From a virus: 64,000 nt of DNA. Of this stretch, positions 1 to 64,000 are shown one piece after another. The notes beneath the pieces are model-generated. The model ran no database searches and was not told where the DNA came from. It was given only the letters and a program-made list of their open reading frames with translations. How positions within the stretch are numbered: the stretch's first letter is position 1; each line of letters starts with the position of its first letter. Made by a program: the position numbers and the translations under genes. The DNA lies in IMG/VR virus record IMGVR_UViG_3300027969_000044, positions 1 through 64,000 of that record; one strand, written 5' to 3'.

Positions 1-1
1 T

Positions 2-331
2 GCCGAACCTGGTAGTAAAGGATTCGGAGAGCCTACCTGGCAAGCAAAATCCGCTAAAGAAATTATTGAGCTTTACACTTGGTGGACTGTTACCTATCGC
101 AACCGCCCTGATCCATATGACGCCAGTGGCTGGACTGAGTACTGCGAAGCAAGCCGTGCGGCCAATGGTGGAAGTCTTTGGGGAAGTTTGAGTGCTGATA
201 GAACACCCGAACTTAAAAAGATGAGCACTAAGTCACTCAATCTACTTCGTAAGATTGAAGCCGCATACGAAAAGGAAGATGAAGCAATGATGATTCGTCT
301 TATTAAAATTCGTCAATCACTTTGGACTTAA
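2..331 (+). CDS. Hypothetical phage protein, 5'-truncated by the window edge
   Basis: Frame 2 is open from base 2 to TAA at 329-331 and ends ...MMIRLIKIRQSLWT; absent from the ORF track because it has no start codon. Confidence 0.75.
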   Translation, partial: AEPGSKGFGEPTWQAKSAKEIIELYTWWTVTYRNRPDPYDASGWTEYCEASRAANGGSLWGSLSADRTPELKKMSTKSLNLLRKIEAAYEKEDEAMMIRLIKIRQSLWT

Positions 332-345
332 CCTGAAAGATAAAA

Positions 346-579
346 ATGACTGAAGAAAAGAAAATTAAAGTGGAGTTTGCTCCAGGCGCTTTTGATAGTT
401 TCGAAGGTACACAAGAAGAACTCGACGAGTTGATTGTCGAGATCCATCGTATGGTCGAAAACGGCGAGCTTTTAGAAAAGGGGCGGGCCGTTGACTTTGA
501 CAAACTTATGGAAGAGGATCCCGAGTACGCAGAAAAAATCATGCGTAGCCTTGACGACGATCGTCCGCCACTCCAATGA
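346..579 (+). CDS. Acidic hypothetical protein
   Basis: 77-aa ORF; ATGA overlap with the next gene. Confidence 0.7.
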   Translation: MTEEKKIKVEFAPGAFDSFEGTQEELDELIVEIHRMVENGELLEKGRAVDFDKLMEEDPEYAEKIMRSLDDDRPPLQ

Positions 580-1148
580 CTAAGATAGCATCAAGCCCAG
601 ATCGTTATACCTTCCAAAAAGAAGGTTACATTAAACGCTGTGAGGAAAAAGGCGAGGAGCCTAATCCCGATTACATCAAGATGTATGAGTCGTGGCGGAA
701 ACAAGAAGACGAAAATATTGTAAAGACAGAATGGCAAGCGTACAATCTAGAGTACGACCTGCGTAGTACAGACTGGGTAGTTGAAAAGTGTAAGAACGAT
801 AACTATGCCCAAAACTTATACGCGGCTATTTGTAATAACGAGTTTGCCAAATTTACACAAACTGGCGATCGCGTAGAAACATATCGTAATATTAAAGAAG
901 AGTATTGGGGCGCTAGTTGGAGGTCAGCTGGTGGTATTGTAGCCAATCTTCGAGGCGAAGGTGATTACATTGACTGGTACTGTAGCGGTATTGGCAATGA
1001 AGAATACGGTAACGGACTAGATGGCACTAAACCAAAAGTAGACGAAGACGGCCGTACCTATGTGCCCGAAAGCGTTATTACAGACGAGATTCGTGACGAT
1101 TTGGCAAAATTAGGTTGGGTAGGATTTCCATATAAAGATGAAGAGTAG
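576..1148 (+). CDS. Hypothetical phage protein
   Basis: 190-aa ORF coupled to the upstream stop. Confidence 0.8.
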   Translation: MTKIASSPDRYTFQKEGYIKRCEEKGEEPNPDYIKMYESWRKQEDENIVKTEWQAYNLEYDLRSTDWVVEKCKNDNYAQNLYAAICNNEFAKFTQTGDRVETYRNIKEEYWGASWRSAGGIVANLRGEGDYIDWYCSGIGNEEYGNGLDGTKPKVDEDGRTYVPESVITDEIRDDLAKLGWVGFPYKDEE

Positions 1149-1172
1149 TTGACAGATTGGTAAAACCGGCTC

Positions 1173-1201
1173 TTGACAACGTGCCAAAATGGCTGTATAA
1201 T
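1173..1201 (+). promoter_or_regulatory. Consensus sigma70-type early promoter
   Basis: TTGACA (1173-1178), 17 bp, TATAAT (1196-1201); SD AGGAG at 1221-1225 before ATG 1232. Confidence 0.9.
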
Positions 1202-1231
1202 TAATACATATTGAACAGCAAGGAGTGAACA

Positions 1232-2413
1232 ATGGCTACTAAACTTAAACAAGCATCTATCGAAATCCGCCAAAGCAAAGGACGTGACTACAGTCCAAAG
1301 TGGGATGGCGCAACTGAATGGGATGCTAATCAATTTACTCGCCATTTTCACGCATCGATGGCCTGGTATCGTTTGGAAAGCTCTGTTAAAGAACTCAAGC
1401 CCAAACTTGTAGAATGGTGTAAACTCAACGGGTACGACCAAGACGATGTCTATACTATCCGTAAAACTAAGGACAAATATTTTAACGGGACTATGTGCTC
1501 TATTGGTGCGTGTCTGCTCAAAGGCATGCCCGAAGTACACGAAGGCTTCAACGGCGGCAAAGATACTGCCGTATGGTTGCGTAAAGAAATTGAAAAGGTG
1601 CTTGCCGAAGGTGCCAATGACTTAGAAGAAGATGACGTTCCTAAGAAAGTTGAAAAGGTTGCTGTCTACGTTCCTACTATTCAAGATCGGTTACGAGAAG
1701 CCGCTGGAGACATGAGTGAAGAATTGGACTACGCTATTGACCAGTGGATTACGGATCCAGAAGGCTTTAACCCAAAAGAGTTTAAGGTTGTCAACTTGCT
1801 TAAAGGTAAAGGTGCCAAGGCCGCTCACGCACGGTTGATTAAAGGTTACTTCCAAAGCGGTGCTGACGAACTTGCTGAACTTGCTAGCGGAAACGCAGAC
1901 GAGCAGTTGAAGGAAGCATACAAACATGTCGCACGTAAGAATGTTAAGAAGCTGATTGAGTTTTACGAAAACATTGCCCAGGCATGTGAACAGATTGCCG
2001 CAGAACAGAAAGTGCTTAAGAAGCCTCGTGCTAAGAAAGTTAAGCCCGCAGAGGACTTGGTTAAGAAGGTCAAGTTTATGTTGAGTGAAACTAAACTTGG
2101 TATTACGTCAGTGCCGCCTGCGTCTATTATCGGTGCTCAAAGTGTTATAGTGTATAACACTAAGACTCGTAAGATTGGTGTGTATGTAAGCAAGACCAGC
2201 GCCGGCTTTGGCGTTAGAGGTACTAGCATTACAGAGTTTACTGAAAAGAGCTTTCAAAAGACCCTGCGTAAGCCGCTTGAACAACTAAAAGAGTTTAAAG
2301 AGCAGAATACGCAGAAGCGGGCCATTGATTGGTTTACTAAGATTAAAACAACCAGTGTACTGCTTAACGGACGTCTTAGTGAAGACATTGTGATTCTTAA
2401 GGCGTATAAATGA
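1232..2413 (+). CDS. Lys-rich hypothetical early protein
   Basis: 393-aa ORF with a perfect promoter and SD; no family recognised. Confidence 0.85.
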   Translation: MATKLKQASIEIRQSKGRDYSPKWDGATEWDANQFTRHFHASMAWYRLESSVKELKPKLVEWCKLNGYDQDDVYTIRKTKDKYFNGTMCSIGACLLKGMPEVHEGFNGGKDTAVWLRKEIEKVLAEGANDLEEDDVPKKVEKVAVYVPTIQDRLREAAGDMSEELDYAIDQWITDPEGFNPKEFKVVNLLKGKGAKAAHARLIKGYFQSGADELAELASGNADEQLKEAYKHVARKNVKKLIEFYENIAQACEQIAAEQKVLKKPRAKKVKPAEDLVKKVKFMLSETKLGITSVPPASIIGAQSVIVYNTKTRKIGVYVSKTSAGFGVRGTSITEFTEKSFQKTLRKPLEQLKEFKEQNTQKRAIDWFTKIKTTSVLLNGRLSEDIVILKAYK

Positions 2414-2988
2414 AGCCAGTTGTAATTGACAACATTATTGATCTAGCCCTACAGGAAAGTATCTGGCTAGACTCGAAAAACTTCAAATGGCTATATCATC
2501 GAAGCACTTATCGAGAAAATACAGGGCACACTATTACTAGTCAAATTTATGACGTTGGACAATTAGTGTGCCCTATCATTGCTCAAGATATACATGACCC
2601 GTATTTCGAGAACAGGCTACAACCGTTAATGGAAGGTATACAAAAACATGTTAAGCCAATTGTAGGTGTACATAGGGTAAAGTTTAATCTAATGTGGAAG
2701 TGTTCTGATGTTAACAATAGGTGGTGTTCTCCTCACGTCGACACCCACGATGTAGTTAATAGGTATCTAACCAAATGGTCTGTTGTATATTATGTTAATG
2801 ATGCCGACGGTGATACTGTATTTTTTACTCCATATGAAACAATCCGTGTTACGCCAAAGCGGGGACGGGCTGTTATATTTCCTGCTAACATAAAACACGC
2901 AGGAACCAATCCATCAGTGTCGCCTGAGAGGATTACTCTAAATATTGTTGTAGATGTAGAACCTATGGAGATTCAAAATGAACTGTAA
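2410..2988 (+). CDS. 2OG-Fe(II) oxygenase superfamily protein
   Basis: HxD (PHVD), VYYVND..GDT, distal His (KHAG) and Arg (ERITL). Confidence 0.8.
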   Translation: MKPVVIDNIIDLALQESIWLDSKNFKWLYHRSTYRENTGHTITSQIYDVGQLVCPIIAQDIHDPYFENRLQPLMEGIQKHVKPIVGVHRVKFNLMWKCSDVNNRWCSPHVDTHDVVNRYLTKWSVVYYVNDADGDTVFFTPYETIRVTPKRGRAVIFPANIKHAGTNPSVSPERITLNIVVDVEPMEIQNEL

Positions 2989-3130
2989 TACTTGTAATAA
3001 AGAATATTCACCCGATTGTGATTACAGACAAGGTCGATGCCCGATGCGTCCGCCCATGCTAACAAATTATCATTTTAGATTTTATAATCTATTCCAATCA
3101 ATTAAAGGACTTTTCAAACGTGGACATTGA
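2978..3130 (+). CDS. Small Cys-rich protein (50 aa)
   Basis: Manual translation MNCNTCNKEYSPDCDYRQGRCP...; fills the gap and overlaps both neighbours. Confidence 0.6.
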   Translation: MNCNTCNKEYSPDCDYRQGRCPMRPPMLTNYHFRFYNLFQSIKGLFKRGH

Positions 3131-3293
3131 AGTACAACCTAAAGACACAAGCAAGGGACATTTTTATGTTAGTCTTGTAAAGAGTGCTATTCGTATTGTA
3201 GCAGGTGGCTGTTTGATTACAGGCAACTTGCTAATGGCTGGTGTTTGTCTTATAATGGCAGAAATTCTCGGCATTGTCGAGGAACTGGTATGA
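3120..3293 (+). CDS. Small membrane protein (57 aa, GTG start)
   Basis: Manual translation ...HFYVSLVKSAIRIVAGGCLITGNLLMAGVCLIMAEILGIVEELV; TGA overlaps the next ATG. Confidence 0.6.
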   Translation: MDIEVQPKDTSKGHFYVSLVKSAIRIVAGGCLITGNLLMAGVCLIMAEILGIVEELV

Positions 3294-3481
3294 GTAGGAA
3301 AGAAGAAATAGCAGAAAGAATGCAAGAGCTCATGTTGCCAATTGAAAAACAAATTTTAATGTGTGACAATAGAGAAGACCTACTAATGATGGCCTGTGCT
3401 ATGTTACAGCATGTCCGAACTATATTTGATCAAGAAATTGGCGAAGAAGGCCGACAACAAATGTTTAGAGATTTCCAATGA
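3290..3481 (+). CDS. Hypothetical protein
   Basis: Start moved from 3245 to ATG 3290 (MSRKEE...), giving an ATGA overlap and an upstream GAGGA. Confidence 0.7.
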   Translation: MSRKEEIAERMQELMLPIEKQILMCDNREDLLMMACAMLQHVRTIFDQEIGEEGRQQMFRDFQ

Positions 3482-3726
3482 CACTACCAGACGAAAGATA
3501 CCGTGCTGTTGTACAAACAGAAAAGTTTCTAAGAGAAATTCTTAGTACACCACGAATTCCAAAAGCAATTAAAGATAATGCTCGGTATTGTCTGCGCCAC
3601 TATCCTACAACATGGGATATGCAGCGTACAGCACTTCAGGCGCCGGATGTATTCCAAGAACGCATGGAACCATTGTATAGAATGATTGTAAAATACGAAG
3701 AGGAAAAATCCAATGGTGATGCCTAA
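3478..3726 (+). CDS. Hypothetical phage protein
   Basis: 82-aa ORF (MTLPDERYRAV...CLRHYP), translationally coupled. Confidence 0.75.
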   Translation: MTLPDERYRAVVQTEKFLREILSTPRIPKAIKDNARYCLRHYPTTWDMQRTALQAPDVFQERMEPLYRMIVKYEEEKSNGDA

Positions 3727-4312
3727 ACGATTGGGCCCTGCTATTGTATTTGAAGACGACTACGTATTTGATCGTAAAGTTGTAGTACCCGAACTGGAAA
3801 AATATCTAGAAAAGGTAGATGCGCCTGCTCCGGAATTAGCTATGATCCGTATGGAAGGCTTAGACATTACAACTAGAGAAGTCAACGATACTCCACATAA
3901 ACTTCCAATCTTTGAAGACTTTACCAACTGGACTTTGGAAAGAGCTAGAGGTATTTTAACTTCATGGAGATGTGATTTTAAAGACGTTGAAGTGTCTCGT
4001 AGTTGGGTTAACCGAACACGTAAAGGTGGATGGATTAACTATCATATACACCATCACACTGATCTAATTGTAGTAGCATACATTACTGCGCCGCCAGACT
4101 GCGGGGACTTACTTTTAGTGGACCCGTTAGAGTGCCATTGGTTTGGCATGTCATTAACGGGAGATAATAATAGTCTTTACACTGGTTACAAATTTCCTGT
4201 GAAGAATAACAAAGTATATTTCTTTGCTCCTTTTATTAGACACGCAACAGAGCCTAGTTCATCTGACGATGTTCGATGGTGTATTGCGCTTAACTTAAAG
4301 ATTGTAAAATGA
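3713..4312 (+). CDS. Putative 2OG-Fe(II) oxygenase (TIGR02466-like)
   Basis: SWVN..KGGW..YHIH, GDLLLVDP, FFAPFIRH, RWCIALN. Confidence 0.75.
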   Translation: MVMPKRLGPAIVFEDDYVFDRKVVVPELEKYLEKVDAPAPELAMIRMEGLDITTREVNDTPHKLPIFEDFTNWTLERARGILTSWRCDFKDVEVSRSWVNRTRKGGWINYHIHHHTDLIVVAYITAPPDCGDLLLVDPLECHWFGMSLTGDNNSLYTGYKFPVKNNKVYFFAPFIRHATEPSSSDDVRWCIALNLKIVK

Positions 4313-4914
4313 TACCACGACAGATCGGAGTGCCTCTTATCTTTGAAGAGGACTATACATTTGATAAAGCAGTAACGTTACCTAAACTTGAAAAGATTAC
4401 TTCTATTAGTAAAGATTTTGACAATTACGGTGGGACGCTTGAATTAGGAAACGCCGGTAGCACAGCGGGTAATCATCTTCACAAAATACATGAACAGCCT
4501 GAGTTCGATGACTTTTCAATTTGGGCGTTAAAGAAGGCCCATAATATTTTGTCATATCGTTGGAACTTTGAGTTTGACTATATAGAGATAACACGAAGCT
4601 GGTCCAATAGACATAAAAAAGGTGGCTGGACAAACTATCATACTCATGCTAACTGTGACCTAGTACTGTCTGCCTATGTTCAGGCTCCCCCGGAGTGTGG
4701 AGACTTAGTGATTATAGATCCAATGGAAAATCATTGGTTTGGAATGAGTACTAAAATGAATTCAAGATCACCGTTAACTTATAACTATCCCGCACAGGAT
4801 AATCGTGTTTATTTCTTTGCCCCTTTCCTGCGGCACGGAACACAGCCAAGTAATGCCGATGAAGACCGTTGGGTAATTAGTATGAATTTTAACTGCTGGA
4901 AAGGAAAACCATGA
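4309..4914 (+). CDS. Putative 2OG-Fe(II) oxygenase (TIGR02466-like), tandem paralog
   Basis: SWSN..KGGW..YHTH, GDLVIIDP, FFAPFLRH, RWVISMN; collinear with 3713..4312. Confidence 0.75.
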   Translation: MIPRQIGVPLIFEEDYTFDKAVTLPKLEKITSISKDFDNYGGTLELGNAGSTAGNHLHKIHEQPEFDDFSIWALKKAHNILSYRWNFEFDYIEITRSWSNRHKKGGWTNYHTHANCDLVLSAYVQAPPECGDLVIIDPMENHWFGMSTKMNSRSPLTYNYPAQDNRVYFFAPFLRHGTQPSNADEDRWVISMNFNCWKGKP

Positions 4915-5102
4915 AACTAAGAAACATTATTGAAGTTGTATTTTTTGTAATTGTGATATTATCTGTTTACGCAGGCTATTTTTATCTCTTGCCCAAGCAC
5001 GGTGAAGTAGTGTATAATTGCAGTATAGCAGAAATTAGTCCAGACATTCCCATTAAAGTTAAAGAGGAATGTCGTAAACTTAGAATGGAACAAATTAAAT
5101 GA
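4911..5102 (+). CDS. Small membrane protein
   Basis: 63 aa, one N-terminal hydrophobic helix and two Cys. Confidence 0.65.
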   Translation: MKLRNIIEVVFFVIVILSVYAGYFYLLPKHGEVVYNCSIAEISPDIPIKVKEECRKLRMEQIK

Positions 5103-5545
5103 AAATTGGTCTCAGCTACAGTCGTTGTATTCGAGATATCGTTGAGGGTATTGTAGACATTGACGATGTCCTAGTAATCATTGCTCGAACAGATTTTGAT
5201 CCGCACGATGCCGAACAGTGGCGCGGAATCTGGGAAGGTTATTCAGGCGGCTCATCCGGCACCTCACTGCGAGGACTATTTGGGGGATCTAACCCAGAAT
5301 GGTCGGGTACCACCGACGAAGATGAAGACAAGTATCGAAGTGTAAGTATTGAGCTGTGGGAAACTGGAAAGTTCCATCAGCCTCGCAAGTTTGGAGCACA
5401 TCCTAGACGCCGTCCTGAAATTTGGCTTGAAGCAGTTCTGCCAAGTAGTGAGCTTGAAAATAACCAAGCCGCTAAGAAAGCCTGGGATACGTTCCAAACT
5501 ATTGCGGGTCTAACTAACGTTAAACTTGATAGAGAATACAAATGA
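5099..5545 (+). CDS. Hypothetical phage protein
   Basis: 148-aa ORF coupled on both sides. Confidence 0.8.
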   Translation: MKIGLSYSRCIRDIVEGIVDIDDVLVIIARTDFDPHDAEQWRGIWEGYSGGSSGTSLRGLFGGSNPEWSGTTDEDEDKYRSVSIELWETGKFHQPRKFGAHPRRRPEIWLEAVLPSSELENNQAAKKAWDTFQTIAGLTNVKLDREYK

Positions 5546-6138
5546 AACAAGAACTAGACAAACTGTTGTGTGAAAAGTATCCAAAGATGATGGTTAACCG
5601 TAACCTTCACATGACCGAAACTTGTATGTGTTGGGGATTCGAGTGTGGAGATGGTTGGTTCAATATCCTAGATCAGCTTATGGGTAATATTCAGCATCAT
5701 ATTGATTGGAAAGTAAAACAACGTGAGTCTGCCATCAAGTATAATGAAATGGTAACTCAATGTCAAGCAGGTAACTTTGACCTGTTTGAAACAGATCATT
5801 TAAGTCTTAGTCAAGAATACAAAGACAAGCGACTGGGGGAGATTATTGCCGGTGGACGCCGCGAACTGACAGAAACGGTTCCCCAAGTAACGCTGGATCA
5901 AGTTAAAGAAAAGTTTGGTACTCTACGTTTTTACTACTCGGGCGGTGATGACTACATTAGCGGGCTTGTTAGCATGGCAGAATCAATGTCAGGCGTAATA
6001 TGTGAATCGTGTGGTAATACAGGTGAACGCAAAGGCGGAGGTTGGATTAAAACTATCTGCAAACCGTGTGAAGATAAACGTGCGGCAGAGTATGCTAGAC
6101 AAACAGCAGAATACAAAAAAGAAAAGGAAACAAAATGA
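5542..6138 (+). CDS. Hypothetical phage protein with C-terminal Zn ribbon
   Basis: [12 protein letters not shown] motif followed by CESC...CKPC. Confidence 0.8.
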
Positions 6139-6728
6139 GTTTAATTCCAATGGTCATTGAAAAGACCAGTTCAGGCGAACGTGCCTTTGACATTTACAGT
6201 CGTCTGCTTAACGAACGCATTGTGTTCTTAAACGGTCCAGTAGACGATCATAGTGCTAATGTTATTGTAGCACAGTTCTTACATTTAGAAAGTAATGACA
6301 GCGAAAAAGACATTCACTTCTACGTCAACAGTCCGGGCGGAGTTGTCACAGCAGGTATGAGCATTTATGACACAATGCAATTTATTAAACCTAATATTTG
6401 TACATACGTTATGGGGCAAGCCTGTTCTATGGGTAGTTTACTTGCCCAGGCAGGGAGTGCCGGAAAACGCTATATGTTGCCCAACGCACGACATATGATT
6501 CATCAGCCATCAGGTGGCGCAGGCGGTCAAGCTACAGACATGGAAATCCAAGTAAGAGAGATCCTAAAAATGAAGAAATCTCTAACTGAAATCTATGTTA
6601 AGCACAACAGCAAGGGCAAAACTTACGAAGATTTTTCTCGTGATATGGAACGTGATTTCTTTATGAGCGCAGAAGAAGCTCTAGAATACGGTCTAATTGA
6701 CAAAGTTGTAGAGAATCGTCTGTCATAA
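6135..6728 (+). CDS. clpP: ATP-dependent Clp protease proteolytic subunit
   Basis: [16 protein letters not shown], catalytic Ser in ACSMG, His in [22 protein letters not shown]. Confidence 0.97.
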
Positions 6729-6740
6729 GTCGATACTATG

Positions 6741-6778
6741 GTTCTGCTAAATAGTGCTATTAGCATCTATTTAGGAAC
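6741..6778 (+). promoter_or_regulatory. Late-type TAAATA promoter inside an RBS-sequestering hairpin
   Basis: GTTC-TG-CTAAATAG-TGCTA-T-TAGCA-T-CTATTTAG-GAAC; TAAATA at 6748-6753; SD AGGA at 6773-6776 in the 3' arm. Confidence 0.7.
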
Positions 6779-6786
6779 GCAAAACC

Positions 6787-7872
6787 ATGGTAAAAACTTT
6801 TGATAACAAAGTAACAGTCGCTGAACTTGATCTACAGCACGGCGATCTCAGCGGAGACTTTATTGCCGGCGGAACAATCGCTAGATTTTCCAGCACAGGT
6901 ATAAGCGATCAAGCAACTTCTACAACACTAACAATCACTGACGGTAAACTAACTGTTGACAGTATTGAAACCAAATCTGCCAAATTAGGCACAATTGAGG
7001 GCAATACTGTAATCCGCGGTGACGTTAAAGTGTATGGTATAATTGACGCGGGGTTTGTAAGAACTACAGAAATTATTACAAATCAACGTTATGAAAAGCA
7101 ATATATTGAATTTGCTATGGATAACGAGCAAGGTACCAACGTAGGTACAGGTTTGCTATGGCCAAGCCCGGGATACAACAAACAGTTTGTTTATCGTAAT
7201 AATCCAGATCGGTTCTTCCTAAGTGAAACTGTTGACCTAGCGCCACAGCGTCAATTTATGATTGGTGGCAGTAGTGTTCTTAATCAAACTACCCTAGGCG
7301 GAAGTGTTACTGAAAGTAACCTAAAGAATGTAGGAACACTACAAGCTCTAAATGTTAGCGGCAACGTTAACATTGGAGATATGGTTTTTTATGATGCTCA
7401 ACAAGGTAAGTTTGCTGTGGGCAATTCAGAGCCCACGCATTTGTTCTCCGTGTACGATCTAGAAAGCGATACAGACTTCTACATCGAAGGCGATAAAGAA
7501 GGCCGTGCTAGAGTAGGTACATTTAATAATCGTCCAGTTGATATTGTAACTGATAACCAAGTTCGTATTAGCGTAGCAGAGCAAGGCGACATTACTCTTG
7601 GCAAAGAAGGCCGTGATAACTCAATTACCCGTGTATACGGTAAGCTATCTGTAGGTATTAAAAATCCTGTTGAACAATTTGAAGTTGCTGGTAATATGCG
7701 TATTGCCGGGAAGTTGTTTGCCCAAGGAGACAATCCTCCAGGTGAAGGTCACTATAACAAAGGTGACGTTATTTGGAACACCAACCCAAGACCAAATGCG
7801 TTTATTGGTTGGGTATGCGTACAAGGCGGATTTCCAGGTACATGGAAACCGTTCGGGCAGATATTTGAATAA
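6787..7872 (+). CDS. Putative virion/tail-fibre-like protein
   Basis: Beta-rich Gly/Thr/Val sequence, VGIKNP..EVAGN motif, C-terminal GDVIWN..GWVC..GTW; late-type promoter. Confidence 0.6.
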   Translation: MVKTFDNKVTVAELDLQHGDLSGDFIAGGTIARFSSTGISDQATSTTLTITDGKLTVDSIETKSAKLGTIEGNTVIRGDVKVYGIIDAGFVRTTEIITNQRYEKQYIEFAMDNEQGTNVGTGLLWPSPGYNKQFVYRNNPDRFFLSETVDLAPQRQFMIGGSSVLNQTTLGGSVTESNLKNVGTLQALNVSGNVNIGDMVFYDAQQGKFAVGNSEPTHLFSVYDLESDTDFYIEGDKEGRARVGTFNNRPVDIVTDNQVRISVAEQGDITLGKEGRDNSITRVYGKLSVGIKNPVEQFEVAGNMRIAGKLFAQGDNPPGEGHYNKGDVIWNTNPRPNAFIGWVCVQGGFPGTWKPFGQIFE

Positions 7873-7892
7873 ACTACCGATAAAAGTTCCAG

Positions 7893-7927
7893 TGCTCCTA
7901 TATTAAATATTTGCACTTATGGGAGCA
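7893..7927 (+). promoter_or_regulatory. Hairpin with TAAATA in the loop and SD in the 3' arm
   Basis: TGCTCCTATA (7893-7902) pairs with TATGGGAGCA (7918-7927, one G-U); TAAATA at 7904-7909; ATG at 7933. Confidence 0.7.
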
Positions 7928-7932
7928 ACATC

Positions 7933-8247
7933 ATGGACAAGAAACTTTCTCGCCACTTAAAAAATCTTAAACTATTTAATAATCAACGTAAAGCCTGGTT
8001 AATACTCAGCGCATTGGTAGTATTAGTAATTGGAAAAATTGTATTTGATCAAACAATTCTGGATTCTCATCATTACGTATGGGCAATGGTAGCTTTTGGT
8101 TTAACCATTTCGGTGACTTGGTGGTACTGGACAATGCGACTTATCCGCCAACTTATTGATCATCGTCAACAAGAATCTGAGATACTAGTTGACATTGTCA
8201 ACTCAATTAAAGATATCAAAGAAGACGTAAAAAATCTACCGAAGTAG
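7933..8247 (+). CDS. Two-TM membrane protein
   Basis: Two hydrophobic segments and a charged C-terminal tail. Confidence 0.75.
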   Translation: MDKKLSRHLKNLKLFNNQRKAWLILSALVVLVIGKIVFDQTILDSHHYVWAMVAFGLTISVTWWYWTMRLIRQLIDHRQQESEILVDIVNSIKDIKEDVKNLPK

Positions 8248-8276
8248 TTGACACGATAAATAAAGATCTATACAAT
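8248..8276 (+). promoter_or_regulatory. sigma70-type promoter for queD
   Basis: TTGACA (8248-8253), 17 bp, TACAAT (8271-8276); TAAATA also occurs in the spacer (8257-8262). Confidence 0.8.
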
Positions 8277-8363
8277 AATTGTTAGCGGTCTTTTAACGTC
8301 ATTCACCCCGCTTTATAAATTCTGCATGTCGTCAAACTTGCTACCTTATAAAGGAGACTAGAG

Positions 8364-8870
8364 ATGGCAAATCTTCAACCCGTACAATACAAGTACACAA
8401 GCACTAAAGAATATCACGACGCATTTCCCTGCGCCTATCGCCAATGGCGAGCTGATAGTCACTGTAATCTAAATCACGGCTATTCATTTAGCATGAAATT
8501 TTACTTTGGCACCAACGACCTAGATGTCCGCAATTGGGCGGCTGACTATGGTGGTTTAAAAGAACTAAAGAAAATCCTAGAAGACCAATTTGACCATACT
8601 ACCTTGGTCAGTGCCGATGATCCAGAATTAGAATTCTACAAAGAAATGGAACGCCGCAAGTTGGCTAAACTAACTATCCTTCCTGCTCTAGGTTGCGAAG
8701 CACTAAGCGACATGCTGTACAAGTATGTCAATGGTGTTTACATTCCGGACATGTGGGGTGACGGTGAAAGCAAACGCCTTTGGTGCTATCGTGTAGAAGT
8801 ACGTGAAACTCAAAGTAATATGGCTTTCCGTGAAGGTCATCGTGAATGGAATGAAGACCTCTTTGCGTGA
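8364..8870 (+). CDS. queD: 6-carboxy-5,6,7,8-tetrahydropterin synthase (QueD/PTPS family)
   Basis: HCNLNHGYS (CxxxHG), DYGGLKELK..L..QFDH, C-terminal VRET; T-fold size. Confidence 0.88.
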   Translation: MANLQPVQYKYTSTKEYHDAFPCAYRQWRADSHCNLNHGYSFSMKFYFGTNDLDVRNWAADYGGLKELKKILEDQFDHTTLVSADDPELEFYKEMERRKLAKLTILPALGCEALSDMLYKYVNGVYIPDMWGDGESKRLWCYRVEVRETQSNMAFREGHREWNEDLFA

Positions 8871-9093
8871 ACTGTTTGATCGCTGGATTGAATGGGTTGC
8901 TACTGTATCATTTTTATGTTCAGTAGCACTGACCTCGCTTAACTATTACCCAGAGTATTTGTATCTAAGTTTGTTTACAAATTTACTTTGGTTAATAGTA
9001 GGCATGGTTTGGCGCAAGTGGTCTTTAATCTTTGTTGAAGCTGTAGTATGTGTAATGTATACTATAGGAATAATCAAATACTGGATTACCTAA
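8851..9093 (+). CDS. Three-TM membrane protein
   Basis: Three hydrophobic helices; start placed at ATG 8851 but uncertain. Confidence 0.6.
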   Translation: MKTSLRELFDRWIEWVATVSFLCSVALTSLNYYPEYLYLSLFTNLLWLIVGMVWRKWSLIFVEAVVCVMYTIGIIKYWIT

Positions 9094-9251
9094 TGAAAAG
9101 AGTTTGGCGACTGTGGGCTAAGGCCATTGGAGAAAAAGCAGGCAATACGGACAATGAAGCTGATCGTATTGCTTGCTTTCGTACCTTAATTGTGTTAATA
9201 TATGTTATCACAAACTTTTTTATAATTGCAGGCGTTATAAGGCATTGGTAA
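9093..9251 (+). CDS. Small membrane protein
   Basis: MKRVWRLWAKAIGEKAG...IIAGVIRHW; TAATG overlaps at both ends. Confidence 0.7.
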   Translation: MKRVWRLWAKAIGEKAGNTDNEADRIACFRTLIVLIYVITNFFIIAGVIRHW

Positions 9252-10270
9252 TGGGCAAACTCGGATTCGCATGTAAATGGATCGATCATCCACATCAGAC
9301 AGATGGAATTAAACCTACAGACGATTGTAAGAAATACAATACAGGATCTACTACAGTAGCCTGGCTTGATCGACAAAGTCGCGATGTAGCTGAACAAAAA
9401 CTTTGGGACCTAATGGTAGGCAATATTGAAGCTGTTCAAAAACTTGTAGGTAAGGTTAGCGAACTTGATGAGCCACTTCGTATGGTTCGTATTGGCAGTG
9501 ATATTCTGCCTGTTTACACTCATGCTACGTATGCGTATTATTGGCAACGCCCCGATGTTATTTCATACGCTGAAAAAGCATTTGCAAGGGTGGGAGATAT
9601 TGCTCGTGCTAACAATGTTCGATTATCTTTTCATCCTGGGCAGTTTACAGTTCTAGCATCTGAAAACGATGGAATTGTAGAGCGTTCAATTGAAGAATTT
9701 GAGTATCATGCCGACATGGCCCGTATGATGGGATATGGTAAAAAGTTTCAAGACTTTAAAATTAATGTACACATTAGTGGCAAACGAGGTCCAGACGGAA
9801 TTCGTGCCGCTTATAAACGATTAAGCCCAGAAGCTCGTAACTGTATTACTATCGAAAATGAAGAAAACTCTTGGGGATTAGATGATTGCCTTACTATTAG
9901 TGACTTGGTGCCTATCGTTCTTGATATTCATCACCATTGGATTAAAACAGGAGAGTACATCTCCCCCGTGGACCCCCGTGTTGATCGGGTGGTTCAGTCT
10001 TGGCGTGGTGTCCGGCCTACTATGCATTATTCTATTAGCCGTGAAGATTATCTTGTGGATCATGACCTACTTTGCGCTCCCAACTATACAACTCTTTTAG
10101 AAAGCGGATACAAAAAGCAAAATCTCAGAGCACACTCTGACTTTTACTGGAATAAAGAAGTTAACGACTGGGCATTACAGTTCTTAAATACACATGACAT
10201 CATGTGCGAGTCTAAGGCTAAAAACTTAGCCAGCTTTGCCCTTTACGATTATTACAGGAACAAATCATGA
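9251..10270 (+). CDS. uvsE: UV damage endonuclease (UvsE/UVDE)
   Basis: LGFAC, RIGSD, RLSFHPGQF.VL, IENEE, DIHHH, HSD, MCESKAK; start moved to ATG 9251. Confidence 0.93.
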   Translation: MGKLGFACKWIDHPHQTDGIKPTDDCKKYNTGSTTVAWLDRQSRDVAEQKLWDLMVGNIEAVQKLVGKVSELDEPLRMVRIGSDILPVYTHATYAYYWQRPDVISYAEKAFARVGDIARANNVRLSFHPGQFTVLASENDGIVERSIEEFEYHADMARMMGYGKKFQDFKINVHISGKRGPDGIRAAYKRLSPEARNCITIENEENSWGLDDCLTISDLVPIVLDIHHHWIKTGEYISPVDPRVDRVVQSWRGVRPTMHYSISREDYLVDHDLLCAPNYTTLLESGYKKQNLRAHSDFYWNKEVNDWALQFLNTHDIMCESKAKNLASFALYDYYRNKS

Positions 10271-10434
10271 CAACCGTTATCCTCGAAGAAGATCCAGAGA
10301 CCGGAGAGTTGATTATGCCCATCCCGGACAACATGTGGAAAGAGTTAGGATGGGAAATCGGAGACACACTTGTTTGGGAAGTACATCCTGACAACACAAT
10401 ACATCTAACTAAAAAAGAAAGTACAACTAAATGA
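10267..10434 (+). CDS. AbrB/MazE/SpoVT-like small DNA-binding protein (55 aa)
   Basis: Manual translation MTTVILEEDPETGELIMPIPDNMWKELGWEIGDTLVWEV...; IP...LGW..GD pattern. Confidence 0.65.
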   Translation: MTTVILEEDPETGELIMPIPDNMWKELGWEIGDTLVWEVHPDNTIHLTKKESTTK

Positions 10435-11213
10435 AAACAGTTTTTTATGCCTGGCTAACAGACGATTTTAAAAATACAATTATCGACTTTGATAATTTTG
10501 AAAAGAGCTTTAAACACTTTCATCCAGATGTAGATTTGGTAGTGTTTGATACAGCAGATATTAAAAAGCTGTTTTCAGAAAAGCCCTGGCTAAACCATTG
10601 TAACTGTAAAGCATCGTTTGCCAAGTTATTGTATAACGACTACGACTTAGTTGTTAACGTAGACGCAGACTTTTACTTTTTTGATCGTCTAACAGAATTG
10701 CTCGAAGGTGATTACGACATTGCCGCGTGTGCTAATTTTAATGTAATTAATAACAACGTTGACATTGCTGGTGGAGAACTTAATGGACTTCCTATTCCTA
10801 CAGTTGATCATCCTGTTTATATACAGGGTGGACTAATTGCTAGTCCTAATAAGAAGTTTTGGGATCAGTACGAGGAGTACAGCAGAATCTTATCAGACGA
10901 CATGCGTATTAAAGAAAACGATGTGTTGAATGTTATTTGGCACGGCGGATACGGATACAATACCAAAGTGCTAGATGGTTCTACAGATTTCAAGTCGCCA
11001 GACTTTAAACAGTATTACAACTGTGCTAGCCTAGGCAGAGAAGCGCAGGCCGTGATAAAAGATGGAAAAGTCCATCTTGATGACAAAGTTATGAGAAGCT
11101 ACCATGTTGCTCACGGCAACAACGGACCTCAAGGTATTCGAAAACACCGGTTGAATGAACTGTTTAGACCTGAGGTAGTAAACTGGTTCAATTCAACGGT
11201 GAATACTAATTAA
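10431..11213 (+). CDS. Glycosyltransferase (GT-A fold, GT8-like)
   Basis: DxD motif VNVDADF, IQGG, ENDVLN, late His (HVAHG). Confidence 0.7.
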   Translation: MKTVFYAWLTDDFKNTIIDFDNFEKSFKHFHPDVDLVVFDTADIKKLFSEKPWLNHCNCKASFAKLLYNDYDLVVNVDADFYFFDRLTELLEGDYDIAACANFNVINNNVDIAGGELNGLPIPTVDHPVYIQGGLIASPNKKFWDQYEEYSRILSDDMRIKENDVLNVIWHGGYGYNTKVLDGSTDFKSPDFKQYYNCASLGREAQAVIKDGKVHLDDKVMRSYHVAHGNNGPQGIRKHRLNELFRPEVVNWFNSTVNTN

Positions 11214-11506
11214 GCCTTTTTAGCCTTAACAGTTTTTGCTTTAGCAGGTGCCTTTGGCTTAACGGCCTTAGGTGCCTTTTCTACTTTTGCCTTAGGCGCT
11301 CTAGGAGCACGTGGCTTCTTAGTAGGAGCAGTTCCCATATCAGAAGTTTCTAGATCTAACGCAACTGCCACGGCAACTGTGTTAACTTCTGCTGGCTTCT
11401 GTACTTCTTCTACAGGAGCTGGTTGTGCCTCAACTTTATAAGGTGGTGCTGGGGTTTCTGTTGCTACTTTAGAAGTACCAAAGAAGGACTTGATGAATTT
11501 GATCAT
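11210..11506 (-). CDS. Hypothetical protein with Lys/Ala/Pro-rich basic tail
   Basis: KKPRAPRAPKAK...KAKKA; SD AAGGAA and TAAATA (11534-11539, minus strand) upstream. Confidence 0.75.
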   Translation of the reverse strand: MIKFIKSFFGTSKVATETPAPPYKVEAQPAPVEEVQKPAEVNTVAVAVALDLETSDMGTAPTKKPRAPRAPKAKVEKAPKAVKPKAPAKAKTVKAKKA

Positions 11507-11557
11507 ATTAATGATTCCTTTTAATTAAACATATATTTAACACAATAAGTACCGTGT

Positions 11558-11845
11558 TTAAATTTTACTTATGTCAATATTACTGTTTACAGGCGCATCC
11601 CATATAAATCTACGCTCAACGCCCTTTTTTTGAGCAAAGCGTTTTGAATCACAATTTTTACAAACATGAAAATAATGGTTGTTTAATCGCTTGGGATTCA
11701 TACGTCCCCGCTCTCTTTCAAATAGATCGCTACAGCTATCGCATCGAAATATAACAACACAGTACTCTCTCCAATGCGTGTGTTCATGTCCTAGCGTACT
11801 CTTACGAGTGAAATATCTTTTACGTGTTTCAGTTTTCAAAAACAT
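11558..11845 (-). CDS. Zn-finger hypothetical protein
   Basis: CDSC...CKNC; TAAATA on the minus strand at 11850-11855. Confidence 0.75.
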   Translation of the reverse strand: MFLKTETRKRYFTRKSTLGHEHTHWREYCVVIFRCDSCSDLFERERGRMNPKRLNNHYFHVCKNCDSKRFAQKKGVERRFIWDAPVNSNIDISKI

Positions 11846-11849
11846 AAGG

Positions 11850-11885
11850 TATTTACATTAAGATTACAAAACAGTTTGGTAAATA
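11850..11885. promoter_or_regulatory. Divergent pair of late-type TAAATA promoters
   Basis: TATTTA at 11850-11855 (minus) and TAAATA at 11880-11885 (plus) between divergent genes. Confidence 0.6.
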
Positions 11886-11917
11886 AGATGAACAGCACTT
11901 ATTGTGAGAGACTACAC

Positions 11918-14900
11918 ATGGCAAATAAAAAAATCATTAATATCGGTAATCAAAGCAACGACGGAACTGGCGATACAATTCGCGATGCGTTCGATAAAGT
12001 CAATAGTAACTTTGATGATCTTTACAACGTAGCAGGCTTAGGAGACGGTTTACGATTTGTTAAACTACGCGAAGCACCAGCAACATTAAGTTCTAGTACC
12101 ATTTTAGGTATCAATACCAGTGCTACAAAAATTGTACAACGCACATTAGTTGCCAGTACTGGTGTTCAAATTACACTAACTGATGATAGTATCATCATTG
12201 CCAACACAGCTAGTAACTTAAAATCTGATGCAAATCCAGTGTTAGGTGGCGATTTAGATGGTCTTTTCAGTCATAAAGGTATCAAATTCAGCGAACCTAC
12301 TAACGATTATGATACTGTTACTAAGAAGTGGGTCTACGATAACTTCTTAAACAGAGATGCCAAATACGAAAAGGACGACACAGTTCCTCCTGCTTATTTT
12401 GGAAATCCAGTTGCAACCGCTGAAGGTAGTACACTTAGATCCAATCCAATTGCTCTTACAACTGCTACTAAAGCCGGACATTTGGTTAATAAAGAATACG
12501 CTGACCGTAAGATCAGTCTCAAAGGCGCATACTCAGTTGATCCTGCTACAAATACCGTAAACCCAGCCATGGGTACAATGACCGGACCGTTGGTATTGTT
12601 CCGCGATCCAATTACACAAGATGATGTAGACTTTGGTGGAAAAATTGCGGCAACTAAATCATATGTTGACAGTTCCAGCTTTGTCAGCGCGGTTAACTTC
12701 TTCGTTGCTACCACTGGACGTGATAACCGAACAGATATTCCTTCTTTTAAGAAAGGTCGTGCGCTAGCATACGCATTTAAAACTATCGGACAAGCTGGTA
12801 AAGCCGCCGAAGAGATGCTGGCTATTTCGCAAGTTGTGCTTGGACCATACCAAAAACTTATTACAACCAACAACGGACTAGCCGATGTTACGGTTAGTAA
12901 TATTGTAGAAACTAGCCCCTATGTTGCCGGCGCAAAAAGAATTAGTGTAGGATGGTCAGGCGGAGAAGGAAAAGGTACTGATGCGTATGCTAACGGAAGT
13001 TTATTTCCTGGTTGCTATATTCTCGGAGAATCAACTGGTGCTATCGGCCTAGTTGAAAAAATTGGTTATACAACTGGTCCAAACTACGAAAACTACGATA
13101 TTGTACCAGTTGACTATGCTAAGACTATTGTTAGTAAGTTAACTCAGATTCAAGCTCAGGGTAATGTTATACTACAATTTCAAACACCAAACTTAGTTAA
13201 CATTCCAGAATTCTGGAAAGGCTATATTTTTAAAGTAGATGCTAGCGTTGGCGGTGGTGAAGGACAAATTGTCGATGTTGGTTACTATACCGACCCAGTT
13301 ACACAAGACGTATACGATCGTATCACTGTTAACTTTACAACTCCATTAGGTAACACGAATAATATTGATGGAGACAAATGGCACGTTTATAGCGGGTACT
13401 TTCAGCTAGGTGAAAGACTACGTTGGGGACAACGTCAAGATAAAACTCAGATCACTATTGTTATTGAATCTGGTGAACATCTAGAAAATTACCCAGTTAG
13501 ATTGAGTAGAAACGTTTCTATACGTGGAGATGAATTCCGACGTTCTATTCCTAAGCCTGCTACGTTTGTTAATAGTGACCTGTCAACAATTTCTGTTAGC
13601 CCATGGGCAAATATCTATTTCCGTCGTGATACACAAACAGACGGATTGCTAATTTCTCAATTAAACAAAGACGTTGATTATGCCGCAAATGAAGGCGGTA
13701 TTCTTACAGCAACACCTGACGGAACTGAAAATAATCGAGACACAGGCGTTGTAACATTTACAGTTTCACAAACTATTAACGGAATTCCTCAGCCAGGGTA
13801 TTCATTGCCATCGTCTTGGAAAGGAAAAGTATTTGTAGGCAACGGTGGACAAGGAGAAATTTTATCTGTAACTGCTAACGTCTTTACTGTTAACTTGGCT
13901 CAAAATAGTTCTTTTGAAAGAAAGTTAACATCCAGTTCTGCATCCGTTGGAAATCAATGGCATGTGTATAACCCTGTTAACTTTGGATATCATTATCTAC
14001 GTGATGCTAAACGTCCTATTAACTACGTTATTAAAAATCAAGCTGGTAACTATCTAACCAGTGCCCGTTTACTAGCATTAAACAAGGGGTATATACAAGC
14101 AGAAATTGGTGCTTACATTGACGCAAAAATTGCTCTAGGTGTAGGCATTTGGGCTGGCTTTAGTTTAACAACTTTACAAAAACAAAAATGTGTCCGAGAC
14201 GTAGGTACTATCATTGATGCTATTTGTGCTGACTTAGACGCAGGTAATATTAGTAACTGTTTAACAGTAGCTGACAGTTATAGAAATGTTCCTACCGTTC
14301 AAAATTATGAACTGTTACAGACTGTAGATGCCATTGCTAAAATTGGAGAGCTGGCTCAACGTGTTGTTCAAAATATTCCTACAGGCGAAGGCCAAGGAAT
14401 CAACTCATATTCTACTAAAGCGCAGACATTTGATAGAACAACATATCAATCTGATATGGCTGTTATTAGGCCAACAATTGGATATGCTTTAGACCCTAAC
14501 AATATCAATATTATTGATGAAGGTTTAGGATATCAATTTCCCCCAACAATTAGTTTTGTAGGCGGAGGATACTCTACTATTGCCAAGGCTACTGCAAACA
14601 TTGACAACGATGGAAAAATTACAGGATTAACATTTACTGACGTGGGAGCTGGATATACATCGGCTCCTCAAATTGTCGTTATTCGAAACCAGACTGGTCT
14701 GCCAGCAGTTGAGGCTGAGATTGAAATCCCATTGGCACCAACTGGGACTATTAAAAGTGTAGAAATAGTTCAACCCGGGCGTGGATACTATTCAACTCCC
14801 GGTGTTAAAGTTGTCGGAAATCCCGGAGCAAGTAGTGGCCTTATTACTATCACTACTGGTACTGTAGGCCCATACACAGTTGTTACATCTGCTAATCTAG

Positions 14901-17900
14901 TCAGTGGCGGAACTGGATATAGTGAAGCATACGTTCAACTAGACAAAGGTACTGGTACTGGTGTCGACAACAGCTTAAACTCGTTAAAGAATTTAACTGA
15001 CGGCATTGGTAGTGTTGTTGGCGGAAACCCAGATTTTAACCCTCCATTGTACAACGATGAGATGGACTGTTTCTTAATGAATGACGCTAACGTTATTCGT
15101 TATGTAAGCTGTCAAGGACATGGCGGTTTCATGAAGGTACTTGACCCCGAAGGTCAAGTTCTTGCTAAATCACCGTATACACAAACAGCATCGTCATTTA
15201 GTCGTAGTAAAAATAGACAAGTGTTCTCTGGAGGTATGTTAGTTGACGGCTTTGCTGGTAACTTACAAATGACCCCTAGACGTAACAGTCAAAATAATTT
15301 AGAAGCAGAAGCAGACTTAGAGACTGGAACACTGACTAAGATTTTTGTTGAAGGACTAAAACGCAAGCCACAGACTCCAACGTTTTTCCTACATCAAGGT
15401 ATTACATTTGAAGTTAACTTTATTAGTGAATTCCAGTTAGACAGTAGTGGAGTAACGTATCAGGCAACACTAAATCTAAACCCAGCTCGTCCTGGAGGAT
15501 TTTCTTCAGGTTATATTAGTGCTACGGGTTTCCAAGGAAGTAAGACACTTCCAGTATCGTTAAGTAGCCCAACGGTACCGGGAGGTGTTAAAGCCGTCGG
15601 TACAATTCAAACTGACGGTGCCGGTGCTCTAGTTGGGACTGGAATTACATTTACTAACCCAGGTGTTGGTTACGTTAATACTGCCGCTACTGTGGTAATT
15701 GGTGGTGCTATTATCAGCTTCCCAATTGATGAGAGCGGAAGTGTTGCTACTGGGTCTGTACAAATTATTAGCTCCGGTACTGGCTACACTAATGGAATGA
15801 CAGTTAACTTTGCTGCATCGGGCGGCACTGGCGGAGTAAGAGCCAATGCTACTGTTATTGCAGCTACAGGTATTGGCGGTATTACAGGATTCAATTGGGT
15901 CAACACAGGTAGTGGTTATACAACAAGTCCGGACTATTGGTTCGGTACTGGATGGAATCAGCGCCTTGCAATTACCAATGGTTTCATCGGAACACTACCA
16001 AGCACTATCGAAACGATCACTGCCGGTAACCGTTCTATGTTGGCAAACGACTTTACACAGGTTAACGACTTAGGCTACGGTATTTTTGTAACCAACGGTG
16101 GCTTCATGGAAAACGTTTCCATGTTTACATACTACTGCTGGACTTCATACTATGCTCTAAATGGTGCTCAGATTAGAACTATTACAGGTTCTAGTGCCTA
16201 TGGTAATTACGGTTTAGTTGCTGAAGGAAGCGATCCTTTAGAAACTCCTATTGCTCTAAAGACACTATCAGACACTAATCAAATTGTTAATTTTAAAAAC
16301 GCAACAGGTTATACCAACGTAGCAGGAGCAAGTATTGTTTATGCTGTTGTTAGTAACTTTGATCCATATGGCAAGAGTGAAGTTGAAGTAAACCATTACG
16401 GTGTTCGCAAAATTTACACTATTGTTAGCGCAACAAGGATTCCAGCAGGCTCTGGAATTCCAAGCAATTACTATCTGTTTAGTTTAGATACCAATGGAGA
16501 AAAGTGGTTCCAAACAATGACCGATGGCGAGGTATTAAACGGAACGTATCGTATCAAGTTTCAACAGAAGTTTAGTGGATTAAATCCAAGTGTTCTAACA
16601 CGTACTGCTACAGTTATTAACTACAGCGAAGATCCTCAAACAACTTATAAAATATCTAGTTTCTCTTATCAAGGCAACGATATTACTTTAGCATCGAGTA
16701 ACAATGCTTACAACTATATCAGTATCCAACCTTGGGTAGAAAGTATATATCGTCAAGGTATCTACAATGTTACTAAAACTGGTGGAACAGGGTACACAGC
16801 TGGTCAGGAAGTCACACTAACATTTAACACAATAACTCCTGTTACAGCCTACGCACAATACGCATACGCAAGCACAACTGAATCAACGTCAAGCGTTATA
16901 ATTACAAATGCTACCGGACCGTTACATGTTGGTATGTTAGCAAACAGCGCCGACCTTGTTAATAACCGCGTTACTTGGGTCAACACTTCAACAAGTAGTC
17001 CAACAAGAATTGGACTAACAACTGCTGTTAAAAATATAACTACTATTTCCCAAATTACATTTACAGGTACACGAGCAGTTGCCAAGGGAACGGCTAACAG
17101 TAGCGGAGTAATTAATTCAATTACAGTTACAGAATCTGGCATTGGATATTCTGCCGACGACAGTGCGTCGGGCGGACCGTTACCAGCTACAGCAAGTTCT
17201 GGTAACTTAGGTGTTACTGCCGCTAAAATAGCGGGCCTAGCTAATACTACAGTTGTTAAAATTAATCAATTGAAGGCAGCAGACTCGGCAAGAATTTTAG
17301 CAGGGTTGGCAGCAAGTACTCCATACTATTATATGTTTGGATATGACGGCTTCTTGTTTAAGATTACAGGGTATCGCTCCCCAACAACTACAGGCCAACC
17401 CTGGGCAGAAATTACTATTCAAAGAATTACGCAGGCTGGCGCAGACATAACTCCTAACGGGTTACCGTCAGAGATGATGGCAAACAACTTGTACGCAGGG
17501 GTAATGCGTAATCAAGATGCAGCTATTACAGTTAAAATTTCTACGCTACGTGCTACATCGCACGATATGGTTGACATTGGTACTGGTGGCTATGCAAGTT
17601 CTAAAATTCCAAACGACTTGTTTGGACCTCCGTTGAGTGCACCAGCAGGTTCAACATCTGAAGTAATTGAACTTAGAAAAGGTCGTGTATTCTTCGTAAC
17701 TACTGACCAAGACGGAACATTTAGTGTAGGCGGTTACTTGATTGTTGATCAGGCCAAGGGACAGGTAAGTTTAAATGCGCCTGTTGCTCTTGCCAACTTA
17801 CCAAGTATTAAATTACAGAAAGGTCAATTAATCGACGACTTTAGTGCTGACTCAGCACTAACTGGAGAAAGCAATAGTACTATTCCAACAGAACGTGCAA

Positions 17901-20900
17901 TTGTTCAATTCGTTGAAAGACGTCTAGGAACAAGCCGATCTGGTGCCGGCACAACATTAAACTTAATTGGACCAGGATATCTAGACTTAACTGGTGTACA
18001 GGGAATGAAAAATCGTTTGAATATGAATTCAAACTTGATTCAGTCATTATCTAATCCAGGTAACTCAGATTATGATGCTACAAACAAATACTACGTCGAT
18101 AACAGATTACACCTAGACGGAACTAACGCAGTCTGGGCCGCAGACGCAAGTGTATCATTCCCGGGCGGTGCCCATCCAGAATGGGGCAAGATGCGTGGAC
18201 CATTGTGGGCAAGTGCTCATCCAGTTGCTGGCGATCCTGCTTTACAAGTACCAACTAAACGTTATGTTGATAAAGAAACACGCCAACTATCAACATTAAG
18301 TGATGTTGTATTCACAGCTCCTCAAGACATTGACCTAGTTGGTTTTAGTTCTACAATGTACTCCGAAAGTACAGCAACTAACAAACCAATATGGCATAAC
18401 ACTAGACAAGTTGTTAACTTGGCCAATGATGTTACCCTACCGGTTAATACTCCTGGCAATATAGGCGGTGGTAGTGATGTTGCGTTTACAAGAACAGCCA
18501 ATACACTAACTATTAAATTAACGGGTGCTTCTGCTAGTGGAGTGTACGGTGGAACACTAGATGCTAGCAATCCTATTACTGACTATCATGTGAATAGTGC
18601 GGCTCAAATTCGTCAATACAAGTTATTGATGACCGAAGCTAAAACAACTGCTACTAATTTATCAACTATTGCTTCTCAACAAGGAAGACAGGCACATCTA
18701 GGTGTAAGTGTGTATGATAGCACAATGTTCTCAGTGACCAATGGTTATGTAACATTAGCTGATAGTACATTGCCAACGAACGGTATTGTACTAAGCAAAC
18801 TACAACAAATTCCTGCTAACGGAATTGGATCTGGAAACGCAGGCGGTCTTCTTGGTAGTGTACTAGCAACTGCCGCTAACGTTAGTATTTTAACTTCTGG
18901 AACAGTAGTAACATTCCTACAAGCATTAACTAAGGATGGACGTCAGACACTAACTGGAAACTTAACACCCGAATTTGACGCAACTGTTGCCGCTGGTGTA
19001 ACTTTAGGTAGTGTTTCAAGAACATTCAAAAATGTCTTTGCTGACACATTTACTGGAACAGCAACAAAAGCAGTTGCGTTATTAAGCAATATTACTCCAC
19101 ATATGTATGTTGAAGCAAGGGTGGCAACATCAAACGGCAGTATTGTACAACGTAGCGCAACTGGTAATATAACAGGTGTATACCTTGTTGACGATAGTGG
19201 ATCTATAGCGCCTGCGACTAATGAATCTCCAGATGTCGGAACTACTACAAAACGTTTCAATAACATCTACACTAAAACTATCAGTGCTGGCAGTAGCTTC
19301 AGTGGTAACTTATTTGGTTCATGGACACTAACTGGTGTATCAGGTAGCCGACCAGAATTACTAGGTCCAGATAATGGAGTACCGGGAACTGGTGCCAATA
19401 TCGGTCGTGATAACGCTGTTGGTCGAATCAATACAGTTTATACTAGAACACTAGTAGCAGAAGGCGCTAATATTGTAGGAATGACCATTACAAACGTGTT
19501 AAACGGATCTAGCGCAGTCTTTTCCGGTAATGTTACAGCAGGTTCACTGACACTGAACACTACTGCACTAGAGATTGGACAAGGTGGTACAGGTGGTCGA
19601 GATGTTGGAACAGCACTTCAAAACTTATTGCCAACTGGTATAAATCCAGGAACGGTATTGACCTTTGGTGGGTCTGGAAATTATTATTGGGGTGCCGGCG
19701 GTGGCGGCGGTGGGGACTCGGTTGGCACAGAAATTACTACATCAAGAAATTACTTCACTGCTGGGACAGCAAATGGTACAGGGTACAACGGCGATCTTTA
19801 TAACTTTACACTTCCGTTAGGAGCAATATACACAGCCGGTCAAGGTCAGCTAAGAGTCTATATTAACGGTGTACGTCAGTTTGGTACTGAAATTACTGAA
19901 ACTAGCGGAGGGTCAACTAGCCCGTTAACAGCGGCAACATTTAGGATTCCGTCTGGAACTACCGCTGGTGATAGCATTATGGCTGAAATTGATGCTTACT
20001 ACTCATATCCAACCACTGGCGCGTCAATTACATATAGCCCAGTTGGCTCAATGAACGCAACGTACAATACTGTACAAAAGGCTATTGACTATATTGAAAA
20101 CGATAAGATACGAAAGGTTGGTGGCACCTTAACGGCCGCGGCCAGCAATGGTATTGGGCTTACTATGGGAGCCGGAACTACATTACAGCTAGCGGCTGGA
20201 ACAATAACTGTGCCAACAATGAAAATTCCATCAGGTGCGTTATTAACAACACCTCAAGCAGGTGCTGTGGAATTTGACGGTAGTTTGTTATACGCAACAA
20301 TAACTTCAGGAAATACTCGCAAAACAGTAGCTTTCCAAGACTGGGTTGGCGCACAGGGATTTATAACACTAACAAGTTTAAGTGTTGGATCAAATGCTGC
20401 AGCAAGTGGTTCAGGTGGAATAGGATATGCCAGCGCAACAGGCATCTTTACATATACTCCACCAGACCTAAGTAGCTACCAAACTAAAGCTGGATCGGTT
20501 TATTTAGGATCAACTGCTGTGCCATTAAATCGTGTTAGCGGTTCGTTAGTGTTAGCTGATGTCAGTGTAGCCAGTGCTACAACTGCAGGTAGCGCAGATG
20601 CGTTAGTTATTACAACTGACTATCAATTAGGAAGTTTAGGAGTTGGAAAGGCGGCACCGGGAAGTAACAGCATTGCAGTTAAAGGTGGTATTACAGCCGA
20701 AGGTGATATCACAGCATATTACACTTCAGACTCTAGACTAAAAACTAAGATTGAATCGATCACTGGAGCACTAGATAAAGTTTCTAAACTAGATGGTATT
20801 ACATTTAATTGGAACGAACAAGCCGACGGTAAAGATCAGACACGCAGAGAAGCTGGTATAATTGCTCAACAGATACAAGAAGTTCTTCCAGAAGCAGTAG

Positions 20901-21016
20901 CTGAAAGAGAAAACGGAATGTTAGCTGTTCGTTACGAACAAATAGTTCCACTATTGATAGAGGCTATTAAAGAGCTAAGGGCCGAAGTTGACTTTTTAAA
21001 GAAGGCAAGGAAATAA
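11918..21016 (+). CDS. Giant tail fibre/baseplate protein (~3030 aa) with C-terminal peptidase S74 chaperone
   Basis: N-terminal INIG...NDGTGDTIRDAFDKVNSNF baseplate-attachment motif; G.GY...P repeats; ATK.YVD repeats; C-terminal SDSRLK...GIIAQ..Y..IVPLLIEAIKEL; start moved to ATG 11918. Confidence 0.88.
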   Translation: MANKKIINIGNQSNDGTGDTIRDAFDKVNSNFDDLYNVAGLGDGLRFVKLREAPATLSSSTILGINTSATKIVQRTLVASTGVQITLTDDSIIIANTASNLKSDANPVLGGDLDGLFSHKGIKFSEPTNDYDTVTKKWVYDNFLNRDAKYEKDDTVPPAYFGNPVATAEGSTLRSNPIALTTATKAGHLVNKEYADRKISLKGAYSVDPATNTVNPAMGTMTGPLVLFRDPITQDDVDFGGKIAATKSYVDSSSFVSAVNFFVATTGRDNRTDIPSFKKGRALAYAFKTIGQAGKAAEEMLAISQVVLGPYQKLITTNNGLADVTVSNIVETSPYVAGAKRISVGWSGGEGKGTDAYANGSLFPGCYILGESTGAIGLVEKIGYTTGPNYENYDIVPVDYAKTIVSKLTQIQAQGNVILQFQTPNLVNIPEFWKGYIFKVDASVGGGEGQIVDVGYYTDPVTQDVYDRITVNFTTPLGNTNNIDGDKWHVYSGYFQLGERLRWGQRQDKTQITIVIESGEHLENYPVRLSRNVSIRGDEFRRSIPKPATFVNSDLSTISVSPWANIYFRRDTQTDGLLISQLNKDVDYAANEGGILTATPDGTENNRDTGVVTFTVSQTINGIPQPGYSLPSSWKGKVFVGNGGQGEILSVTANVFTVNLAQNSSFERKLTSSSASVGNQWHVYNPVNFGYHYLRDAKRPINYVIKNQAGNYLTSARLLALNKGYIQAEIGAYIDAKIALGVGIWAGFSLTTLQKQKCVRDVGTIIDAICADLDAGNISNCLTVADSYRNVPTVQNYELLQTVDAIAKIGELAQRVVQNIPTGEGQGINSYSTKAQTFDRTTYQSDMAVIRPTIGYALDPNNINIIDEGLGYQFPPTISFVGGGYSTIAKATANIDNDGKITGLTFTDVGAGYTSAPQIVVIRNQTGLPAVEAEIEIPLAPTGTIKSVEIVQPGRGYYSTPGVKVVGNPGASSGLITITTGTVGPYTVVTSANLVSGGTGYSEAYVQLDKGTGTGVDNSLNSLKNLTDGIGSVVGGNPDFNPPLYNDEMDCFLMNDANVIRYVSCQGHGGFMKVLDPEGQVLAKSPYTQTASSFSRSKNRQVFSGGMLVDGFAGNLQMTPRRNSQNNLEAEADLETGTLTKIFVEGLKRKPQTPTFFLHQGITFEVNFISEFQLDSSGVTYQATLNLNPARPGGFSSGYISATGFQGSKTLPVSLSSPTVPGGVKAVGTIQTDGAGALVGTGITFTNPGVGYVNTAATVVIGGAIISFPIDESGSVATGSVQIISSGTGYTNGMTVNFAASGGTGGVRANATVIAATGIGGITGFNWVNTGSGYTTSPDYWFGTGWNQRLAITNGFIGTLPSTIETITAGNRSMLANDFTQVNDLGYGIFVTNGGFMENVSMFTYYCWTSYYALNGAQIRTITGSSAYGNYGLVAEGSDPLETPIALKTLSDTNQIVNFKNATGYTNVAGASIVYAVVSNFDPYGKSEVEVNHYGVRKIYTIVSATRIPAGSGIPSNYYLFSLDTNGEKWFQTMTDGEVLNGTYRIKFQQKFSGLNPSVLTRTATVINYSEDPQTTYKISSFSYQGNDITLASSNNAYNYISIQPWVESIYRQGIYNVTKTGGTGYTAGQEVTLTFNTITPVTAYAQYAYASTTESTSSVIITNATGPLHVGMLANSADLVNNRVTWVNTSTSSPTRIGLTTAVKNITTISQITFTGTRAVAKGTANSSGVINSITVTESGIGYSADDSASGGPLPATASSGNLGVTAAKIAGLANTTVVKINQLKAADSARILAGLAASTPYYYMFGYDGFLFKITGYRSPTTTGQPWAEITIQRITQAGADITPNGLPSEMMANNLYAGVMRNQDAAITVKISTLRATSHDMVDIGTGGYASSKIPNDLFGPPLSAPAGSTSEVIELRKGRVFFVTTDQDGTFSVGGYLIVDQAKGQVSLNAPVALANLPSIKLQKGQLIDDFSADSALTGESNSTIPTERAIVQFVERRLGTSRSGAGTTLNLIGPGYLDLTGVQGMKNRLNMNSNLIQSLSNPGNSDYDATNKYYVDNRLHLDGTNAVWAADASVSFPGGAHPEWGKMRGPLWASAHPVAGDPALQVPTKRYVDKETRQLSTLSDVVFTAPQDIDLVGFSSTMYSESTATNKPIWHNTRQVVNLANDVTLPVNTPGNIGGGSDVAFTRTANTLTIKLTGASASGVYGGTLDASNPITDYHVNSAAQIRQYKLLMTEAKTTATNLSTIASQQGRQAHLGVSVYDSTMFSVTNGYVTLADSTLPTNGIVLSKLQQIPANGIGSGNAGGLLGSVLATAANVSILTSGTVVTFLQALTKDGRQTLTGNLTPEFDATVAAGVTLGSVSRTFKNVFADTFTGTATKAVALLSNITPHMYVEARVATSNGSIVQRSATGNITGVYLVDDSGSIAPATNESPDVGTTTKRFNNIYTKTISAGSSFSGNLFGSWTLTGVSGSRPELLGPDNGVPGTGANIGRDNAVGRINTVYTRTLVAEGANIVGMTITNVLNGSSAVFSGNVTAGSLTLNTTALEIGQGGTGGRDVGTALQNLLPTGINPGTVLTFGGSGNYYWGAGGGGGGDSVGTEITTSRNYFTAGTANGTGYNGDLYNFTLPLGAIYTAGQGQLRVYINGVRQFGTEITETSGGSTSPLTAATFRIPSGTTAGDSIMAEIDAYYSYPTTGASITYSPVGSMNATYNTVQKAIDYIENDKIRKVGGTLTAAASNGIGLTMGAGTTLQLAAGTITVPTMKIPSGALLTTPQAGAVEFDGSLLYATITSGNTRKTVAFQDWVGAQGFITLTSLSVGSNAAASGSGGIGYASATGIFTYTPPDLSSYQTKAGSVYLGSTAVPLNRVSGSLVLADVSVASATTAGSADALVITTDYQLGSLGVGKAAPGSNSIAVKGGITAEGDITAYYTSDSRLKTKIESITGALDKVSKLDGITFNWNEQADGKDQTRREAGIIAQQIQEVLPEAVAERENGMLAVRYEQIVPLLIEAIKELRAEVDFLKKARK

Positions 21017-21019
21017 GAT

Positions 21020-22153
21020 ATGACAACTAAAATTAATGCTTCGGTCGTTGGCTATATAACATCAATGACTGCGAACACTATTAGGTTCACAGACAACGAA
21101 AGCACAACTCCGAACACAGGTACATTAAAATTTGGTAATGCGAATTCCATAACACTAACAGGTGGGGATGGTAAGAATTTCCAATTTGCTGGCGCAGATG
21201 TTTATGCCGAATCATCAGGGTTAGGAAAAGTATATGCTCAACTGACTAAAAATGGTGCTTTAAATAAAGGCGGTGGTGGCAATACACTTGTTGATAGCCA
21301 AAATATAGCAAAATTCTTTAATGGTGCAAATCCTGATGACTTGCCGGCTGCGGCTTGGCCAATGGCAGTAAGCGAATATAACTATTCCAGAACTGGTCTT
21401 GCTATATTTCGTAACTATGACGGTTACGAGGTGGTTGGACTTGGTGGTTCTGGAATTTCTGCGATAACTGCGGCCGCTACTGCAAACAATCGAGTACGAA
21501 GTTATGTGGCTTGCGGAATGACTCCTGGTATTGTGCTAGGAACAAATAATGCCGGGGACCAGATTAAGTTTAAAATAGCTGACGGATTTGTTAATCCAGC
21601 TGATCATAACTATACCCAAGCTGGTACATTTTCTAACAAAAGCATAGGAACACCAATTCTTTACTCGAGCGTTGTTTATACAGCATCATTAAGAGCAAAC
21701 AGCGTAGACGGAAATGACACAACAACTGGAAAAATTTACGGAACATGGACGTTAGACACTGGCGCCACGTTTGCAGCTACCTACGCCGACTTGGCAGAAA
21801 AGTACACAACAGATGCTGCCTACAAACCAGGAACTGTTCTAGTGTTTGGCGGAGACAAAGAAGTAACTGTTACCACACAAACAATGGATCGTCGAGTTGC
21901 CGGAGTAGTTAGTACTAACCCAGCATATTCAATGAACAATGAGATAGAAGGAGTCTTGATTGCTCTACAAGGGCGTGTACCTTGTAAAGTTATAGGAACA
22001 ATTAAAAAAGGTGACATGCTAATTACTAGCGGAATTGAAGGTGTTGCTACTAGCAGTGACGATCCTAAATTAGGATCTGTTATTGGCAAGGCTCTCGAAA
22101 ACTATGATAGTCAATCAATTGGCGTTATTGAAGTAGCCATAGGGAGAGCATAA
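21020..22153 (+). CDS. Tail protein with C-terminal YADLAE-type chaperone/autocleavage-like domain
   Basis: YADLAEKY...GTVLVFGG...AGVVST.PA...GRVPCKV.G.IKKGD.L..IGKALE. Confidence 0.75.
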   Translation: MTTKINASVVGYITSMTANTIRFTDNESTTPNTGTLKFGNANSITLTGGDGKNFQFAGADVYAESSGLGKVYAQLTKNGALNKGGGGNTLVDSQNIAKFFNGANPDDLPAAAWPMAVSEYNYSRTGLAIFRNYDGYEVVGLGGSGISAITAAATANNRVRSYVACGMTPGIVLGTNNAGDQIKFKIADGFVNPADHNYTQAGTFSNKSIGTPILYSSVVYTASLRANSVDGNDTTTGKIYGTWTLDTGATFAATYADLAEKYTTDAAYKPGTVLVFGGDKEVTVTTQTMDRRVAGVVSTNPAYSMNNEIEGVLIALQGRVPCKVIGTIKKGDMLITSGIEGVATSSDDPKLGSVIGKALENYDSQSIGVIEVAIGRA

Positions 22154-22782
22154 TGAGTGTAACTGTACAGTTTATCAACACAGGGTCTAGTGCCAACGCC
22201 GGTAACGGTGACAGCCTAAGAACAGCGTTTAATAAAATTAATGCTAACTTTTTAGCACTGAGCACATCAAGCGGCTTTACACTGGGCACAGCAACTAACA
22301 CAACACTAGGCGGTGTTAAGATTGGTGTTGGTTTAGTGGCCAGCACTGACGGAACTATTAGTGCTACAGGAGCTAGCACCAGCGGTACTATATTTGTTCT
22401 TGATCAAACATCAGCACCAAGTGTTGACATTGTAAGTTACAGTGGTAGTACAACATTAAGCACATCAAGCGTAGAAATGTTTACATTTGACAAGACAGTT
22501 TATAGATCAGCTACAATTGACATTAGCGCAAGGAATGTGGCCAACTCTACTGATGATGTAGCAAGTGCGTTTAGTGTTACATGGAACGCAATGACTTCAA
22601 ACGCTTGGGGACTAGGGGCGGTTGCCATGGACATTGACGGGAACACTGGTAACGCTGAGTGGGATTTAGAGTGTAGCAATTTAGGAAACAATATTAGAAT
22701 TAAAATGAGAAACGCTAGTGGAGCAGGAGCAAATGGCCACGTTGTCGATTGGCGTGCCAAGGTAAACTTGTTTAGGCTATAA
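22153..22782 (+). CDS. Virion structural protein (baseplate/tail)
   Basis: INTG..ANAGNGDSLRTAFNKINANF, the same motif as the giant fibre; AT..TLGGVKIG repeat. Confidence 0.75.
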   Translation: MSVTVQFINTGSSANAGNGDSLRTAFNKINANFLALSTSSGFTLGTATNTTLGGVKIGVGLVASTDGTISATGASTSGTIFVLDQTSAPSVDIVSYSGSTTLSTSSVEMFTFDKTVYRSATIDISARNVANSTDDVASAFSVTWNAMTSNAWGLGAVAMDIDGNTGNAEWDLECSNLGNNIRIKMRNASGAGANGHVVDWRAKVNLFRL

Positions 22783-22785
22783 AAT

Positions 22786-25700
22786 ATGACCGCACCAAAG
22801 TGGATCACAACTCCTGGCTTTCTTGGTACTTATACCCAAAGAATTGCTCTTAATATTCCTGTATATTACACAGGGACAGATGTTACGTTTTCTGCTATAA
22901 CTGGCAAACTTCCTGACGGTCTATCGTTAAGCGACTCAAACTGGTTGTCTAGCACATTGTACAGTGTAGGTAACAAAGTAATACATCTTAATAAGAGCTA
23001 TACCTGTAAAGAAAGTCACAGATCATCTGCTAGATTTGATCCAGCATTTTGGAACAGAACTACTAAAGTTACAACACTAACATCAACAGCATCGTCTAGT
23101 GTTACAGTATTAACTGTAAACAATCCAACAGATTTTTACGAGTCAACATTATTAATCGGTGATGGACTGTCAACTAGCACCTACATTAAAACAAAAATAG
23201 GTAATGTAATAACATTATCAGAGCCAACTCAACCATTTAGTACATCTACTACTGTTAAGACAACTGCCAATACAGGAAGCATTGTATTATTTTTAACGTC
23301 TTTAAATAAATTTTATAAAAATGCAGAGTTAACTGGAAGAGGATTTAGAGCCGGAACTACTATCAAGTCTGTTAATACAAACTCGATCACACTGTCAACA
23401 TCAACTACAGCACGTATAACTGCTACCAGCATTATTACTGCCACTAATTATGTAATACCAGCGGGCAGTACAATTGAATCAGTATTGCCAACATCAATTA
23501 ACATTATTGGAAATCCGTTTGCAGTTAGTGATGTTATTAAACACAAGTTTGTAGTTAGAGCAAAAAACTCGTCAGGTGTTGCCGATTTGACGCTAGGCAT
23601 GAACATAGAGGGACCTACCGCCCCATATTGGATTACTAGTGAAGGATTTTTACCCGTAGGAACTAGTGGAGAAAATTATACAGTAAATCAACAAATTGTT
23701 GATTATCAATTTACAGCAGATGCTAATGTTCTTACTGACACAGTTAAAGTTAGATACTATATTAACGATGGAGACGGTACATTACCTCCGGGCTTAACAC
23801 TAAGTGAAGATGGTAGGTTGTCGGGATATATCGACGAGAATCTTGGAACAGAAAGTGATGAAGGAATTATTGTGGGCTTTGATAATGAAAGCTATGATAG
23901 TTTCCCATATGACTTTATTGAATTAATAGACGGACAATTACAAAAGCCAAAATTTGTTACAAAGCTATATCAATTTTATGTAACCGCTAGTGACGGGTTT
24001 ACAAGTAACTCTAGACTATTTAAGATCTTGTTATTAGATCATAATATGTTTAAAGTTGACACAACTTGGATCAGAGCAGACAGTGATTATTTTGCCAACG
24101 TAGGTAGTCTGTTTACTCCAACATGGTTAAGTCCTGCTAACTTAGGATCACGTAGAGCCGACAACTACCAAATGGTAGAAATTTACAAGTACGATCCGTT
24201 TCCTGAAGAAGGACCTATTAAGTTTACATGGAATAACGTGGTCAATGCCGACGTTCGATGTTTAGCTGATAGCCGATTCTACGGAGCTGGAATAATAGAT
24301 AGTAACGGAGACCCACTAGAAGGACAACAAATATATAACATTGGTCAAGAAAAGAACAATGTAGGCGACGACACTATCTGGGTTAGGGAATCAACTAGTG
24401 TTCCACGAGTTGGGCAATATATCTATCTTCCGGACTTCTTTACAGACGGATTAAGATTTACAGGATTTCCAGTAAACCCAATATCTGGCGATACATGGAC
24501 AGCAAACGGTTTTACCTACACATGGAACGGATACCGATGGTTAGCTACACTATATCAAATTAAGAGTGTAACTCCGAGTACAGATACAATTGACGGTTAC
24601 CAACTATCAGTTCAATATGAACCTACAAAGAGTTTTGATCCTATCACAGGACAAATTTCTATTGTCTACAATGGAAGTAGATTAAAAACTACTATTCCAG
24701 ACGGCTTGACCATGTTCATTGGCGACCTAAGCGAACAGCCGCCCGGATTTGAATTAAACGACACCACTGGTATGATGTATGGTAAAATTCCGCACATGCC
24801 TGCGTACAGTAAGAGTTATAGATTTACAATCCGTGTTACGAAAACAGATAGCTTCTACGGAACTAGTGTTTATTCAGACAGGGTGTTTACATTAAATCTT
24901 AAAGGCGACATTGAAAGCAATATTGTATGGGATACCGACAATAAAGTTGGATCCATTGCCAACGGGTATCAAAGTGAATTGTTTATTAAGGCGCATCATA
25001 TCCAAGAAGATATTGGGGTACAATACAAATTAGTAAGCGGAGAACTTCCTCCAGGAATGAACTTAGAAATTGACGGAACATTGTCTGGCAAGATTCCTTA
25101 CAACAGTTTGACATTTTTAGACGGAAAAACTTTCTACTTAGATGACGAGACTACCTCAATTGACCGTCAGTATGATTTTGTAGCATTGGCCAAAGACAAT
25201 TACAATCTTAGCGCCGTTGCTAAGAATTTCTATATTCAAATTGCCGACTATAGTCAAACACCGTTCACTGACATTTATGTACAACCATTTATGAATAGAG
25301 ATAAGCGTGTTGACTATAGAAATTTTATTACCAGCGAAACTTTATTTGATAAGTCTCAAATATATCGCCCTTACGATCCTGCGTTTGGAATTCAGTATCA
25401 ACTTAAATTATTAATTGAAGCAGGTATACAAAAATTAACACTGGCCGATTATGTGATCAGCTTACAACAATATTTCTACAACAAGCGTTTCTATTTTGGA
25501 GATGTTAAATCTATTCCAGCAACTAATAGAGCAGGCGAAACAGTATACGAATTAGTTTATGTAGATATATTTGACGCAAGTAGCCCCACAGTAGGCGCCC
25601 CTAATAAGAGCGTAGGAATCAGTATCAACGGAAGAGCAGTTAAGGTATACCCAAATGCTATTGAAAATTGGAGATCAGCATTAGAAGCAACTCCTATTGA

Positions 25701-26055
25701 TGGTCATGTTTTAGAAATTGATGAATTTTTACGTCCAAGATTTATGAATAGTATACAAGCAGACACAGGCGCACCGCTAGGTTTTATTAAAGCAGTTCCA
25801 CTTTGCTACGCAATGCCCGGATTTGGAGCGACTATTGTAAAGAAAATTAAGCTAACAGGCTTTGATTTTAAACTTTTAGACTTTGAAGTTGACCGTTTAA
25901 TTGTGGAAGAAACTTTGGAATCAAATACTGCTAAATACCTCAAGTTCCCAAGAACTCGTCTTGTTGTGCCTACTCCAGAAGTCGACAACAACCTTGCAGG
26001 CGCAGATGGTGTTCTTTGGAGTTTTGATGATAATAATACGATAACCTCGGAGTAA
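22786..26055 (+). CDS. Baseplate wedge-like protein with Ig-like repeats
   Basis: Repeated P.W.T..G.L and G.LPPGL.L...G.LSG motifs; lies in the tail module. Confidence 0.7.
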   Translation: MTAPKWITTPGFLGTYTQRIALNIPVYYTGTDVTFSAITGKLPDGLSLSDSNWLSSTLYSVGNKVIHLNKSYTCKESHRSSARFDPAFWNRTTKVTTLTSTASSSVTVLTVNNPTDFYESTLLIGDGLSTSTYIKTKIGNVITLSEPTQPFSTSTTVKTTANTGSIVLFLTSLNKFYKNAELTGRGFRAGTTIKSVNTNSITLSTSTTARITATSIITATNYVIPAGSTIESVLPTSINIIGNPFAVSDVIKHKFVVRAKNSSGVADLTLGMNIEGPTAPYWITSEGFLPVGTSGENYTVNQQIVDYQFTADANVLTDTVKVRYYINDGDGTLPPGLTLSEDGRLSGYIDENLGTESDEGIIVGFDNESYDSFPYDFIELIDGQLQKPKFVTKLYQFYVTASDGFTSNSRLFKILLLDHNMFKVDTTWIRADSDYFANVGSLFTPTWLSPANLGSRRADNYQMVEIYKYDPFPEEGPIKFTWNNVVNADVRCLADSRFYGAGIIDSNGDPLEGQQIYNIGQEKNNVGDDTIWVRESTSVPRVGQYIYLPDFFTDGLRFTGFPVNPISGDTWTANGFTYTWNGYRWLATLYQIKSVTPSTDTIDGYQLSVQYEPTKSFDPITGQISIVYNGSRLKTTIPDGLTMFIGDLSEQPPGFELNDTTGMMYGKIPHMPAYSKSYRFTIRVTKTDSFYGTSVYSDRVFTLNLKGDIESNIVWDTDNKVGSIANGYQSELFIKAHHIQEDIGVQYKLVSGELPPGMNLEIDGTLSGKIPYNSLTFLDGKTFYLDDETTSIDRQYDFVALAKDNYNLSAVAKNFYIQIADYSQTPFTDIYVQPFMNRDKRVDYRNFITSETLFDKSQIYRPYDPAFGIQYQLKLLIEAGIQKLTLADYVISLQQYFYNKRFYFGDVKSIPATNRAGETVYELVYVDIFDASSPTVGAPNKSVGISINGRAVKVYPNAIENWRSALEATPIDGHVLEIDEFLRPRFMNSIQADTGAPLGFIKAVPLCYAMPGFGATIVKKIKLTGFDFKLLDFEVDRLIVEETLESNTAKYLKFPRTRLVVPTPEVDNNLAGADGVLWSFDDNNTITSE

Positions 26056-26058
26056 TAG

Positions 26059-29000
26059 ATGAGCACCATTGGCAATTTAGCACCAGTAACAACCGTTACA
26101 AACGAAATTCAAATCCCCGTTGTCGATGTTGATTTCGCTACCAAAAAATTAACATTAAATCAAATTGGAGATTTTGTAGCAAGCTCAATTACAAGAGGGG
26201 CTAGCGGTGCTACGGGTGTACAAGGTGCCACTGGGTATACCGGAGCAACTGGCGCTGGCGCAACTGGTGCTACGGGTGTACAGGGTGTTCCGGGAAGTAC
26301 AGGTGTTAGAGGTGCTACAGGTGTAGCAGGCCCAAAAGGAGCTACTGGATTTGAAGGTACTACAGGTGCTACTGGTTACGGATATCCCGGGGCTACTGGT
26401 TCTACAGGCTTCCGTGGCGCACCGGGTGCTACTGGTTCTACAGGTCCACAAGGATCAACAGGTGCCACTGCGCCATTAGGTACAAGAGCAGTTCCGGGTA
26501 GTTTAAGCCCAGGTTATACACTACTATTCGAACCATCAACTGCGGTATTTGATTTACCACAGGCTATTTTTACAACATCTAGCGTTACATTAAACAATAT
26601 TACTGCTAGTAACATTACAGTACAAAACGTATTAACTTCGCCGGAAGTTATTCAAAATACAAGACCAGTTATTGATACTATTGATTTCTCAGTAGCAGGT
26701 GACGGATTAACTGTTAGTACAGCATCTATCCGAGGCCCAAGAACGCTATTCACGCTAACAAACATTGATACGTTATCAATTGTTACAAACAGATTTCAAG
26801 GCAACTACACAACACGATCATTATCTTTCTTAAACGCAAATGATGCCAGTAGTTTAATTGATGCTGCCGTTATAGTAAGCGGTGGTGTCGGTATTGGTAA
26901 AACATTAAGGGTTGGCGCCAACGCATATATTGAGTCTGGGTTAGAAGTTGCTGGCGTTAATATGATGGCGTATAACACATTCACATATTATGTATCCAGC
27001 AACGGAAACGATATAAGTGGAGACGGACGACGAGTTACTAGCGCATTTAAATCAATTGGACGAGCACTACAGGTTGCTCAACCAGGCAATACTATTGAAG
27101 TTGGGCCAGGTGATTATACTGAAACATTCCCAATGACTATTCCGCAAGGAGCAACAATTAAGGGCGGCGGTATTCGTAGTACTACAATTCGTCCAACTCC
27201 AGCATCGAACACACAAACTGCGTTCTTACTAAATGGTGAAACAACACTTAGCGATTTTAACGTTACTGGATTCTACAAACCAGGTTATGCGTTTAAGTTT
27301 GCCCCGGGCGCAAAGATCACAACAAAGAGTCCATACATTGAACGTTTAAGTGTTCTTACAAAAGGTAGCACAACCTCAGCAAATGACCCATATGGTTATT
27401 CCGCAGGAGATGCTGGTAACGGCGCTTACATTGACGCAGGCGTTTTAGATCCAACAAGTTTAGAACCAGCAATGCTATGGAACGAAACTACGTTCATTGT
27501 TCCGAACGCTACTGGTATGTACATGACCAACGGTGCTCGTGCAGAGTTACTAAACGGATTCTTCTATTTTGCTGAAACAGCAATTAAAACAGAAACAGGA
27601 GCACTAGGGTATGGTGGTGTTGGTAAGACAAGACTAAAGTTAGGAGGAACTGTTACTGGAACATTTACCAGTGGTGAAACTCTAACATACAGAAACTCTG
27701 CTGGAACTATTTTAGCATCAGGTGTAATTTCTAGCACAAGCAGTGAGTACATTTATCTAGGTGGACCAGTTTGGGGATTTGAGGCGGCGACAGATCGTCC
27801 TGCTAAAACTTTATTTGCCAACGGCGGCGCTGCACTTTCTATCTCTCAAAAGAAGTTTGGTCAAAGTAGTTTATACACAGACGGTACTGGGGATTACTTA
27901 AATTCTGCGGTATATGCTGATTTAGGATTTGGCACAGGTAATTTTACTATTGAGTTTTGGGCATACAGAACTATAACTCAGTTAGGCACTATTATTGACT
28001 TCCACCCAACCGGGGCGGGAAACTATCATCAAGTCAACCTAAGTTCTACAGGCGTTCTGCGTTATGGTATTAACGGTGCGACAGTCATCACTGGAACAAC
28101 ATTAGTTGCCAATGCATGGCAGCATGTTGCCATTACCAGAAGTGGTACTAGTGTTAAGATGTTCTTAAACGGAACACAAGTTGGCACTACTTATACAGAC
28201 AGCACAGATTTTCCAACAAGTGCTATTACTATTGGAGCAACTAACTTAGGTGCTAGCGGTTACGGTGGCTATTTAGATGAAATTAGAATTAGTAAGGGGT
28301 CGGCTCGTTACACCACTACATTCTCAGTAGCAACTGTACCATTTGTATCAGATGACTCTGCTGTACTAATGCTTCACTTAAATGGTCCTGATACTTCAGT
28401 TAACATTGTAGATGATTCTATCAGCGTACAGGATATTAGGTCTTCGGGCGGAGCAACTTCTACTAGAGTATTACTGGCCGACTATCATCAGTTTGGTGCT
28501 GAACTACGTTGTATTGGTAGTGCAGCTGTGTTTGGTAATAGAGGTGTTGTAGCAAACGGAACTGGTACTGATTTAAAATTAATTGCCTTTAACATGAGCC
28601 ACATTGGTTCTGCTGGTGATTTATCAGATGATGTAACACTATCTATACAGGCAAACGAAGTTATTCAAACCAATGGTGGTAAGATTTACTATCAAACAGT
28701 TGACCAAAACGGCGACTTCCGTGTTGGGTCTAGCTTCTTGGTTAATCAGCGTACAGGTAACGTTACATTTGGTAGTGCTAATATTAACCTAACAAGTTTA
28801 CAAAGTTTGATAATCACAGACGGATCTATTACAACTAACGTACAACCTGGTAGTATTACAGTTGGAAACTTACTATTAGCAAACAATAACATTAGCACAC
28901 TAGCAGGTGATTTAACATTAGATCCAAACGGATCATTAAATGTTAACCCTGATATGAATGTGTCGGGTGTAGCATCGTTCAACAATTTAGTTTATGCCAA

Positions 29001-30213
29001 TAACGTGCTTAACGCTACATCAACAACTAACGGTTCGTTAGTAGTAACTGGTGGAGTCGGAATTGCCAAAGACGTTTACATTGGTGGAACGCTATATCAA
29101 AACGGTAGTACAACCGTTGGCGGGGGAATGACTGTTACTAACGAGTTAGCAATCCTAAGCGTAACAGAATCAACAACAACTGCCACAGGCGCACTAAAAG
29201 TCAATGGTGGAGTAGGTGTCGGTGGTAACGTTAATGTCAAAGGTAACTTACAAGTTATTGGAACAGCCTTAACCGCATCTAACGCAACCGCAATATTCAG
29301 CAGTATTCAAAACACACCAGTAGGTAGTGTAACAAGCTCAACTGGTAGATTTACAACACTATACGGTAACGCAGGTAGTTTAAACAATATCACTATTGGT
29401 CTAACCGGTAAAGCCGCTGGTACATTTACAAGCCTAACTGCTGATACAATCAGCGTTGGTGGTGGTGGATTAAACGGAGTTGATGTAGGTTTACTAACAG
29501 CCGCACAAGGAACATTTACTAACTTAACTGCTACAGAAAACATTAACTTAAGAGCAGGTGCCGCAAAACAATTTGTAATCAATGCCGTAGCAACTGGTAA
29601 CATTGATAACATGAACATCGGTCTTACAACCAAGGCCGCTGGTACATTTACAACAATTACAGCCGATACCTTAAACGTAGGTGGCGGTGGATTAAACGGT
29701 GTTACTGTAGGTTTAACAACACCTGCCGCAGGCAGTTTTACCAGCTTAACAGCACAGAGTATCAGCGTAGGTGGTGGTGGATTAAACGGAGTATCAGTAG
29801 GTGCCGTAACTCCAAGCACTGGTGCGTTTACTACTTTAAGTGCCAATACAACAACAAACAGCATAAGCACAACAACAGGCGGTCTAGTAGTAACAGGTGG
29901 AGTTGGAATTGGCCAAGACGTCTTTGTAGGCGGTCAAATCTACGGTCCAACAACAGCAACAGTATACATTACAGCAAGCGCTGGTGGTGGATCAATAAAT
30001 ACTATATTAGGAAATTATTATACCAAGACACAGGTGGATGATTTAATTGGGTATACAACTTTACCAATTGACCAAGATTGGGGATTAGTAGATTCGATAG
30101 ATCCGGCAAACGCCGTGGACGCAACAAGAAGTCAAGATTGGGGTTCAATTACTGACGCACTTGATTACGGTCTATCTGAAGATTGGGATATTAACACGCC
30201 TTCAACGGTTTAA
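26059..30213 (+). CDS. Tail fibre protein with collagen-like, beta-helix-like and LamG/ConA-like domains
   Basis: G-A-T triplets; YYVS.NG.D..GDG; [29 protein letters not shown]. Confidence 0.82.
26198..26472 (+). repeat. Collagen-like (Gly-X-Y) coding repeat
   Basis: [19 protein letters not shown]...; ggtgctacgggtgtaca occurs twice. Confidence 0.85.
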
Positions 30214-30243
30214 TATATAACAGGAATGTAACAGGAGCATTTA

Positions 30244-32511
30244 ATGTCAGCAAAACAAGTACAATTAAGAAGAGGTACTACAGGTCAATTAGCAACCTTT
30301 AGTGGAGCACTCGGAGAAGTAATCTATGATTCAACTAAGAAAACCTTAGTTGCCATGGATGGATCTACTGTTGGTGGATTTCCTTTAGCCAGAGCAGATC
30401 AGGCTGTAACACTAGGAACAACTGCTACAAGCACAGTATTAGGTACTGTTAAGATTGGTACAAACATACAGGCCGCAGGCGATGGCACTATCAACATTGG
30501 TACTGCTGGATTTGCTGTAACCAACGGAACACTAACTGCAGGTGCTGCAACATTCACTGGTGGTCTAGCCCTTAATACTAGTGGTAGTATAACAACTGAT
30601 CAAACAAGTGGTTCTCTGTTTAATGCAACTGTTACAACACTAAACATTGGTGGTGCGGCAACAAGTATCTTAATGGGATCAGGTAGTGCGGGTACGCTGA
30701 CAATTAATAACCCAACTATTGCTACCGGAGTCACTGCTGGTACACTAGCCCTGTTTAACACAGGCCTAACCGGTACACTAAGCATTGGTGGGGCTGCTGG
30801 TACTATTGGACTAGGCTCTAGCGCAAGTTCATTAACAGTTGGTTCAACAATACTAGGTGCCGCTACTACACAGAACGTTTTTAATACTGTGGCAACAACA
30901 TTGAATGCGTTTGGGGCGGCAACTACTATCAGTCTTGGCGGTGCCACTGGCACAATGACATTAAAGAACCCAACTATTGTTGGATCAAGCGCAAGTCAAG
31001 ATTTATTCAATACCGTAGCAACTACATTTAACTTTGGCGGAGCCGCAACTGCTCTAGCAGTAGGTGCCGCTACTGGAACATTAACACTAAACAATCCGAC
31101 GATTGTTGGCAATGCTAGTAACACAAGTGTTACATTATGGAACACTGTAGCTACTACAGTAAATGCATTTGGTGCTGCATCAACACTAAACATTGGCGCA
31201 GCCAGTGGAACATTAACCTTTGGCAACGCAACACTAACAGGTACCAATGCCGCTACATTTAACATGAACGGTAGTAACCCTTCAATTGTTACAACTAACG
31301 CAGGTACTGCGGCAGTATTCAATACTAACGCAACCACTGGTAATTTGTTTGGTGGAGCAAGCACAGCGGTTAACATTGGTAACGCAAGTGGTACAATGAC
31401 TCTACGTAGTCCAACTATTGTCGGTAGTCAGACTACCCAAGCATTGTTTGATACCGTGGCCACAACAATGAACTTTGCTGGTGCGGCTACTACATTAACA
31501 CTAGGTAATGCTACTGCGGCAACTGCTACACTACGTCCTGGTACACTAGTTGGTAGTAATACTACACAAGTAGTGTTTGATACTGTAGCAACAACAGTTA
31601 ACGCATTTGGCGCGGCAACAACATTAACACTAGGTAATGCTACTGCGGCAACTGCTACACTACGTCCTGGTACACTAGTTGGTAGTAATACTACACAAAA
31701 CGTATTCAATACAGTAGCGACAACAGGTAACTTGTTTGGAGCGGCAACTGCTATTACAGTCGGTGCTAGTGCATCTGCAACATTTACAATGAACCCGGGT
31801 ACAGTCGTAGGTGCTAATACAACACAAAACGTATTCAATACAGTAGCAACTACCGGTAACTTGTTTGGGGCAGCGACTATAATTGGTATTGGTGCTACAA
31901 GTGGTACACTAACTATTAACAACCCAACAGTAGTTGGTAGCCAAACAACACAAAACTTGTTTAACACAGTAGCAACAACACTGAACATCGGTGGGGCGGC
32001 TACTACATTAAGTATTGGCAATGCTGGCGGAACCGCAACAGTTAACGGTGGCTTAACAGCAACTGGCACACTAACTGGTAACGGAACGGTTACATTAAAT
32101 CCAGCAAACGCCAGTGTAAGTTTACAACCAACCGGTACTGGATCTGTTACAATTAATCCGGCAGCTATTGGAAGTATTAATAATATAAACATTGGTGCTA
32201 CTACCGCAGGAACTGGTCGCTTTACAAGTTTAACTGTCGGATATAGAGCTGTAACGGGTGCTAGTGCAACTATTGCTGCCGCAGATGCTATTGTTGGTGT
32301 TAACTATGGTGGCGCAGTAGCATTAACACTACCAGCAGTGGCCGCAGGAAAGTATATTATAATCAAAGACGAAAGTGGTGCCGCTGTCACAAACAACATT
32401 ACTATTACACCAGCGTCGGGTACTATCGACGGTGGAAGCAACATAGTGTTGAACGTGAGCTATGGTTCTTACGCACTGTACAGCAACGGTACAAACTGGT
32501 TCGTGGTATAA
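30244..32511 (+). CDS. Tail fibre protein with Mtd-like N-terminus and ~43-aa repeats
   Basis: QVQLRRGTT...GEVIYD..K.L..MDG.T.GG; repeated NTVATT.N.FGAAT. Confidence 0.8.
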   Translation: MSAKQVQLRRGTTGQLATFSGALGEVIYDSTKKTLVAMDGSTVGGFPLARADQAVTLGTTATSTVLGTVKIGTNIQAAGDGTINIGTAGFAVTNGTLTAGAATFTGGLALNTSGSITTDQTSGSLFNATVTTLNIGGAATSILMGSGSAGTLTINNPTIATGVTAGTLALFNTGLTGTLSIGGAAGTIGLGSSASSLTVGSTILGAATTQNVFNTVATTLNAFGAATTISLGGATGTMTLKNPTIVGSSASQDLFNTVATTFNFGGAATALAVGAATGTLTLNNPTIVGNASNTSVTLWNTVATTVNAFGAASTLNIGAASGTLTFGNATLTGTNAATFNMNGSNPSIVTTNAGTAAVFNTNATTGNLFGGASTAVNIGNASGTMTLRSPTIVGSQTTQALFDTVATTMNFAGAATTLTLGNATAATATLRPGTLVGSNTTQVVFDTVATTVNAFGAATTLTLGNATAATATLRPGTLVGSNTTQNVFNTVATTGNLFGAATAITVGASASATFTMNPGTVVGANTTQNVFNTVATTGNLFGAATIIGIGATSGTLTINNPTVVGSQTTQNLFNTVATTLNIGGAATTLSIGNAGGTATVNGGLTATGTLTGNGTVTLNPANASVSLQPTGTGSVTINPAAIGSINNINIGATTAGTGRFTSLTVGYRAVTGASATIAAADAIVGVNYGGAVALTLPAVAAGKYIIIKDESGAAVTNNITITPASGTIDGGSNIVLNVSYGSYALYSNGTNWFVV
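31492..31698 (+). repeat. Identical 78-bp direct repeat with 129-bp period
   Basis: acattaacactaggtaatgct...ggtagtaatactacacaa at 31492-31569 and 31621-31698. Confidence 0.9.
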
Positions 32512-32521
32512 GGAGAACTGA

Positions 32522-33385
32522 ATGTCACACTCACCAAAAGCATTTGCAATCGCTAACATTACTAATGAAAGTAAGGCTACTATGTTTAGTAGTCCTACAT
32601 TTACTGGTACAGTAACTGGGGTTTCAAAATCTCACGTAGGACTAGGTAACGTTGAAAACACAGCATTAAGTACTTGGGCAGGTTCAAGTAACATTACTAC
32701 CTTAGGAACGGTAACTGTAGGTAGTGCTCCAGCAAGTGATGTATATTCTTGGGCTAAACAAACATCTAAACCATCATACACAGCAAGCGAAGTAGGATTA
32801 GGTAACGTTGAAAACACAACATTAAGTACATGGGCAGGTTCAAGTAACATTACCACAGTTGGCACACTAACAGGTGGTAGCGCAAGTAAAACATTTGTTG
32901 GGTTAGGTAACGTTGAAAACACAACATTAAGTACATGGGCAGGTTCAAGTAACATTACCACTGTTGGTACATTAGGTAGCGTACAGATTACAAGTCTAGG
33001 TATTGGTACATCGGCGTCGGGTACAACAGGAGAAATCCGTGCTACCAATAACATCACAGGTTACTATACTTCAGATCGTTCACTAAAAGAGAACATCCGC
33101 AACATCACAGGCGCACTAGATAAAGTTCGAGCACTTAACGGAGTCATGTTTGATTGGAAACAGAGCTATATTGAAGAACGTGGTGGCGAAGATGGTTATT
33201 TTGTTCGCAAGGCAGATACTGGCGTTATTGCTCAAGAAGTTGAAGCAGTACTACCAGAAGTAGTCGGTACTAGAGAAAACGGTACTAAAGCAGTTGCCTA
33301 CGAAAAATTAGCAGGCTTATTGATCGAATCAATCAAAGAACTAGATCTTAAAGTTGAAGAAATTAAACGTCACTTGGGGATTTAA
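32522..33385 (+). CDS. Short tail fibre protein with peptidase S74 chaperone
   Basis: VGLGNVENT.LSTWAG three times; SDRSLKENI...GVIAQEV..Y..L..LLIESIKEL. Confidence 0.82.
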   Translation: MSHSPKAFAIANITNESKATMFSSPTFTGTVTGVSKSHVGLGNVENTALSTWAGSSNITTLGTVTVGSAPASDVYSWAKQTSKPSYTASEVGLGNVENTTLSTWAGSSNITTVGTLTGGSASKTFVGLGNVENTTLSTWAGSSNITTVGTLGSVQITSLGIGTSASGTTGEIRATNNITGYYTSDRSLKENIRNITGALDKVRALNGVMFDWKQSYIEERGGEDGYFVRKADTGVIAQEVEAVLPEVVGTRENGTKAVAYEKLAGLLIESIKELDLKVEEIKRHLGI

Positions 33386-34333
33386 ATGGCTTACAGTCCA
33401 GCGGCACATAATACAGCAACAGCAGGTCGAGCAGGATTTGTAAGACTAGGGTCAGGACTTGGCGGACAGTCGGACGGTACTATTGTTTCTAACGCAACAC
33501 TATTGGGATTAACAAAAAGCTCAGTTGGTTTAGGGAACGTAGAAAACACAGCACTATCTACATGGGCCGGTAATACAAGTATAACGTCACTTGGGACTGT
33601 TACAGTGGGTAGTGCTCCAGCTAGTGATGTATATTCTTGGGCCAAACAATCAACTAAGCCATCATACACAAAATCAGAAGTAGGATTAGGTAGCGTTGAT
33701 AATACTGCTGACTCTGCTAAATCAGTAAGCTATGCTACTACCGCTCGACGATTAGCACGTAGTGACTCTGCGGTTGATACATATAACGTTCAAAGTTGGT
33801 GGGACGGAACTTACTGGTACTTAAAAGGGTACAATGATAGTACATATCACGCAGGTGTTAGAGTATTATATGCCGACTCAGCAGGTAGTGCTCCGGCAAG
33901 TGATGTATATTCTTGGGCCAAAGCCGCAACTAAACCAAGTTACACTAGCAGTGAAGTAGGATTAGGTAACGTTGGTAACTATACTGTAAATCAAAATGTA
34001 GGTACTGGTAATGATGTAACTTTTAATAATGTTACAGCGGCCGCTTTTTACTATAGTTCAGACGAAACATTAAAAACAAATATCAATAACTTAACTAACT
34101 ACTGGGAGATTTTAGATAAACTTCGTCCTGTTAGTTTTGATTGGATTTTAAATGGCAAAAAAGATTTAGGATTACTAGCTCAAGATGTTCAGGGAGTATT
34201 GCCAGAATCAGTTAAAGTTGCTGACGACGGTACGTTGGCAATCAGTTCATCTGGAATTATTGCCAACTTAGTTGCCGCTGTTAAGGATCTTAAATCACAG
34301 GTTGATGAACTAACAAAACAACTGAAGGGGTAA
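33386..34333 (+). CDS. Short tail fibre protein with peptidase S74 chaperone
   Basis: Same VGLGNV and GSAPASDVYSWAK modules; SDETLK...GLLAQDV. Confidence 0.82.
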   Translation: MAYSPAAHNTATAGRAGFVRLGSGLGGQSDGTIVSNATLLGLTKSSVGLGNVENTALSTWAGNTSITSLGTVTVGSAPASDVYSWAKQSTKPSYTKSEVGLGSVDNTADSAKSVSYATTARRLARSDSAVDTYNVQSWWDGTYWYLKGYNDSTYHAGVRVLYADSAGSAPASDVYSWAKAATKPSYTSSEVGLGNVGNYTVNQNVGTGNDVTFNNVTAAAFYYSSDETLKTNINNLTNYWEILDKLRPVSFDWILNGKKDLGLLAQDVQGVLPESVKVADDGTLAISSSGIIANLVAAVKDLKSQVDELTKQLKG

Positions 34334-34336
34334 GGC

Positions 34337-34939
34337 ATGGCAAGGTTAAACAATACGGTAGCCGATTCAGTACGTAGTTGGGGACCAGGATACAATGACG
34401 GTCCTGACTATTATGCCGCGCCCACTTGGTACCACAATAGAGGAATGAAGATTACCAACAATACCGGTAAAGATCTATTCCTTCCAGACAACTCCGAAGC
34501 CGAACGAAATGCTGTATACCGAGCCGGCCCTGGATCTAGGGAAACAGGCAACTGGGTTGATATAGTCCCATATCTACGAAGAGATCAAGTAGCTGTGGGA
34601 AATTATTGTTGGAGCGGTCCTAATTTTGACTTTAATGCGGATCCCCAACCAACTCCTCCTGCGTGTCCTAGTGGATACACTGACGGTGGCATTCGCGCAA
34701 CTAATGCAGCTATGCCCGATTACGGTAATGGGCCAAAAACATATCGACCGCCCTATGACGGTACTGTACCTCCATCACAATGGGTAGCAACCTATGGAGA
34801 ACAATTAGATGTTCAATTCGCAGGAGCGACCAGGAACGCTATCTATATGTGCCAGAGCCTTGCTCAAGGTTATTTTTGGAATTGTAGTTCATCATATCCT
34901 TATCAATGGATTGTAGTTAGAATTTGTGTAAAGTCTTAA
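34337..34939 (+). CDS. Hypothetical Cys/Pro/Tyr-rich protein in the tail module
   Basis: 200-aa ORF between the fibres and the thioredoxin. Confidence 0.7.
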   Translation: MARLNNTVADSVRSWGPGYNDGPDYYAAPTWYHNRGMKITNNTGKDLFLPDNSEAERNAVYRAGPGSRETGNWVDIVPYLRRDQVAVGNYCWSGPNFDFNADPQPTPPACPSGYTDGGIRATNAAMPDYGNGPKTYRPPYDGTVPPSQWVATYGEQLDVQFAGATRNAIYMCQSLAQGYFWNCSSSYPYQWIVVRICVKS

Positions 34940-34940
34940 T

Positions 34941-35285
34941 ATGACAGAAATAGAATTAGATAATCTTGCTAAAGAACTAGACTCGGTAGGAGGAGAATTT
35001 CTTTCATTAGTAGTACTATGGAATAGAGAATGTAGTCACTGTACCCCATTTTTAGAAATGATCGGTGGAATTGAATCAAACTTTTCTAAATACAAATTAT
35101 ATACGGTTCATGTCGAAGACGTTCCGTTATTTGCGCCTCCGGCTATTCCGTCAGTATCTGTTTTTTACAACGGAGTAAGATTTTTTGAAGGACTAGGAGT
35201 TCCGGATCAACAGACGTTTGTAAAAGGCTTAGAATTTTGGCAATCCGAATGGGAAAAGAATATAAGGAAAAATCATGGCAATTGA
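34941..35285 (+). CDS. Thioredoxin-fold protein
   Basis: W..ECSHC (CxxC) and a cis-Pro-like IPS motif. Confidence 0.75.
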   Translation: MTEIELDNLAKELDSVGGEFLSLVVLWNRECSHCTPFLEMIGGIESNFSKYKLYTVHVEDVPLFAPPAIPSVSVFYNGVRFFEGLGVPDQQTFVKGLEFWQSEWEKNIRKNHGN

Positions 35286-35487
35286 AATTGTTAACTCAGC
35301 AATAGGTACATCGTTTTCGCATGAAAAAGAAGGATCTATTAATCCTGGAATTGTTAAGGTAATTGTATATAAAGAAAACGATACTGAAAGTATCGTGACC
35401 TTGCCAGACCCCGATATGAATAATTTTATACCACTTGACCAAGTAACTGATGACAAATTAATTGAATGGATCGAAGCCCATAAATAA
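35275..35487 (+). CDS. Small acidic hypothetical protein
   Basis: 70 aa; NFIPLDQVT....EWI. Confidence 0.6.
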   Translation: MAIEIVNSAIGTSFSHEKEGSINPGIVKVIVYKENDTESIVTLPDPDMNNFIPLDQVTDDKLIEWIEAHK

Positions 35488-35490
35488 AAT

Positions 35491-37113
35491 ATGAGTGAGT
35501 TAAAACCGTACTATGTTGTTAGCGACCATCCAGATCTAACCGATGCTATTATCGCAGATCTGCAATCTTCTGAAGGCTCAGCAACAGTACCAAGTCGCGT
35601 TGTAGAAATAACTGACATGATGATGGGCAGTGAGCATACTGTCGAAGCCTTGCTTACAGATGAAGAAGCGGCTCTGTTAAACAATGATCCACGTATTCGT
35701 ATCGTTGAGCAAGATCCTATTGAATACAAAAATGTAAGAAAAGGAACGAGTGGTGTTAGAACAGGTAGCTACAGTAACTCATATTCAAACCTTGCTACAC
35801 ATAAAAATTACGGATTGATTCGCAGTACCAGTACCAGTAATGATTTTGCTACTTCCTATACAATAACTAAACCATTTAATTTTAATTTAGATGGAACAGG
35901 TGTTGACATTATTGTATTTGACACAGGTGTTGAACCATATCATCCAGAGTTTTCAAAAAACGCAGACGGGACAGGCGGTACAAGAGTCATTGACCACGAT
36001 TGGACACAGTACGGATATCTTACATCAGTAACTGGGGGGTTTTTAGGAGACTGTGACGGACACGGAACTAATTGTGCTTCAATTGCCGCAGGTAACACCA
36101 ATGGATGGGCATCTGGATCAAAAATATACAGTATGAGAACGGTTCCGGGTGATAGCTCACCATATAGAAGTATTGCCGATAATCGCAGTTTAGGATTAAT
36201 TCCCGAACTAAGCTGTTGGTATACTGTTAGAGCATTTCACAACGCAAAACCAATAGACCCTGCCACAGGATATAAGCGTCCAACAATAGTTACAGGTAGT
36301 TATGGCTATTCTGAATCATACGGTAATGGATTACAAACAGTAACTTACAGAGGAACAACAGTAGCGTTAACTACAACAACTGGTGCTGGCGCAACAAATT
36401 ATGGAACGCTCGGTCGAGCAGAGTACGGTGATGGCAGTTTTGGTTATAGATATACAACTGTTGAAACAGAAATACAGAATTGCATTAACGCAGGTGTTAT
36501 TGTAATATGCTCCGCAGGAAACAATGCTCATAAGATCGATGTTGTGGGTGGATTAGATTATAACAACTACGTTACAATGTCTGATGCTCCGGGATCACCT
36601 CGTCCATACCATAGAGGGCAAACTCCTGCGTCATGTCCGGGAGTTATCTGCGTTGGAGCATCAGACAACTACTACACAAGCTATGATAACAAGGCATATT
36701 TTAGTTCTACTGGTCCCAGGGTAGACTTGTATGCTCCGGGTGTACTAATCATGGGAGGATTTGATAATCGTACGTATCTTAGTGCCGCAGTTGTTGATCC
36801 TCGGTCAGGGTCAAGTACAAGTACTAGTGAAACATACTACCTAAATAAAATAAGTGGGACAAGTCAAGCAACTCCGCAAGTTACGGGTGTTGTAGCTTGT
36901 TTATTGCAGGCTCGCCCTTGGATGACAGCTACGCAGGTATTAAATTGGTTAAAAAGTGTTAGTCTAAAAAATCAGCTAAATGAAAGTGCTTTTGTAGGTG
37001 GATCAATTCCTAGTGTAGGAACATACACAAACTTGGCCAGCATACAGGGTGGAAATAATTACATCCTATATCAAGCATTCAACCTACCTGACCCACTAAC
37101 AATACGCGGATAA
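35491..37113 (+). CDS. Subtilisin-like serine protease (peptidase S8) with prodomain
   Basis: Catalytic D (VFDTG), H (DGHGT), oxyanion N (SAGN), S (SGTSQATP). Confidence 0.92.
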   Translation: MSELKPYYVVSDHPDLTDAIIADLQSSEGSATVPSRVVEITDMMMGSEHTVEALLTDEEAALLNNDPRIRIVEQDPIEYKNVRKGTSGVRTGSYSNSYSNLATHKNYGLIRSTSTSNDFATSYTITKPFNFNLDGTGVDIIVFDTGVEPYHPEFSKNADGTGGTRVIDHDWTQYGYLTSVTGGFLGDCDGHGTNCASIAAGNTNGWASGSKIYSMRTVPGDSSPYRSIADNRSLGLIPELSCWYTVRAFHNAKPIDPATGYKRPTIVTGSYGYSESYGNGLQTVTYRGTTVALTTTTGAGATNYGTLGRAEYGDGSFGYRYTTVETEIQNCINAGVIVICSAGNNAHKIDVVGGLDYNNYVTMSDAPGSPRPYHRGQTPASCPGVICVGASDNYYTSYDNKAYFSSTGPRVDLYAPGVLIMGGFDNRTYLSAAVVDPRSGSSTSTSETYYLNKISGTSQATPQVTGVVACLLQARPWMTATQVLNWLKSVSLKNQLNESAFVGGSIPSVGTYTNLASIQGGNNYILYQAFNLPDPLTIRG

Positions 37114-37121
37114 ATATTAAC

Positions 37122-37631
37122 ATGACAAGTACAGTAACAGATACAATTAGCGGATTAGATTTAACCTACCCGGTCGCAGGGCAGGATAATGACACACAGG
37201 GGTTTAGAGATAACTTTACAATTATTAACCAAGCGTTTACCGCAACTTCATTAGAAATTACAAGTCTACAGTTCCAATTAAACAACGCCGTTACAACCAG
37301 TACAGCATTTGCCACAACTATTGCTACCACCGTAACTAATACTGTTCTATCTAATATTACTGCCACTGTTAGAACTATTGTTGCTAACTCATTAACAAAC
37401 TATTATACAACAGCATCAGTTAAGGCGTTAATACAAACTGCGCTAGTTGATGTTATTTCAACTTCTTCAAGATATACTATTGCCGCGCCAACTACATCTA
37501 AAGGTGGATTCGGTGATACAAAAGGTATGATATTTGCCACTACCGCAACTATCTACGTATGTCATAAGTCTTGGATAAATGACGGAACAGACATCTGGGC
37601 AAAAGTAACCGCAACAACAAGTCCGTGGTAA
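37122..37631 (+). CDS. Putative virion structural protein
   Basis: YPVAGQDNDTQGFRDNF N-terminus; Thr-rich; TAAATA at 37111-37116. Confidence 0.7.
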   Translation: MTSTVTDTISGLDLTYPVAGQDNDTQGFRDNFTIINQAFTATSLEITSLQFQLNNAVTTSTAFATTIATTVTNTVLSNITATVRTIVANSLTNYYTTASVKALIQTALVDVISTSSRYTIAAPTTSKGGFGDTKGMIFATTATIYVCHKSWINDGTDIWAKVTATTSPW

Positions 37632-37632
37632 T

Positions 37633-37875
37633 ATGTTCAACCCATTACTTGAAAACGTTCAGGATCTAAAAGATTTGGAATTAGAATCCAAAATAAACGA
37701 AGTTGGTCGCAAGTATCAAATTGCTTCCAGAACAATGAGCGGATCTATTCTAATACAGTTAGCAGTATGTCTAGAAGCATACAGAAATGAATTGAGCAGA
37801 CGTCAAAGTGAAAAACTTAAAGATCTGGCGCAGAAATCCAATAAGAACTTAGACGGCTTGATTAAAGTAAATTAA
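37633..37875 (+). CDS. Hypothetical protein
   Basis: 80-aa helical ORF. Confidence 0.75.
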   Translation: MFNPLLENVQDLKDLELESKINEVGRKYQIASRTMSGSILIQLAVCLEAYRNELSRRQSEKLKDLAQKSNKNLDGLIKVN

Positions 37876-37886
37876 TCTGCTATAAT
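37858..37886 (+). promoter_or_regulatory. sigma70-type promoter, probably giving a leaderless mRNA
   Basis: TTGATT, 17 bp, TATAAT (37881-37886); ATG starts 7 nt later at 37893 with no SD. Confidence 0.7.
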
Positions 37887-37892
37887 GTTTGT

Positions 37893-38423
37893 ATGACACT
37901 CGACGAATACAATCAAGCTGTACTTAACGGAGAAGATTTAGTCCAAGCACTATACTCTGGTAAAATACAAGAACTGGTTGACATCAATGTTAAAGACGAA
38001 GAACTTGTTAACCAATTTAACAATGCAATCAATGCCAATGGCGATCGTTTTTCTAAACTATCAGTTTACCAAAAGCCCAACGTAGACGTGGCAACATTTG
38101 ATGCCAACAATCAAAACAACTGGTTCATGCCCCTAGAATATCAAGAGTTCGATATTGAAACTTGGCTAGCGGAACAATGTAACACTAATAGAAAAATGGA
38201 TAGAGTACAGGGCGAACTTGTACTTTTCCGCCAACTTAATATGATCCCACTGCTAAGATACATTAAATACTTAGTAGACACAATGCGTGAAAACAATGTA
38301 GTATGGGGAGTAGGCAGAGGAAGCTCTGTAGCAAGTTACGTACTGTACTTAATTGGTGTTCACAAAATTGACAGTATTAAATATGAGCTCGATATAAACG
38401 AGTTCTTAAAACAGGAGAATTAA
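37893..38423 (+). CDS. Stand-alone DNA polymerase III alpha (DnaE)-like fragment
   Basis: RVQGEL..F...YL.D.MR...VVWGVGRGSSVASYVLYLIGVHKID matches the DnaE G.GRGS..GS.V.Y.L.I..ID signature; only 176 aa. Confidence 0.8.
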   Translation: MTLDEYNQAVLNGEDLVQALYSGKIQELVDINVKDEELVNQFNNAINANGDRFSKLSVYQKPNVDVATFDANNQNNWFMPLEYQEFDIETWLAEQCNTNRKMDRVQGELVLFRQLNMIPLLRYIKYLVDTMRENNVVWGVGRGSSVASYVLYLIGVHKIDSIKYELDINEFLKQEN

Positions 38424-38424
38424 T

Positions 38425-38646
38425 ATGACAACACGTAGATACAAAACAATGCAAGGCAGAGAAATTGATATGGATCAATTACTAGCCAAAAACGAACTTA
38501 TGCCAGCGGTAGGAAACGTTCGTATGAATGCTCGTGGTGACGAATTAGGCCCAGGTGGCAAGATTGTTAAGAAGCGCGAAGACCAAGTTGCGGCCTATTA
38601 CGAAAATAACCCAACAGCTATCCAGGCAGCTAAGAAAGGCGAATAA
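38425..38646 (+). CDS. Hypothetical phage protein
   Basis: 73 aa with AVGNVRMNARGDELG; SD AGGAG. Confidence 0.8.
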   Translation: MTTRRYKTMQGREIDMDQLLAKNELMPAVGNVRMNARGDELGPGGKIVKKREDQVAAYYENNPTAIQAAKKGE

Positions 38647-38996
38647 TGGGAATTAAAAGAGCAGTCCAAGGAACCATCGTTCCTTTACATGATAAAATCC
38701 TTGTGTCGGACATGAACTTTGGAGAAGAAACTACTAAAAGTGGTATTATCCTAAAAGGTGATGACGGACAACGTACAGGTATTCGTCCACGTTGGGCCCG
38801 TGTTTGGGCAGTTGGTCCAGAACAAAAAGAAGTCACAGAAGGCGAGTGGATTCTCATTGAACATGGTCGATGGACTCGTAAATTTGAACTTGAGATAGAT
38901 GATGGGGTTAAGGTTGCGCTACATGGTGTAGACAATAAGGCAATCTTACTAATCTCAGACGAAAGACCATCAGACGTTGTTAGAATGGGCGATTAA
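38646..38996 (+). CDS. groES: Co-chaperonin GroES-like protein
   Basis: PLHDKILV, mobile loop TKSGIIL, V.AVGP. Confidence 0.85.
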   Translation: MGIKRAVQGTIVPLHDKILVSDMNFGEETTKSGIILKGDDGQRTGIRPRWARVWAVGPEQKEVTEGEWILIEHGRWTRKFELEIDDGVKVALHGVDNKAILLISDERPSDVVRMGD

Positions 38997-39001
38997 TTAA
39001 A

Positions 39002-39038
39002 AACAGGGCTTGACATGCCCTGTTCTTTCCTCTATACT
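39002..39038 (+). promoter_or_regulatory. Terminator-like hairpin with a -35 box in its loop; sigma70 promoter, probably leaderless
   Basis: AACAGGGC/GCCCTGTT stem; TTGACA (39010-39015), 17 bp, TATACT (39033-39038); ATG at 39045. Confidence 0.8.
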
Positions 39039-39044
39039 ATATGA

Positions 39045-39506
39045 ATGATATTCAATAAAGTTAAGGAACTAAAAGACAAAGGTTTAAAGATTGGCATTAC
39101 CTTTAGTCAGTTCGACATGTTACACGCTGGACATATTGCTATGTTAAGCGAAGCCAAAAATCACTGCGACTACCTAATTGCTGGTTTACAAAATAACGCC
39201 AAGTGGGATCGCCCGGAAAAGAACGAACCAATCCAAAGTATTGTAGAAAGACAAATACAACTTAGTGCTACTCGCTTTGTTGACGAAATTGTTGTGTACA
39301 ATACAGAAAAGGATCTGGAAGACATTCTATTGACATTACCCGTAGATGTGCGTATACTAGGAGTTGAGTATAAAGATAAAGACTTTACAGGTAAAAACAT
39401 TTGTAATAGCAGAGGAATTGAAATTGTCTATAACGGACGAGATCATTCATTTAGTTCATCTAGTCTACGCAAACGTGTGGCAGAAGCAGAAAGCAAAAAG
39501 AAATGA
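39045..39506 (+). CDS. Cytidylyltransferase (TagD/RfaE-like, HIGH superfamily)
   Basis: FDMLHAGH, CDYLIAGL, ER, VDEI, FSSSSLR. Confidence 0.88.
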   Translation: MIFNKVKELKDKGLKIGITFSQFDMLHAGHIAMLSEAKNHCDYLIAGLQNNAKWDRPEKNEPIQSIVERQIQLSATRFVDEIVVYNTEKDLEDILLTLPVDVRILGVEYKDKDFTGKNICNSRGIEIVYNGRDHSFSSSSLRKRVAEAESKKK

Positions 39507-39901
39507 GCAAGTACGGTACAGCATACGCAACACTTCCAAAGTCGGCTATGATAGGGACAACTAGGGGACTTGCTATTAATAAACGACAACGATCAAAGCT
39601 ATCCCAATACGCAGAAGATAAACCCATGAAAAGAACATTAAAACAGAAACTTAGAGATTGGATTTTTAATGATCCGGAGCAAGAAGCTAATTACGTGTCA
39701 ATTGACGAAGGTCCGGATTTAGATAGCCGCACATCTACTAGAATTACAGTACATCAAGCAGTCGGTGGAACTATTATTCAAACTCGAAGATACGATGAGA
39801 GAAAAGATAATAATGTAGAAAATTTATACATTATTCACAAAGAGTCTGACCTTGGACAAGAACTTGCTAAAATTATTACACTGGAAGGATTGCGCTCATG
39901 A
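39503..39901 (+). CDS. Hypothetical protein
   Basis: 132-aa coupled ORF. Confidence 0.75.
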   Translation: MSKYGTAYATLPKSAMIGTTRGLAINKRQRSKLSQYAEDKPMKRTLKQKLRDWIFNDPEQEANYVSIDEGPDLDSRTSTRITVHQAVGGTIIQTRRYDERKDNNVENLYIIHKESDLGQELAKIITLEGLRS

Positions 39902-40824
39902 AAGAACTATGGACAGAGAAATATCGCCCAGCAACTATCGATGGATATGTTTTTAGGGACGACTCTCAAAAGAAGCAGATTAAGGGCTGGATCAAAGAAG
40001 GATCTATCCCGCACCTGCTACTAAGTGGTAGCCCGGGTATCGGTAAGACAACACTTGCTAAAGTCCTGTTAAACGAAATTGGTATTGAGGAATTTGATAT
40101 TCTTGAAGTTAACGCATCACGCGAAACTGGTATTGACTTTATTCGAGATAAGATTGTTCCGTTTATTCAAATGATGCCATTTGGTCCATTTAAAGTTGTA
40201 CTGTTAGACGAAGCAGATCGACTTAGTCAACACGCACAAGACTCATTAAAGGGCATTATTGAAGAGTATTCTAAGTTTGCTCGATTTATTCTAACCTGTA
40301 ACAGTCCTAATCGTATTGTTCCTGCGTTACACAGTCGTTGCCAGCAGATGCACTTTGCGTCAATTGACCAAACAGAGTATACAGCCCGTGCCGCAACTAT
40401 TCTAGTTGAAGAAGGCATTGAATTTGATCTCGACACACTTGACACTTATGTTAAAGCAGTTTATCCAGACTTGCGTAAGTGTATTAACCTGTTACAACAA
40501 AATTGTGTAGACGGAAAGTTGATTAATCCCAAAGCTGAAGATAGCGGCATTAGTGATTACAAGATTGAAATGGTCGAGTTGTTTAAGGCAAGAAAGATTA
40601 AAGAAGCTCGAGCAATGTTGTGTGCCAAAGCCCGCCCAGATGAAATGGAAGGTATCTTTACTTGGATGTATCACAATATTGAACTGTTTGGTGACGATGA
40701 AGAAACACAAGACTCTGCTATTATCATTATTAAGCAAGGACTTGTTGACAATGCGTTAATTGCTGATCCAGAAATTAACCTGTCTGCTACACTAGCCAAG
40801 CTAGGCAGACTACAAGCACAATAA
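39898..40824 (+). CDS. Clamp loader AAA+ subunit (RFC small subunit/T4 gp44-like)
   Basis: WTEKYRP, GSPGIGKT, NAS, LDEAD, SRC, DLRKCIN. Confidence 0.95.
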   Translation: MKELWTEKYRPATIDGYVFRDDSQKKQIKGWIKEGSIPHLLLSGSPGIGKTTLAKVLLNEIGIEEFDILEVNASRETGIDFIRDKIVPFIQMMPFGPFKVVLLDEADRLSQHAQDSLKGIIEEYSKFARFILTCNSPNRIVPALHSRCQQMHFASIDQTEYTARAATILVEEGIEFDLDTLDTYVKAVYPDLRKCINLLQQNCVDGKLINPKAEDSGISDYKIEMVELFKARKIKEARAMLCAKARPDEMEGIFTWMYHNIELFGDDEETQDSAIIIIKQGLVDNALIADPEINLSATLAKLGRLQAQ

Positions 40825-40826
40825 CA

Positions 40827-40869
40827 AAAACCGCATAGTACGAGGCAGGTCGATTTACTATGCGGTTTT
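40827..40869. terminator. Bidirectional intrinsic terminator between convergent genes
   Basis: AAAACCGCATAGTA (40827-40840) / TACTATGCGGTTTT (40856-40869), a perfect 14-bp inverted repeat. Confidence 0.85.
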
Positions 40870-40899
40870 CTCTTGACTGTTTATTGGGGTTATAAAAGT

Positions 40900-41649
40900 T
40901 TAGTCGTTATCCAACTCCTTGTAAAGTTTTAACACTTCCCTAACAACCGGATGTCTTTCTACATCTTTCGGTTCAAACGTTGCCATAGCTATCATACGAT
41001 AATCACCCCCTTGGCCGTATAATGAGCAAAATTCTAACAATCCGTTTTCTTTCGGTCTGTCTGCTTGATTTAAATCTCCTGTGACTACCATTCGACTGTT
41101 GTCGCCGATACGTGTCAATAACATTTTCATCTGACTTGGTGTAGCATTTTGCATTTCGTCAGCAATGATAAACGCATTTTTAAATGTACGTCCACGCATA
41201 TATGCCAACGGTGATATTTCAATCACGCCATCTTCAAGCATCTCTTGGATTTCTTTAGGATGGTAATACTCCTCGAATACATCAAAAATAGGACGAGTCC
41301 ATGGGGCCATCTTAGCGTTTAAATCGCCAGGAAGGAATCCATGTTCTTCATCAACACTAACTGCTGGCCTTGTTACAATGATCTTACTAACCACCCCCTC
41401 TTTGAATAGTTTGATGGCCCATTGAACCGCAAGCATAGTCTTACCCGTACCGGCAGGGCCGATAGCAAATGTAATGTATTTCTTGGGGTTTTTCAACAGC
41501 TCTACATAAGTTTCCTGCGCTAGATTGCGCGGAACAATGTTAACCTGTTGCTTTTTACGCAGATATTGATTGATTTGAATCAAGTTTGATGTATTATCGT
41601 TACGGTTAGAGCCCATAACAACTCTCTCTTTACGTTTTGCTCTAGACAA
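40900..41649 (-). CDS. phoH: PhoH-family ATPase
   Basis: GPAGTGKT, RPAV, GFLPGDL, YMRGRTF, DEMQN, GDLNQAD; probable TTG start at 41649 after SD GGAGG. Confidence 0.95.
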   Translation of the reverse strand: MSRAKRKERVVMGSNRNDNTSNLIQINQYLRKKQQVNIVPRNLAQETYVELLKNPKKYITFAIGPAGTGKTMLAVQWAIKLFKEGVVSKIIVTRPAVSVDEEHGFLPGDLNAKMAPWTRPIFDVFEEYYHPKEIQEMLEDGVIEISPLAYMRGRTFKNAFIIADEMQNATPSQMKMLLTRIGDNSRMVVTGDLNQADRPKENGLLEFCSLYGQGGDYRMIAMATFEPKDVERHPVVREVLKLYKELDND

Positions 41650-41763
41650 ATTATGCCTCCTTGAGTGAGCGACCTGCAAAAGTAATTATCACCATTGTCT
41701 AAAAACCGTAAGATATCGCTCTTTTTTAGATAGCATAAATATTGATATAACAGAGAACTGCTC

Positions 41764-42342
41764 ATGCACGATATAGTAGATATTATTAAAAATATACAAA
41801 CTTTAACCGCTAGTGATCACTCGTTTAAAATTCTTAAAGATTTTGAAAGAGTACTAGACGAGTTAGACATATATGTTTACAAGAACTGGGAAGACGGTGA
41901 ATTGCTTGCTGGCCCCAATGTAAACAGATATTCCGTAGAATGTAAATTCTTATGGCCAGAAGAGAACATGCCTGACCCAGAAGGCGGTGCTAGATTACTA
42001 GACTACGGGTGTAAAGTAACATACCAAAAAGAACATCTACTTGTTCCACGTAAAGTACACAAGCCTAGCGACTTCCGTCCTGGCACAAAGAAAGGAAAGA
42101 TTGACGCACATCCTGTATGGATTGTAGGTATTACTATGCCTAAGAAACTATTACAAGATATGTTCCAAGGATATACCGATCAAGAACATCGTAAGATGGC
42201 AGAATACATGAAACAAGATCAGATACAAGGTGAGATTCAAGCAGAAGCTGGTGCTTCTCAAGAAGTTCCACCAGAGACCGGAGTATCAGCAACAGGAGGA
42301 GGTCCAGATGCAGGACAAGCCGCAACAGCGCCAACTATGTGA
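41764..42342 (+). CDS. Hypothetical phage protein (late)
   Basis: 192 aa; TAAATA at 41736-41741. Confidence 0.8.
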   Translation: MHDIVDIIKNIQTLTASDHSFKILKDFERVLDELDIYVYKNWEDGELLAGPNVNRYSVECKFLWPEENMPDPEGGARLLDYGCKVTYQKEHLLVPRKVHKPSDFRPGTKKGKIDAHPVWIVGITMPKKLLQDMFQGYTDQEHRKMAEYMKQDQIQGEIQAEAGASQEVPPETGVSATGGGPDAGQAATAPTM

Positions 42343-43066
42343 AGGCCTTAGGGCTAACGACTTGAAAGGCTTTGTTCGTGAAGTCTTTACACTTGATCAG
42401 TATCGTTCAAAGATGGGCGAGGATCAGGATGTAATCGTTGTTGGATTTACAGTTAACGAAAAAGCGCCAGCCGCTGACCTAATGGAGTTTATTGAAAAAG
42501 GATATCCTTTTGTTTTAGACGCAGACATTAGTTCCGGAGAAGAACGAGATGGCAAGTATCAAGTGTTTGTTGAGATTGAAAGAAACAAACAATTTCCAAG
42601 TAAGTTAAAAGACCTATTAAGTGGAGTTAGTCGTTTGACAGACAACTACGATTGGCGTTTCCGTTACTACAAGGATGTCACAGGACATCACTTTAGTGAA
42701 GATGCTATTTTAGAAAATGTTCCTTTAGATCTTAAAGACTACGAAACTAAGATGCTGGAAATCAAAACTAACGTAGTAGCAGAGTTTTTTAATCAAGGTG
42801 CTACTAGTATTATGGTAGATAGTGACGACACAATTATTGCACAAAAAGCATATTCGGGTCCAATTGCTATGGAACTGTTAGCATTAGGCGATTACGAAGA
42901 AGTTAAAGATAGTTTACCAGGTGGACTTATGTTAGATGAGTCAAGTCAAAGTCAAGTTGCATTTTTAGAAAAGTATCTTGGCAATTATGAGATTAATAAA
43001 ATCAATGGAAAGTTTTTAATACGCAACGGGGACCGAGGAATGATCGTGAAAAAGGACAGGTGGTAA
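42308..43066 (+). CDS. Hypothetical phage protein
   Basis: Start moved to ATG 42308 (MQDKPQQRQLCEGL...). Confidence 0.75.
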   Translation: MQDKPQQRQLCEGLRANDLKGFVREVFTLDQYRSKMGEDQDVIVVGFTVNEKAPAADLMEFIEKGYPFVLDADISSGEERDGKYQVFVEIERNKQFPSKLKDLLSGVSRLTDNYDWRFRYYKDVTGHHFSEDAILENVPLDLKDYETKMLEIKTNVVAEFFNQGATSIMVDSDDTIIAQKAYSGPIAMELLALGDYEEVKDSLPGGLMLDESSQSQVAFLEKYLGNYEINKINGKFLIRNGDRGMIVKKDRW

Positions 43067-43067
43067 T

Positions 43068-43532
43068 ATGTGGATGCTGAGTTTTATTCCGGATAGTTTT
43101 TTACTATACGTTATACACGCAGTATTAGTTACAGGGATAGTAGGGACTCTGCTATCCTTTTTCTTCCTTAATAGAATACTACGTTGGTTCCCACACCTAG
43201 CTCCATTCCATCTATTGGCACAAATTGTTAGTATTGCGTTACTGGCAAGTGGGTTATATTTTAGTGGTGGCTACCATACAGAAATGGAATGGCGAGACCG
43301 TGTTGCCAAGTTAGAACAACAAATTAAAGAAATGGAAGGCAAGAGCGAAGAGATTAATAAAAAACTCGATGCTGAAAGAAAGAAGAAACAAAAAGTTCGT
43401 ACAGAATATTACAACACAGTTAAAACTGAAATTAAAGAAGTTGAAAAAGTAATTGACGGAAAGTGCGAATTAGATCCTAAAGTTAACGAACTACATAATA
43501 AAGCCGCAAAGAATCCAGAGGGCAAGAAATGA
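43068..43532 (+). CDS. Putative inner-membrane spanin (Rz-like)
   Basis: N-terminal TM segments, coiled coil, C-terminal Cys; immediately precedes a lipoprotein. Confidence 0.7.
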   Translation: MWMLSFIPDSFLLYVIHAVLVTGIVGTLLSFFFLNRILRWFPHLAPFHLLAQIVSIALLASGLYFSGGYHTEMEWRDRVAKLEQQIKEMEGKSEEINKKLDAERKKKQKVRTEYYNTVKTEIKEVEKVIDGKCELDPKVNELHNKAAKNPEGKK

Positions 43533-43795
43533 AAAGACTAGCATTTCTATTACCAATTCTTTTGACCGGGTGTTTATCAACACCTCCTAAGATTCCAAAC
43601 TTTCCTAATGTTCCACCTGAGCTATTAAAGGCGTGTCCTGATTTGAGACAAGTTGAACCAGGCACAACAAAGCTAAGTGAGATACTTGAAGTAGTAGCAG
43701 ATAATTACGGACAGTACTATGAGTGCAAAGCAACTGTTGATGACTGGGCACAATGGTACAACAGTCAAAAGAAACTATGGGATAGTTACAAATGA
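43529..43795 (+). CDS. Putative outer-membrane spanin lipoprotein (Rz1-like)
   Basis: Lipobox LLTGC, Pro-rich mature part, two further Cys. Confidence 0.75.
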   Translation: MKRLAFLLPILLTGCLSTPPKIPNFPNVPPELLKACPDLRQVEPGTTKLSEILEVVADNYGQYYECKATVDDWAQWYNSQKKLWDSYK

Positions 43796-44202
43796 AAAAT
43801 ATATTAATAGCAAGTGTTATATTACTGAGCGGGTGTGCTACTGTTGATACACTAGTTGAATCATTTTTAATGAAATACGATTCTAGCGAATATCAACAAA
43901 TAGCAGATATAAGAACTACCGCGGGACTAGCAAAAAATAGTTGTGATAATTTTGATGCTTCCAAACAACAAGCAGAAGTTATTTCTAAAAAAACAACAGG
44001 ATTTAAAAATCATACGCAGTATTTGCCGCACAACAATAAGGTAATTAACTCTGCTATAGATTTAGACAAAATGTCGCAGGGCTTAAAAGATCAATACGCA
44101 AAGAATGATAAAGTTAGTGCAGCATTCTGTAAAATCAAATTCGAAACTATAGAAAAATCTGCTGAAACTATACAAAAAGTCGTAGGGAATAAACCAAGAT
44201 GA
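43792..44202 (+). CDS. Lipoprotein
   Basis: Lipobox LLSGC. Confidence 0.75.
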   Translation: MKNILIASVILLSGCATVDTLVESFLMKYDSSEYQQIADIRTTAGLAKNSCDNFDASKQQAEVISKKTTGFKNHTQYLPHNNKVINSAIDLDKMSQGLKDQYAKNDKVSAAFCKIKFETIEKSAETIQKVVGNKPR

Positions 44203-44453
44203 GCATAGAATACCACCAAAGTCTATTAGCAAGTATTAGCAGTAACAATCCTGATGTAAATGCCGCAGCCGCACAAGTTAATCAATTAACTGAAATGTGC
44301 GCTACTGGACAAATTAGCAAAGAAGAATACACAGAATTAGTCGAAGACGTTCAACGTCAAATTAATATACAAGCAAACATGGCTGAATTAGAAGCTATGG
44401 AAAAATTAAATACCGCAATGAACGGTCTTATAAGCATTGCCAAAGCGGTATAA
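44199..44453 (+). CDS. Hypothetical protein
   Basis: 84-aa coupled ORF. Confidence 0.7.
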   Translation: MSIEYHQSLLASISSNNPDVNAAAAQVNQLTEMCATGQISKEEYTELVEDVQRQINIQANMAELEAMEKLNTAMNGLISIAKAV

Positions 44454-44483
44454 AAATAAATATATACTTAACAGGACATTAAC

Positions 44484-45110
44484 ATGGCAGACGAATTTAT
44501 TTTAACACAGAGTCAATTAGGACAGATGGTTCCAGGAAACCCTCATATTGATCATTGGTACGATGCACTAGCACAATGCTTACCAGAGTACGATATTAAC
44601 ACACCCCCTAGAGTTGCAGCCTTTGTGGCACAATGCGCCCACGAAAGCGGCGGGTTTAAAGCAATCAAAGAAAATTTAAACTATCGCGCTGTAACATTAC
44701 GCAAGGTATTTCCTAAGTATTTTCCTAACGACGAGCTTGCTAATGCCTACGCACAAAAGCCGGAGATGATTGCCAATCGTGTTTACGGTGGACGTATGGG
44801 CAACGGTGACGAACATTCAGGTGACGGTTTTCGTTACTGTGGTCGAGGGCTTATTCAATTAACGGGAAAACAAAACTATCAAAATTTTGCTGACAGTTTA
44901 GAAATGTCAGTAGAAGATGTTCCTGAATATCTAGCAACATTTGAAGGAGCAGTCCAATCAGCTTGCTGGTTCTGGGAAAGCAATAATCTTAACCAATGGG
45001 CTGATAAGAGCGATATTGTAACATTAACAAAGCGTATCAATGGTGGCACCATTGGACTTGAAGATCGTATTAAACATTACAATCACGCATTACATATATT
45101 AGGAGCATAA
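44484..45110 (+). CDS. Endolysin, glycoside hydrolase family 19
   Basis: AAFVAQCAHESGGF..KENLNY, GRGLIQLTGK.NY, SACWFW, TKRINGG..GL.DR; TAAATA at 44457-44462. Confidence 0.92.
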   Translation: MADEFILTQSQLGQMVPGNPHIDHWYDALAQCLPEYDINTPPRVAAFVAQCAHESGGFKAIKENLNYRAVTLRKVFPKYFPNDELANAYAQKPEMIANRVYGGRMGNGDEHSGDGFRYCGRGLIQLTGKQNYQNFADSLEMSVEDVPEYLATFEGAVQSACWFWESNNLNQWADKSDIVTLTKRINGGTIGLEDRIKHYNHALHILGA

Positions 45111-45111
45111 C

Positions 45112-45654
45112 ATGGCAGACGGAGCAGTATCAAGCGAGAGCGAAAAGAAAAAAGAAGATTGGATGAACAGTAAATGGCGTCCAATGATGGGCTGGATGTA
45201 TATGGTAATATGTACCATGGACATGGTGATATTTCCAATATTATGGAGTCTATTACAGGCCGTTACACACACAGCAATTACTCAATGGAATCCATTAACA
45301 CTGCAAGGTGCTGGTTTATTCCACATCGCAATGGGTGCGGTACTTGGTATTGCGGCTTTTGGTCGTACACAAGAAAAACTTAACGGAGCAAATAATGGCG
45401 GAGCACAAACACCAGCACCAGCAACCACTAGCGCACCGACAACAGGATTTGGTGCTTCACCTGGGGGCTTCGGTTCTCCAGCCGCAACAACAACACCAAG
45501 TAGCTTTGGCGGAGGCGGGTTTGGAAGCACACCTCCAGTACCAACAGGCTTTAGTAGCGGTACAGGCTTTGGAGCGGGAGCGGCTCCAACGGGAGTAACT
45601 TCAGGGTTTGGAGGTAAGGCAGCGCCTCCTCCACAAGTAGATCCAGTATTATAA
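45112..45654 (+). CDS. Putative holin with Gly/Phe-rich disordered tail
   Basis: WRPMMGW.Y, TM segments, LG..A.GRT.EK (GTA-holin-like); follows the endolysin. Confidence 0.7.
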   Translation: MADGAVSSESEKKKEDWMNSKWRPMMGWMYMVICTMDMVIFPILWSLLQAVTHTAITQWNPLTLQGAGLFHIAMGAVLGIAAFGRTQEKLNGANNGGAQTPAPATTSAPTTGFGASPGGFGSPAATTTPSSFGGGGFGSTPPVPTGFSSGTGFGAGAAPTGVTSGFGGKAAPPPQVDPVL

Positions 45655-45666
45655 GGAAATAACATT

Positions 45667-45885
45667 ATGAAATTATTATTATCATTAGTAGCAAGTTTAG
45701 CACTTTTGGGCACAACACCTGTATTTGCCGAAGCTGTAGTAAAAGAAGTCTGCCACGATAAAGTTGGCAAGGACGGAAAACCAGTTAAAGACAAAAAAGG
45801 CGACATAGTACAAGAGTGTAAGAAAATCAAAACACACAAGAAATTAGAAGGAACTGAGGTTCCAGAAGATAAGAAAAAGAAGTAA
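45667..45885 (+). CDS. Small secreted Lys-rich protein
   Basis: Signal peptide ending ...PVFA|E; two Cys; highly basic. Confidence 0.7.
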   Translation: MKLLLSLVASLALLGTTPVFAEAVVKEVCHDKVGKDGKPVKDKKGDIVQECKKIKTHKKLEGTEVPEDKKKK

Positions 45886-45892
45886 TCATTAC

Positions 45893-45948
45893 TTGACTTG
45901 TTAGGCAGTCGGTAGTATAATTAACATATTACCACTGCCTATATTTTT
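45893..45948 (+). promoter_or_regulatory. sigma70 promoter overlapped by a terminator-like hairpin
   Basis: TTGACT (45893-45898), 17 bp, TATAAT (45916-45921); TAGGCAGT-C-GGTAGTAT / ATATTACC-ACTGCCTA followed by TATTTTT. Confidence 0.8.
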
Positions 45949-45950
45949 GG

Positions 45951-46793
45951 ATGACAGATTATTACCACGCCCTTGGTGTTCAAAAGGGAGCTTCAGATGA
46001 TGAGATTAAAAAGGCTTATCGCAAACTGGCGATGAAGCACCATCCTGACCGCGGTGGCGATGCATCTGAATTTCAAAAGATACAAGAAGCATACGCCACA
46101 CTTAGTGATCCACACAAAAGAACAGAGTATGATAACCCCACTCCACAGTTTGGCGGCGGATCGGGGTTCCCTCCCGGATTCGAAGAAATGTTTCGAAACG
46201 GACAATTTGGAGATATGTTTGGAGGAGGTAACCCATTCTTTGGAGCAGGCTTTGGACGACAACCTCGACAATCAAAGAATAGAGACATAAGCCTCGAAAC
46301 ACAAGTTACATTAGAAGATGCCTTTTCCGGCAAGACAATTATGGCGAACATAAATTTGCCTAGCGGAAGAGAGCAAGTACTAGAAATTAAAATACCCCCC
46401 GGAATTAGCACAGGTCAACGCCTAAGACTACAAGGAATGGGCGATGATTCAAATCCGCATTTAAACAAAGGTGACATATACATTACCATTCATGTAGCAA
46501 GACACAGTACATATGAAAGAGAAGGCGATGATTTAATTACAGAAATTACTATTTCGGTCTGGGATGCTATGTTAGGAACCGATACAACTATTAAAACTCT
46601 CGACAACAGACAATTACAAGTAGGAATTCCAGCAGGAACGCAACCGGGTAGTACATTACGATTAGCAGGATACGGAATGTCAAACATACAAGATAGTCGG
46701 TTTAAAGGAAATATTTTATTAAACATTAATGTTAATGTACCTACTAATTTAACTGAAGAACAAAAAAATCTAGTTAAACAACTTAAGGCGTAA
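45951..46793 (+). CDS. dnaJ: DnaJ-class co-chaperone (class B/CbpA-like, no Zn finger)
   Basis: [24 protein letters not shown]-rich region, C-terminal domain. Confidence 0.93.
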
Positions 46794-46801
46794 ATATCGA
46801 T

Positions 46802-47305
46802 ATGCTAGAAATTAAAAAATTCCCCGACCCAATTTTAAAAGAACGTCTACAAGACTTTGATTTTGAAAATCCAGTAATGGATCCTGTAGAACTTGAACGC
46901 GAAATGTTAGCAACTATGTTTGCCAACAACGGTATCGGTCTTGCAGCAAATCAAGTTGGGATTAATGCCCGCGTGTTTGTAATGGGTTCTAAAGAAAACT
47001 TTTTAATGGCTAAAGCGTACTTTAATCCAAAGGTGCTTGCCAATACAGATACACTACAAGAACTGGAGGAAGGATGTTTGAGTTTTTCCAATATTTTTGT
47101 TAAAATAAAAAGACCAGATGCTATTAAGGTTGAATATCAAAATTCAAAAGGTGAAACTGAAACTTCAGAATTTAGTGGGTGGGACTGTAGAGTGTTTCTA
47201 CACGAATTTGATCATTTGGAAGGTATTACTTTCCAGGATCGAACTAGCCAACTTAAATGGGCATTAGCAATTAAGAAATCAAAACCTAAAAGGAAAGTAA
47301 AATAA
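46802..47305 (+). CDS. def: Peptide deformylase
   Basis: GIGLAANQVG, EGCLS, HEFDHLEG. Confidence 0.96.
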   Translation: MLEIKKFPDPILKERLQDFDFENPVMDPVELEREMLATMFANNGIGLAANQVGINARVFVMGSKENFLMAKAYFNPKVLANTDTLQELEEGCLSFSNIFVKIKRPDAIKVEYQNSKGETETSEFSGWDCRVFLHEFDHLEGITFQDRTSQLKWALAIKKSKPKRKVK

Positions 47306-47306
47306 T

Positions 47307-49595
47307 ATGATATTGGAACCAAACAGCGATCTTGAACAGATTTTTGAAAGAGCAGTTAATCTTGCCATTAAGAATCAGCACGAGTATATAACACTTGAGC
47401 ATTTCTTACACAGCATGGTCGTTGATCAAAAGTTTGGAGCATTGCTCAAGGACTTTGGAGCAGAGGTAGCTGACCTAAAAGCTAACCTAGAAAACTTCAT
47501 CGATAAAGAACTAGACGATATCAAGGTAGTTGCTAAAGATCAAAAGCCAAAGAAAACAAACACAGTTGAGCGTATGCTTAATCGTGCGTTTACACAGGTA
47601 TTGTTTAGCGGACGTAATGTAATTGATCCAGTTGATTGCTTTATTAGCCTGTTTGCCGAAAAGAAGAGTTTTGCCAACTACTTTTTACGTAAAGCTAAAG
47701 TAGACAAAGATGCGTTTATTAAATGGATTAATGAAGAAAATTCTAAAGACGAAGAAGAAGGCAGCGAAGGCGGCCGTGGTGGTGGTAGAGACTTAGATCG
47801 TTTGATTGGAAAGTATTGTGTTAACCTAACACAAAAAGTAAAGAACAAACAAATTGATCCTGTTATTGGCCGCGAAAAAGAGATCGAAGAAATTCAACTG
47901 GTACTTGCTCGCCGTACAAAGTCAAACGTTATGATGATCGGTGATCCGGGTGTAGGTAAGACTGCTATTGCTGAAGGTCTAGCACGTAAGATCTTTGAAG
48001 GTAGCGTTCCTAAATTTATTTTAAATCACACAGTTTATAGTCTAGACATCAGTGCTATGATCGCAGGTAGCAAATATCGCGGTGACTTTGAAGAACGTTT
48101 GAAAGGTGTTATTAAAGCACTTGAAAATAAGAAAGACGCTATTTTGTTTATCGACGAAGCACACATGATGAATGGTGCTGGATCAGCAGGTAGTGGTTCT
48201 AATGACATGTCTAATATGCTTAAACCAGCATTGGGCAAAGGTACTATTAAAGTTGTAGCAAGTACAACATGGGAAGAGTTCCGTAAACACTTTGAAAAAG
48301 ATCGTGCGTTGATGCGTCGATTCCAGCGTGTAGTTGTTAACGAACCTAACGAAGCTACCGCCATTAAGATCATCAAAGGTCTTAAAAAGTATTACGAAAA
48401 ACATCACGGTGTTAAGATTACAAATCAGGCCATTATTGATAGTGTTAAGTATTCTATCAAATACATGACTGATAAGAAGTTGCCAGATAAGGCAATTGAC
48501 TTAATTGACTGTGCGTGTGCTCGCTTTAAGGTTAGAGATCAGGAAGCAGGTATTGTTGATCACGACGAAATCTTGTTTGAAGTTAGTAAGATCGCAAACT
48601 TGCCTTTAGATCAAATTGCATCTAAAGAAAACAAGAATCTTGTTAACCTTGAAAAGAATATGCGTGGTAAGGTGTTTGGTCAAGAGAAAGCAATTGAAAT
48701 TCTGCTTGATAAAATCTTTATCGCACAAGCAGGGTTAAAGAGTATTAACAAACCAGTTGGTAACTTCTTGTTTGTTGGTCCAACTGGTGTTGGTAAAACT
48801 GAAACTGCTAAACAATTAGCAAGTAATATGAGTGTAGAACTTGTTCGCTTTGATATGAGCGAATTCCAAGAACAACATTCTGTTGCCAAGTTTATTGGTG
48901 CTCCTCCGGGATATGTGGGCTTTGAAGACAACGCAGGTCAGTTGATCACTAAACTACAAGAACATCCTAACTGTATCTTGTTACTTGACGAGATTGAAAA
49001 AGCTCACCCAAGTGTAGCAAACGTTCTACTACAACTTATGGATAACGGTTATGTTACTGGTTCAAATGGAAAAGTAGCAGACGGTCGTAATTGTATTTTG
49101 ATTATGACCAGTAACCTAGGTGCCGCTGATGCTGAAAAGAACGCGGTAGGATTTGGCAGTTTAGAACGTGATGATGACAGCAAAGATGCTATTAACACAT
49201 TCTTTAAACCCGAGTTTCGGAACCGTTTAGACGGCATTATCAAGTTTGGCAAGTTGGATCAAACTACTATGGTTAAGATTGTTAAGAAGTTTATTGACGA
49301 ACTTAATTCATTGTTAAAAGATCGCCATGTTCATGTTAAGCCCGATGCTGACGCAGTTGAGCTATTGATCAAGAAAGGCTTTAACAGTAAAATGGGCGCT
49401 CGTCCACTAGCACGTACTATTGACGACTTAATCAAGAAGCCGTTAAGTAAGCAGATTCTTTTTGGCAACTTACAAAATGGCGGATTAGTAGAAATACTAG
49501 TTAAAGGCGATGACCTTATGCTAAATTACATCGAAACATTACCAGTTGTTGATGTGAAAGCCGAAGAGATACAAATTGAAGACGCTGGAAACTAA
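47307..49595 (+). CDS. clpA: ATP-dependent Clp protease ATP-binding subunit (ClpA-like)
   Basis: N-domain HEYITLEH; Walker A GDPGVGKT and GPTGVGKT; no ClpB M-domain; ClpP-docking loop AVGF; GARPL. Confidence 0.93.
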
Positions 49596-50265
49596 AAAAC
49601 TCTTTTATAGAAAGTATCCATACAAAGTAGCTTGCCGAATCCAAGGCGGCTACTATGTAGCCAGGTACGGCCAAGATGCTGTACTCAAGGCCATGGAATG
49701 GAATAAAAAGTACGCAAATAACACATACGACTATCGCGTAGGTGGTGGGACAAAACTTAACTATGACGATTTAGATAAATTTGCTAACCTATCTAGAAAA
49801 TATCTAGTTAGAGATGACATTAGGGTCCGGGCAGAAGGTAGACATTTTAATTTGTTTAGTATGGACAAAGATACACACGAACAAATTATTAAAGATCTAG
49901 GAAACTGGGTAATGGAAGTCACTGAGCCAAAAAATGATAAAGACTTAGAGTATTTGCTGGCCAATAAATCAGTCAAAGTTATTGTAGATCAGTTTCCTTA
50001 CGAACACTACAAATATAAAATTGTCTTAAAAAGTACCATGAAAGCCGACCAAAGAGTTCGGTTTAACGGATGGCTTAACAAGTATACTGAGAAGGACATA
50101 CTTGTTAGTAGCATTACTACGCAACGATGGATGGATGATAAGAAGCAGTGGGCGCAAAATCCGTTCATTTATGTATCTGATGATGGAGTACGTACACTTG
50201 TAGAGTTATACTTAGGTGCTAACAAGAGCAGGACTGAAGAATTCGTATTGCGTTCTACTATATAA
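49576..50265 (+). CDS. Hypothetical protein
   Basis: 229 aa, TTG start; two similar ..YPYK/..YKYK segments. Confidence 0.75.
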   Translation: MKTLETKKLFYRKYPYKVACRIQGGYYVARYGQDAVLKAMEWNKKYANNTYDYRVGGGTKLNYDDLDKFANLSRKYLVRDDIRVRAEGRHFNLFSMDKDTHEQIIKDLGNWVMEVTEPKNDKDLEYLLANKSVKVIVDQFPYEHYKYKIVLKSTMKADQRVRFNGWLNKYTEKDILVSSITTQRWMDDKKQWAQNPFIYVSDDGVRTLVELYLGANKSRTEEFVLRSTI

Positions 50266-50282
50266 TGGCATAAATACATGTT

Positions 50283-50693
50283 ATGCCAGCATTAGCCAAA
50301 TCATTCTTATTTCCAAATCTTACTAACCCTGTTAGTACCAGCACCAGCATTAACTATCCTGGTGCTACTACCACTAGTACTTTTACTCGTGTAAGCGATA
50401 AGCAACCAGGTAACGGATACTATGGTGCTAGCAACGGTGTACATACCATAGCATATACTGTACAGCATAACTTTATTGGTACATGTACCGCTCAAGCAAC
50501 ACTGGCTACTGACCCTATTGATATAAACTCAACAAATACCGACTGGTTTGACGTTGTAGATTCACAAATAGAGTACAATTTGCCTGGATATACCACTACA
50601 AACTACGTAAATTTCTCAGGAAACTTTGTGTGGGTACGTGCTAAAGTAGATATCGACCTAGGCGGTATCCAGTTTATCAACTATAACCACTAA
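50283..50693 (+). CDS. Putative virion structural protein
   Basis: Thr-rich beta protein (NF.GNFVWVRA); TAAATA at 50271-50276. Confidence 0.65.
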   Translation: MPALAKSFLFPNLTNPVSTSTSINYPGATTTSTFTRVSDKQPGNGYYGASNGVHTIAYTVQHNFIGTCTAQATLATDPIDINSTNTDWFDVVDSQIEYNLPGYTTTNYVNFSGNFVWVRAKVDIDLGGIQFINYNH

Positions 50694-50764
50694 GCCATTT
50701 TTGTCATAAATACTCTATTATTACAGAGTTAGACTCTGTTCATGACATTAAGGTACGGTTATAT

Positions 50765-51154
50765 ATGAAACTTCTCGAATTCTTCGGAAAACCTATAGAA
50801 ATACACCAGGATAAAAACGATTCCCGTAAACCGGGAGAAGATCCTAAGTTAAATCGCGAAGAAGAAGATCAGCTTGCTAACGATATATTAGAGTATATCC
50901 TTAACAACGACGAGCTACACAAAAAGCAGTTTTTACCCGTAGCAAGAAAACTCCACAAAAACCCAACAACACATCACAAGCCTGATGTATGGCTACCTTT
51001 AGTAAACAAAGGATGTATGGAGTTTTACAAAGAACGAGATATGAGTGGCGATCCAATGGATCTATTCAATAAAGAATTTAGGTCTGACTTATGTAAGAAA
51101 TTTTCAGACCATAACAAACACATCCTCATGGGTGAATACAATCTCGGAAGATAA
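50765..51154 (+). CDS. Hypothetical protein with MKLLEF leader (candidate internal head protein)
   Basis: 129 aa; TAAATA at 50707-50712. Confidence 0.75.
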   Translation: MKLLEFFGKPIEIHQDKNDSRKPGEDPKLNREEEDQLANDILEYILNNDELHKKQFLPVARKLHKNPTTHHKPDVWLPLVNKGCMEFYKERDMSGDPMDLFNKEFRSDLCKKFSDHNKHILMGEYNLGR

Positions 51155-51157
51155 CCC

Positions 51158-54100
51158 ATGCTATTAAATGAATTTTTTAAAAGATCATTAACCGAGGGCG
51201 GAAATCTTGCCATTGGTCAAGATCAAGCGCAAAGCATTGATTTAAAAGTACACAACAGAGCTTTTATAGTTCCTATACTTACAAAACTATTATACGGAAT
51301 TAACGATGGGTTTGCCGCAGTTAATCAAAAGCCATTGTGGAATCCCGCCCTATTACAAAAGGGAGAATTCCTAAGCGGCTCTAGTTTACATTTCTTCAAC
51401 ACAAAGATTCCCGACGAGCAATTTGAAAAAGTTAAACCTAAAGTAGGCGACATTGACACACAAGTTGATAAGTTAATGGAGAAAGAACTAGAAGGATGGT
51501 TAAACTCTGTTAAGGGTAAACTTATTGGCGGAGGTAAGTTAATTGGCTTTGAGAGAGGCAACGAGCAATACAGTAGTCTATGGGAATTACAAGACCCTCC
51601 TATTAAAATACAAATTGACTTAGAGTTTGTTGCGTTTGACAAAGAAGAACCAACAGCATGGAGTAAATTTAGTCACTCAAGTGATTGGGAAGATATACAA
51701 GCAGGTGTCAAAGGTGTATTCCACAAATGGTTGATACAGTCATTTACAGATCTAACTACTCGTGATTTCTTATTGCGTAAACTAGTAGGTCGCGGCAAAG
51801 CCCGTGTTGAGCAAGATGTACCTGCCAATGACAACTTATTATCCTTTGCTGTTAGCAGTAAAGAAGGTGGCGGACTACGTCCTAAGTACGAGCCAGTGAC
51901 AGACGAAGCTGGACAGCCGTTAATTGTAGACGGGCTACCTGTTATGCGAGCATTGCCTCCTGCGGGATACGAACAAGACATTGGTAAGATATTTGCTCTA
52001 ATCTTTGGAGACAGAATTGATCCTAAGAAAGCAAAACAACTAAGCACTAAGTTTTGGTCATTTACTGGCTTGCTAGATGTAATGACACAGGTGTTAAGTC
52101 CTGAAGAACAACAACAAGTTGTACAGGCATTTATACATAAACTGTATGACAAGGGCGCACAAGGTCTTTATAAAAATGATCCAGAACGTGATGCCGAAGA
52201 AAAAGATGCCGCTATGGCCAAGATGCTTGAAGTATTAAAAATAGCGCCTCCTCCAGAACTAGCACAGATGAAGCAGTCATATCAAGCAAATTACAGAATG
52301 ACTACAAATGAAAGCCTGCGTGAAGCTGAAGAACCAGCACCAGTTAAGGCACAGCTACGCAAAGGTATGCCACACTTACACGATCTAAAGGCTCCTGATT
52401 TTTTAGACCTATTAGATGAGATTCACGACGGCAACGGTAACTTCAAGTTACAAAACGTTCCATTAAATGTCAAAGTAGACGGCTTTGGTGGACGATTTGG
52501 TAAAGATGCTAACGGTAAACCATTCATGGGTACTAGCCGAACAGAGCCACGTTACGAAGCCAGCTTTGTCAAGTATCATCAACAAAAGGGCACAACAGAT
52601 CCAGAGATCTTAGGTCGTGCTCAAATGTTTGACGACTTGTTTAAAGAAATGATGAACGCTATTAAACTAGTCGATGGCAAACTAGGCCCAGACTTTTTAA
52701 TCAACAAACAAGTAACTTGTGAAGTATTGTTCTTACCATTTGCTACACAAACTGACGAAGGTCGTTTAAAGTTTGTGGGCATTGAATACGATCAACTACC
52801 ACAAGGTGTACAACTGGCACTAGTTCCATTTCATGCTGTAGAAGCAGATAGTGGAGAGCCTGTTGAAGATCCAGAATTTATTGATAGCTTACTTGAAGTA
52901 GGTAATCAAGGTAGTGTTATGTTTATTAACAATAGACTAGCACAGAAAGAAGGACTTGACGTTACAGAAATTATCAATGTATTAGATAACATTGAAGAAC
53001 TAAAACAAATTGTATCTGATACAGCAGGCAAGCGTGACCGCGCTAGTCTACAGTTAAAGAAAGAAGTAGAAGAAAAACTACAACCTATTAAAGATCAATT
53101 AGAGCAAGCAATTATTAAAGATCCTAACATTATTGGAAAAGATATGTTAGGTAAAGACTATGAAGGCATTGTTATTAACAGTCGTCTCGGTCCTATCAAA
53201 ATTACCAGTCAAGAACAGCGTGATGTTATCAGTGCCAAGTTAGATGCTAAGAAAAATGCTCGCACAGAACGTCCCCGTGATAATCAAAACAAGACAGCAG
53301 TAGTTGCCATTGGTAGCTTTGTTGGACACAAGGGTCATCAAGAACTTTGGCAGTATACACAACAAGAAGCCCAAACACTGGGCGGCGATCCGTATTTGTT
53401 CATCGGTAATGCCGAAGGCAAAGACGATCCTATTCCTGTTCCCGACAAACTTAAAACATGGCACATGTTGTATCCGCAGTTTGCCAAAAACATCAGCGCG
53501 GTTACGCACGAAGGTGGAAGCATTATGCAGAAGATTAAACACGAGTTGATTAATCCTTTACCAGGCAAGCCTCCACGTTACGACAATATTGTTATTATGG
53601 TTGGCGAAGATCGTAAAGACTTACCGTTAGGTAAAGCTCTAATGAAAGCTGTTAATAAGTTTCCAGGATACGAGCACGTTAAAGTAGACTTAAAAGTTAC
53701 TCCACGTGGTCAAGGAGTAAGCGGCACTGCTCTTAGAAATATTCTAAAGACAGGCAACCCTAACCAACAATACACATTCTGGAATGACACATTTAACGGT
53801 GGCAAGTTTGGATCACAACAATTAACTCCAGAATGGATTAAACACCTAATGGATGTAACCAAGAAAGGTATGGGCATTACTACCCCTTCAGTTACAGCAC
53901 CAATTAAGAAACAGGAACAACCAACTATGGCTAAACCTCAACAACCAGTACAGCAACAGCAACCAGAGCAAGAGCCGTTAGCTGAAAGTATCCGTAGAGA
54001 AATTATGATTACTCGAGCAGAGATTGCTTGGCAGAAAGAATTGTCGGAAGCAAGGATGAGTGCTGCCGTTAAACTTCAACGAGCCTTTGATAGAGAGCGT

Positions 54101-55633
54101 TCTAAGAGTGACGCTAGTCGTCAACGTGCTGACGCGGCCAAGGCAGCGTTTGAGAAAGAGTGGAAAGCTAAACAAGAAAAAGAAAAGCAAGGTGTGGCAG
54201 AAGATTTAGAAACAGGACATGTGCAAATGCTTTTACATAAAGCATTACAGGCACGCAGAGAAGGCAAACCATTGCAAAGTGTAATGCGTAAAGAAGAAAT
54301 TGCATTATTATCTATGTTGCAAGGAAGTGGAAAACTACAAGGTATGGTTAAAAATAAAAGTGTAGGCGAGGCGCCAATTGAAATGGATCCTGCAGAACCA
54401 ATGAATCCTACAATCTACGGACATCAAGGAGTTAACTCTGCCGAATTAAAAACTCGCATGATGCGAGCTCAAGGACAATTAGCAGACCTGGCAAAGAGAG
54501 CACAAAACGCTAGCCCAATTGAATGGGAAATAATTACACGTAATTTTAAAGAGTTGTCAATGAACATTGAACAGATTCGTCACGCACTAGAAGAACTAGC
54601 TAAAGTTCGCAAGCGTGGTGGGATTCGATCTAGAGGCATTGATAAAAATATTGGTGAGCAAGGTGTGGCGGAAGGCTTATTAGACCCTTCTAAAAGAACT
54701 CAGCTTATTCGTTTCCTAGCAAAGAAAATGGATTGGGAAGTTAACTATCTCGAACTTGCTACTGATCATGAACTTATCAAATGGTACAAAAAAGTACAAG
54801 CCGGTCAAGATCCAATGAAGGAAGATTCGGTAAATGAATTAGTTGGTTATAAAAGCGATAAAAATTATCTAGCGGTAGGTACCCATAAACGATACGATGT
54901 ATATGTGGGTAAAAAGAAGTTTAATAATTTATACTTTATTGCAATTGCAGAAAATCCAAGAACATTAGATGCTAAATTTAAAGCCAAGGGCAATACTCCA
55001 CAAGAGGCAGTAAATAATTTAAAATTAGAAATTGATAAAGAAATTGATGTTGCTACCAAAGTTAGTGGTGCGGCTATATTAGATTTTAATGTAGATTTTG
55101 TAAAAGAAATATTAGAAATGAGTATTGATACGTTTTACGCTAAAATTATTTCAGGTCCTAAATTAGTAATAGCAGGTAGAGAAATGATGGAATACCCTGA
55201 TATTATGAAAAGTGAAGGGTTTAAACCTAGTACCATTAGAACTTACAAAGGCGGAGAAGGTACTACTAAACTACCCGGAGTACCATTAAGCGCCGGAGCG
55301 GCTGCGGCTGCAAGTCTTATTGCCAACGGTAGATATGTATTAGGCGCAGAAACTACAGATAAAGACGGTAACAGAGTATTCAATTTAGAATTTGATAGCG
55401 TTGTTCAAGCATCAAACGATAAAATGAGATTAAGAGCACCTGCGGTTACTGTAGGAACTAATAGATCACAAGGTGTTGCGGAGGCCGGTAAGATTAAGGG
55501 CGCTGACGGTAAAGCCTGTTGGAAAGGTTATAAGTACGCAGGTACTAAGAACGGTAAAGACAAGTGTGTTCCAGTTAGCGAAGATGCGGAACAACTAATG
55601 GCAGGTTTTATTAAGTTGTTGGAATCAAAGTAA
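51158..55633 (+). CDS. 1491-aa modular protein: Pol-beta-type NTase, ligase-type (KxDG) NTase, HIGH-type NTase and C-terminal cassettes
   Basis: LSGSS..VGDIDTQV..IQIDL; NVKVDG..YEGIVI..IKI; IGSFVGHKGH..VGEDR..SGTALR; QGVAE linkers three times. Confidence 0.75.
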   Translation: MLLNEFFKRSLTEGGNLAIGQDQAQSIDLKVHNRAFIVPILTKLLYGINDGFAAVNQKPLWNPALLQKGEFLSGSSLHFFNTKIPDEQFEKVKPKVGDIDTQVDKLMEKELEGWLNSVKGKLIGGGKLIGFERGNEQYSSLWELQDPPIKIQIDLEFVAFDKEEPTAWSKFSHSSDWEDIQAGVKGVFHKWLIQSFTDLTTRDFLLRKLVGRGKARVEQDVPANDNLLSFAVSSKEGGGLRPKYEPVTDEAGQPLIVDGLPVMRALPPAGYEQDIGKIFALIFGDRIDPKKAKQLSTKFWSFTGLLDVMTQVLSPEEQQQVVQAFIHKLYDKGAQGLYKNDPERDAEEKDAAMAKMLEVLKIAPPPELAQMKQSYQANYRMTTNESLREAEEPAPVKAQLRKGMPHLHDLKAPDFLDLLDEIHDGNGNFKLQNVPLNVKVDGFGGRFGKDANGKPFMGTSRTEPRYEASFVKYHQQKGTTDPEILGRAQMFDDLFKEMMNAIKLVDGKLGPDFLINKQVTCEVLFLPFATQTDEGRLKFVGIEYDQLPQGVQLALVPFHAVEADSGEPVEDPEFIDSLLEVGNQGSVMFINNRLAQKEGLDVTEIINVLDNIEELKQIVSDTAGKRDRASLQLKKEVEEKLQPIKDQLEQAIIKDPNIIGKDMLGKDYEGIVINSRLGPIKITSQEQRDVISAKLDAKKNARTERPRDNQNKTAVVAIGSFVGHKGHQELWQYTQQEAQTLGGDPYLFIGNAEGKDDPIPVPDKLKTWHMLYPQFAKNISAVTHEGGSIMQKIKHELINPLPGKPPRYDNIVIMVGEDRKDLPLGKALMKAVNKFPGYEHVKVDLKVTPRGQGVSGTALRNILKTGNPNQQYTFWNDTFNGGKFGSQQLTPEWIKHLMDVTKKGMGITTPSVTAPIKKQEQPTMAKPQQPVQQQQPEQEPLAESIRREIMITRAEIAWQKELSEARMSAAVKLQRAFDRERSKSDASRQRADAAKAAFEKEWKAKQEKEKQGVAEDLETGHVQMLLHKALQARREGKPLQSVMRKEEIALLSMLQGSGKLQGMVKNKSVGEAPIEMDPAEPMNPTIYGHQGVNSAELKTRMMRAQGQLADLAKRAQNASPIEWEIITRNFKELSMNIEQIRHALEELAKVRKRGGIRSRGIDKNIGEQGVAEGLLDPSKRTQLIRFLAKKMDWEVNYLELATDHELIKWYKKVQAGQDPMKEDSVNELVGYKSDKNYLAVGTHKRYDVYVGKKKFNNLYFIAIAENPRTLDAKFKAKGNTPQEAVNNLKLEIDKEIDVATKVSGAAILDFNVDFVKEILEMSIDTFYAKIISGPKLVIAGREMMEYPDIMKSEGFKPSTIRTYKGGEGTTKLPGVPLSAGAAAAASLIANGRYVLGAETTDKDGNRVFNLEFDSVVQASNDKMRLRAPAVTVGTNRSQGVAEAGKIKGADGKACWKGYKYAGTKNGKDKCVPVSEDAEQLMAGFIKLLESK

Positions 55634-56040
55634 TGCTATTAACACAGCTATTTGAATCAGCAACTAATGACGCAACCCTAATGGATATGTTGCCTACGTT
55701 CTTACCTTTAGCTTTAGAAATTTTAGAATTACGCAACGTGCCTAATATTAAATTAGAAAAGTTTATTGACGACGAAGTACAACCTACATTTGGTAAATTT
55801 GTCAGTGATGAGAACATAATTTACTTAGGAATTGCCAACAGACACCCTGTAGATATTTTACGTACACTGGCACACGAAATGGTACATTATAAACAAAACA
55901 TAGAGCACGATCTAGATAGCGAATCAGGTCGCACAGGAAGTCCTCAAGAAAATCAAGCACATGAAATTGCCGGAGTTATTATGCGAGAGTTTAATAAAGC
56001 AAATCCAGAATTCCTAAAAGCTAGGCCATTAGAGTTTTAA
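55633..56040 (+). CDS. Zincin-like metallopeptidase (HEXXH)
   Basis: LRTLAHEMVHYKQ with downstream E (QENQA); leader MLLTQLFE. Confidence 0.75.
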   Translation: MLLTQLFESATNDATLMDMLPTFLPLALEILELRNVPNIKLEKFIDDEVQPTFGKFVSDENIIYLGIANRHPVDILRTLAHEMVHYKQNIEHDLDSESGRTGSPQENQAHEIAGVIMREFNKANPEFLKARPLEF

Positions 56041-56051
56041 TAAATACCCAT

Positions 56052-56435
56052 ATGAGAGCAAACGAATTTATTTCTGAAAATCGCAAAGCAGGCAAAGTAA
56101 AGAAACGTGCCGCGGCTGTACAGCAAGGCATTAGAAAGTCTCGCGATGTTGGCGGATATGATCGTGTAAATCACATGAATCGTTTGTGGATGGCAACTGC
56201 TATGGCAGACGGCCAAAGTAAAAAAGGTGTAGATATGGATAGTTACAGTTGGATGGAAAAATACAACACACAACATCCATATACACAAGAAGAATACAAT
56301 ATGTTCAGGCAAGCAGAAAATACTGTCCCAACGGATAGTAAAGAAGTTACACCATGGACAAAGAGTGTAGAGCCAGAAGATACTTATAAAGTAAGTCCGT
56401 CCTCTACATGGAATGTTAAGAAGAAAAAGAAATGA
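56052..56435 (+). CDS. Hypothetical protein with MRANEF leader
   Basis: 127 aa; TAAATA at 56041-56046. Confidence 0.75.
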   Translation: MRANEFISENRKAGKVKKRAAAVQQGIRKSRDVGGYDRVNHMNRLWMATAMADGQSKKGVDMDSYSWMEKYNTQHPYTQEEYNMFRQAENTVPTDSKEVTPWTKSVEPEDTYKVSPSSTWNVKKKKK

Positions 56436-56608
56436 AGATTAGAGAATTATTAGAAGCGGCAAGTAGCGGAGCAACTGGCTCCGGTTCTATTGCGACCGTA
56501 ACTAATCCTGGTGGGAAACCAGCTAGTCAAGTAGGATCTCTGTTTGGTGGTACTTACGGAGAATCTAAAAAAACTAAACCTAAAAAATTTATTAAGAGAC
56601 CGCAATGA
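56432..56608 (+). CDS. Small protein with MKIRELLE leader (58 aa)
   Basis: Manual translation MKIRELLEAASSGATGSGSIATV...KKFIKRPQ; ATGA overlaps at both ends. Confidence 0.75.
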   Translation: MKIRELLEAASSGATGSGSIATVTNPGGKPASQVGSLFGGTYGESKKTKPKKFIKRPQ

Positions 56609-57645
56609 CTAAAAAAATAAAAGAAATTAGTACAGGTGACTATTACTCTAAAGCACACAAGGGGAAAATTTCTGCAGCATCTAAAATGATGTTTGCTGAT
56701 CCTGCTAAGCCAGAAGTACAAAAAGCAATGCGTGACTTTAAGAATAGAGACGCAGGAATGAAACGTGTTTCAGCAAGAAATCAAAAAGCCAGACAGACAA
56801 CTGCTGATAAGAACCGTCAGGGTGCCCTTGCAGCCGATAAAGAAAATCTTCCAGCGTTAATGGCACAGTTTCAAAAGCTAAGAGGTCAGTATGATCCTAA
56901 TTTTGAATACAGTGACGATCACAGTTTTTGGTCAAAGCAAAAAGATATCCAGCAACAATTAAGTGCGTTACAAAAACGTATTAACGATGCTGGTGGAAAA
57001 GTATCAGAGGGAACTAATCCCGAGTATGACGACGAAGCAGGTATGTCTGATAATAATCTAGAAACACTGAGAAGAACAATCGACGGCATAGATGGTTTGA
57101 TTAAGCCCGGTGATAATTTACCAGAATGGTGTCAGGAAAAAATTGCTGTTGCCAAATCTATGTTAGTAGCAGTATGGGACTACATGCAGTCCGAACAGGA
57201 AAGAGGCGCAATGGAAGGTGTTGGCGATTTAGGATATGACGCACAATCTTTAATAATGAAACTGCGACGAGATGTTGAAGAAAAAAGATTACAACCAACT
57301 CCGCAAGCAGTATTAGCGGCCGCATCAGAATTAGCAGGAGATATGAAATTTGCTCCTCAACTACTAGTTCAACAAGTCTTGGGCAAGGGTGTAGCAGAAG
57401 GCGGTGTTAAAGAATGGAAAAAGGGAGTCAAGGCTCCGGTTAAACCACGTAACTTTGTAGCCAAAAATGCGTCAACTGGCGGTGCTGGCGCACATAAAGA
57501 TAAAAAGAAAGATGCTAAACAAGGAAAAGCCAAGCATAAAAAAACTCCAGAGTTAGCCGAAACAGCAACATATGATCGTAGATTAAATGTATTATTAGAA
57601 GCGAAAATGCTAACTAGCCAAATTAGAGATTATAGAAAGAAATAA
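56605..57645 (+). CDS. Modular hypothetical protein (candidate processed head protein)
   Basis: Segments bounded by KIKE, KVSE, GAME, KGVAE and ELAE; basic C-terminal module. Confidence 0.75.
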   Translation: MTKKIKEISTGDYYSKAHKGKISAASKMMFADPAKPEVQKAMRDFKNRDAGMKRVSARNQKARQTTADKNRQGALAADKENLPALMAQFQKLRGQYDPNFEYSDDHSFWSKQKDIQQQLSALQKRINDAGGKVSEGTNPEYDDEAGMSDNNLETLRRTIDGIDGLIKPGDNLPEWCQEKIAVAKSMLVAVWDYMQSEQERGAMEGVGDLGYDAQSLIMKLRRDVEEKRLQPTPQAVLAAASELAGDMKFAPQLLVQQVLGKGVAEGGVKEWKKGVKAPVKPRNFVAKNASTGGAGAHKDKKKDAKQGKAKHKKTPELAETATYDRRLNVLLEAKMLTSQIRDYRKK

Positions 57646-57657
57646 ATCATAAAAGAC

Positions 57658-57707
57658 TTGACTTCTCCTGTGTACATCTATATACTATAGAACACAGGAG
57701 ATTTTTT
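57658..57707 (+). promoter_or_regulatory. sigma70 promoter inside a terminator/RBS-sequestering hairpin
   Basis: TTGACT (57658-57663), 17 bp, TATACT (57681-57686); TCTCCTGTGT (57664-57673) / ACACAGGAGA (57692-57701) followed by TTTTTT. Confidence 0.85.
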
Positions 57708-57977
57708 ATGAGCAAAGCATTTGGCGCCCCAGAACAAGCAAAGATTAAACAGATTGTTTCAGAGGGCATGACAGTTATGCAAGAAATTCAAGACCTAACA
57801 GAAGGCTTGAACGAAACAATTAAAGCTGTCGCAGAAGAACTAGAAGTTAAACCTAGCGTGATCAAAAAAGCGATTAAAATTGCGCTTAAAGATCAATGGG
57901 ATCAAGTATTCCGCGAGTTTGACGATTTGGAAACTATTGTTGATATTAGTGGTCATAGCTTCCGCAAGGAAGATTAA
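57708..57977 (+). CDS. Putative dsDNA-binding protein (T4 DsbA/GapR-like)
   Basis: 89-aa helical protein with I..L...L...IK...EEL......IKKAIK pattern; upstream of replication genes. Confidence 0.55.
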   Translation: MSKAFGAPEQAKIKQIVSEGMTVMQEIQDLTEGLNETIKAVAEELEVKPSVIKKAIKIALKDQWDQVFREFDDLETIVDISGHSFRKED

Positions 57978-58273
57978 TGTTAGGAACAATCTTTGAACCA
58001 ACTATACAGTGGATAAAAGATGATTGGAGTTCTAATAAGCCTCGCTTTATTATTGAGCTCCTTGCTTGGGCTGTGTCTATTGGCTGTAGTATCACAATGG
58101 CAGTCACAGTCCCTAATCCTCCTCTTCTCGTATTATATCCTATCTGGATTAGTGGCTGTGCTATGTATGCTTGGGCTTCATGGACTAGGAAGAGCTTCGG
58201 TATGCTGGCTAATTACATCTTGCTAACAACCATTGACACAATCGGACTCATGAGAATGTTGTTCTGGCAATAA
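57977..58273 (+). CDS. Three-TM membrane protein
   Basis: Three hydrophobic helices. Confidence 0.7.
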   Translation: MLGTIFEPTIQWIKDDWSSNKPRFIIELLAWAVSIGCSITMAVTVPNPPLLVLYPIWISGCAMYAWASWTRKSFGMLANYILLTTIDTIGLMRMLFWQ

Positions 58274-58288
58274 TAAATAATATTGAGA

Positions 58289-58347
58289 AAGGTTCAGTCA
58301 GCCACAAATGACTAAGATAGAAGGTTGCCGGCCATAAGCGGTAGGAG
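58289..58347 (+). promoter_or_regulatory. Tandem hairpin leader, candidate translational operator of the DNA polymerase
   Basis: AGTCA-GCCACAAA-TGACT and TGCCG-GCCATAAG-CGGTA, each preceded by AAGGT(T); the second abuts SD AGGAG. Confidence 0.65.
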
Positions 58348-58352
58348 AGATT

Positions 58353-61022
58353 ATGAGTTATGTAGATGCGATCTGGAATCGCGACGACAACGTTATTCGC
58401 GTCGTTGAACGCGATCCAAAAAAGGGTAGAATCTTTACAGACTATCCAGCAAAGTATATTTTTTACTATCCCGATCAAAGGGGCAAGTACAAATCAATTT
58501 ACGGTGAAAACCTATCAAAAGTTCAATGTAAAGACTTTAAAGAATTTGCTAAAGAACAAAGAATCCATAGTGGACATAAGTTATACGAAAGTGATATTAA
58601 TCCAATCTTTCGTGTACTAGAAGAAAACTATCTAGGACAAGACTCCCCAAATTTAAATGTAGCGTTCTTCGACATTGAAGTAGACTTTGATCCAGAACGT
58701 GGCTACGCATCACCTGAAGATGCGTTTATGCCAATTACTGCAATCAGTGTCTACCTACAGTGGATGGAAACAATGATTACTCTGGCTATTCCTCCAAAGA
58801 CTATGACTATGGAGCAGGCCAAGGAAGCTGTTAAAGAGTTTTCAAATACTATACTGTATGAAAATGAAGGAGAGATGCTTGATGAGTTTCTCAACTTAAT
58901 TCAGGACGCAGATGTTATTAGTGGTTGGAATAGCGAAGGATTCGACGTTCCGTATACCGTTAATCGTGTTACTAAAGTCCTAAGCAAAGAGGACACACGT
59001 AGATTCTGTCTGTGGGACAAGTTTCCCAAGAAACGTGAATATGAAAAATATGGTAAAGATGCTGTAACATATGACTTCCACGGTCGTGTACACTTGGACA
59101 GTTTAGAATTGTATCGCAAGTATACATATGAAGAGCGCCATACCTATAGACTAGATGCTATCGGTGAAATGGAAATTGGCGAAAGCAAAACTGTCTACGA
59201 AGGTACATTAGATCAACTGTACAACAATGACTTTCGAAAGTTTATCGAATACAACAGACAAGATACTTTCTTGTTAGACAAACTAGATAAGAAGCTAAAG
59301 TTTATTTCTCTTGCCAGTACCGTCGCTCACGAAAACACAGTATTGTTACAAACAACAATGGGTGCGGTAGCTGTAACTGAACAGGCTATTATTAACGAAG
59401 CCCATCACAGGGGACTCATTGTTCCTAGTCGTCCAAAACGTGATGAAACTAAAGACGCACAGGCCGCAGGTGCTTACGTTGCGTATCCAAAGAAAGGCAT
59501 TCATGATTGGATTGGTTCGTTAGACATTAACTCACTATACCCATCTGTCATTCGTGCGTTGAACATGGGTCCGGAAACTATCATTGGGCAGTTGCGTCAA
59601 GATTACACGCAAACAGAAATTGATGCTAAGATAGCTAAAGGTTCTAGTTTTGCCGCGGCATGGGAAGGTAAGTTTGCGTCTAACGAATATGAATTTGTTA
59701 TGGCAAAGGACAAAGCCAACGAAATCATTATTGACTGGGAAGATGGAAACACCAATGTATTAACTGGTGCTCAAGTATACGATCTAATATATGAAAGCAA
59801 TCAACCGTGGATGCTCAGTGCCAACGGTACAATCTTTACGCATGAACATGAAGGTATTATTCCTGGACTACTAGCACGTTGGTACAAAGAACGTAAAGAT
59901 ATGCAGAAGAAATTAAAGGAAGCTATTAATGCTGGAAACAAAATTGAAGAAGAATACTGGGATAAACGTCAGCTCGTTAAAAAGATTAATCTTAACAGCC
60001 TGTACGGTGCTATTCTCAACGTTGGTTGTCGTTTCTTTGACAATCGTATTGGTCAATCAACCACACTTACTGGGCGAGCCATTGCTCGCCACATGGCCTC
60101 AAAAATAAATGAAGTCGTTACTGGCGAATACAATCATTTAGGTAAAGCTATTATCTATGGTGATACTGACTCTGCTTATTTTAGTGCGTATGCTAGCCTT
60201 AAGAAAGACATTGACAAAGGTTCCATTCCTTGGGACAAAGAAACTGTTATTCAAATTTACGATCAAATCGCAGATGAAGTTAACGGAACATTTCCACAGT
60301 TTATGTTAGATGCGTTTCACTCTCCAAAGTCTCGTGGAGAAGTTATCAAAGCAGGTCGAGAACTTGTTGCGATCAAAGGCCTATTCATTACCAAGAAACG
60401 CTATGCTGTTCTTTATTTTGATAAAGAAGGCAAGAGAAGTGACATAGAAGGAAAGCCGGGCAAGATCAAAGCCATGGGCTTAGATTTGAAACGCAGTGAT
60501 ACTCCAGAATTTATGCAAAAGTTTTTAGAAGAACTTCTAACTAAGGTACTTAACGGTAGCAAGGAAGAAGAGATTCTAGACCGAATTGGCGAATTTAGAA
60601 CTGAGTTCAAAGCTAGACCCGGTTGGGAGAAAGGTAGTCCGAAAAGGGCTAACAATATTACAGAGTACGAGGCCAAAGAAAAGAAAGCTGGCAAAACAAA
60701 TATGCCAGGCCACGTTCGGGCCAGTATTAACTGGAATACACTAAAACGTATGAACGGAGACAAATACTCTGTAAACATCGTTGACGGTATGAAGGTTATT
60801 GTATGTAAGCTAAAAGCCAATCCACTAGGGTATACATCAGTTGCGTACCCAGTTGACGAATTACGCTTACCAAAGTGGTTCCAAGAATTGCCGTTTGATC
60901 ACGGGGAAATGGAAACTACTATTATTAATAACAAACTGGAAAACCTTATTGGAGTTCTGGAATGGGATTTAGAATCGACTACACAAGATAACACCTTTGG
61001 TAGTCTGTTTAGTTTTGATTAA
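58353..61022 (+). CDS. Family B DNA polymerase with 3'-5' exonuclease (gp43-like)
   Basis: ExoI FDIE, ExoII WNSEGFD, ExoIII YNRQD; motif A DINSLYPS, B KINLNSLYG, C YGDTDS. Confidence 0.97.
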   Translation: MSYVDAIWNRDDNVIRVVERDPKKGRIFTDYPAKYIFYYPDQRGKYKSIYGENLSKVQCKDFKEFAKEQRIHSGHKLYESDINPIFRVLEENYLGQDSPNLNVAFFDIEVDFDPERGYASPEDAFMPITAISVYLQWMETMITLAIPPKTMTMEQAKEAVKEFSNTILYENEGEMLDEFLNLIQDADVISGWNSEGFDVPYTVNRVTKVLSKEDTRRFCLWDKFPKKREYEKYGKDAVTYDFHGRVHLDSLELYRKYTYEERHTYRLDAIGEMEIGESKTVYEGTLDQLYNNDFRKFIEYNRQDTFLLDKLDKKLKFISLASTVAHENTVLLQTTMGAVAVTEQAIINEAHHRGLIVPSRPKRDETKDAQAAGAYVAYPKKGIHDWIGSLDINSLYPSVIRALNMGPETIIGQLRQDYTQTEIDAKIAKGSSFAAAWEGKFASNEYEFVMAKDKANEIIIDWEDGNTNVLTGAQVYDLIYESNQPWMLSANGTIFTHEHEGIIPGLLARWYKERKDMQKKLKEAINAGNKIEEEYWDKRQLVKKINLNSLYGAILNVGCRFFDNRIGQSTTLTGRAIARHMASKINEVVTGEYNHLGKAIIYGDTDSAYFSAYASLKKDIDKGSIPWDKETVIQIYDQIADEVNGTFPQFMLDAFHSPKSRGEVIKAGRELVAIKGLFITKKRYAVLYFDKEGKRSDIEGKPGKIKAMGLDLKRSDTPEFMQKFLEELLTKVLNGSKEEEILDRIGEFRTEFKARPGWEKGSPKRANNITEYEAKEKKAGKTNMPGHVRASINWNTLKRMNGDKYSVNIVDGMKVIVCKLKANPLGYTSVAYPVDELRLPKWFQELPFDHGEMETTIINNKLENLIGVLEWDLESTTQDNTFGSLFSFD

Positions 61023-61076
61023 AAAATATTTGACTTTGCTCAAACACCTAACTATAATATACAAAAGGACTATATC

Positions 61077-61811
61077 ATGAAAGACATTTTACAAGACATC
61101 GTATCACATACGCACAACCTAGGTTTTCTTAACATTGTTAAGGTAACTGGTACAGAAGACAAGACATTAGTAGATTCAATGGCAGATGACCGTTCGGTTA
61201 TTATGTACGCTGAAACTGCTAATCCGTACCCAGATATGATCGGCGTGTTTGGTATGCCACAATTGAACAAGTTAAAATACTTGATCGACGGCAACGAATA
61301 CAAAGACGGTGCTAAGATTGAAGTTGTTAAGCAAGATCGTAACGGTGAAGAACTTCCAGTAGGTATTCACTTTGAAAACAAAGACGGTGACTTTAAGAAC
61401 GACTACCGCTTTATGAACACAGAAATTATCAACGAAAAGTTGAAGACTGTTAAGTTCCGCGGTGTCAAGTGGGATGTAACTGTACAGCCTAGCGTACAAG
61501 CTATCCAACGTTTTGCTTTCCAAGCAGGTGCTAACACAGAGCACACAACATTCTTGGCTAAGACAGATGGTACAAATTTAAAGTTTACATTTGGTGATCA
61601 AAGTAGTCACGGTGGTGAGTTTGTATTTGCCACTGATGTAGTTGGTAAGATTACAAAGGGCTGGACATGGCCAGTTAGTAGCGTTTTAAGCATCCTTAAG
61701 ATTGCCGATGCTAACAATGCTAGTATTAGCTTTAGTAACGAAGGCGCAATGCAAATCGAACTAGACAGCGGTTTGGCAATTTACAAGTATATTATTCCAG
61801 CACAGGCATGA
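61077..61811 (+). CDS. Probable sliding clamp (gp45/PCNA-like)
   Basis: 244 aa, alternating beta/alpha pattern, ends YKYIIPA; directly after PolB; clamp loader present in the window. Confidence 0.65.
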   Translation: MKDILQDIVSHTHNLGFLNIVKVTGTEDKTLVDSMADDRSVIMYAETANPYPDMIGVFGMPQLNKLKYLIDGNEYKDGAKIEVVKQDRNGEELPVGIHFENKDGDFKNDYRFMNTEIINEKLKTVKFRGVKWDVTVQPSVQAIQRFAFQAGANTEHTTFLAKTDGTNLKFTFGDQSSHGGEFVFATDVVGKITKGWTWPVSSVLSILKIADANNASISFSNEGAMQIELDSGLAIYKYIIPAQA

Positions 61812-62176
61812 TAAACGGAATAACCCAACACGGAAAGTATATGTATATACATGGGGGCCATGCTGGTGGTCCTTATGTTAATATGAGTAATCCGTCTGCC
61901 GGTATGGTTCGATTTGACGGTGCTAACCTACAGGCATATGACGGCAATACTTGGATGACCATTGCCGGTTCAACGGCATCTGTTGGGATGAGTCCTGTTG
62001 CCGAGGAAGCAATTGACTGGGTCCGCCAGCAGATGGAAAAAGAAAAACAATTTTTTGACTTGGCAAAGACTTCTAAATCTGTTAGTATTGCATTAGAAAA
62101 CCTAAATAAAGCCAAAGCAGAACTAGAATTAATAGCCATCTTGGCGAAAGAGCACAATGAAGAAACCACCACTTAA
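61808..62176 (+). CDS. Hypothetical protein
   Basis: 122-aa coupled ORF. Confidence 0.75.
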   Translation: MINGITQHGKYMYIHGGHAGGPYVNMSNPSAGMVRFDGANLQAYDGNTWMTIAGSTASVGMSPVAEEAIDWVRQQMEKEKQFFDLAKTSKSVSIALENLNKAKAELELIAILAKEHNEETTT

Positions 62177-63836
62177 CTTAACCCCACTACAGAAAGACTA
62201 CGCAGTATATCTACCTGCGATTAGTTCGTTCTACAGTACATATATTGCTAAACAACGTTTAGAAGAATTTGTTTCTAAAGATCGTATTCCTAAAGGATTT
62301 GATCGTGGCATCGAAGGCATGAATTTTTTAAATGAAGAAGAAGGATACTTTACATACAGATACGGCCTGTACTCTGCGGGTCACGCACAATTAGACTTAA
62401 ACAAAAGTATGGTACAGGAGTCTATGATCCAACAACGTGATCGCAGTAAGACTATGATCTTAGGCGACTCGGGCGGATACCAGATCGGTAAAGGTGTTCT
62501 TAAATTTGATTGGTTAGACTTTGAAGGTAAGAGTGCTAACAAGACTCGTCAAAATATTCTAGAGTGGTTAGAACTAACTGCTGATTGGTCAATGATGCTG
62601 GACGTTCCTACTTGGGCGTGTGATCACATTCATAGTCCAAAGACCGGACTAAAAACATTTGAAGACTGTTTAGAAAAAACACGTTTTAATAACGACTACT
62701 TCCTACAAAATAGATTAGGTCAAACTAAATGGCTTAATGTACTACAAGGTGGTGACTGGGATACTGCTGAAAAGTGGTACAACGGTGTTAAAGAATTTAG
62801 CGATCCAACTGGTCCATACGCAGGCAAAGAAGCCGAAGGATGGGCAATGGGGGGTGCTAATATGTGTAAGATGGATATTACGTTAAAGCGTCTAATGACA
62901 CTACGTGAAGACAACTTACTAAAAGGAAAAGACTGGATGCACTTTTTGGGTACTGCTCAACTAGACTGGTCTTGTTATCTAACTTTAATTCAACGTCAAA
63001 TTAGGAAGCATATCAATGAAAACTTTACCATCTCTTTTGATTGCGCCTCACCGTTTATCGCAACAGCGCACGGACTTGTCTACACAAACGCACAACACAC
63101 GAACAAAAGGTGGAGTGTTATTATGGACAAAGCCCCAGATAACAAATCATTGTCAGGACGTTCAGACATTCCATTCCCATTCGCAAGCGAAACAGGAAGT
63201 AGATTAACAATGGAAGATATTGCGTACTATGATATTGGTACACGCAAGACCGATGCCGAGTTAGGTACTAAGAAAGATAAAAACGGCAATGACGTTCAGA
63301 TTGAATTTGATCACTTGAAAAAAGAGCATTACAATATTGTCCCAAGACTTAACAAATTAGACAAGATTCCAAACAAAACATCTTGGGACAGTTTTGCCTA
63401 CGCTCTAATGATGGGCCATAACGTAGAATGCCATATTGTTGCTGTACAACGTGCTCAACAATTAATGGACATTGAGACTGTACGATTTAAACCTAATTGG
63501 AGAAGTTGGGGTATCGAGGGTAAGAAGGAAAAAGAATTTAGTGATTGGGTTCCCCGTAGAATCTTGTACTTTGCTACATTCATTGAAGAACTATTTGAAA
63601 CTAAGACAAAATCTGAAGCTTTTGAGTTAATCGATAGTGCTACTGTATTCTTACGTAGTTTAGAAGGTGCTCGTTTACAAGGCGGTCCTGCTCAAAACGA
63701 ATTTAATAATTTGTTTACAATTGAAGACAAGTCTATAGTAAGACTTGCGCCAGATGGCACGCCACTTTTCGATCAACAAGATGATCCAAGTTTACGTATA
63801 CTAGAGGAAAACATCCAAGATGCGAATGAGCCTTGA
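62157..63836 (+). CDS. tRNA-guanine transglycosylase-like protein, probable DpdA-type DNA deazaguanine transglycosylase
   Basis: LGDSGGYQ, MMLDVP, VLQG, HFLG, SFDCASP; lies in the replication operon; queD present in the window. Confidence 0.8.
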   Translation: MKKPPLNLTPLQKDYAVYLPAISSFYSTYIAKQRLEEFVSKDRIPKGFDRGIEGMNFLNEEEGYFTYRYGLYSAGHAQLDLNKSMVQESMIQQRDRSKTMILGDSGGYQIGKGVLKFDWLDFEGKSANKTRQNILEWLELTADWSMMLDVPTWACDHIHSPKTGLKTFEDCLEKTRFNNDYFLQNRLGQTKWLNVLQGGDWDTAEKWYNGVKEFSDPTGPYAGKEAEGWAMGGANMCKMDITLKRLMTLREDNLLKGKDWMHFLGTAQLDWSCYLTLIQRQIRKHINENFTISFDCASPFIATAHGLVYTNAQHTNKRWSVIMDKAPDNKSLSGRSDIPFPFASETGSRLTMEDIAYYDIGTRKTDAELGTKKDKNGNDVQIEFDHLKKEHYNIVPRLNKLDKIPNKTSWDSFAYALMMGHNVECHIVAVQRAQQLMDIETVRFKPNWRSWGIEGKKEKEFSDWVPRRILYFATFIEELFETKTKSEAFELIDSATVFLRSLEGARLQGGPAQNEFNNLFTIEDKSIVRLAPDGTPLFDQQDDPSLRILEENIQDANEP

Positions 63837-64000
63837 TAAAATGGAAAAACACATTGAAATCTTAAAAGAGATTAGAAATGTGCTTGACAGAGACATAGCA
63901 GAGAAGTTAAAATATAGTAGTGCTAGTCAAGACGAGATTGATCAAATGAAAGCTCGTCTACTAGAAATGGACAGACAAATCGAACAAGAATTAAAGAGTA
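63820..64000 (+). CDS. Coiled-coil hypothetical protein, 3'-truncated
   Basis: MRMSLDKMEKHIEILKEIRN... is open to the window end. Confidence 0.6.
   Translation, partial: MRMSLDKMEKHIEILKEIRNVLDRDIAEKLKYSSASQDEIDQMKARLLEMDRQIEQELKS

Follow-up and report, generated by a model that had tools for sequence, protein, structure and literature searches.

Why should six adjacent genes of a phage, encoding otherwise unrelated proteins, begin with similar short peptides that end in glutamate? The locus lies in a window of 64 kb, the whole stretch of DNA under study, which opens a fragment of 166 kb from an uncultured jumbo phage (contig 46% complete). T4-type core genes are present on this fragment, and its PolB shows 50% identity to that of Sinorhizobium phage Phosso and 43–45% to the 121Q and Atu_ph07 versions. 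A single radical-SAM-like ORF was found in the genome, at 73009. All six ORFs of the initial annotation, with the N-termini given there, were confirmed on the + strand and are tightly packed with intergenic gaps of at most 12 nt. The features of the locus are as follows.

50705–50712, +: CATAAATA box, putative late promoter, 7/8 match to the T4 late promoter TATAAATA
50765–51154, +: 129-aa leader-bearing protein (MKLLEFFG...), putative cut at L-L-E, residue 5
51158–55633, +: 1491-aa predicted cargo polyprotein with leader, three nucleotidyltransferase domains and three QGVAE-delimited modules
51158–51196, +: 13-aa leader MLLNEFFKRSLTE, predicted cut after L-T-E, directly before an invariant GGN
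51197–52312, +: Pol-beta-fold nucleotidyltransferase domain (aa 14–385 of ORF 51158)
52340–53257, +: ligase-type (covalent) nucleotidyltransferase domain (aa ~395–700), KVDG at 52472–52483
53258–53857, +: HxGH nucleotidyltransferase domain of PPAT/NMNAT/FAD-synthetase type (aa ~700–900), GHKGH at 53324–53338
54191–54202, +: internal QGVAE joint 1, predicted protease site (aa 1012–1015)
54662–54673, +: internal QGVAE joint 2 (aa 1169–1172)
55472–55483, +: internal QGVAE joint 3 (aa 1439–1442), with a 49-aa basic C-terminal peptide beyond it, pI 9.2
55633–56040, +: 135-aa small Zn-peptidase-like protein, leader MLLTQLFE, HEMVH at 55873–55887
56039–56046: AATAAATA, holding the TAAATA box at 56041
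56052–56435, +: 127-aa basic protein, leader MRANEFISE, mature part pI 9.8
56432–56608, +: 58-aa basic protein, leader MKIRELLE, mature part pI 10.5
56605–57645, +: 346-aa protein starting MTKKIKE, with an I-K-E site and without a targeting core
57388–57399, +: KGVAE joint in ORF 56605, followed by a basic, DUF7230-like module of 81 aa, pI 10.4

The most probable answer, to which a probability of about three in four is given, is that these genes form the internal-protein (capsid cargo) locus of this jumbo phage. According to this reading each gene product would start with a leader of some 8–13 residues fitting the pattern M-[K/R/L]-x-x-E-[F/L]-[F/I/L]-x-E, which would bring the protein into the prohead's scaffolding core as the T4 capsid targeting sequence does, and which a gp21-type serine protease would then remove after (L/I/V)-x-Glu. 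In two polyproteins a single leader would import several modules that are later separated at QGVAE joints. The cargo would comprise a 112-kDa fusion of Pol-beta, ligase and HxGH type nucleotidyltransferases, a small zinc peptidase and several basic peptides. By analogy with T4, it may be ejected into the host and could have an early role there, for example in nucleic-acid repair or counter-defence.

The leader peptide and its predicted cut site

The motif M-x3-[EQ]-[FL]-[FILV] is common to the N-termini of five adjacent ORFs of the cluster. The initial annotation had assigned a shared leader to six genes; this stands for five, which carry the motif core, while MTKKIKE has only the I-K-E site. 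In relatives, the equivalent of this sixth protein is an internal module of a polyprotein. The motif is more frequent in the cluster than among the other N-termini of the genome: it heads six of the 148 ORFs of at least 50 aa in the 166 kb, against 0.43 expected from its internal frequency, the motif having been defined post hoc from the same data. Five of these ORFs are the consecutive ones of the cluster and the remaining one, at genome position 123818, lies beside the head module. The motif also holds across 80 related loci. In 35 syntenic IMG/VR loci a leader was found on 136 of 270 in-locus proteins and 15 of 479 flanking ones (odds ratio 31, p = 8e-55, a value which overstates independence since the related loci share ancestry). 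Leaderless genes also occur within the loci of relatives, namely a Dps-like gene and an 'MKQYRITS' gene.

The proposal that the leaders are T4-type propeptides cut after (L/I)-x-E, which corresponds to the cleavage rule of T4 gp21 (L/I-x-E; PMC9026906), is supported by several lines of evidence. The first comes from 128 distinct leaders collected from homologues of the first domain of the 1491-aa protein: P1, before the invariant GGN, is Glu in 127 of the 128, and P3 is L (81), I (42) or V (5) in every one, with P2 free and the leader varying in length from 7 to 37 residues. Secondly, the genome has a gene for a gp21-family protease, as described below. Thirdly, some homologues start at the mature N-terminus. 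Among 120 database homologues an E-ending leader precedes GGN in 113 and three have an MGGN start; leaderless homologues starting M-GGN belong to Xanthomonas phage X1, Stenotrophomonas phage Ps15 and Vibrio phage phiKT1024, and they show that the predicted enzyme would also work without packaging. Fourthly, about 70 unrelated cargo families (first domains) bear a leader across the related loci. Finally, a leader-bearing homologue is part of a published virion proteome.

Other observations suggest that the leader is an add-on. It is disordered in the AlphaFold model of ORF 51158 (pLDDT 44), and in loci L081/L082 and L085 a whole protein of 124–139 aa stands in its place with L-M-E|GGN or I-M-E|GGN kept. 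Members of the Zn-peptidase family have exchanged one leader type for another (MKITELLVE, MRANQFIFE, MLLTQLFE). The mature parts of the cluster proteins are mutually unrelated, as had been claimed, with a best BLASTP E-value of 0.065 in a 7-sequence database. A site of the (L/I/V)-x-E type is present within the first 13 residues of all six cluster ORFs, ORF 50765 being without a clear cut site apart from L-L-E at residue 5. The leader of ORF 56052 has the core EFISE, which corresponds to EFIAE in MKTYQEFIAE, the capsid targeting sequence of T4, and KTYQQFIAE directly precedes GGN in homologue P0114. A T4-style leader ending in a head-protease motif on unrelated proteins suggests that these are very probably packed in the virus particle.

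The gp21-like prohead protease, for which the initial annotation had proposed a search, was found at genome positions 131816–132448 as a Peptidase_S77 (91 bits against a cut-off of 27); the same ORF scores 197 bits against the PHROG head maturation protease, and it adjoins portal, scaffold-like and major head genes. The protease family was also found in three of five contigs of relatives, including a 93%-complete one of ~330 kb.

Evidence from virions is available for a cultured relative. In purified virions of Campylobacter phage vB_CcoM-IBB_35, ESI-MS/MS detected the product of gene 1-56 at a coverage of 17% (PMC3322345). This product (HM246720.1, 39251–40417; 44,446 Da) is a leader-bearing homologue that begins MKLSELMFILE|GGN; its identity is only 24%, and contaminants can be present in virion preparations. 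The homologue resembles the cluster protein in having a homologous Pol-beta-fold first domain with a leader before GGN, but unlike ORF 51158 it is single-domain, with 388 aa. The authors described the gene as hypothetical and without homologues, and did not remark on a leader or processing (PMC3322345).

Both TAAATA boxes reported by the initial annotation are present, but this 6-mer is non-specific, with 90 occurrences in the genome. Between CATAAATA and the first leader gene, downstream of it, lie 52 nt. Only 6 nt separate the box at 56041 from an ATG, which is too close for it to serve that gene. ATAAATA has 23 occurrences in the genome, mostly at gene boundaries, and a perfect TATAAATA lies upstream of the leader gene at 123818.

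Predicted cargo and where it would act

The description of the cargo as three nucleotidyltransferases, a zinc peptidase and basic peptides proved correct, with three nucleotidyltransferase folds, an HEMVH metallopeptidase-like protein and basic fragments of pI 9.2–10.5. Residues 14–385 of ORF 51158 show the G-[GS] and D-x-D motifs, the third carboxylate and the fold of a Pol-beta-fold nucleotidyltransferase; G74, S75, D98, D100, D154 and E156 are invariant in 38 sequences, the model has a pLDDT of 91, and structural matches are to TUT7, GLD-2, Pol mu and Pol beta at Z 7–8, with Foldseek matches being weak. The second domain is a predicted ATP-dependent ligase or capping-enzyme (covalent) nucleotidyltransferase, having KxDG on a ligase adenylation fold: K, D and G of KVDG are invariant and Foldseek returned RNA ligase 8uce and DNA ligases 9dfa, 3rr5 and 2cfm with probabilities of 0.99–1.0. 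The third is a predicted HxGH nucleotidylyltransferase with the H-x-G-H motif on a Rossmann-like fold. Its H-K-G-H is invariant, and it matches PPAT, NMNAT and FAD synthetase (probability 1.0, target-normalised TM-score up to 0.67) as well as the phrog_3041 cytidyltransferase (E = 1e-9), with Pfam FAD_syn below its cut-off.

ORF 55633 carries the HEMVH zinc-site motif and matches the phrog_87 metallo-protease (E = 4e-7), with all Pfam peptidase families below their cut-offs. Some source records name its homologues 'ImmA (M78)', and nearly all of them, among the 120 matches listed, have a leader ending in [LI]-x-E. Concerning the smaller proteins, the family of ORF 50765 is in some relatives fused upstream of the nucleotidyltransferase protein, while ORF 56432, residues 1–24 of which match phrog_17311, corresponds in relatives to the N-terminal module of a longer polyprotein.

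This set of proteins bears on the question of where the cargo would act. The leaders could be true prohead-protease propeptides on proteins that act inside the head, rather than as effectors for the next host, for instance as core or scaffold accessories, DNA-condensing peptides or enzymes acting on packaged DNA. Several of the mature fragments resemble DNA-binding head proteins in being small and basic, DNA could be the substrate of a Pol-X-like domain together with a ligase-like one, and cleavage at several L/I-x-E sites is also known for gp22, gp67 and gp68 of the T4 core (PMC9026906). This is nevertheless considered unlikely, at roughly one chance in eight or less, since the T4 internal proteins and Alt, with such leaders, are ejected together with the DNA, the putative Zn peptidase and the NMNAT/PPAT-type enzyme are without an evident substrate in the capsid, and the cargo set is highly variable among relatives, which suits host-directed functions better than assembly.

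It is less probable still that the leader is a tag for another machine, a phage ClpA-like unfoldase with ClpP, and serves as a degron or timing signal without packaging. A ClpA-like gene (47307–49595) does lie three genes upstream, in a synteny kept in most related loci, a putative ClpP-like ORF is located at 6135–6728, and, if the leader were cut behind its first Glu, the new N-terminus would be Phe or Leu, both of them N-end-rule residues. However, an invariant (L/I/V)-x-E at a variable distance from the Met and abutting a folded domain is the signature of a gp21-like protease site, the homologue with a leader was detected in virions, and the leader gene outside the cluster stands beside the head module behind its perfect late promoter sequence.

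The QGVAE joints

The internal QGVAE joints, missed by the initial annotation, make two of the cluster ORFs predicted polyproteins. Four such joints exist in the entire genome (six frames), all inside the cluster, and in relatives 48 were counted in in-locus proteins against none in 106,463 flanking residues. The modules between the joints reappear in other orders and in other proteins. Protease cutting at these joints is proposed from their sequence; their P3 is Val, and T4 gp21 prefers L/I. In addition, the QGVAE codons are conserved at wobble positions and are rare (GTG 76% against 13% usage, GCG 85% against 7%), which points to a DNA-level role beyond what protease cutting explains.

These joints, conserved at the nucleotide level with rare codons, and the shuffling of modules at them would also suit the idea that the shared 5' ends are DNA or mRNA elements (recombination joints or translation-initiation regions) and that the peptide itself is functionless. 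As a precedent, regulatory cassettes have been described as mediating modular shuffling in T4-type genomes (PMC2839356, PMC4122927). Like the Clp tag, this idea merits very little credence: the leader-coding regions within the window are identical at only 11–18 of 27 nt, yet the peptide pattern is kept, P1 and P3 are fixed while leader length and sequence vary, and the presence of the homologue in virions would be left unexplained. That the leader is recognised by a modifying enzyme, for instance a radical-SAM maturase, as the radical-SAM gene directly upstream of the Campylobacter phage homologue might suggest, is a negligible prospect, since neither a QueE-like protein nor a protein with CxxxCxxC in its first 120 residues was found in any of the 80 related loci (flanks of up to 10 kb on each side).

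Relation to known head-packaged proteins

The capsid cargo reading places the locus closest to the internal-protein system of T4, with which it shares a short N-terminal leader with an E-F-I-x-E type core and an L/I-x-E end, a gp21-family protease encoded in the genome, the leader as the sole feature common to unrelated cargo proteins, and a cargo set that differs between related phages and is in part small and basic. It differs in that the phage belongs to a distant jumbo lineage, the leader varies in length, the predicted cargo includes a three-enzyme fusion of 112 kDa, a single leader would serve several modules with a constant QGVAE peptide linking them, and relatives carry ~70 cargo families where T4 has three internal proteins. 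A further likeness is to the ADP-ribosyltransferase Alt of T4, which is packaged and which gp21 cuts at both ends. Alt is a large enzyme that travels in the head, is processed by the prohead protease and reaches the host together with the DNA, and the same is predicted for the present protein. The enzyme folds are different, with three nucleotidyltransferase folds fused to further modules here.

In phages phiKZ and SPN3US, ejection and inner-body proteins are processed by gp175 and gp245, respectively (PMC5694885, PMC10052503). There too, a diverged homologue of gp21 acts on many proteins packaged in the head, cleaving behind Glu within short motifs and, in some of these proteins, at several sites. 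These phages represent a separate lineage with other motifs, and their systems are described (PMC5694885, PMC10052503) without a short transferable N-terminal tag of the T4 type or a fixed joint peptide.

Source phage and setting of the gene cluster

The 64-kb window forms the start of a single virus contig of 166,311 bp with a completeness rating of 46%, and nearly all of its genes lie on the + strand. The initial annotation proposed a cluster of capsid-packaged effectors with leaders removed by a gp21-like protease, and such a T4 gp21-type prohead protease is indeed encoded in the genome (131816–132448), scoring 91 bits against Peptidase_S77 (cut-off 27) and 197 bits against the PHROG head maturation protease. 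Its gene is flanked by those of the portal, a scaffold-like protein and the major head protein, and the same protease is present on a relative's contig of 331,570 bp rated 93% complete. The PolB protein (58353–61022) shows 50% identity to that of Sinorhizobium phage Phosso, 43% to that of Agrobacterium phage Atu_ph07 and approximately 45% to those of the 121Q group of jumbo coliphages. From these PolB relatives, the protease within a head module and the size of the relative's contig, the source is therefore an uncultured jumbo phage whose core genes are of the T4 type. Megablast of the locus gave zero matches among 50,697 phage records. The window also encodes DnaJ-like, peptide-deformylase-like, ClpA-like (762 aa) and ClpP-like proteins (45951–49595 and 6135–6728), with an ORF of 3046 aa (11876–21016) located upstream of a series of large tail-fibre-like ORFs.

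The cluster consists of six adjacent ORFs (named by their start) arranged head-to-tail with gaps of at most 12 nt, with the N-termini that the initial annotation had given.

Features of the cluster (window coordinates, all + strand)
From 50765: ORF 50765, first gene of the cluster
From 51158: ORF 51158, cargo polyprotein of 1491 aa
54188–54205: GVAE joint within ORF 51158
54659–54676: GVAE joint within ORF 51158
55469–55486: GVAE joint within ORF 51158
From 55633: ORF 55633, small peptidase-like protein
From 56052: ORF 56052, basic protein
56432–56608: ORF 56432, basic leader ORF of 58 aa
56605–57645: ORF 56605, protein of 346 aa
57385–57402: GVAE joint within ORF 56605

A CATAAATA box was found 52 nt upstream of ORF 50765. 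The sequence AATAAATA at 56039 is unlikely to serve ORF 56052 because it lies only 6 nt from the ATG. Genome-wide, the motif ATAAATA has 23 occurrences, most of them at gene boundaries. It is plausible that the cluster is a late operon. A scan of 49500–58500 for sigma-70 promoters and terminators found the region no richer in these than shuffled sequences. The 62 nt separating the cluster from a small regulator-like gene at 57708 contain a sigma-70-like promoter (57658–57686; TTGACT, 17 nt, TATACT; 10/12 match), which signals the switch to another transcription unit. Upstream of ORF 50765, a 7-bp inverted repeat (50722–50738; ACAGAGT and ACTCTGT spaced by TAG) separates the ribosome-binding site from the CATAAATA box and is a candidate leader hairpin or a candidate terminator for the virion-like gene upstream.

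The N-terminal leader and its predicted cut site

A leader had been proposed for all six genes; five carry it in the form M-x3-[E/Q]-[F/L]-[F/I/L/V], while the sixth (MTKKIKE) has an I-K-E site only. Past their leaders, the proteins show no similarity to one another, in agreement with their description as otherwise unrelated. When the N-termini of all 148 genome ORFs of at least 50 aa were analyzed, the motif was found to head 6 proteins compared with 0.43 expected from its within-protein frequency, five of these ORFs being consecutive. The initial observation is confirmed. The remaining motif-headed gene (MKIAELITE; genome 123818–124660, L007:1819–2661) lies outside the window, adjoins the head module and has a perfect TATAAATA 41 nt ahead of it, one of four such perfect sites genome-wide. 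This gene, located near baseplate-hub, tape-measure-like and portal genes, encodes a basic, Ala/Gly/Pro-rich protein of 280 aa with no family match. In the near-complete (93%) relative, approximately ten convincing leader genes are dispersed genome-wide, two of which adjoin the head protease.

The position of the predicted cut was examined using homologues of domain 1, the first domain of ORF 51158, in which a 13-aa leader precedes an invariant GGN. The homologues of Xanthomonas phage X1, Stenotrophomonas phage Ps15 and Vibrio phage phiKT1024 start M-G-G-N, exactly at the residue following the predicted L-T-E cut in this phage, and that of a Campylobacter phage starts MKLSELMFILE-GGN. Among 120 database homologues, a leader with its final Glu directly before GGN was present in 113 and an MGGN start in 3. 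When these homologues were pooled with the IMG/VR loci, giving 128 distinct leaders of 7–37 residues, P1 (the residue before the predicted cut) was Glu in 127, P3 was Leu (81), Ile (42) or Val (5), and P2 was free. The T4 gp21 cleavage rule is L/I-x-E (PMC9026906); the P3/P1 pattern matches this rule, and the leader is predicted to end in a protease site. In three relatives a whole upstream protein, either of the ORF 50765 family or the Zn peptidase, takes the place of the short leader, and these junctions keep L-M-E|GGN or I-M-E|GGN. An AlphaFold model (pLDDT 91) has a disordered leader, with the fold beginning at approximately residue 18.

The leader also resembles the T4 capsid targeting sequence, in which residues 4 and 7 serve chiefly for targeting and residues 8 and 10 for processing (PMC9026906): the T4 sequence MKTYQEFIAE compares with MRANEFISE of ORF 56052, and KTYQQFIAE precedes GGN in one domain-1 homologue. 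In Synechococcus phage S-WAM2, a cultured cyanophage (L006, KU686211.1 144579–150752), a KWDG ligase-like gene is followed by a cytidyltransferase gene, and small genes start with the T4-tag-like MKTFKQLRE and MKDFKKLRE. Cyanophage matches to the 346-aa protein of ORF 56605 are short only.

A search with a single protein as query gave no relatives, whereas an alignment-based scan with domain 1 gave 249, and 80 IMG/VR loci (L008–L087) were analyzed. The locus is syntenic across these, with a ClpA-like gene and two further genes at one side and a small regulator-like gene, a membrane protein and PolB at the other; the ClpA-like gene keeps this synteny with the leader cluster in most of the loci. 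In the 35 loci with both anchors, the leader was present on 136/270 distinct in-locus proteins compared with 15/479 outside (odds ratio 31), the p-value of this enrichment being indicative only because the loci share ancestry. Approximately 70 unrelated first domains bear a leader, and the Zn-peptidase family is found with several leader types. A HAD-like protein (YLDMDGVLADFF) is leaderless in one locus (L021:13474–14307) and leader-bearing in two others (L022:14615–15784 and L075:9401–9952; MRAEEFSLPKG and MRLLEFTNKPT), and is a second case of an enzyme switching between leaderless and leader-bearing forms. Two leaderless genes absent from the window recur in the relatives' leader clusters (e.g., L014:14286–14549 and 14556–15002), encoding a protein of approximately 90 aa (MKQYRITS...DDCYLAPDDP) and a Dps/ferritin-like protein of approximately 145 aa (AFAS...NFHW).

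Domain 1 also gave a tblastn match to gene 1-56 of Campylobacter phage vB_CcoM-IBB_35, the purified virions of which were analyzed by SDS-PAGE and ESI-MS/MS (Carvalho et al., 2012; PMC3322345). This gene (contig 1, 39251–40417; 44,446 Da), annotated as having no homologs, is included in the virion table with 17.0% coverage (PMC3322345), and its translation (388 aa, 44,446 Da) has the N-terminus MKLSELMFILEGGN. A cultured T4-like phage therefore has a leader-bearing family member among its virion proteins, a finding which bears indirectly on the present phage, the identity being 24% and virion preparations being able to hold contaminants.

Domains of the proposed cargo and polyprotein joints

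The cargo initially described, namely three nucleotidyltransferases, a zinc peptidase and basic peptides, was recovered as three folds in ORF 51158, a peptidase-like protein with HEMVH (ORF 55633) and pieces of pI 9.2–10.5 (ORFs 56052 and 56432 and two C-terminal modules). None of the six proteins scored above Pfam cut-offs, and comparing the 1491-aa sequence with those of solved structures gave no significant match. Residues 14–385 of ORF 51158 form a Pol-beta-fold nucleotidyltransferase with invariant G-S, D-x-D and third carboxylate; Foldseek gave nothing at E ≤ 0.001 for this domain, and the assignment rests on these motifs and on VIA-align matches to TUT7, GLD-2, Pol mu and Pol beta (Z 7–8). 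It is followed by a ligase-type domain (residues ~395–700) with an invariant KxDG and a HxGH domain of PPAT/NMNAT type (~700–900). These pieces are separate leaderless genes in phages X1 and Ps15 and are fused, as here, in 70–72 of the 80 loci. Nucleic-acid end repair (polymerase/tailing plus ligase) and nucleotide cofactor synthesis are candidate functions of the fusion.

The peptide GVAE occurs four times in a six-frame translation of the genome, three times in ORF 51158 and once in ORF 56605. In the relatives it was found 48 times within in-locus proteins, with up to seven copies per protein, and 0 times in 106,463 flanking residues. Modules lying between these joints reappear in other proteins and in other orders, with homology ending at the joints; a basic DUF7230-like module is preceded by KGVAE in this phage and, in relatives, immediately by an N-terminal leader. 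The start of ORF 56605 (K-I-K-E|ISTGDY) aligns to K-L-D-E|VSLGDY inside the polyprotein of a relative. ORFs 56432 and 56605 overlap at ATGA and correspond to one unbroken polyprotein in relatives (e.g., L013 14453–15355); as a result of the split, at a junction flanked by A-rich runs, the 346-aa protein lacks a targeting core.

The joints may be internal prohead-protease sites, one leader thus loading several modules, with a P3 Val that is rare in leaders (5/128). Cutting probably does not require the Zn peptidase encoded in the cluster itself, as 28 of the 37 GVAE loci have no peptidase homologue in the fetched stretch. At 74 distinct joint sites (L008–L087 and the window), Val is encoded by GTG in 76% (13% overall in the genes of these loci), Ala by GCG in 85% (7%) and Gly by GGT in 91% (44%), giving a consensus core of CAAGGTGTGGCGGAAGG with rare codons and unconserved flanks. 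This wobble conservation goes beyond what protease recognition can explain and points to a role at the DNA level, with recombination or gene conversion the obvious candidate cause.

Proposed capsid loading and comparison with known systems

On the sequence-level defining features tested (a T4-like leader ending in the gp21 motif, a gp21-family protease gene and leaders shared by unrelated proteins), all of which were found here, the locus is predicted to work like the T4 capsid-targeting and internal-protein system. We tentatively propose, with a probability of roughly one in three, that it is a plug-and-play loader of injected effectors. One T4-type leader would bring an entire polyprotein into the prohead; the QGVAE joint, with its CAAGGTGTGGCGGAAGG core, would double as protease site and DNA recombination joint, at which relatives would swap, drop and reorder cargo modules. 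The same enzyme families would alternate over evolution between synthesis after infection (leaderless, M-GGN) and pre-packed delivery (with leader).

It is improbable, although less so than the other alternatives, that the proteins have head-internal roles without delivery to the host. The conserved ClpA-like neighbour suggests that the leader is a ClpA/ClpP tag, a reading which leaves the P3/P1 rule and the virion evidence unaccounted for and is very unlikely. Equally slight is the chance that the leader is purely a DNA-level element, since leader-coding regions within the window share just 11–18 of 27 nt. A radical-SAM recognition tag can practically be dismissed, with such an enzyme in 0/80 loci.

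If the loading of injected effectors holds true, the leader rule would make it possible to read from sequence alone which proteins uncultured T4-like phages inject, a set probably devoted to counter-defence. With three natural clients, the capsid targeting sequence of T4 counts as a textbook curiosity. Here, a T4-type logic would recur, on dozens of unrelated proteins and multi-module polyproteins, in a jumbo-phage clade that is distant, abundant and uncultured, and because of this recurrence a simple rule, an N-terminal leader with (L/I/V)-x-E ahead of a folded domain, may flag capsid-riding proteins. Cargo arriving with the DNA would act before phage gene expression, and such proteins are therefore prime candidates for counter-defence or repair functions. 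Large cargo of fused Pol-beta-type, ligase-type and HxGH nucleotidyltransferase folds is unexpected. Its single-domain homologue is already known from the Campylobacter phage virion. Leaders and joints could also carry T4-style protein packaging over to other phages.

Capsid targeting of this kind has been described for T4 and is also mentioned for P1, and protease-processed head cargo has been described for phiKZ and SPN3US; as far as the literature could be searched, no account of such targeting in uncultured jumbo phages was found. Compared with the T4 capsid-targeting system, the present locus differs in its lineage, its scale, its enzymatic cargo and its polyproteins with fixed joints.

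Follow-up and report, generated by a model that had tools for sequence, protein, structure and literature searches.

Shuffled protein modules joined by a DNA-conserved linker at a candidate capsid-cargo locus of an uncultured GAP32-like giant phage

The gene block and the phage that carries it

The window is the first 64,000 nt of a metagenomic contig of 166,311 bp, and the features of interest lie in a block of genes (Table 1). Two of the encoded proteins, P0001 and P0002, contain chains of small modules, and around them are shorter ORFs with N-terminal leaders. The phage is an uncultured, GAP32-like giant relative of T4. Its contig encodes a Gp23 capsid protein about 70% identical to the counterparts in GAP32, Serratia BF, Vibrio 2.275.O, and Phosso, along with an S77 prohead protease at contig position 131816-132448, for which the PF03420 match of 91.3 bits, at 131888-132319, is over the cut-off. 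The T4 protease gp21 cuts after L/I-X-E (PMC9026906). In the capsid protein of this phage the predicted maturation site reads L-A-E followed by A; four cultured relatives have L/M-x-E followed by S/T at the corresponding place.

Table 1. Features of the block and its upstream motifs, in window coordinates
Feature	Position	Strand	Remarks
ATAAATA late-promoter-like motif	50270..50276	+	13 nt before ORF 50283
ATAAATA late-promoter-like motif	50706..50712	+	59 nt before ORF 50765, where the leader-bearing genes begin
129-aa ORF with CTS-like N-terminal leader	50765..51154	+	
P0001, 1491-aa candidate cargo polyprotein	51158..55633	+	C-terminal third is a chain of small modules
P0001 N-terminal leader, 13 aa, ends L-T-E	51158..51196	+	resembles T4 capsid targeting sequence (PMC8442874)
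P0001 enzyme part, then P/Q-rich spacer ending PLAE	51197..53986	+	profile matches
Module B, aa 944-1015, long helix, ends in linker 1	53987..54202	+	
Linker 1, QGVAE, aa 1011-1015, CAAGGTGTGGCAGAA	54188..54202	+	
Module C, aa 1016-1071, ends SVGE (54359-54370)	54203..54370	+	
Module D, aa 1072-1172, ends in linker 2	54371..54673	+	
Linker 2, QGVAE, aa 1168-1172, canonical CAAGGTGTGGCGGAA	54659..54673	+	
Module E, aa 1173-1227, ends SVNE (54827-54838)	54674..54838	+	confidently folded helical bundle (AlphaFold model)
Module F, aa 1228-1442, ends in linker 3	54839..55483	+	
Linker 3, QGVAE, aa 1438-1442, CAAGGTGTTGCGGAG	55469..55483	+	
Module G, Cys/Lys-rich CWKGYK motif, aa 1443-1475, plus 16-aa C-terminal helix	55484..55630	+	
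135-aa zincin-like ORF (HEMVH), leader-like N-terminus	55633..56040	+	
ATAAATA late-promoter-like motif	56040..56046	+	12 nt before ORF 56052
127-aa ORF, 9-aa leader ending I-S-E	56052..56435	+	
58-aa leader ORF	56432..56608	+	its start is similar to the maturation site predicted for the capsid protein
P0002, 346-aa modular protein	56605..57645	+	without own leader in this genome
Junction KVSE in P0002	56998..57009	+	well-supported homology breakpoints aa 133-139
Junction GAME in P0002	57205..57216	+	breakpoint aa 198
Linker KGVAE in P0002, aa 261-265, AAGGGTGTAGCAGAA	57385..57399	+	most drifted copy

Leaders are present on 8 of 137 genes, five of them adjacent in the block, against a control rate of 1.7%. 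Those of the block resemble the T4 capsid targeting sequence, or CTS (PMC8442874), and in the orthologues of ORF 56052 the leader ends F-I-A-E, like the T4 CTS. The 7-mer ATAAATA is linked to gene starts, with 15 of its 23 contig sites no more than 60 nt upstream of one, many of them ahead of structural genes; the exact T4 late promoter, TATAAATA, has no copy in the window. The missing leader of P0002 counts against reading that protein as cargo. In relatives, the 58-aa leader ORF is fused to a P0002-type protein, and here the two are separate genes with an ATGA overlap. Fusion by frameshifting was considered and rejected, there being a stop in the P0002 frame 12 bases before the ATG and no slippery site.

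Modules of P0001 and P0002

A first, sequence-only reading had described module chains and recurring linker motifs in both proteins, and this description stands with small corrections. The enzyme part of P0001 has three nucleotidyltransferase-like regions, one matching phrog_19290, one matching phrog_12709 with a KVDG motif, and one cytidyltransferase-like with HxGH. Beyond it, in the AlphaFold model, folded modules are separated at every junction by a break in a helix or by a stretch of low confidence. Module G ends PVSE (55571-55582) and is also found in cyanophage S-PM2 p145; it and the P0001 enzyme part are the only portions with distant cultured relatives. Pfam gives nothing above threshold for the single modules, the ESM Atlas gives no usable match to module F, and module C has no relative among the fetched loci. 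By tblastn, P0002, modules D+E, and module F find no match in cultured phages, and megablast of the region finds none in 50,697 phage records. Because modules D, E, and F are unmatched among those records, this metagenomic contig is assigned to a clade without a cultured member.

Related uncultured phage contigs, more than 80 of them, carry the same modules in other orders, in other genes, and in other company. Modules B, D, E, F, and G, and three pieces of P0002, are each found in several different contexts, which shows the modules to be unrelated and separable. Module E, for example, follows a different upstream module in each of P0001, locus L006, and L048, and module F has five different contexts. 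Single modules were also found in other genes adjoining the same linker, a point the first reading had proposed to check. The frameworks of the relatives' orthologues hold Phage_lysozyme, LysM, ParB_N, GNAT, dCMP deaminase, and GH19 modules; the Pfam scan finds no such effector domain in the small modules of this phage.

Both protein and DNA homology stop at linkers, with ends in this genome at 54204, 54671, 55481-55490, and 57388-57403, and the ends of blastn matches pile up there. For module B, blocks to L039 and L046 stop at 54203-54204; near linker 2, the sole match to L013 is a 24-nt block of 100% identity; at linker 3, blocks to many loci begin at 55481-55499. In P0002, one block stops at 57210 and the next begins at 57213, within GAME, and blocks stop at 57388-57403 around the KGVAE linker. 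Well-supported breakpoints lie within 2 aa of an [LIVM]xE motif in 25.8% of cases, compared with 10.1% for random positions, and no such excess is seen for control motifs ending in D, K, or Q (5.9%, 5.9%, and 4.4%, with random positions at 8.5%, 11.2%, and 4.2%). The expectation that presence and absence of modules in relatives would change at linkers is thus borne out.

The linker as peptide and as DNA

In a six-frame translation of the whole contig, GVAE occurs 4 times, always in P0001 or P0002. Over the predicted proteome, QGVAE is observed 3 times with 0.04 expected, and the expectation for GVAE is 1.2. More generally, most junctions consist of a hydrophobic residue, any residue, and Glu, with a small residue next; QGVAE followed by G is the form preferred. 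The hydrophobic-x-Glu pattern is kept while the rest of the linker changes, giving SVGE, SVNE, VTE, ISE, IEE, GVTE, and GVSE. The C-terminal junction of module F appears as QGVAE, QGVSE, QGVTE, or PGVTE, and its restriction to the middle residue counts in favor of a cutting rule. In 22 distinct contexts x-x-Glu stands before module D, and in 21 of these the third residue before the putative cut is hydrophobic. Exceptions at that place, with Ala or Thr, are GAME here, which has Ala, and TAE and AEE in relatives. Counted against a cut site is how short and common [LIVM]xE is, with 555 occurrences in the proteome.

The linker is also a DNA word of about 15 bases with the core GGTGTGGCGGA. Allowing up to 1 mismatch, this 11-mer has 4 matches in the window where 0.30 are expected, and three of them are linkers. 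The word is found on the coding strand only, in frame only, and at this locus only; a genome-wide count confines it to these genes. At least 120 stretches in IMG/VR contain it exactly; in the 80 of those examined, all 127 exact sites are in frame within long ORFs, with up to 7 sites per locus and 6 per ORF. A non-coding role was rejected, as neither the opposite strand nor the remaining reading frames contain a copy. In GAP32, BF, Vibrio 2.275.O, and Phosso, the word has just background-level one-mismatch matches, which counts against the reading we develop below.

The codons of the linker had been called uncommon, and they are: across this genome, GTG accounts for just 7% of the codons for Val, and GCG for 10% of those for Ala. 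Its own four linkers have GTG, GTG, GTT, and GTA for Val, and GCA, GCG, GCG, and GCA for Ala. When 24 distinct sites are picked by protein similarity, GGT is used in 23, GTG in 19, and GCG in 20, compared with background use for the same residues of 37-40%, 7-14%, and 7-10%. At conserved control peptides in the same loci, silent sites vary freely. Measured against genome codon usage, then, the linker is conserved at silent sites and with rare codons, in agreement with what had been foreseen from the single sequence. The best explanation of this conservation, we infer, is that the word has repeatedly undergone recombination or gene conversion.

Comparison with known systems

It had been said at the outset that no named system resembles this one, which is too strong, there being close precedents for separate parts in the T4 internal proteins (IPs) and Alt, in polyvalent proteins, and in shuffling at PeSL and GRM motifs. 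In T4, gp21 removes the CTS from IPI, IPII, IPIII, and Alt, and this cargo is believed to pass into the host cell together with the phage DNA (PMC9026906, PMC3012670, PMC8442874). The present phage likewise encodes an S77 protease, and it resembles T4 further in its short leaders ending in hydrophobic-x-Glu and in having a variable locus away from the head genes. An N-terminal propeptide of T4 type, some 10-19 residues long and with a gp21 site at its end, is predicted in P0001 (13 aa) and is lacking in P0002. Pfam and PHROGs scans return no family of IPI, IPII, IPIII, or Alt. Each T4 cargo protein is one unit that receives one or two terminal cuts, whereas many modules are chained here with putative sites between them, and T4 sites have no fixed DNA word that is known, unlike this linker.

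Polyvalent proteins (PMC5512222) have 2-15 domains in highly variable architectures, and are predicted to be delivered together with the DNA and to be processed into units. Their trait of many domains per polypeptide, in an architecture varying between relatives, is found here, and the domain types in common, here or in relatives, include lysozyme and ParB-like, with a candidate metallopeptidase besides. What differs is the junction; autoprocessing by an MPTase domain is proposed for polyvalent proteins, with no common linker described and the word 'linker' itself absent from the paper (PMC5512222), whereas the junction here is defined, conserved as DNA, and fits a head protease.

PeSLs (2010, PMC2839356; PMC4122927) are similar in being short repeated DNA motifs in hyperplastic regions of T4-type phages, with recombinational insertions, deletions, and replacements. 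As with motifs of the PeSL and GRM type, we find a short motif at the borders of variable segments and genome differences that start and end there. A PeSL, however, lies between genes, combines promoter and terminator, and mobilizes entire genes, whereas the word here is part of the coding sequence, preserves the reading frame, and mobilizes protein modules; the promoter and terminator stem-loop of a PeSL are not matched at a word that is in frame inside ORFs at 127/127 sites. The glycine-rich motifs (GRMs) of the T-even gp38 adhesin (PMC3157838, citing Tetart et al. 1998) are short, conserved in-frame motifs between variable segments, where crossovers make chimeras. They form the structural core of one folded domain in one gene family, and are not cleavable linkers between modules. 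The giant phages phiKZ and SPN3US, which are of a different lineage, have a gp21-related protease for which many head proteins are substrates, cut behind the Glu of a short motif (PMC9026906), and heads that hold a large mass of proteins ejected into the cell (PMC7411985, PMC10052503); chained cassettes or a DNA-conserved junction have not been reported for them. In our literature search, no paper was found describing this system of chained modules with a dual-use linker.

Interpretation

We think it rather probable that P0001 and P0002 are capsid-cargo polyproteins with junctions of dual use, serving as cut sites and as in-frame exchange points. The block at 50765-57645 would be a late-expressed capsid-cargo locus, the counterpart of the T4 internal proteins and Alt, with short N-terminal leaders that would bring its proteins into the prohead core. 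P0001 consists of an enzyme part and junction-joined small modules. Cleavage behind the junction Glu, in P0002 as in P0001, would be the work of the S77 (gp21-type) prohead protease, and would free modules inside the head for delivery to the host along with the DNA. At the DNA word, relatives have swapped, acquired, and lost modules without leaving the reading frame. The cassette-exchange half of this, which the sequence-only reading had already put forward, is well supported by the breakpoints, the module contexts, and the silent-site conservation. All the computational checks proposed with that reading agreed with it, and none of the outcomes named there as refuting it was observed; counted against the exchange half is the identical core of about 15 bases, which is short for homologous recombination.

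That the junctions may be head-protease sites is suggested by their hydrophobic-x-Glu form, and is consistent with the S77 protease, the capsid site, the CTS-like leaders, and the late-promoter-like motifs. If they were uncut, the linkers would be flexible spacers in intact multi-domain proteins, relevant only as a recombination joint. Disorder is indeed predicted where they lie, which would hold for any spacer, and the virion RNA polymerase of N4-like phages enters the particle without processing (PMC5512222). A spacer, however, needs neither an invariant Glu nor a hydrophobic residue two positions ahead of it, a pattern kept across changed linkers, and replacing the final Glu of the motif by D, K, or Q abolishes the enrichment of breakpoints, so we regard uncut spacers as unlikely.

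The silent-site conservation might instead come from a function in RNA or translation; ribosomes might, for instance, be made to pause at module boundaries by rare codons or through base pairing with the tail of the 16S rRNA. GTG and GCG are indeed rare here, parts of the word look like Shine-Dalgarno sequence, and for anti-SD pairing its GAG form ranks among the top 1.5% of coding windows. The commoner GAA form, however, pairs at -7.2 kcal/mol (top 8%), and recoding it with common codons gives -6.5 (top 12%), so that the rare codons add only 0.7 kcal/mol and the codon choice is not explained by a pause. A pause would require rare codons, not identical ones everywhere; tRNA genes, which might have supplied tRNAs for the rare codons, are absent from both contig and window; and breakpoints at the word need recombination anyway. 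An internal translation start after the word was rejected, as no consistent start codon lies behind it. All considered, this explanation seems to us slightly less likely again than uncut spacers, and recombination is the more plausible agent maintaining the word.

A third alternative concerns the cutting enzyme, the candidate being the zincin-type metalloprotease of the block (55633-56040), which would act in the head or after injection. Its ORF has an HExxH motif and a phrog_87 metalloprotease match and bears a leader, and in L049 and L058 it is joined to additional modules; a processing role was predicted for the MPTase domains of polyvalent proteins by Iyer et al. 2017 (PMC5512222). Its Pfam metallopeptidase matches, however, are weak and below threshold, the MPTase-PolyVal family is unmatched, and the junction pattern is the documented rule of T4-type proteases, common also to the capsid protein's predicted site. 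We would call this improbable as the source of the cutting, and the zincin-like protein could be either such a rival processing protease or further cargo. Finally, all compared loci are metagenomic assemblies, and contigs misjoined at a repeated word could mimic a mosaic, which we all but dismiss; the shared word of 15-24 bases is under the usual final assembly k-mer sizes, the same architectures come from independent samples (for example L006, L007, L009, L010, and L040; or L050, L051, L054, and L056), and the reading frame is preserved at every junction.

A stronger form of the dual-use reading is possible, and here we lean slightly against rather than for it. The word of about 15-20 bases would be an actively maintained, dual-coded element, at once a head-protease cut site and an in-frame recombination joint. 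It would amount to domain-level cassette exchange for capsid-delivered effectors across a large uncultured clade of giant lake phages, in which modules flanked by the word could move between cargo genes and between co-infecting phages.

If the dual-use reading is true, a clade of giant phages would have a built-in means of assembling and re-assorting the small proteins delivered with its DNA, in which one gene loads many effectors and one short sequence is both release site and swap point. This would explain fast diversification of counter-defence cargo. It would also give a rule, a leader plus QGVAE-delimited units, for spotting injected phage effectors in metagenomes, and a model from nature for loading T4-type capsids with several foreign proteins at once. 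The silent-site conservation of a coding linker is a rare clean case of selection or conversion acting on DNA and on protein through the same bases.

Genome setting

The 64-kb window opens a 166,311-bp IMG/VR viral contig (completeness 46% by CheckV), and every large gene is on the + strand. Among the contig's products are a Peptidase S77 prohead protease of the T4 gp21 type, a Gp23-family capsid protein, a gp44-like clamp loader, a family B DNA polymerase, baseplate-wedge-like proteins, and tail-fibre proteins. Because the capsid protein shares ~70% identity with its counterparts in GAP32, Serratia BF, Erwinia pEa_SNUABM, Vibrio 2.275.O, and Sinorhizobium Phosso, all phages of 350-470 kb, the phage is, as judged by sequence, an uncultured giant relative of T4 belonging to their group. 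Just upstream of the putative cargo block (50765-57645), positions 45951-46793 encode a DnaJ-like J-domain protein and positions 47307-49595 a ClpB/ClpA-like double AAA+ ATPase, both kept in one relative (L048), which suggests that the clade has its own chaperone or unfoldase.

Chained modules

P0001 consists of a leader, an enzyme part, and modules B to G; P0002 is a smaller modular protein. The sequence-only reading saw in both a chain of modules joined by a repeated QGVAE linker. The chain is real and above chance, with 3 QGVAE observed against 0.04 expected by composition in the predicted proteome of 51,362 aa, where 1.2 GVAE would be expected. A six-frame translation of the whole contig has 4 GVAE, all 4 inside P0001 and P0002. 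The further junctions it had listed (SVGE, SVNE, PVSE, KVSE, and GAME) are also present, at most a few bases from where they had been placed.

Modular proteins and their linkers
Feature	Position	Strand	Length or basis
P0001	ORF 51158-55633	+	1491 aa
P0002	ORF 56605-57645	+	346 aa
QGVAE in P0001 (linkers 1, 2, 3)	aa 1011-1015, 1168-1172, 1438-1442	+	sequence
KGVAE in P0002	aa 261-265	+	sequence

An AlphaFold2 model of P0001 aa 930-1491 (25 aligned sequences, mean pLDDT 62) makes modules B, C, D, and E confidently helical, and each junction falls in a low-confidence stretch or a helix break. Searching 50,697 deposited phage genomes gave no matches to modules D, E, and F or to P0002, and relatives of the enzyme part only 24-30% identical. 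The N-terminal two thirds of P0001 (51197-53900) has three nucleotidyltransferase-like regions: phrog_19290, phrog_12709 with a KVDG ligase-type motif, and an HxGH cytidyltransferase-like region. The latter two resemble cyanophage S-PM2 p142, where the 'cytidyltransferase' is a gene of its own.

Junctions as candidate protease sites

T4 gp21 cleaves after L/I-X-E, first observed at a Glu-Ala bond (PMC9026906). Our capsid protein has a predicted site, L-A-E|A, immediately before its conserved N-terminal arm, and the equivalent place in the capsid proteins of four cultured relatives reads L/M-x-E|S/T. The linker, putatively cut as V-A-E|G, fits the gp21-type rule. Upstream of module D, x-x-Glu is found in 22 of 22 distinct contexts, 21 of which are hydrophobic at the third position before the putative cut; downstream is a stop or another junction of the x-x-Glu kind. 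Module F ends in G-V-x-E in every case, x being A, S, or T. Some junctions have Ala or Thr third before the cut, and so no hydrophobic residue there. That the linkers are uncut spacers is unlikely, as a spacer has no need for an invariant Glu preceded, two positions back, by a hydrophobic residue. The junction is best read as a head-protease site, a plausible reading that rests on context.

The linker is conserved as DNA

The codons of the linker had been noted as uncommon, and comparison with codon usage bears this out. Among 24 distinct GVAE sites, from loci picked by protein similarity, GGT is used in 23, GTG in 19, and GCG in 20, against background use of 37-40%, 7-14%, and 7-10%. In 23/24 the preceding codon has A as its last base, the Glu codon is followed by G in 24/24, and conservation fades outside ~15 bases. 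Strongly conserved intra-module peptides from the same loci, taken as a control, vary at synonymous positions in the ordinary way, with GTG and GCG hardly ever used. Orthologous linkers drift, our P0002 copy being the most drifted, and the variants GVTE and GVSE mostly retain GGTGTG.

With up to 1 mismatch, an 11-mer of this conserved DNA word occurs on the coding strand only, in frame only, and at this locus only, in our contig and three relatives (122-229 kb). An exact IMG/VR scan with the 15-base form matched at least 120 stretches; in the 80 examined, 127 of 127 sites encode (Q/E/K)GVAE in long ORFs, with at most seven sites per locus and six per ORF. The word was not found in the four cultured relatives. 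It is rather improbable that an RNA-level cause conserves the silent sites: the word pairs with the 16S rRNA tail just moderately strongly and the rare codons hardly affect this, tRNA genes are absent, and no start codon is conserved downstream of the word.

Exchange at the linker

An IMG/VR scan with the C-terminal 592 aa of P0001 found 450 loci encoding pieces of it, of which 80 were retrieved, and the pieces combine in many different ways. In L006 and L037 the P0001 orthologue has just the enzyme part and module D; in L047 the enzyme part is followed by B, other modules, and G; and in L050 by LysM and phage lysozyme (both confirmed by Pfam), a piece found in our P0002, and G. Module E is preceded by module D in our P0001, by a P0002-type N-terminal module in L006, and by a ParB_N module in L048. 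A separate search placed module F in five contexts, one of them the protein start directly after a leader. Module G also occurs in T4-like cyanophages, within a separate small gene that adjoins a 'cytidyltransferase' gene, itself a relative of the P0001 enzyme part. Modules at the exact-word loci include GNAT acetyltransferases and dCMP-type deaminases. In L102 (3087-5618, - strand), three unrelated modules of ~54 aa each are bounded by four canonical linkers at intervals of 162, 165, and 162 bases, a strikingly regular unit size.

The breakpoints coincide with the linkers. When 143 non-redundant proteins of the locus were compared all against all, 25.8% of well-supported homology breakpoints fell at most 2 aa from [LIVM]xE, against 10.1% of random positions; the control motifs [LIVM]x plus D, K, or Q show no excess (5.9%, 5.9%, and 4.4% against 8.5%, 11.2%, and 4.2%). 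DNA blocks common to relatives end at 54203-54204 (linker 1), start at 54671 (linker 2) and 55481-55499 (linker 3), and end at 57388-57403 (P0002 linker), and over 26 distinct linkers the block ends and starts are concentrated in the 12-base bins at the word. The sole match of L013 to the linker 2 region is a 24-base block, 100% identical, with the linker at its centre. There is good support for cassette exchange at the linker. For homologous recombination, ~15 identical bases is a short stretch, though PMC3157838 documents crossovers inside small conserved motifs of T-even gp38. Of the dual role first proposed, the in-frame exchange point stands on the breakpoints and the fixed DNA, and the protease-site half is plausible from context.

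Leaders and predicted cargo

A leader pattern, start M-x(2-3)-[E/Q/D]-[F/L/I]-[F/L/I], is found in 8 of 137 predicted genes, against 1.7% at internal Met residues; five of these genes are adjacent (50765, 51158, 55633, 56052, 56432) and two lie beside head genes. Orthologues of ORF 56052 begin M-R-A-K-E-F-I-A-E, a start similar to MKTYQEFIAE, the capsid targeting sequence of T4 (PMC8442874; role in PMC9026906). A large enzyme behind such a capsid-targeting-like leader is an unusual putative cargo, and an injected-cargo role for the modules is a plausible prediction.

No leader was found on our P0002. Relatives have a 58-aa leader ORF fused to the P0002-type protein; in our genome the two overlap via ATGA, and a frameshift site was not found. 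The 58-aa ORF (56432-56608) opens with a leader ending L-L-E, and the next ~14 residues closely resemble what comes, in the capsid protein (gene at contig 133586-134761, L002:1099-2274), right after its predicted maturation site (Ser/Gly/Ala/Thr-rich, ending I-A-T). This likeness, retained in relatives, may be a common protease or core-binding signal. Between the portal and protease genes of Vibrio phage 2.275.O (L214), an 80-aa ORF (13-255) has a leader ending L-F-E, and contig ORF 130336-130590 has a leader of the same kind. Since the word is missing from cultured relatives, the leader type is older than the QGVAE word.

The T4 late promoter is TATAAATA, of which ATAAATA makes up 7 of 8 bases. 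Exact TATAAATA has 0 copies in the window against 6.3 expected. Of the 23 ATAAATA sites in the contig, 15 are at most 60 nt upstream of a gene start, including three in this block and several ahead of structural genes; the motif probably forms this phage group's late promoter core. The next gene after the block (57708) has a sigma-70-like promoter.

Positions 55633-56040 encode a small zincin-type protein (135 aa, HEMVH) whose N-terminus is leader-like; in L049 and L058 this protein forms a fusion with a peptidoglycan-binding-like segment as well as a basic module at the C-terminus. Its gene lies within the block, and an analogous role has been proposed for polyvalent proteins (Iyer et al., PMC5512222), but we rate it low as the processing enzyme because the junctions follow the rule of the S77 enzyme.

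Relation to known systems

Assembly chimeras are a very unlikely source of the mosaic, because identical architectures recur in independent samples and the reading frame is intact at every junction. T4 IPI-III and Alt are precedents for a leader, gp21 cutting, and variable cargo, and phiKZ and SPN3US for heavily processed head proteins. Polyvalent proteins are a precedent for delivered proteins of many domains (PMC5512222, which does not mention linkers). A short repeated motif serves as crossover point in PeSL cassettes (PMC2839356) and in the glycine-rich motifs of gp38 (PMC3157838). Among the full-text literature matches listed for QGVAE, all concern alpha-synuclein. The parts thus have precedents, and the combination is new: an in-frame, protease-site-like junction fixed as DNA, repeated up to 6 times per ORF (in the 80 of at least 120 stretches), and common to a large uncultured clade.

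Follow-up and report, generated by a model that had tools for sequence, protein, structure and literature searches.

A single gene in the 64,000-nucleotide stretch of viral DNA analysed here (the window) is predicted, from sequence comparison and structural models, to encode three unrelated nucleotidyltransferase (NTase) domains with intact, conserved catalytic motifs. By its sequence, the protein looks like a polyprotein and not a simple fusion. A T4-style tag for capsid loading and cut sites for a head protease make it probable that the protein is packaged in the phage head, cut and injected with the DNA. The chances that the precursor is a capsid-targeted polyprotein of a T4-related jumbo phage appear to us evenly balanced. 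The best explanation of the data as a whole, a capsid-loaded, processed and injected set of RNA-end repair enzymes, we hold with the same half-confidence. The open reading frame (51158-55633, + strand) runs without interruption, and the identical protein and cassette variants of it are present in metagenomes. Its features are as follows; a slash within a motif marks a predicted cut.

51158..55633, + strand: whole gene, 1491 aa plus stop (P0001; from the ORF list and translation), candidate polyprotein precursor
51158..51196, + strand: N-terminal leader, aa 1-13, MLLNEFFKRSLTE, putative T4-type capsid-targeting sequence (CTS) ending in an L-x-E site
51197..52324, + strand: D1, aa 14-389, Pol-beta-fold NTase (pLDDT 94.4, VIA, Foldseek, Atlas, conservation)
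52325..53272, + strand: D2, aa 390-705, covalent-lysine ligase-type adenylyltransferase without OB fold (VIA, Foldseek, conservation)
53273..53893, + strand: D3, aa 706-912, PPAT/NMNAT-like HIGH NTase (VIA, PHROG 3041, conservation)
53894..55630, + strand: C-terminal tail, aa 913-1491 (site list, recurrence of QGVAE in homologs); a Q/P-rich linker up to PLAE/S (aa 943), then a coiled-coil-like stretch, with QGVAE/ sites at aa 1015, 1172 and 1442 bounding three cassettes
54203-54673, + strand: cassette 1, bounded by QGVAE
54674-55483, + strand: cassette 2, bounded by QGVAE
55484-55630, + strand: cassette 3, with a CWKGY...CVP motif

Three nucleotidyltransferase domains

An earlier, sequence-only reading of this DNA had proposed three NTase folds on one open reading frame, which motifs, conservation and models confirmed. 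All of the motifs that it quoted were found in the translation: G74-S75, D98-I-D100 and Q152-I-D154 in D1; K439-V-D-G442, E669-G-I-V-I and K681 in D2; and H724-K-G-H727, V815-G-E-D818 and S855-G-T-A-L-R860 in D3. The motif residues were 88-100% conserved in an alignment of 115 homologous sequences, with G74, S75, D98, D100, D154, K439, D441, G442, E522, E669, G670 and K681, as well as H724, G726, H727, D818 and R860 of D3, reaching 97-100%; because of this conservation, the catalytic motifs are not chance occurrences. Each domain also adopted the fold named for it when AlphaFold2 models (mean pLDDT 91.9 for aa 1-925 and 94.4 for aa 1-392) were compared by VIA and Foldseek. The span first assigned to the protein, 51197-53880 (aa 14-908), is its enzymatic core, and a further 580 aa of tail in the same gene lie outside that span. 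Relatives comprise 729 close full-length proteins and, at 50% identity, 725 cluster representatives, among them proteins with only D1, with D1+D2 and with D2+D3, and the family forms hundreds of sequence clusters in metagenomes, on contigs of up to about 370 kb.

D1 opens with an invariant GGN and contains G74 and S75, a triad of D98, D100 and D154, then K185, G186 and K190, and D345 and K349; its C-terminal end is SLRE/A within a disordered linker. G74-S75, D98/D100 and D154, the motif residues of the Pol-beta superfamily, were invariant or 99-100% conserved in 93-107 sequences, and the model places D98 and D100 on strand 98-104 and D154 on strand 150-158. VIA matches with Z scores of 7.8-7.0 included TUTases, Trf4, Pol beta, lambda and mu, TdT and OAS2 (TUT7 7.8, Trf4 7.6, Pol beta 7.4, OAS2 7.3, TdT 7.2), and all top matches belong to the Pol-beta superfamily. 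Foldseek matches were weak but coherent with this fold. Atlas matches were PolX and DUF6267 clusters, with neighbours that include viral PolX and a giant-virus ligase-PolX fusion cluster. Thus, the Pol-beta-type fold proposed for D1 was borne out by VIA, Foldseek, Atlas and the conserved motifs, and since the Z values are middling, it is the fold and not the subfamily that has been established. At the sequence level, D1 had no match to cGAS/DncV-like or OAS synthases, no Pfam match, including RlaP PF10127 (E up to 1; none in 93 homologs at E up to 0.1), and none in NCBIfam or PDB sequences by single-sequence and profile searches.

D2 has the motif order of covalent NTases: motif I, K439-x-D-G, followed by R446; motif III, E522; motif IIIa, F539/Y544; motif IV, E669-G670; and motif V, K681-x-T683. 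Conservation was 100% for K439, D441, G442, E522, F539 and G670 and 98% for Y544 and E669. Motif V diverges from K-x-K, in that K681 is invariant and the second Lys is replaced by T683 (98%). VIA listed 20 ligase entries over about residues 383-703, with Z scores from 10.4 to 7.7, in keeping with the adenylyltransferase (ligase/capping-type) fold that had been proposed from its motifs. These were led by Naegleria Rnl5 (5cot, 10.4), T. brucei REL1 (9.8), T4 Rnl2 (9.6/9.2) and Rnl3 (9.1), while DNA ligases scored 7.7-8.6, these matches covering residues 390-694. In its model, D2 is therefore nearest to the nick-sealing RNA ligases Rnl5, REL1 and Rnl2, at a gap between RNA and DNA ligases of less than 2 Z units. 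Foldseek likewise gave ligase matches, at a probability of 0.96-1.0; for the whole model, its top E-values were to DNA ligases.

The likeness of D2 to Rnl5 (5cot), REL1 (1xdn) and Rnl2 (2hvq, 1s68) extends over about 180-200 residues (Z 10.4-9.2) and includes motifs I, III, IIIa and IV and the first Lys of motif V. Identity is only 10-12%, with no sequence-level match to them even with profiles, and the C-terminal partner of D2 is a HIGH NTase, as opposed to the C-domain of Rnl2 or the N-domain of Rnl5. The AlphaFold2 model contains no OB domain or motif VI; one helix (685-701) follows motif V and leads into the HIGH domain, and a long helical insert occupies aa 612-653. Neither D2 nor 32 homologs matched Pfam RNA_ligase PF09414, RNA_lig_T4_1 PF09511 or DNA_ligase_A_M PF01068, and single-sequence and profile searches with D2 gave no match in Pfam, NCBIfam or PDB sequences. 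Alignment by hhalign of the D2 profile with single sequences of T4 Rnl1, Rnl2 and DNA ligase also failed, a comparison of a profile with one sequence that is too weak to be telling. The 166-kb genome fragment had no match to the Rnl1, Rnl2 or ATP-dependent DNA ligase families, although at about 46% of the genome such an absence says little.

D3 carries G-x-F-x-x-H724-x-G-H727, D757, D818 and S855-G-T-x-x-R860, and in the 115-sequence alignment H724, G726, H727 and R860 were 100%, T857 92% and S855 88% conserved, as in HIGH-type enzymes. VIA identified a Rossmann-like PPAT/NMNAT fold, with PPAT (3l93) at Z 12.8 (151 residues aligned, 3.1 A), archaeal NMNAT at 11.9 and NadD/FMNAT at 11.0-11.6, which upholds the HIGH-type fold originally assigned. 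An independent structural search found M. jannaschii NMNAT (Z 11.4, 152/164 residues aligned) and NaMNAT (11.3). The scores for PPAT, NMNAT, NadD and FMNAT lie within about 1-2 Z units of one another. D3 matched PHROG 3041, 'cytidyltransferase' (E 1.3e-10), and fell below threshold for FAD_syn (17.8 bits, cut-off 27) and for the RibF models of NCBIfam (21 bits, cut-off 241). It thus resembles PPAT, NMNAT/NadD/NadM and the FMNAT of FAD synthetase in fold (Z 11-12.8, about 150 residues, rmsd about 3 A) and in its H-x-G-H and S-x-T-x-x-R motifs, and differs from them in its fusion to a ligase-type domain and in sequence matches far below the family cut-offs. D1, a Pol-beta NTase, and D2, a ligase-type adenylyltransferase, each define an enzyme family that goes unrecognised in sequence libraries.

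By sequence comparison, the three enzyme types travel together in other phages, as separate adjacent genes or in other fusion orders. The gene order in Xanthomonas phage X1 and Stenotrophomonas phage Moby is D1, an unknown gene, D2 and a cytidylyltransferase-like gene, and P0197 is a fusion of a HIGH NTase to D1. Since the trio forms an operon in these cultured phages, its function is now genetically testable. The gene between D1 and D2 in X1 and Moby was considered as a fourth common component and rejected; it differs between the phages and has no family match. A 484-aa phiKT1024 protein with a C-terminal HIGH domain was likewise dropped as a D2-D3 homolog, having no detectable homology.

Possible RNA-end repair or DNA repair

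Our best guess at the function, judged from sequence, models and analogy, is RNA-end repair. Among the functions that the sequence-only reading had offered, this one is the best fit: nick-sealing RNA ligases are the closest structures to D2, and RlaP sets a precedent for pairing a Pol-beta enzyme with a ligase; the activity itself is predicted. Repair modules of RlaP (PF10127) and an RNA ligase have been named (PMC7824862), in which RlaP extends damaged RNA 3' ends by one or two nucleotides ahead of ligation (bioRxiv 10.64898/2025.12.29.696909). The present gene likewise couples a Pol-beta-superfamily NTase to an ATP-dependent RNA-ligase-type enzyme. It differs from the RlaP modules in that D1 has no PF10127 match, D2 has no ligase Pfam match, and there is an extra HIGH NTase and an apparent loading into the head. 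Several observations count against RNA repair: the module contains no end-healing kinase or phosphatase, the longest VIA alignments of D1 (172-192 residues) are with the family X DNA polymerases, Pol beta, lambda, mu, TdT and ASFV PolX, and the preference of D2 for RNA over DNA ligases is less than 2 Z units. We know of no precedent for a role of a HIGH NTase such as D3 in repair.

The same alignments of D1, together with its Atlas neighbours (the viral PolX and giant-virus ligase-PolX fusion clusters) and the DNA ligases at the top of the whole-model Foldseek list, would suit an alternative in which the module repairs or protects the incoming genome. D1 would then act as a terminal transferase or as a minimal polymerase like those of family X, D2 would be a ligase for DNA, and the two, delivered with the DNA, would fill gaps, seal restriction nicks or breaks, or modify genome ends; packing beside DNA would also suit a DNA substrate. 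However, the OB domain with which DNA ligases clamp a nick is missing from D2, and D2 scores higher with RNA ligases, while the D1 model has no helix-hairpin-helix or 8-kDa DNA-binding domain and its best Z scores are to the RNA-specific TUTases and Trf4. We consider DNA repair unlikely.

Leader, predicted cleavage sites and genomic setting

The leader MLLNEFFKRSLTE ends in L-T-E directly before the invariant GGN and is disordered in the AlphaFold2 model. Among 165 unique homolog leaders, P1 was Glu in 163 and P3 was Leu, Ile or Val in 164, and 36 homologs start directly as M/GGN without a leader. It resembles the leaders of T4 IPI, IPII and IPIII (read from NC_000866), given in the T4 record as MKTYQEFIAE and MKTFKEF. 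As in T4-type internal proteins, it ends in a gp21-type site (hydrophobic-x-Glu), and this pattern is family-wide. A gp21-type protease is encoded in the same genome (G000; Peptidase_S77 at 131816-132448, 91.3 bits against a cut-off of 27), as is gp23. The same leader type occurs on five adjacent genes at the locus, on a small gene between those for portal and protease, on gene 123818 (280 aa), just upstream of the portal region, and on syntenic genes of a related contig. The neighbouring genes are:

50765..51154, + strand: upstream neighbour, 129 aa, same leader type (MKLLEFF...)
55633..56040, + strand: downstream gene P0271, 135-aa HExxH (HEMVH) zincin-like protein, overlapping the stop by one base
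56052..57645, + strand: three more downstream genes (ORFs 56052, 56432 and 56605)
ORFs 56052 and 56432, + strand: leaders MRANEFISE and MKIRELLE
ORF 56605, + strand: 346 aa, bearing a fourth GVAE site

The P0271 N-terminus, MLLTQLFE, is similar to the leader type, and its metallopeptidase matches are weak. Homologs of P0271 are fused N-terminally to D1, with ...P(I/V)(S/T)E immediately before GGN, in P0110, P0112, P0120, P0136, P0151 and P0181.

The linker between D1 and D2, the only disordered inter-domain stretch in the AlphaFold2 model, holds the SLRE/A site, which recurs in about 53 of 57 multidomain homologs. Between D2 and D3, a protease-type site was present in 2 of 64 aligned rows and was absent from this protein. 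Because the D1-D2 site is conserved and D1 often occurs alone, D1 is probably released. The domains had been described as fused in one protein; this appears true of D2-D3 and probably not of D1. Plain counting of (L/I/V)-x-E triplets was abandoned as uninformative, as the whole protein has 25 against about 24 expected, no excess, and only conserved positions carry information.

QGVAE occurs three times in this protein and once more in the entire 166 kb. It recurs in many homolog tails and is very rare in the core, where 3 of about 150 sequences have it, and the 157 aa missing from P0003 are precisely those between two QGVAE sites. A role as a DNA-level recombination signal was ruled out, since the four copies differ at synonymous codon positions. 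The portal, scaffold and capsid genes of the fragment contained no QGVAE, and the idea that it is a general head-protein cleavage motif was dropped; the common feature is the wider (L/I/V)-x-E pattern. Domains of the lysozyme, LysM and VanY types are present in the tails of homologs.

Injection, a guess in the sequence-only reading, thus gained comparative support from the CTS-like leader, the near-invariant (L/I/V)-x-E before GGN, the leader-bearing genes both next to this one and in the head-gene region, the lysozyme, LysM and VanY tails and the gp21-type protease gene. From these sequence patterns we infer packaging, cleavage and injection.

The PolB of this phage is nearest to those of Sinorhizobium phage Phosso and Rak2/121Q-like jumbo phages. 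An N4-like phage, first suggested by a 3046-aa ORF, was ruled out by T4-type baseplate, tail-fibre, clamp-loader and PolB genes, and a megablast search of phage records with 15 kb of the window gave no close relative.

The protein is a variation on three systems already known: T4 internal proteins, polyvalent proteins and the RlaP-ligase modules discussed above. T4 Alt and the IPs are CTS-targeted, gp21-processed and injected, Alt being cut at both ends or at several sites (CTS targeting and gp21 biology, PMC9026906, PMC5694885). The features in common with IPI, IPII, IPIII and Alt are a short N-terminal leader with a hydrophobic-x-Glu end (here MLLNEFFKRSLTE and MRANEFISE; in homologs, for example, MKSFKEF...), an encoded gp21-family protease and, as with Alt, an enzyme as cargo. 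Unlike them, the present protein is of about 1500 aa, with three NTases, swappable cassettes and internal sites that part its domains, its packaging is deduced from sequence, and it has no sequence likeness to them beyond the leader. Polyvalent proteins of phages and conjugative elements are thought to be delivered with DNA (Iyer, Burroughs, Anand, de Souza, Aravind 2017, PMC5512222). This protein shares with them several unrelated enzyme domains (here three folds), a link to a zincin-like HExxH protein, adjacent or fused, and lysozyme-type domains in relatives; targeting and cutting here, in contrast, appear to use the T4 CTS/gp21 route. In that survey, minimal Pol-beta NTases were mainly in firmicute conjugative elements and the Pol-beta/ligase/HIGH trio was not reported (PMC5512222). 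The gene also differs from polyvalent proteins in its location, which is not with late or virion genes: its neighbours encode DnaJ, deformylase, a Clp-like ATPase and PolB, a chaperone/protease and replication setting and not a structural module.

This location among early/middle-type genes counts against loading into the head, as do the Moby, X1 and phiKT1024 versions, which start as M/GGN; because these versions are leaderless, the enzymes need not be packaged to work. It is possible that the enzymes are ordinary early proteins, and that the leader and the (L/I/V)-x-E junctions serve otherwise, in folding or regulation or in cytoplasmic cleavage by the adjacent HExxH protein. The zincin-like protein is linked to D1 both as an adjacent gene and by N-terminal fusions, and zincins have been proposed as the processing enzymes of polyvalent proteins (PMC5512222). 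However, the T4 CTS-like leader recurs on the gene between portal and protease and on gene 123818, the P3/P1 pattern is that of gp21-type proteases, of which one is encoded, and lysozyme, LysM and VanY tails fit an ejected protein. The T4 alt and ip genes also lie outside the T4 structural block. We therefore regard a purely cytoplasmic role as rather improbable.

Proposed route and the role of D3

In the capsid-loading reading, the 13-residue leader would, like the T4 CTS, direct the precursor into the core of the prohead, and the phage gp21-type protease would cut after Glu at (L/I/V)-x-E sites. Removal of the leader would expose Gly14 of the invariant GGN, a cut at SLRE/A would free D1 and leave D2-D3 as one bifunctional enzyme, and cuts at QGVAE/ would free small C-terminal cassettes. 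The pieces would remain inside the capsid until they pass into the cell together with the DNA. More speculatively, D1 might then add nucleotides to damaged 3' ends and D2 seal them, following the add-and-seal logic of RlaP with RNA ligase and of the editosome TUTase with REL1. Such repair might protect against host nucleases that cleave tRNA or other RNA ahead of phage gene expression, and D3, again speculatively, might work on those same ends or else produce or regenerate an adenylylated cofactor.

If this is correct, a very common lineage of giant T4-related phages loads nucleic-acid end-processing enzymes into its capsid and delivers them with its DNA. The T4 capsid-targeting route, so far one for small inhibitors and one ADP-ribosyltransferase, would then also serve a large, modular set of enzymes with exchangeable cassettes, and the conserved leader and cut sites would provide a ready-made scheme for packing foreign proteins into the heads of large phages.

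The likeness of D3 to PPAT, NMNAT, NadD and FMNAT raises the alternative of nucleotide-cofactor or signal chemistry. D3 would make NAD+, FAD, dephospho-CoA or a related dinucleotide, and D1, D2 or both would use or make signals or unusual RNA or DNA 5' caps, or rebuild NAD+ against NAD-depleting defences. The HIGH enzymes of the Moby and X1 operons carry G-R-F-Q-P-x-H-x-G-H, which we take to be typical of archaeal-type NMNATs, the D1 fold is common to OAS, cGAS and CD-NTases (Z 5-7), and the uncut D2-D3 fusion suggests coupled chemistry. Nevertheless, Moby and X1 also encode NadV with an adjacent NadM-like gene elsewhere, so that the operon enzyme is not needed beside this pair and a role in NAD salvage, one of the functions first suggested for the module, is weakened. 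NadV was not found on the 166-kb fragment, an absence that says little at about 46% of the genome. Second-messenger synthesis, also suggested at the outset, gained no specific support: VIA scores of D1 with OAS2 (7.3), cGLR (7.0) and CdnG/CdnE (5.3-6.9) were not above those with TUTases or PolX, so that its likeness to OAS and cGAS is no better than to any other Pol-beta enzyme. The known relatives of D2, moreover, all act on nucleic-acid ends. Cofactor or signal chemistry is thus improbable in our view, and the functions proposed by the sequence-only reading were supported only in part, while its fold assignments stood.

A long shot, less probable still, is that the head-delivered D2-D3 is an end-marking machine and not a repair ligase. 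An adenylylated dinucleotide of the NAD, FAD or dephospho-CoA type made by D3 would pass to D2, and within seconds of infection D2 and the released D1 together would equip RNA of the phage or host, or the ends of the injected genome, with unusual 5' caps or 3' tails. Poxviruses carry capping and tailing enzymes inside their particles, and such a machine would be their bacterial-virus counterpart.

Folds and motifs of the three domains

The protein (P0001) is encoded by an uninterrupted open reading frame:

51158..55633, + strand, P0001, 1491 aa

The sequence-only reading had placed three fused nucleotidyltransferase folds at 51197-53880, which corresponds to aa 14-908, the enzymatic core; a 580-aa tail lies outside that span. 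An AlphaFold2 model of aa 1-925, built on a 115-sequence alignment, had a mean pLDDT of 91.9, with disorder limited to aa 1-13, 384-391 and 917-925, and the first domain (D1, aa 14-389) reached 94.4 when modelled by itself. In an exhaustive structural search, the top matches of D1 all belonged to the Pol-beta superfamily (TUT7, Z 7.8; Trf4, 7.6; Pol beta, 7.4; OAS2, 7.3; TdT, 7.2; Pol mu, 7.1); these Z values are middling and thus establish the fold, not the subfamily. The Foldseek and ESM Atlas results agreed with a Pol-beta fold: PolX, MenT4, ANT(2'') and PAP came up, and after them a DUF6267 cluster and clusters of viral PolX. The second domain (D2, aa 390-705), for which a Foldseek search was also run, matched the adenylyltransferase domain of ligases, best of all Naegleria Rnl5 (Z 10.4 over 196 residues, 3.7 A), followed by the RNA ligases T. 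brucei REL1 (9.8), T4 Rnl2 (9.6/9.2), Rnl3 (9.1) and T4 Rnl1 (8.2); DNA ligases scored 8.6-7.7, and Trl1 and Pnkp-C 8.5-8.1. The third domain (D3, aa 706-912) matched over its whole length PPAT (Z 12.8) and NMNAT, NadD, NadM and FMNAT (Z 11-12).

These models and searches upheld all three fold assignments, in which we have very high confidence, and every motif that had been read from the sequence proved to be conserved among homologs. The residues kept are G74 S75, D98 D100 and D154 in D1; K439-x-D441-G442, R446, E522, F539, E669-G670 and K681 in D2, the motif V of which is divergent (K-x-T); and H724-x-G726-H727, D818 and S855/T857/R860 in D3. D1 and D2 had no match in any sequence library searched; D3 matched a PHROG 'cytidyltransferase' and, below threshold, FAD-synthetase, and nothing else.

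Fused, split and operon forms of the trio

Relatives of P0001 were 958 to 1989 aa long and came from metagenome contigs of up to ~374 kb; the core (aa 1 to ~910) was 54-80% identical among the matches listed (119 non-self of 729 full-length). An all-against-library search gave 725 cluster representatives. D1 frequently occurred solo (~350-400 aa), D1-D2 (~680 aa) and D2-D3 (~500-600 aa) forms were also found, and one homolog (P0197) carried a HIGH nucleotidyltransferase ahead of D1, in reversed order. In cultured phages, D1, D2 and a cytidylyltransferase-like enzyme have neighbouring genes of their own that keep the P0001 order:

Xanthomonas phage X1 (L002), 5013-8362, D1 (E 2.7e-74 against the profile), an unrelated gene, D2 (8.6e-41), PF01467 cytidylyltransferase-like enzyme
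Stenotrophomonas phage Moby (L012), 2681-5798, genes 048-051, order as in X1

The existence of fusion, fission and operon forms argues that the three enzymes act in one process. Both phages are T4-like; the second gene of their four-gene operons is of unknown type and not conserved, and the last enzyme is 160 aa long. In the annotations, three of these genes are hypothetical and the fourth goes no further than cytidyltransferase-family or nucleotidyl transferase protein. No paper describing the trio or DUF6267 was found in the literature searched. The trio polyprotein is abundant, undescribed in the searchable literature, and testable in cultured phages.

Leader, linkers and predicted head delivery

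The source record in IMG/VR (166,311 bp, ~46% complete by CheckV, its first 64 kb being the window) is, by its gene content, a large T4-related myovirus: baseplate wedge and long-tail-fibre genes of T4 type are present, as are genes for a clamp loader, a family-B polymerase, portal, gp21 protease, scaffold and the gp23 capsid protein. Its polymerase is closest to that of Sinorhizobium phage Phosso (50%), then to those of Rak2/121Q-like phages of 350-380 kb (45%). Directly upstream of the polyprotein gene (45951-49595), the phage encodes a DnaJ with both J and C-terminal domains, a peptide deformylase and a two-AAA+ protein of 762 aa that resembles Clp/ATP-dependent proteases; this block is syntenic, together with the polyprotein gene, in a related contig (L004). 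A 3046-aa ORF (11876-21016) precedes the baseplate and tail-fibre genes.

The leader of P0001 (aa 1-13) is MLLNEFFKRSLTE; homologs begin with, for example, MKSFKEFLSLLSE or MISFKRFIIE. Among 165 distinct leaders (5-25 residues) before the invariant GGN, the last residue was Glu in 163 and the third from last L, I or V in 164. Another 36 homologs start with M directly before GGN, and ten with long N-terminal extensions keep the (L/I/V)-x-E junction to GGN. The family's leaders resemble the capsid-targeting sequences in the T4 record (IPII and IPIII, MKTYQEFIAE; IPI, MKTFKEF...). In T4, packaging needs no more of IPIII than its first ten residues, the gp21 protease strips such leaders with a cut after Glu, both ends of Alt are cleaved, and further proteins of T4-related phages have leaders of this kind (PMC9026906; PMC5694885). 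The genome studied here encodes a gp21 (Peptidase_S77) protease within a canonical portal/protease/scaffold/capsid block. Besides five adjacent genes (starting at 50765, 51158, 55633, 56052 and 56432), a leader of the type M-x-L-x-E-F-F is borne by a small gene lying between those for portal and protease and by a 280-aa gene immediately upstream of the portal region, and it recurs on the syntenic genes of a related metagenome contig at NCBI. The genes that share it with P0001 are candidates for additional head cargo:

50765-51154, window, leader-bearing gene
55633-56040, window, 135-aa protein with HEMVH, overlapping the P0001 stop codon by one base; weak metallopeptidase matches
56052-56435, window, leader-bearing gene
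56432-56608, window, 58-aa ORF
123818, whole record, 280-aa gene
130336, whole record, leader-bearing gene

After its leader, the 58-aa ORF reads AASSGATGSGSIAT. Very similar residues, AATSGATSSGNIAT, follow the YLAE site of the gp23-like capsid protein (133586-134761 of the whole record), and a 746-aa DUF6321 protein in the related contig (L004, 14069-16309) begins in a closely similar way. This stretch may be a post-cleavage motif common to these proteins.

The D1-D2 linker (SLRE followed by A), disordered in the model, has an (L/I/V)-x-E site in ~53 of 57 multidomain homologs, two of which (P0120 and P0130) hold an extra small module between two such sites; at the D2-D3 linker a site was seen in just 2 of 64 rows. 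The raw number of (L/I/V)-x-E sites in P0001 equals chance, so the case for cleavage comes solely from their conserved position. The P0001 tail contains QGVAE three times (after aa 1011, 1168 and 1438), and the 166 kb hold one more copy, in the ORF at 56605. The four (Q/K)-G-V-A-E copies thus fall within two neighbouring genes:

54191-54202, P0001 tail
54662-54673, P0001 tail
55472-55483, P0001 tail
57388-57399, ORF at 56605

QGVAE is common in the variable tails of homologs and nearly absent from the core (3 of ~150 sequences). Its copies differ at synonymous codon sites, which places the selection on the peptide, and P0003, an almost identical protein from a metagenome, differs by the precise loss of the 157 residues separating two QGVAE sites. 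The motifs border swappable cassettes. Homolog tails carry lysozyme plus LysM, VanY plus LysM, or amidoligase plus another nucleotidyltransferase. In P0158, the tail (aa 900-2078) adds Amidoligase_2, a second Pol-beta nucleotidyltransferase (NTP_transf_2) and DUF6934; tails thus act as a slot for additional enzymes. The P0001 C-terminus (aa 1443-1491; 55484-55630) is a small Cys-bearing module, CWKGYKY...CVP, with weak phrog_4359 matches, and the ORF at 56605 has a related lysine-rich module (57440-57550) matching phrog_1359/DUF7230.

Together, we consider it reasonably probable that P0001 is a processed, head-delivered polyprotein. The leader would be cut off and discarded, yielding D1 (aa 14-389), joined D2-D3 (aa 390 to ~943) and the tail cassettes. 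Delivery is proposed as for a T4 internal protein or Alt, here from sequence patterns. Either gp21 or the HExxH protein encoded by the next gene may cut the (L/I/V)-x-E sites; in six homologs a counterpart of the latter is fused ahead of D1 via ...P(I/V)(S/T)E followed by GGN. The architecture is like that of 'polyvalent proteins' delivered with DNA by phages and plasmids, in which zincin-like domains are the most frequent and are proposed to process these proteins or attack host proteins (PMC5512222).

Candidate function of the trio

P0001 has, by sequence and model, three intact nucleotidyl-transfer active sites, and the folds of D1 and D2 are those of enzymes acting on nucleic-acid ends. 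The earlier proposal of an injected module for RNA repair or nucleotide-signal/NAD metabolism is supported in part: RNA-end repair is a tentative assignment, somewhat short of an even chance. D1 and D2 would add to ends and seal them. A precedent is RlaP, a Pol-beta nucleotidyltransferase family genetically coupled to RNA ligases, which extends damaged 3' ends of RNA by one or two nucleotides ahead of ligation (PMC7824862; bioRxiv 10.64898/2025.12.29.696909). The predicted chemistry is like that of the RlaP-ligase module. By sequence, P0001 falls outside RlaP, every Pfam ligase family and every curated HIGH family. As RlaP is with RNA ligases, a TUTase is paired with REL1 in the trypanosome editosome.

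Alternatively, D1 and D2 may repair DNA, since D1 aligns at length with family-X polymerases and would be delivered beside DNA. However, D2 lacks a following OB domain, a single helix running directly into D3 in the model, and Rnl5, REL1 and Rnl2 score higher than DNA ligases; both features favour an RNA substrate.

The least secure point is the role of D3. Its products could be NAD+, FAD or dephospho-CoA-like dinucleotides. Moby and X1 already encode NadV and an adjacent NadM-like protein elsewhere in the genome, which makes simple NAD+ salvage unlikely as its purpose. The cultured-phage versions are leaderless, which shows that the chemistry is independent of packaging.
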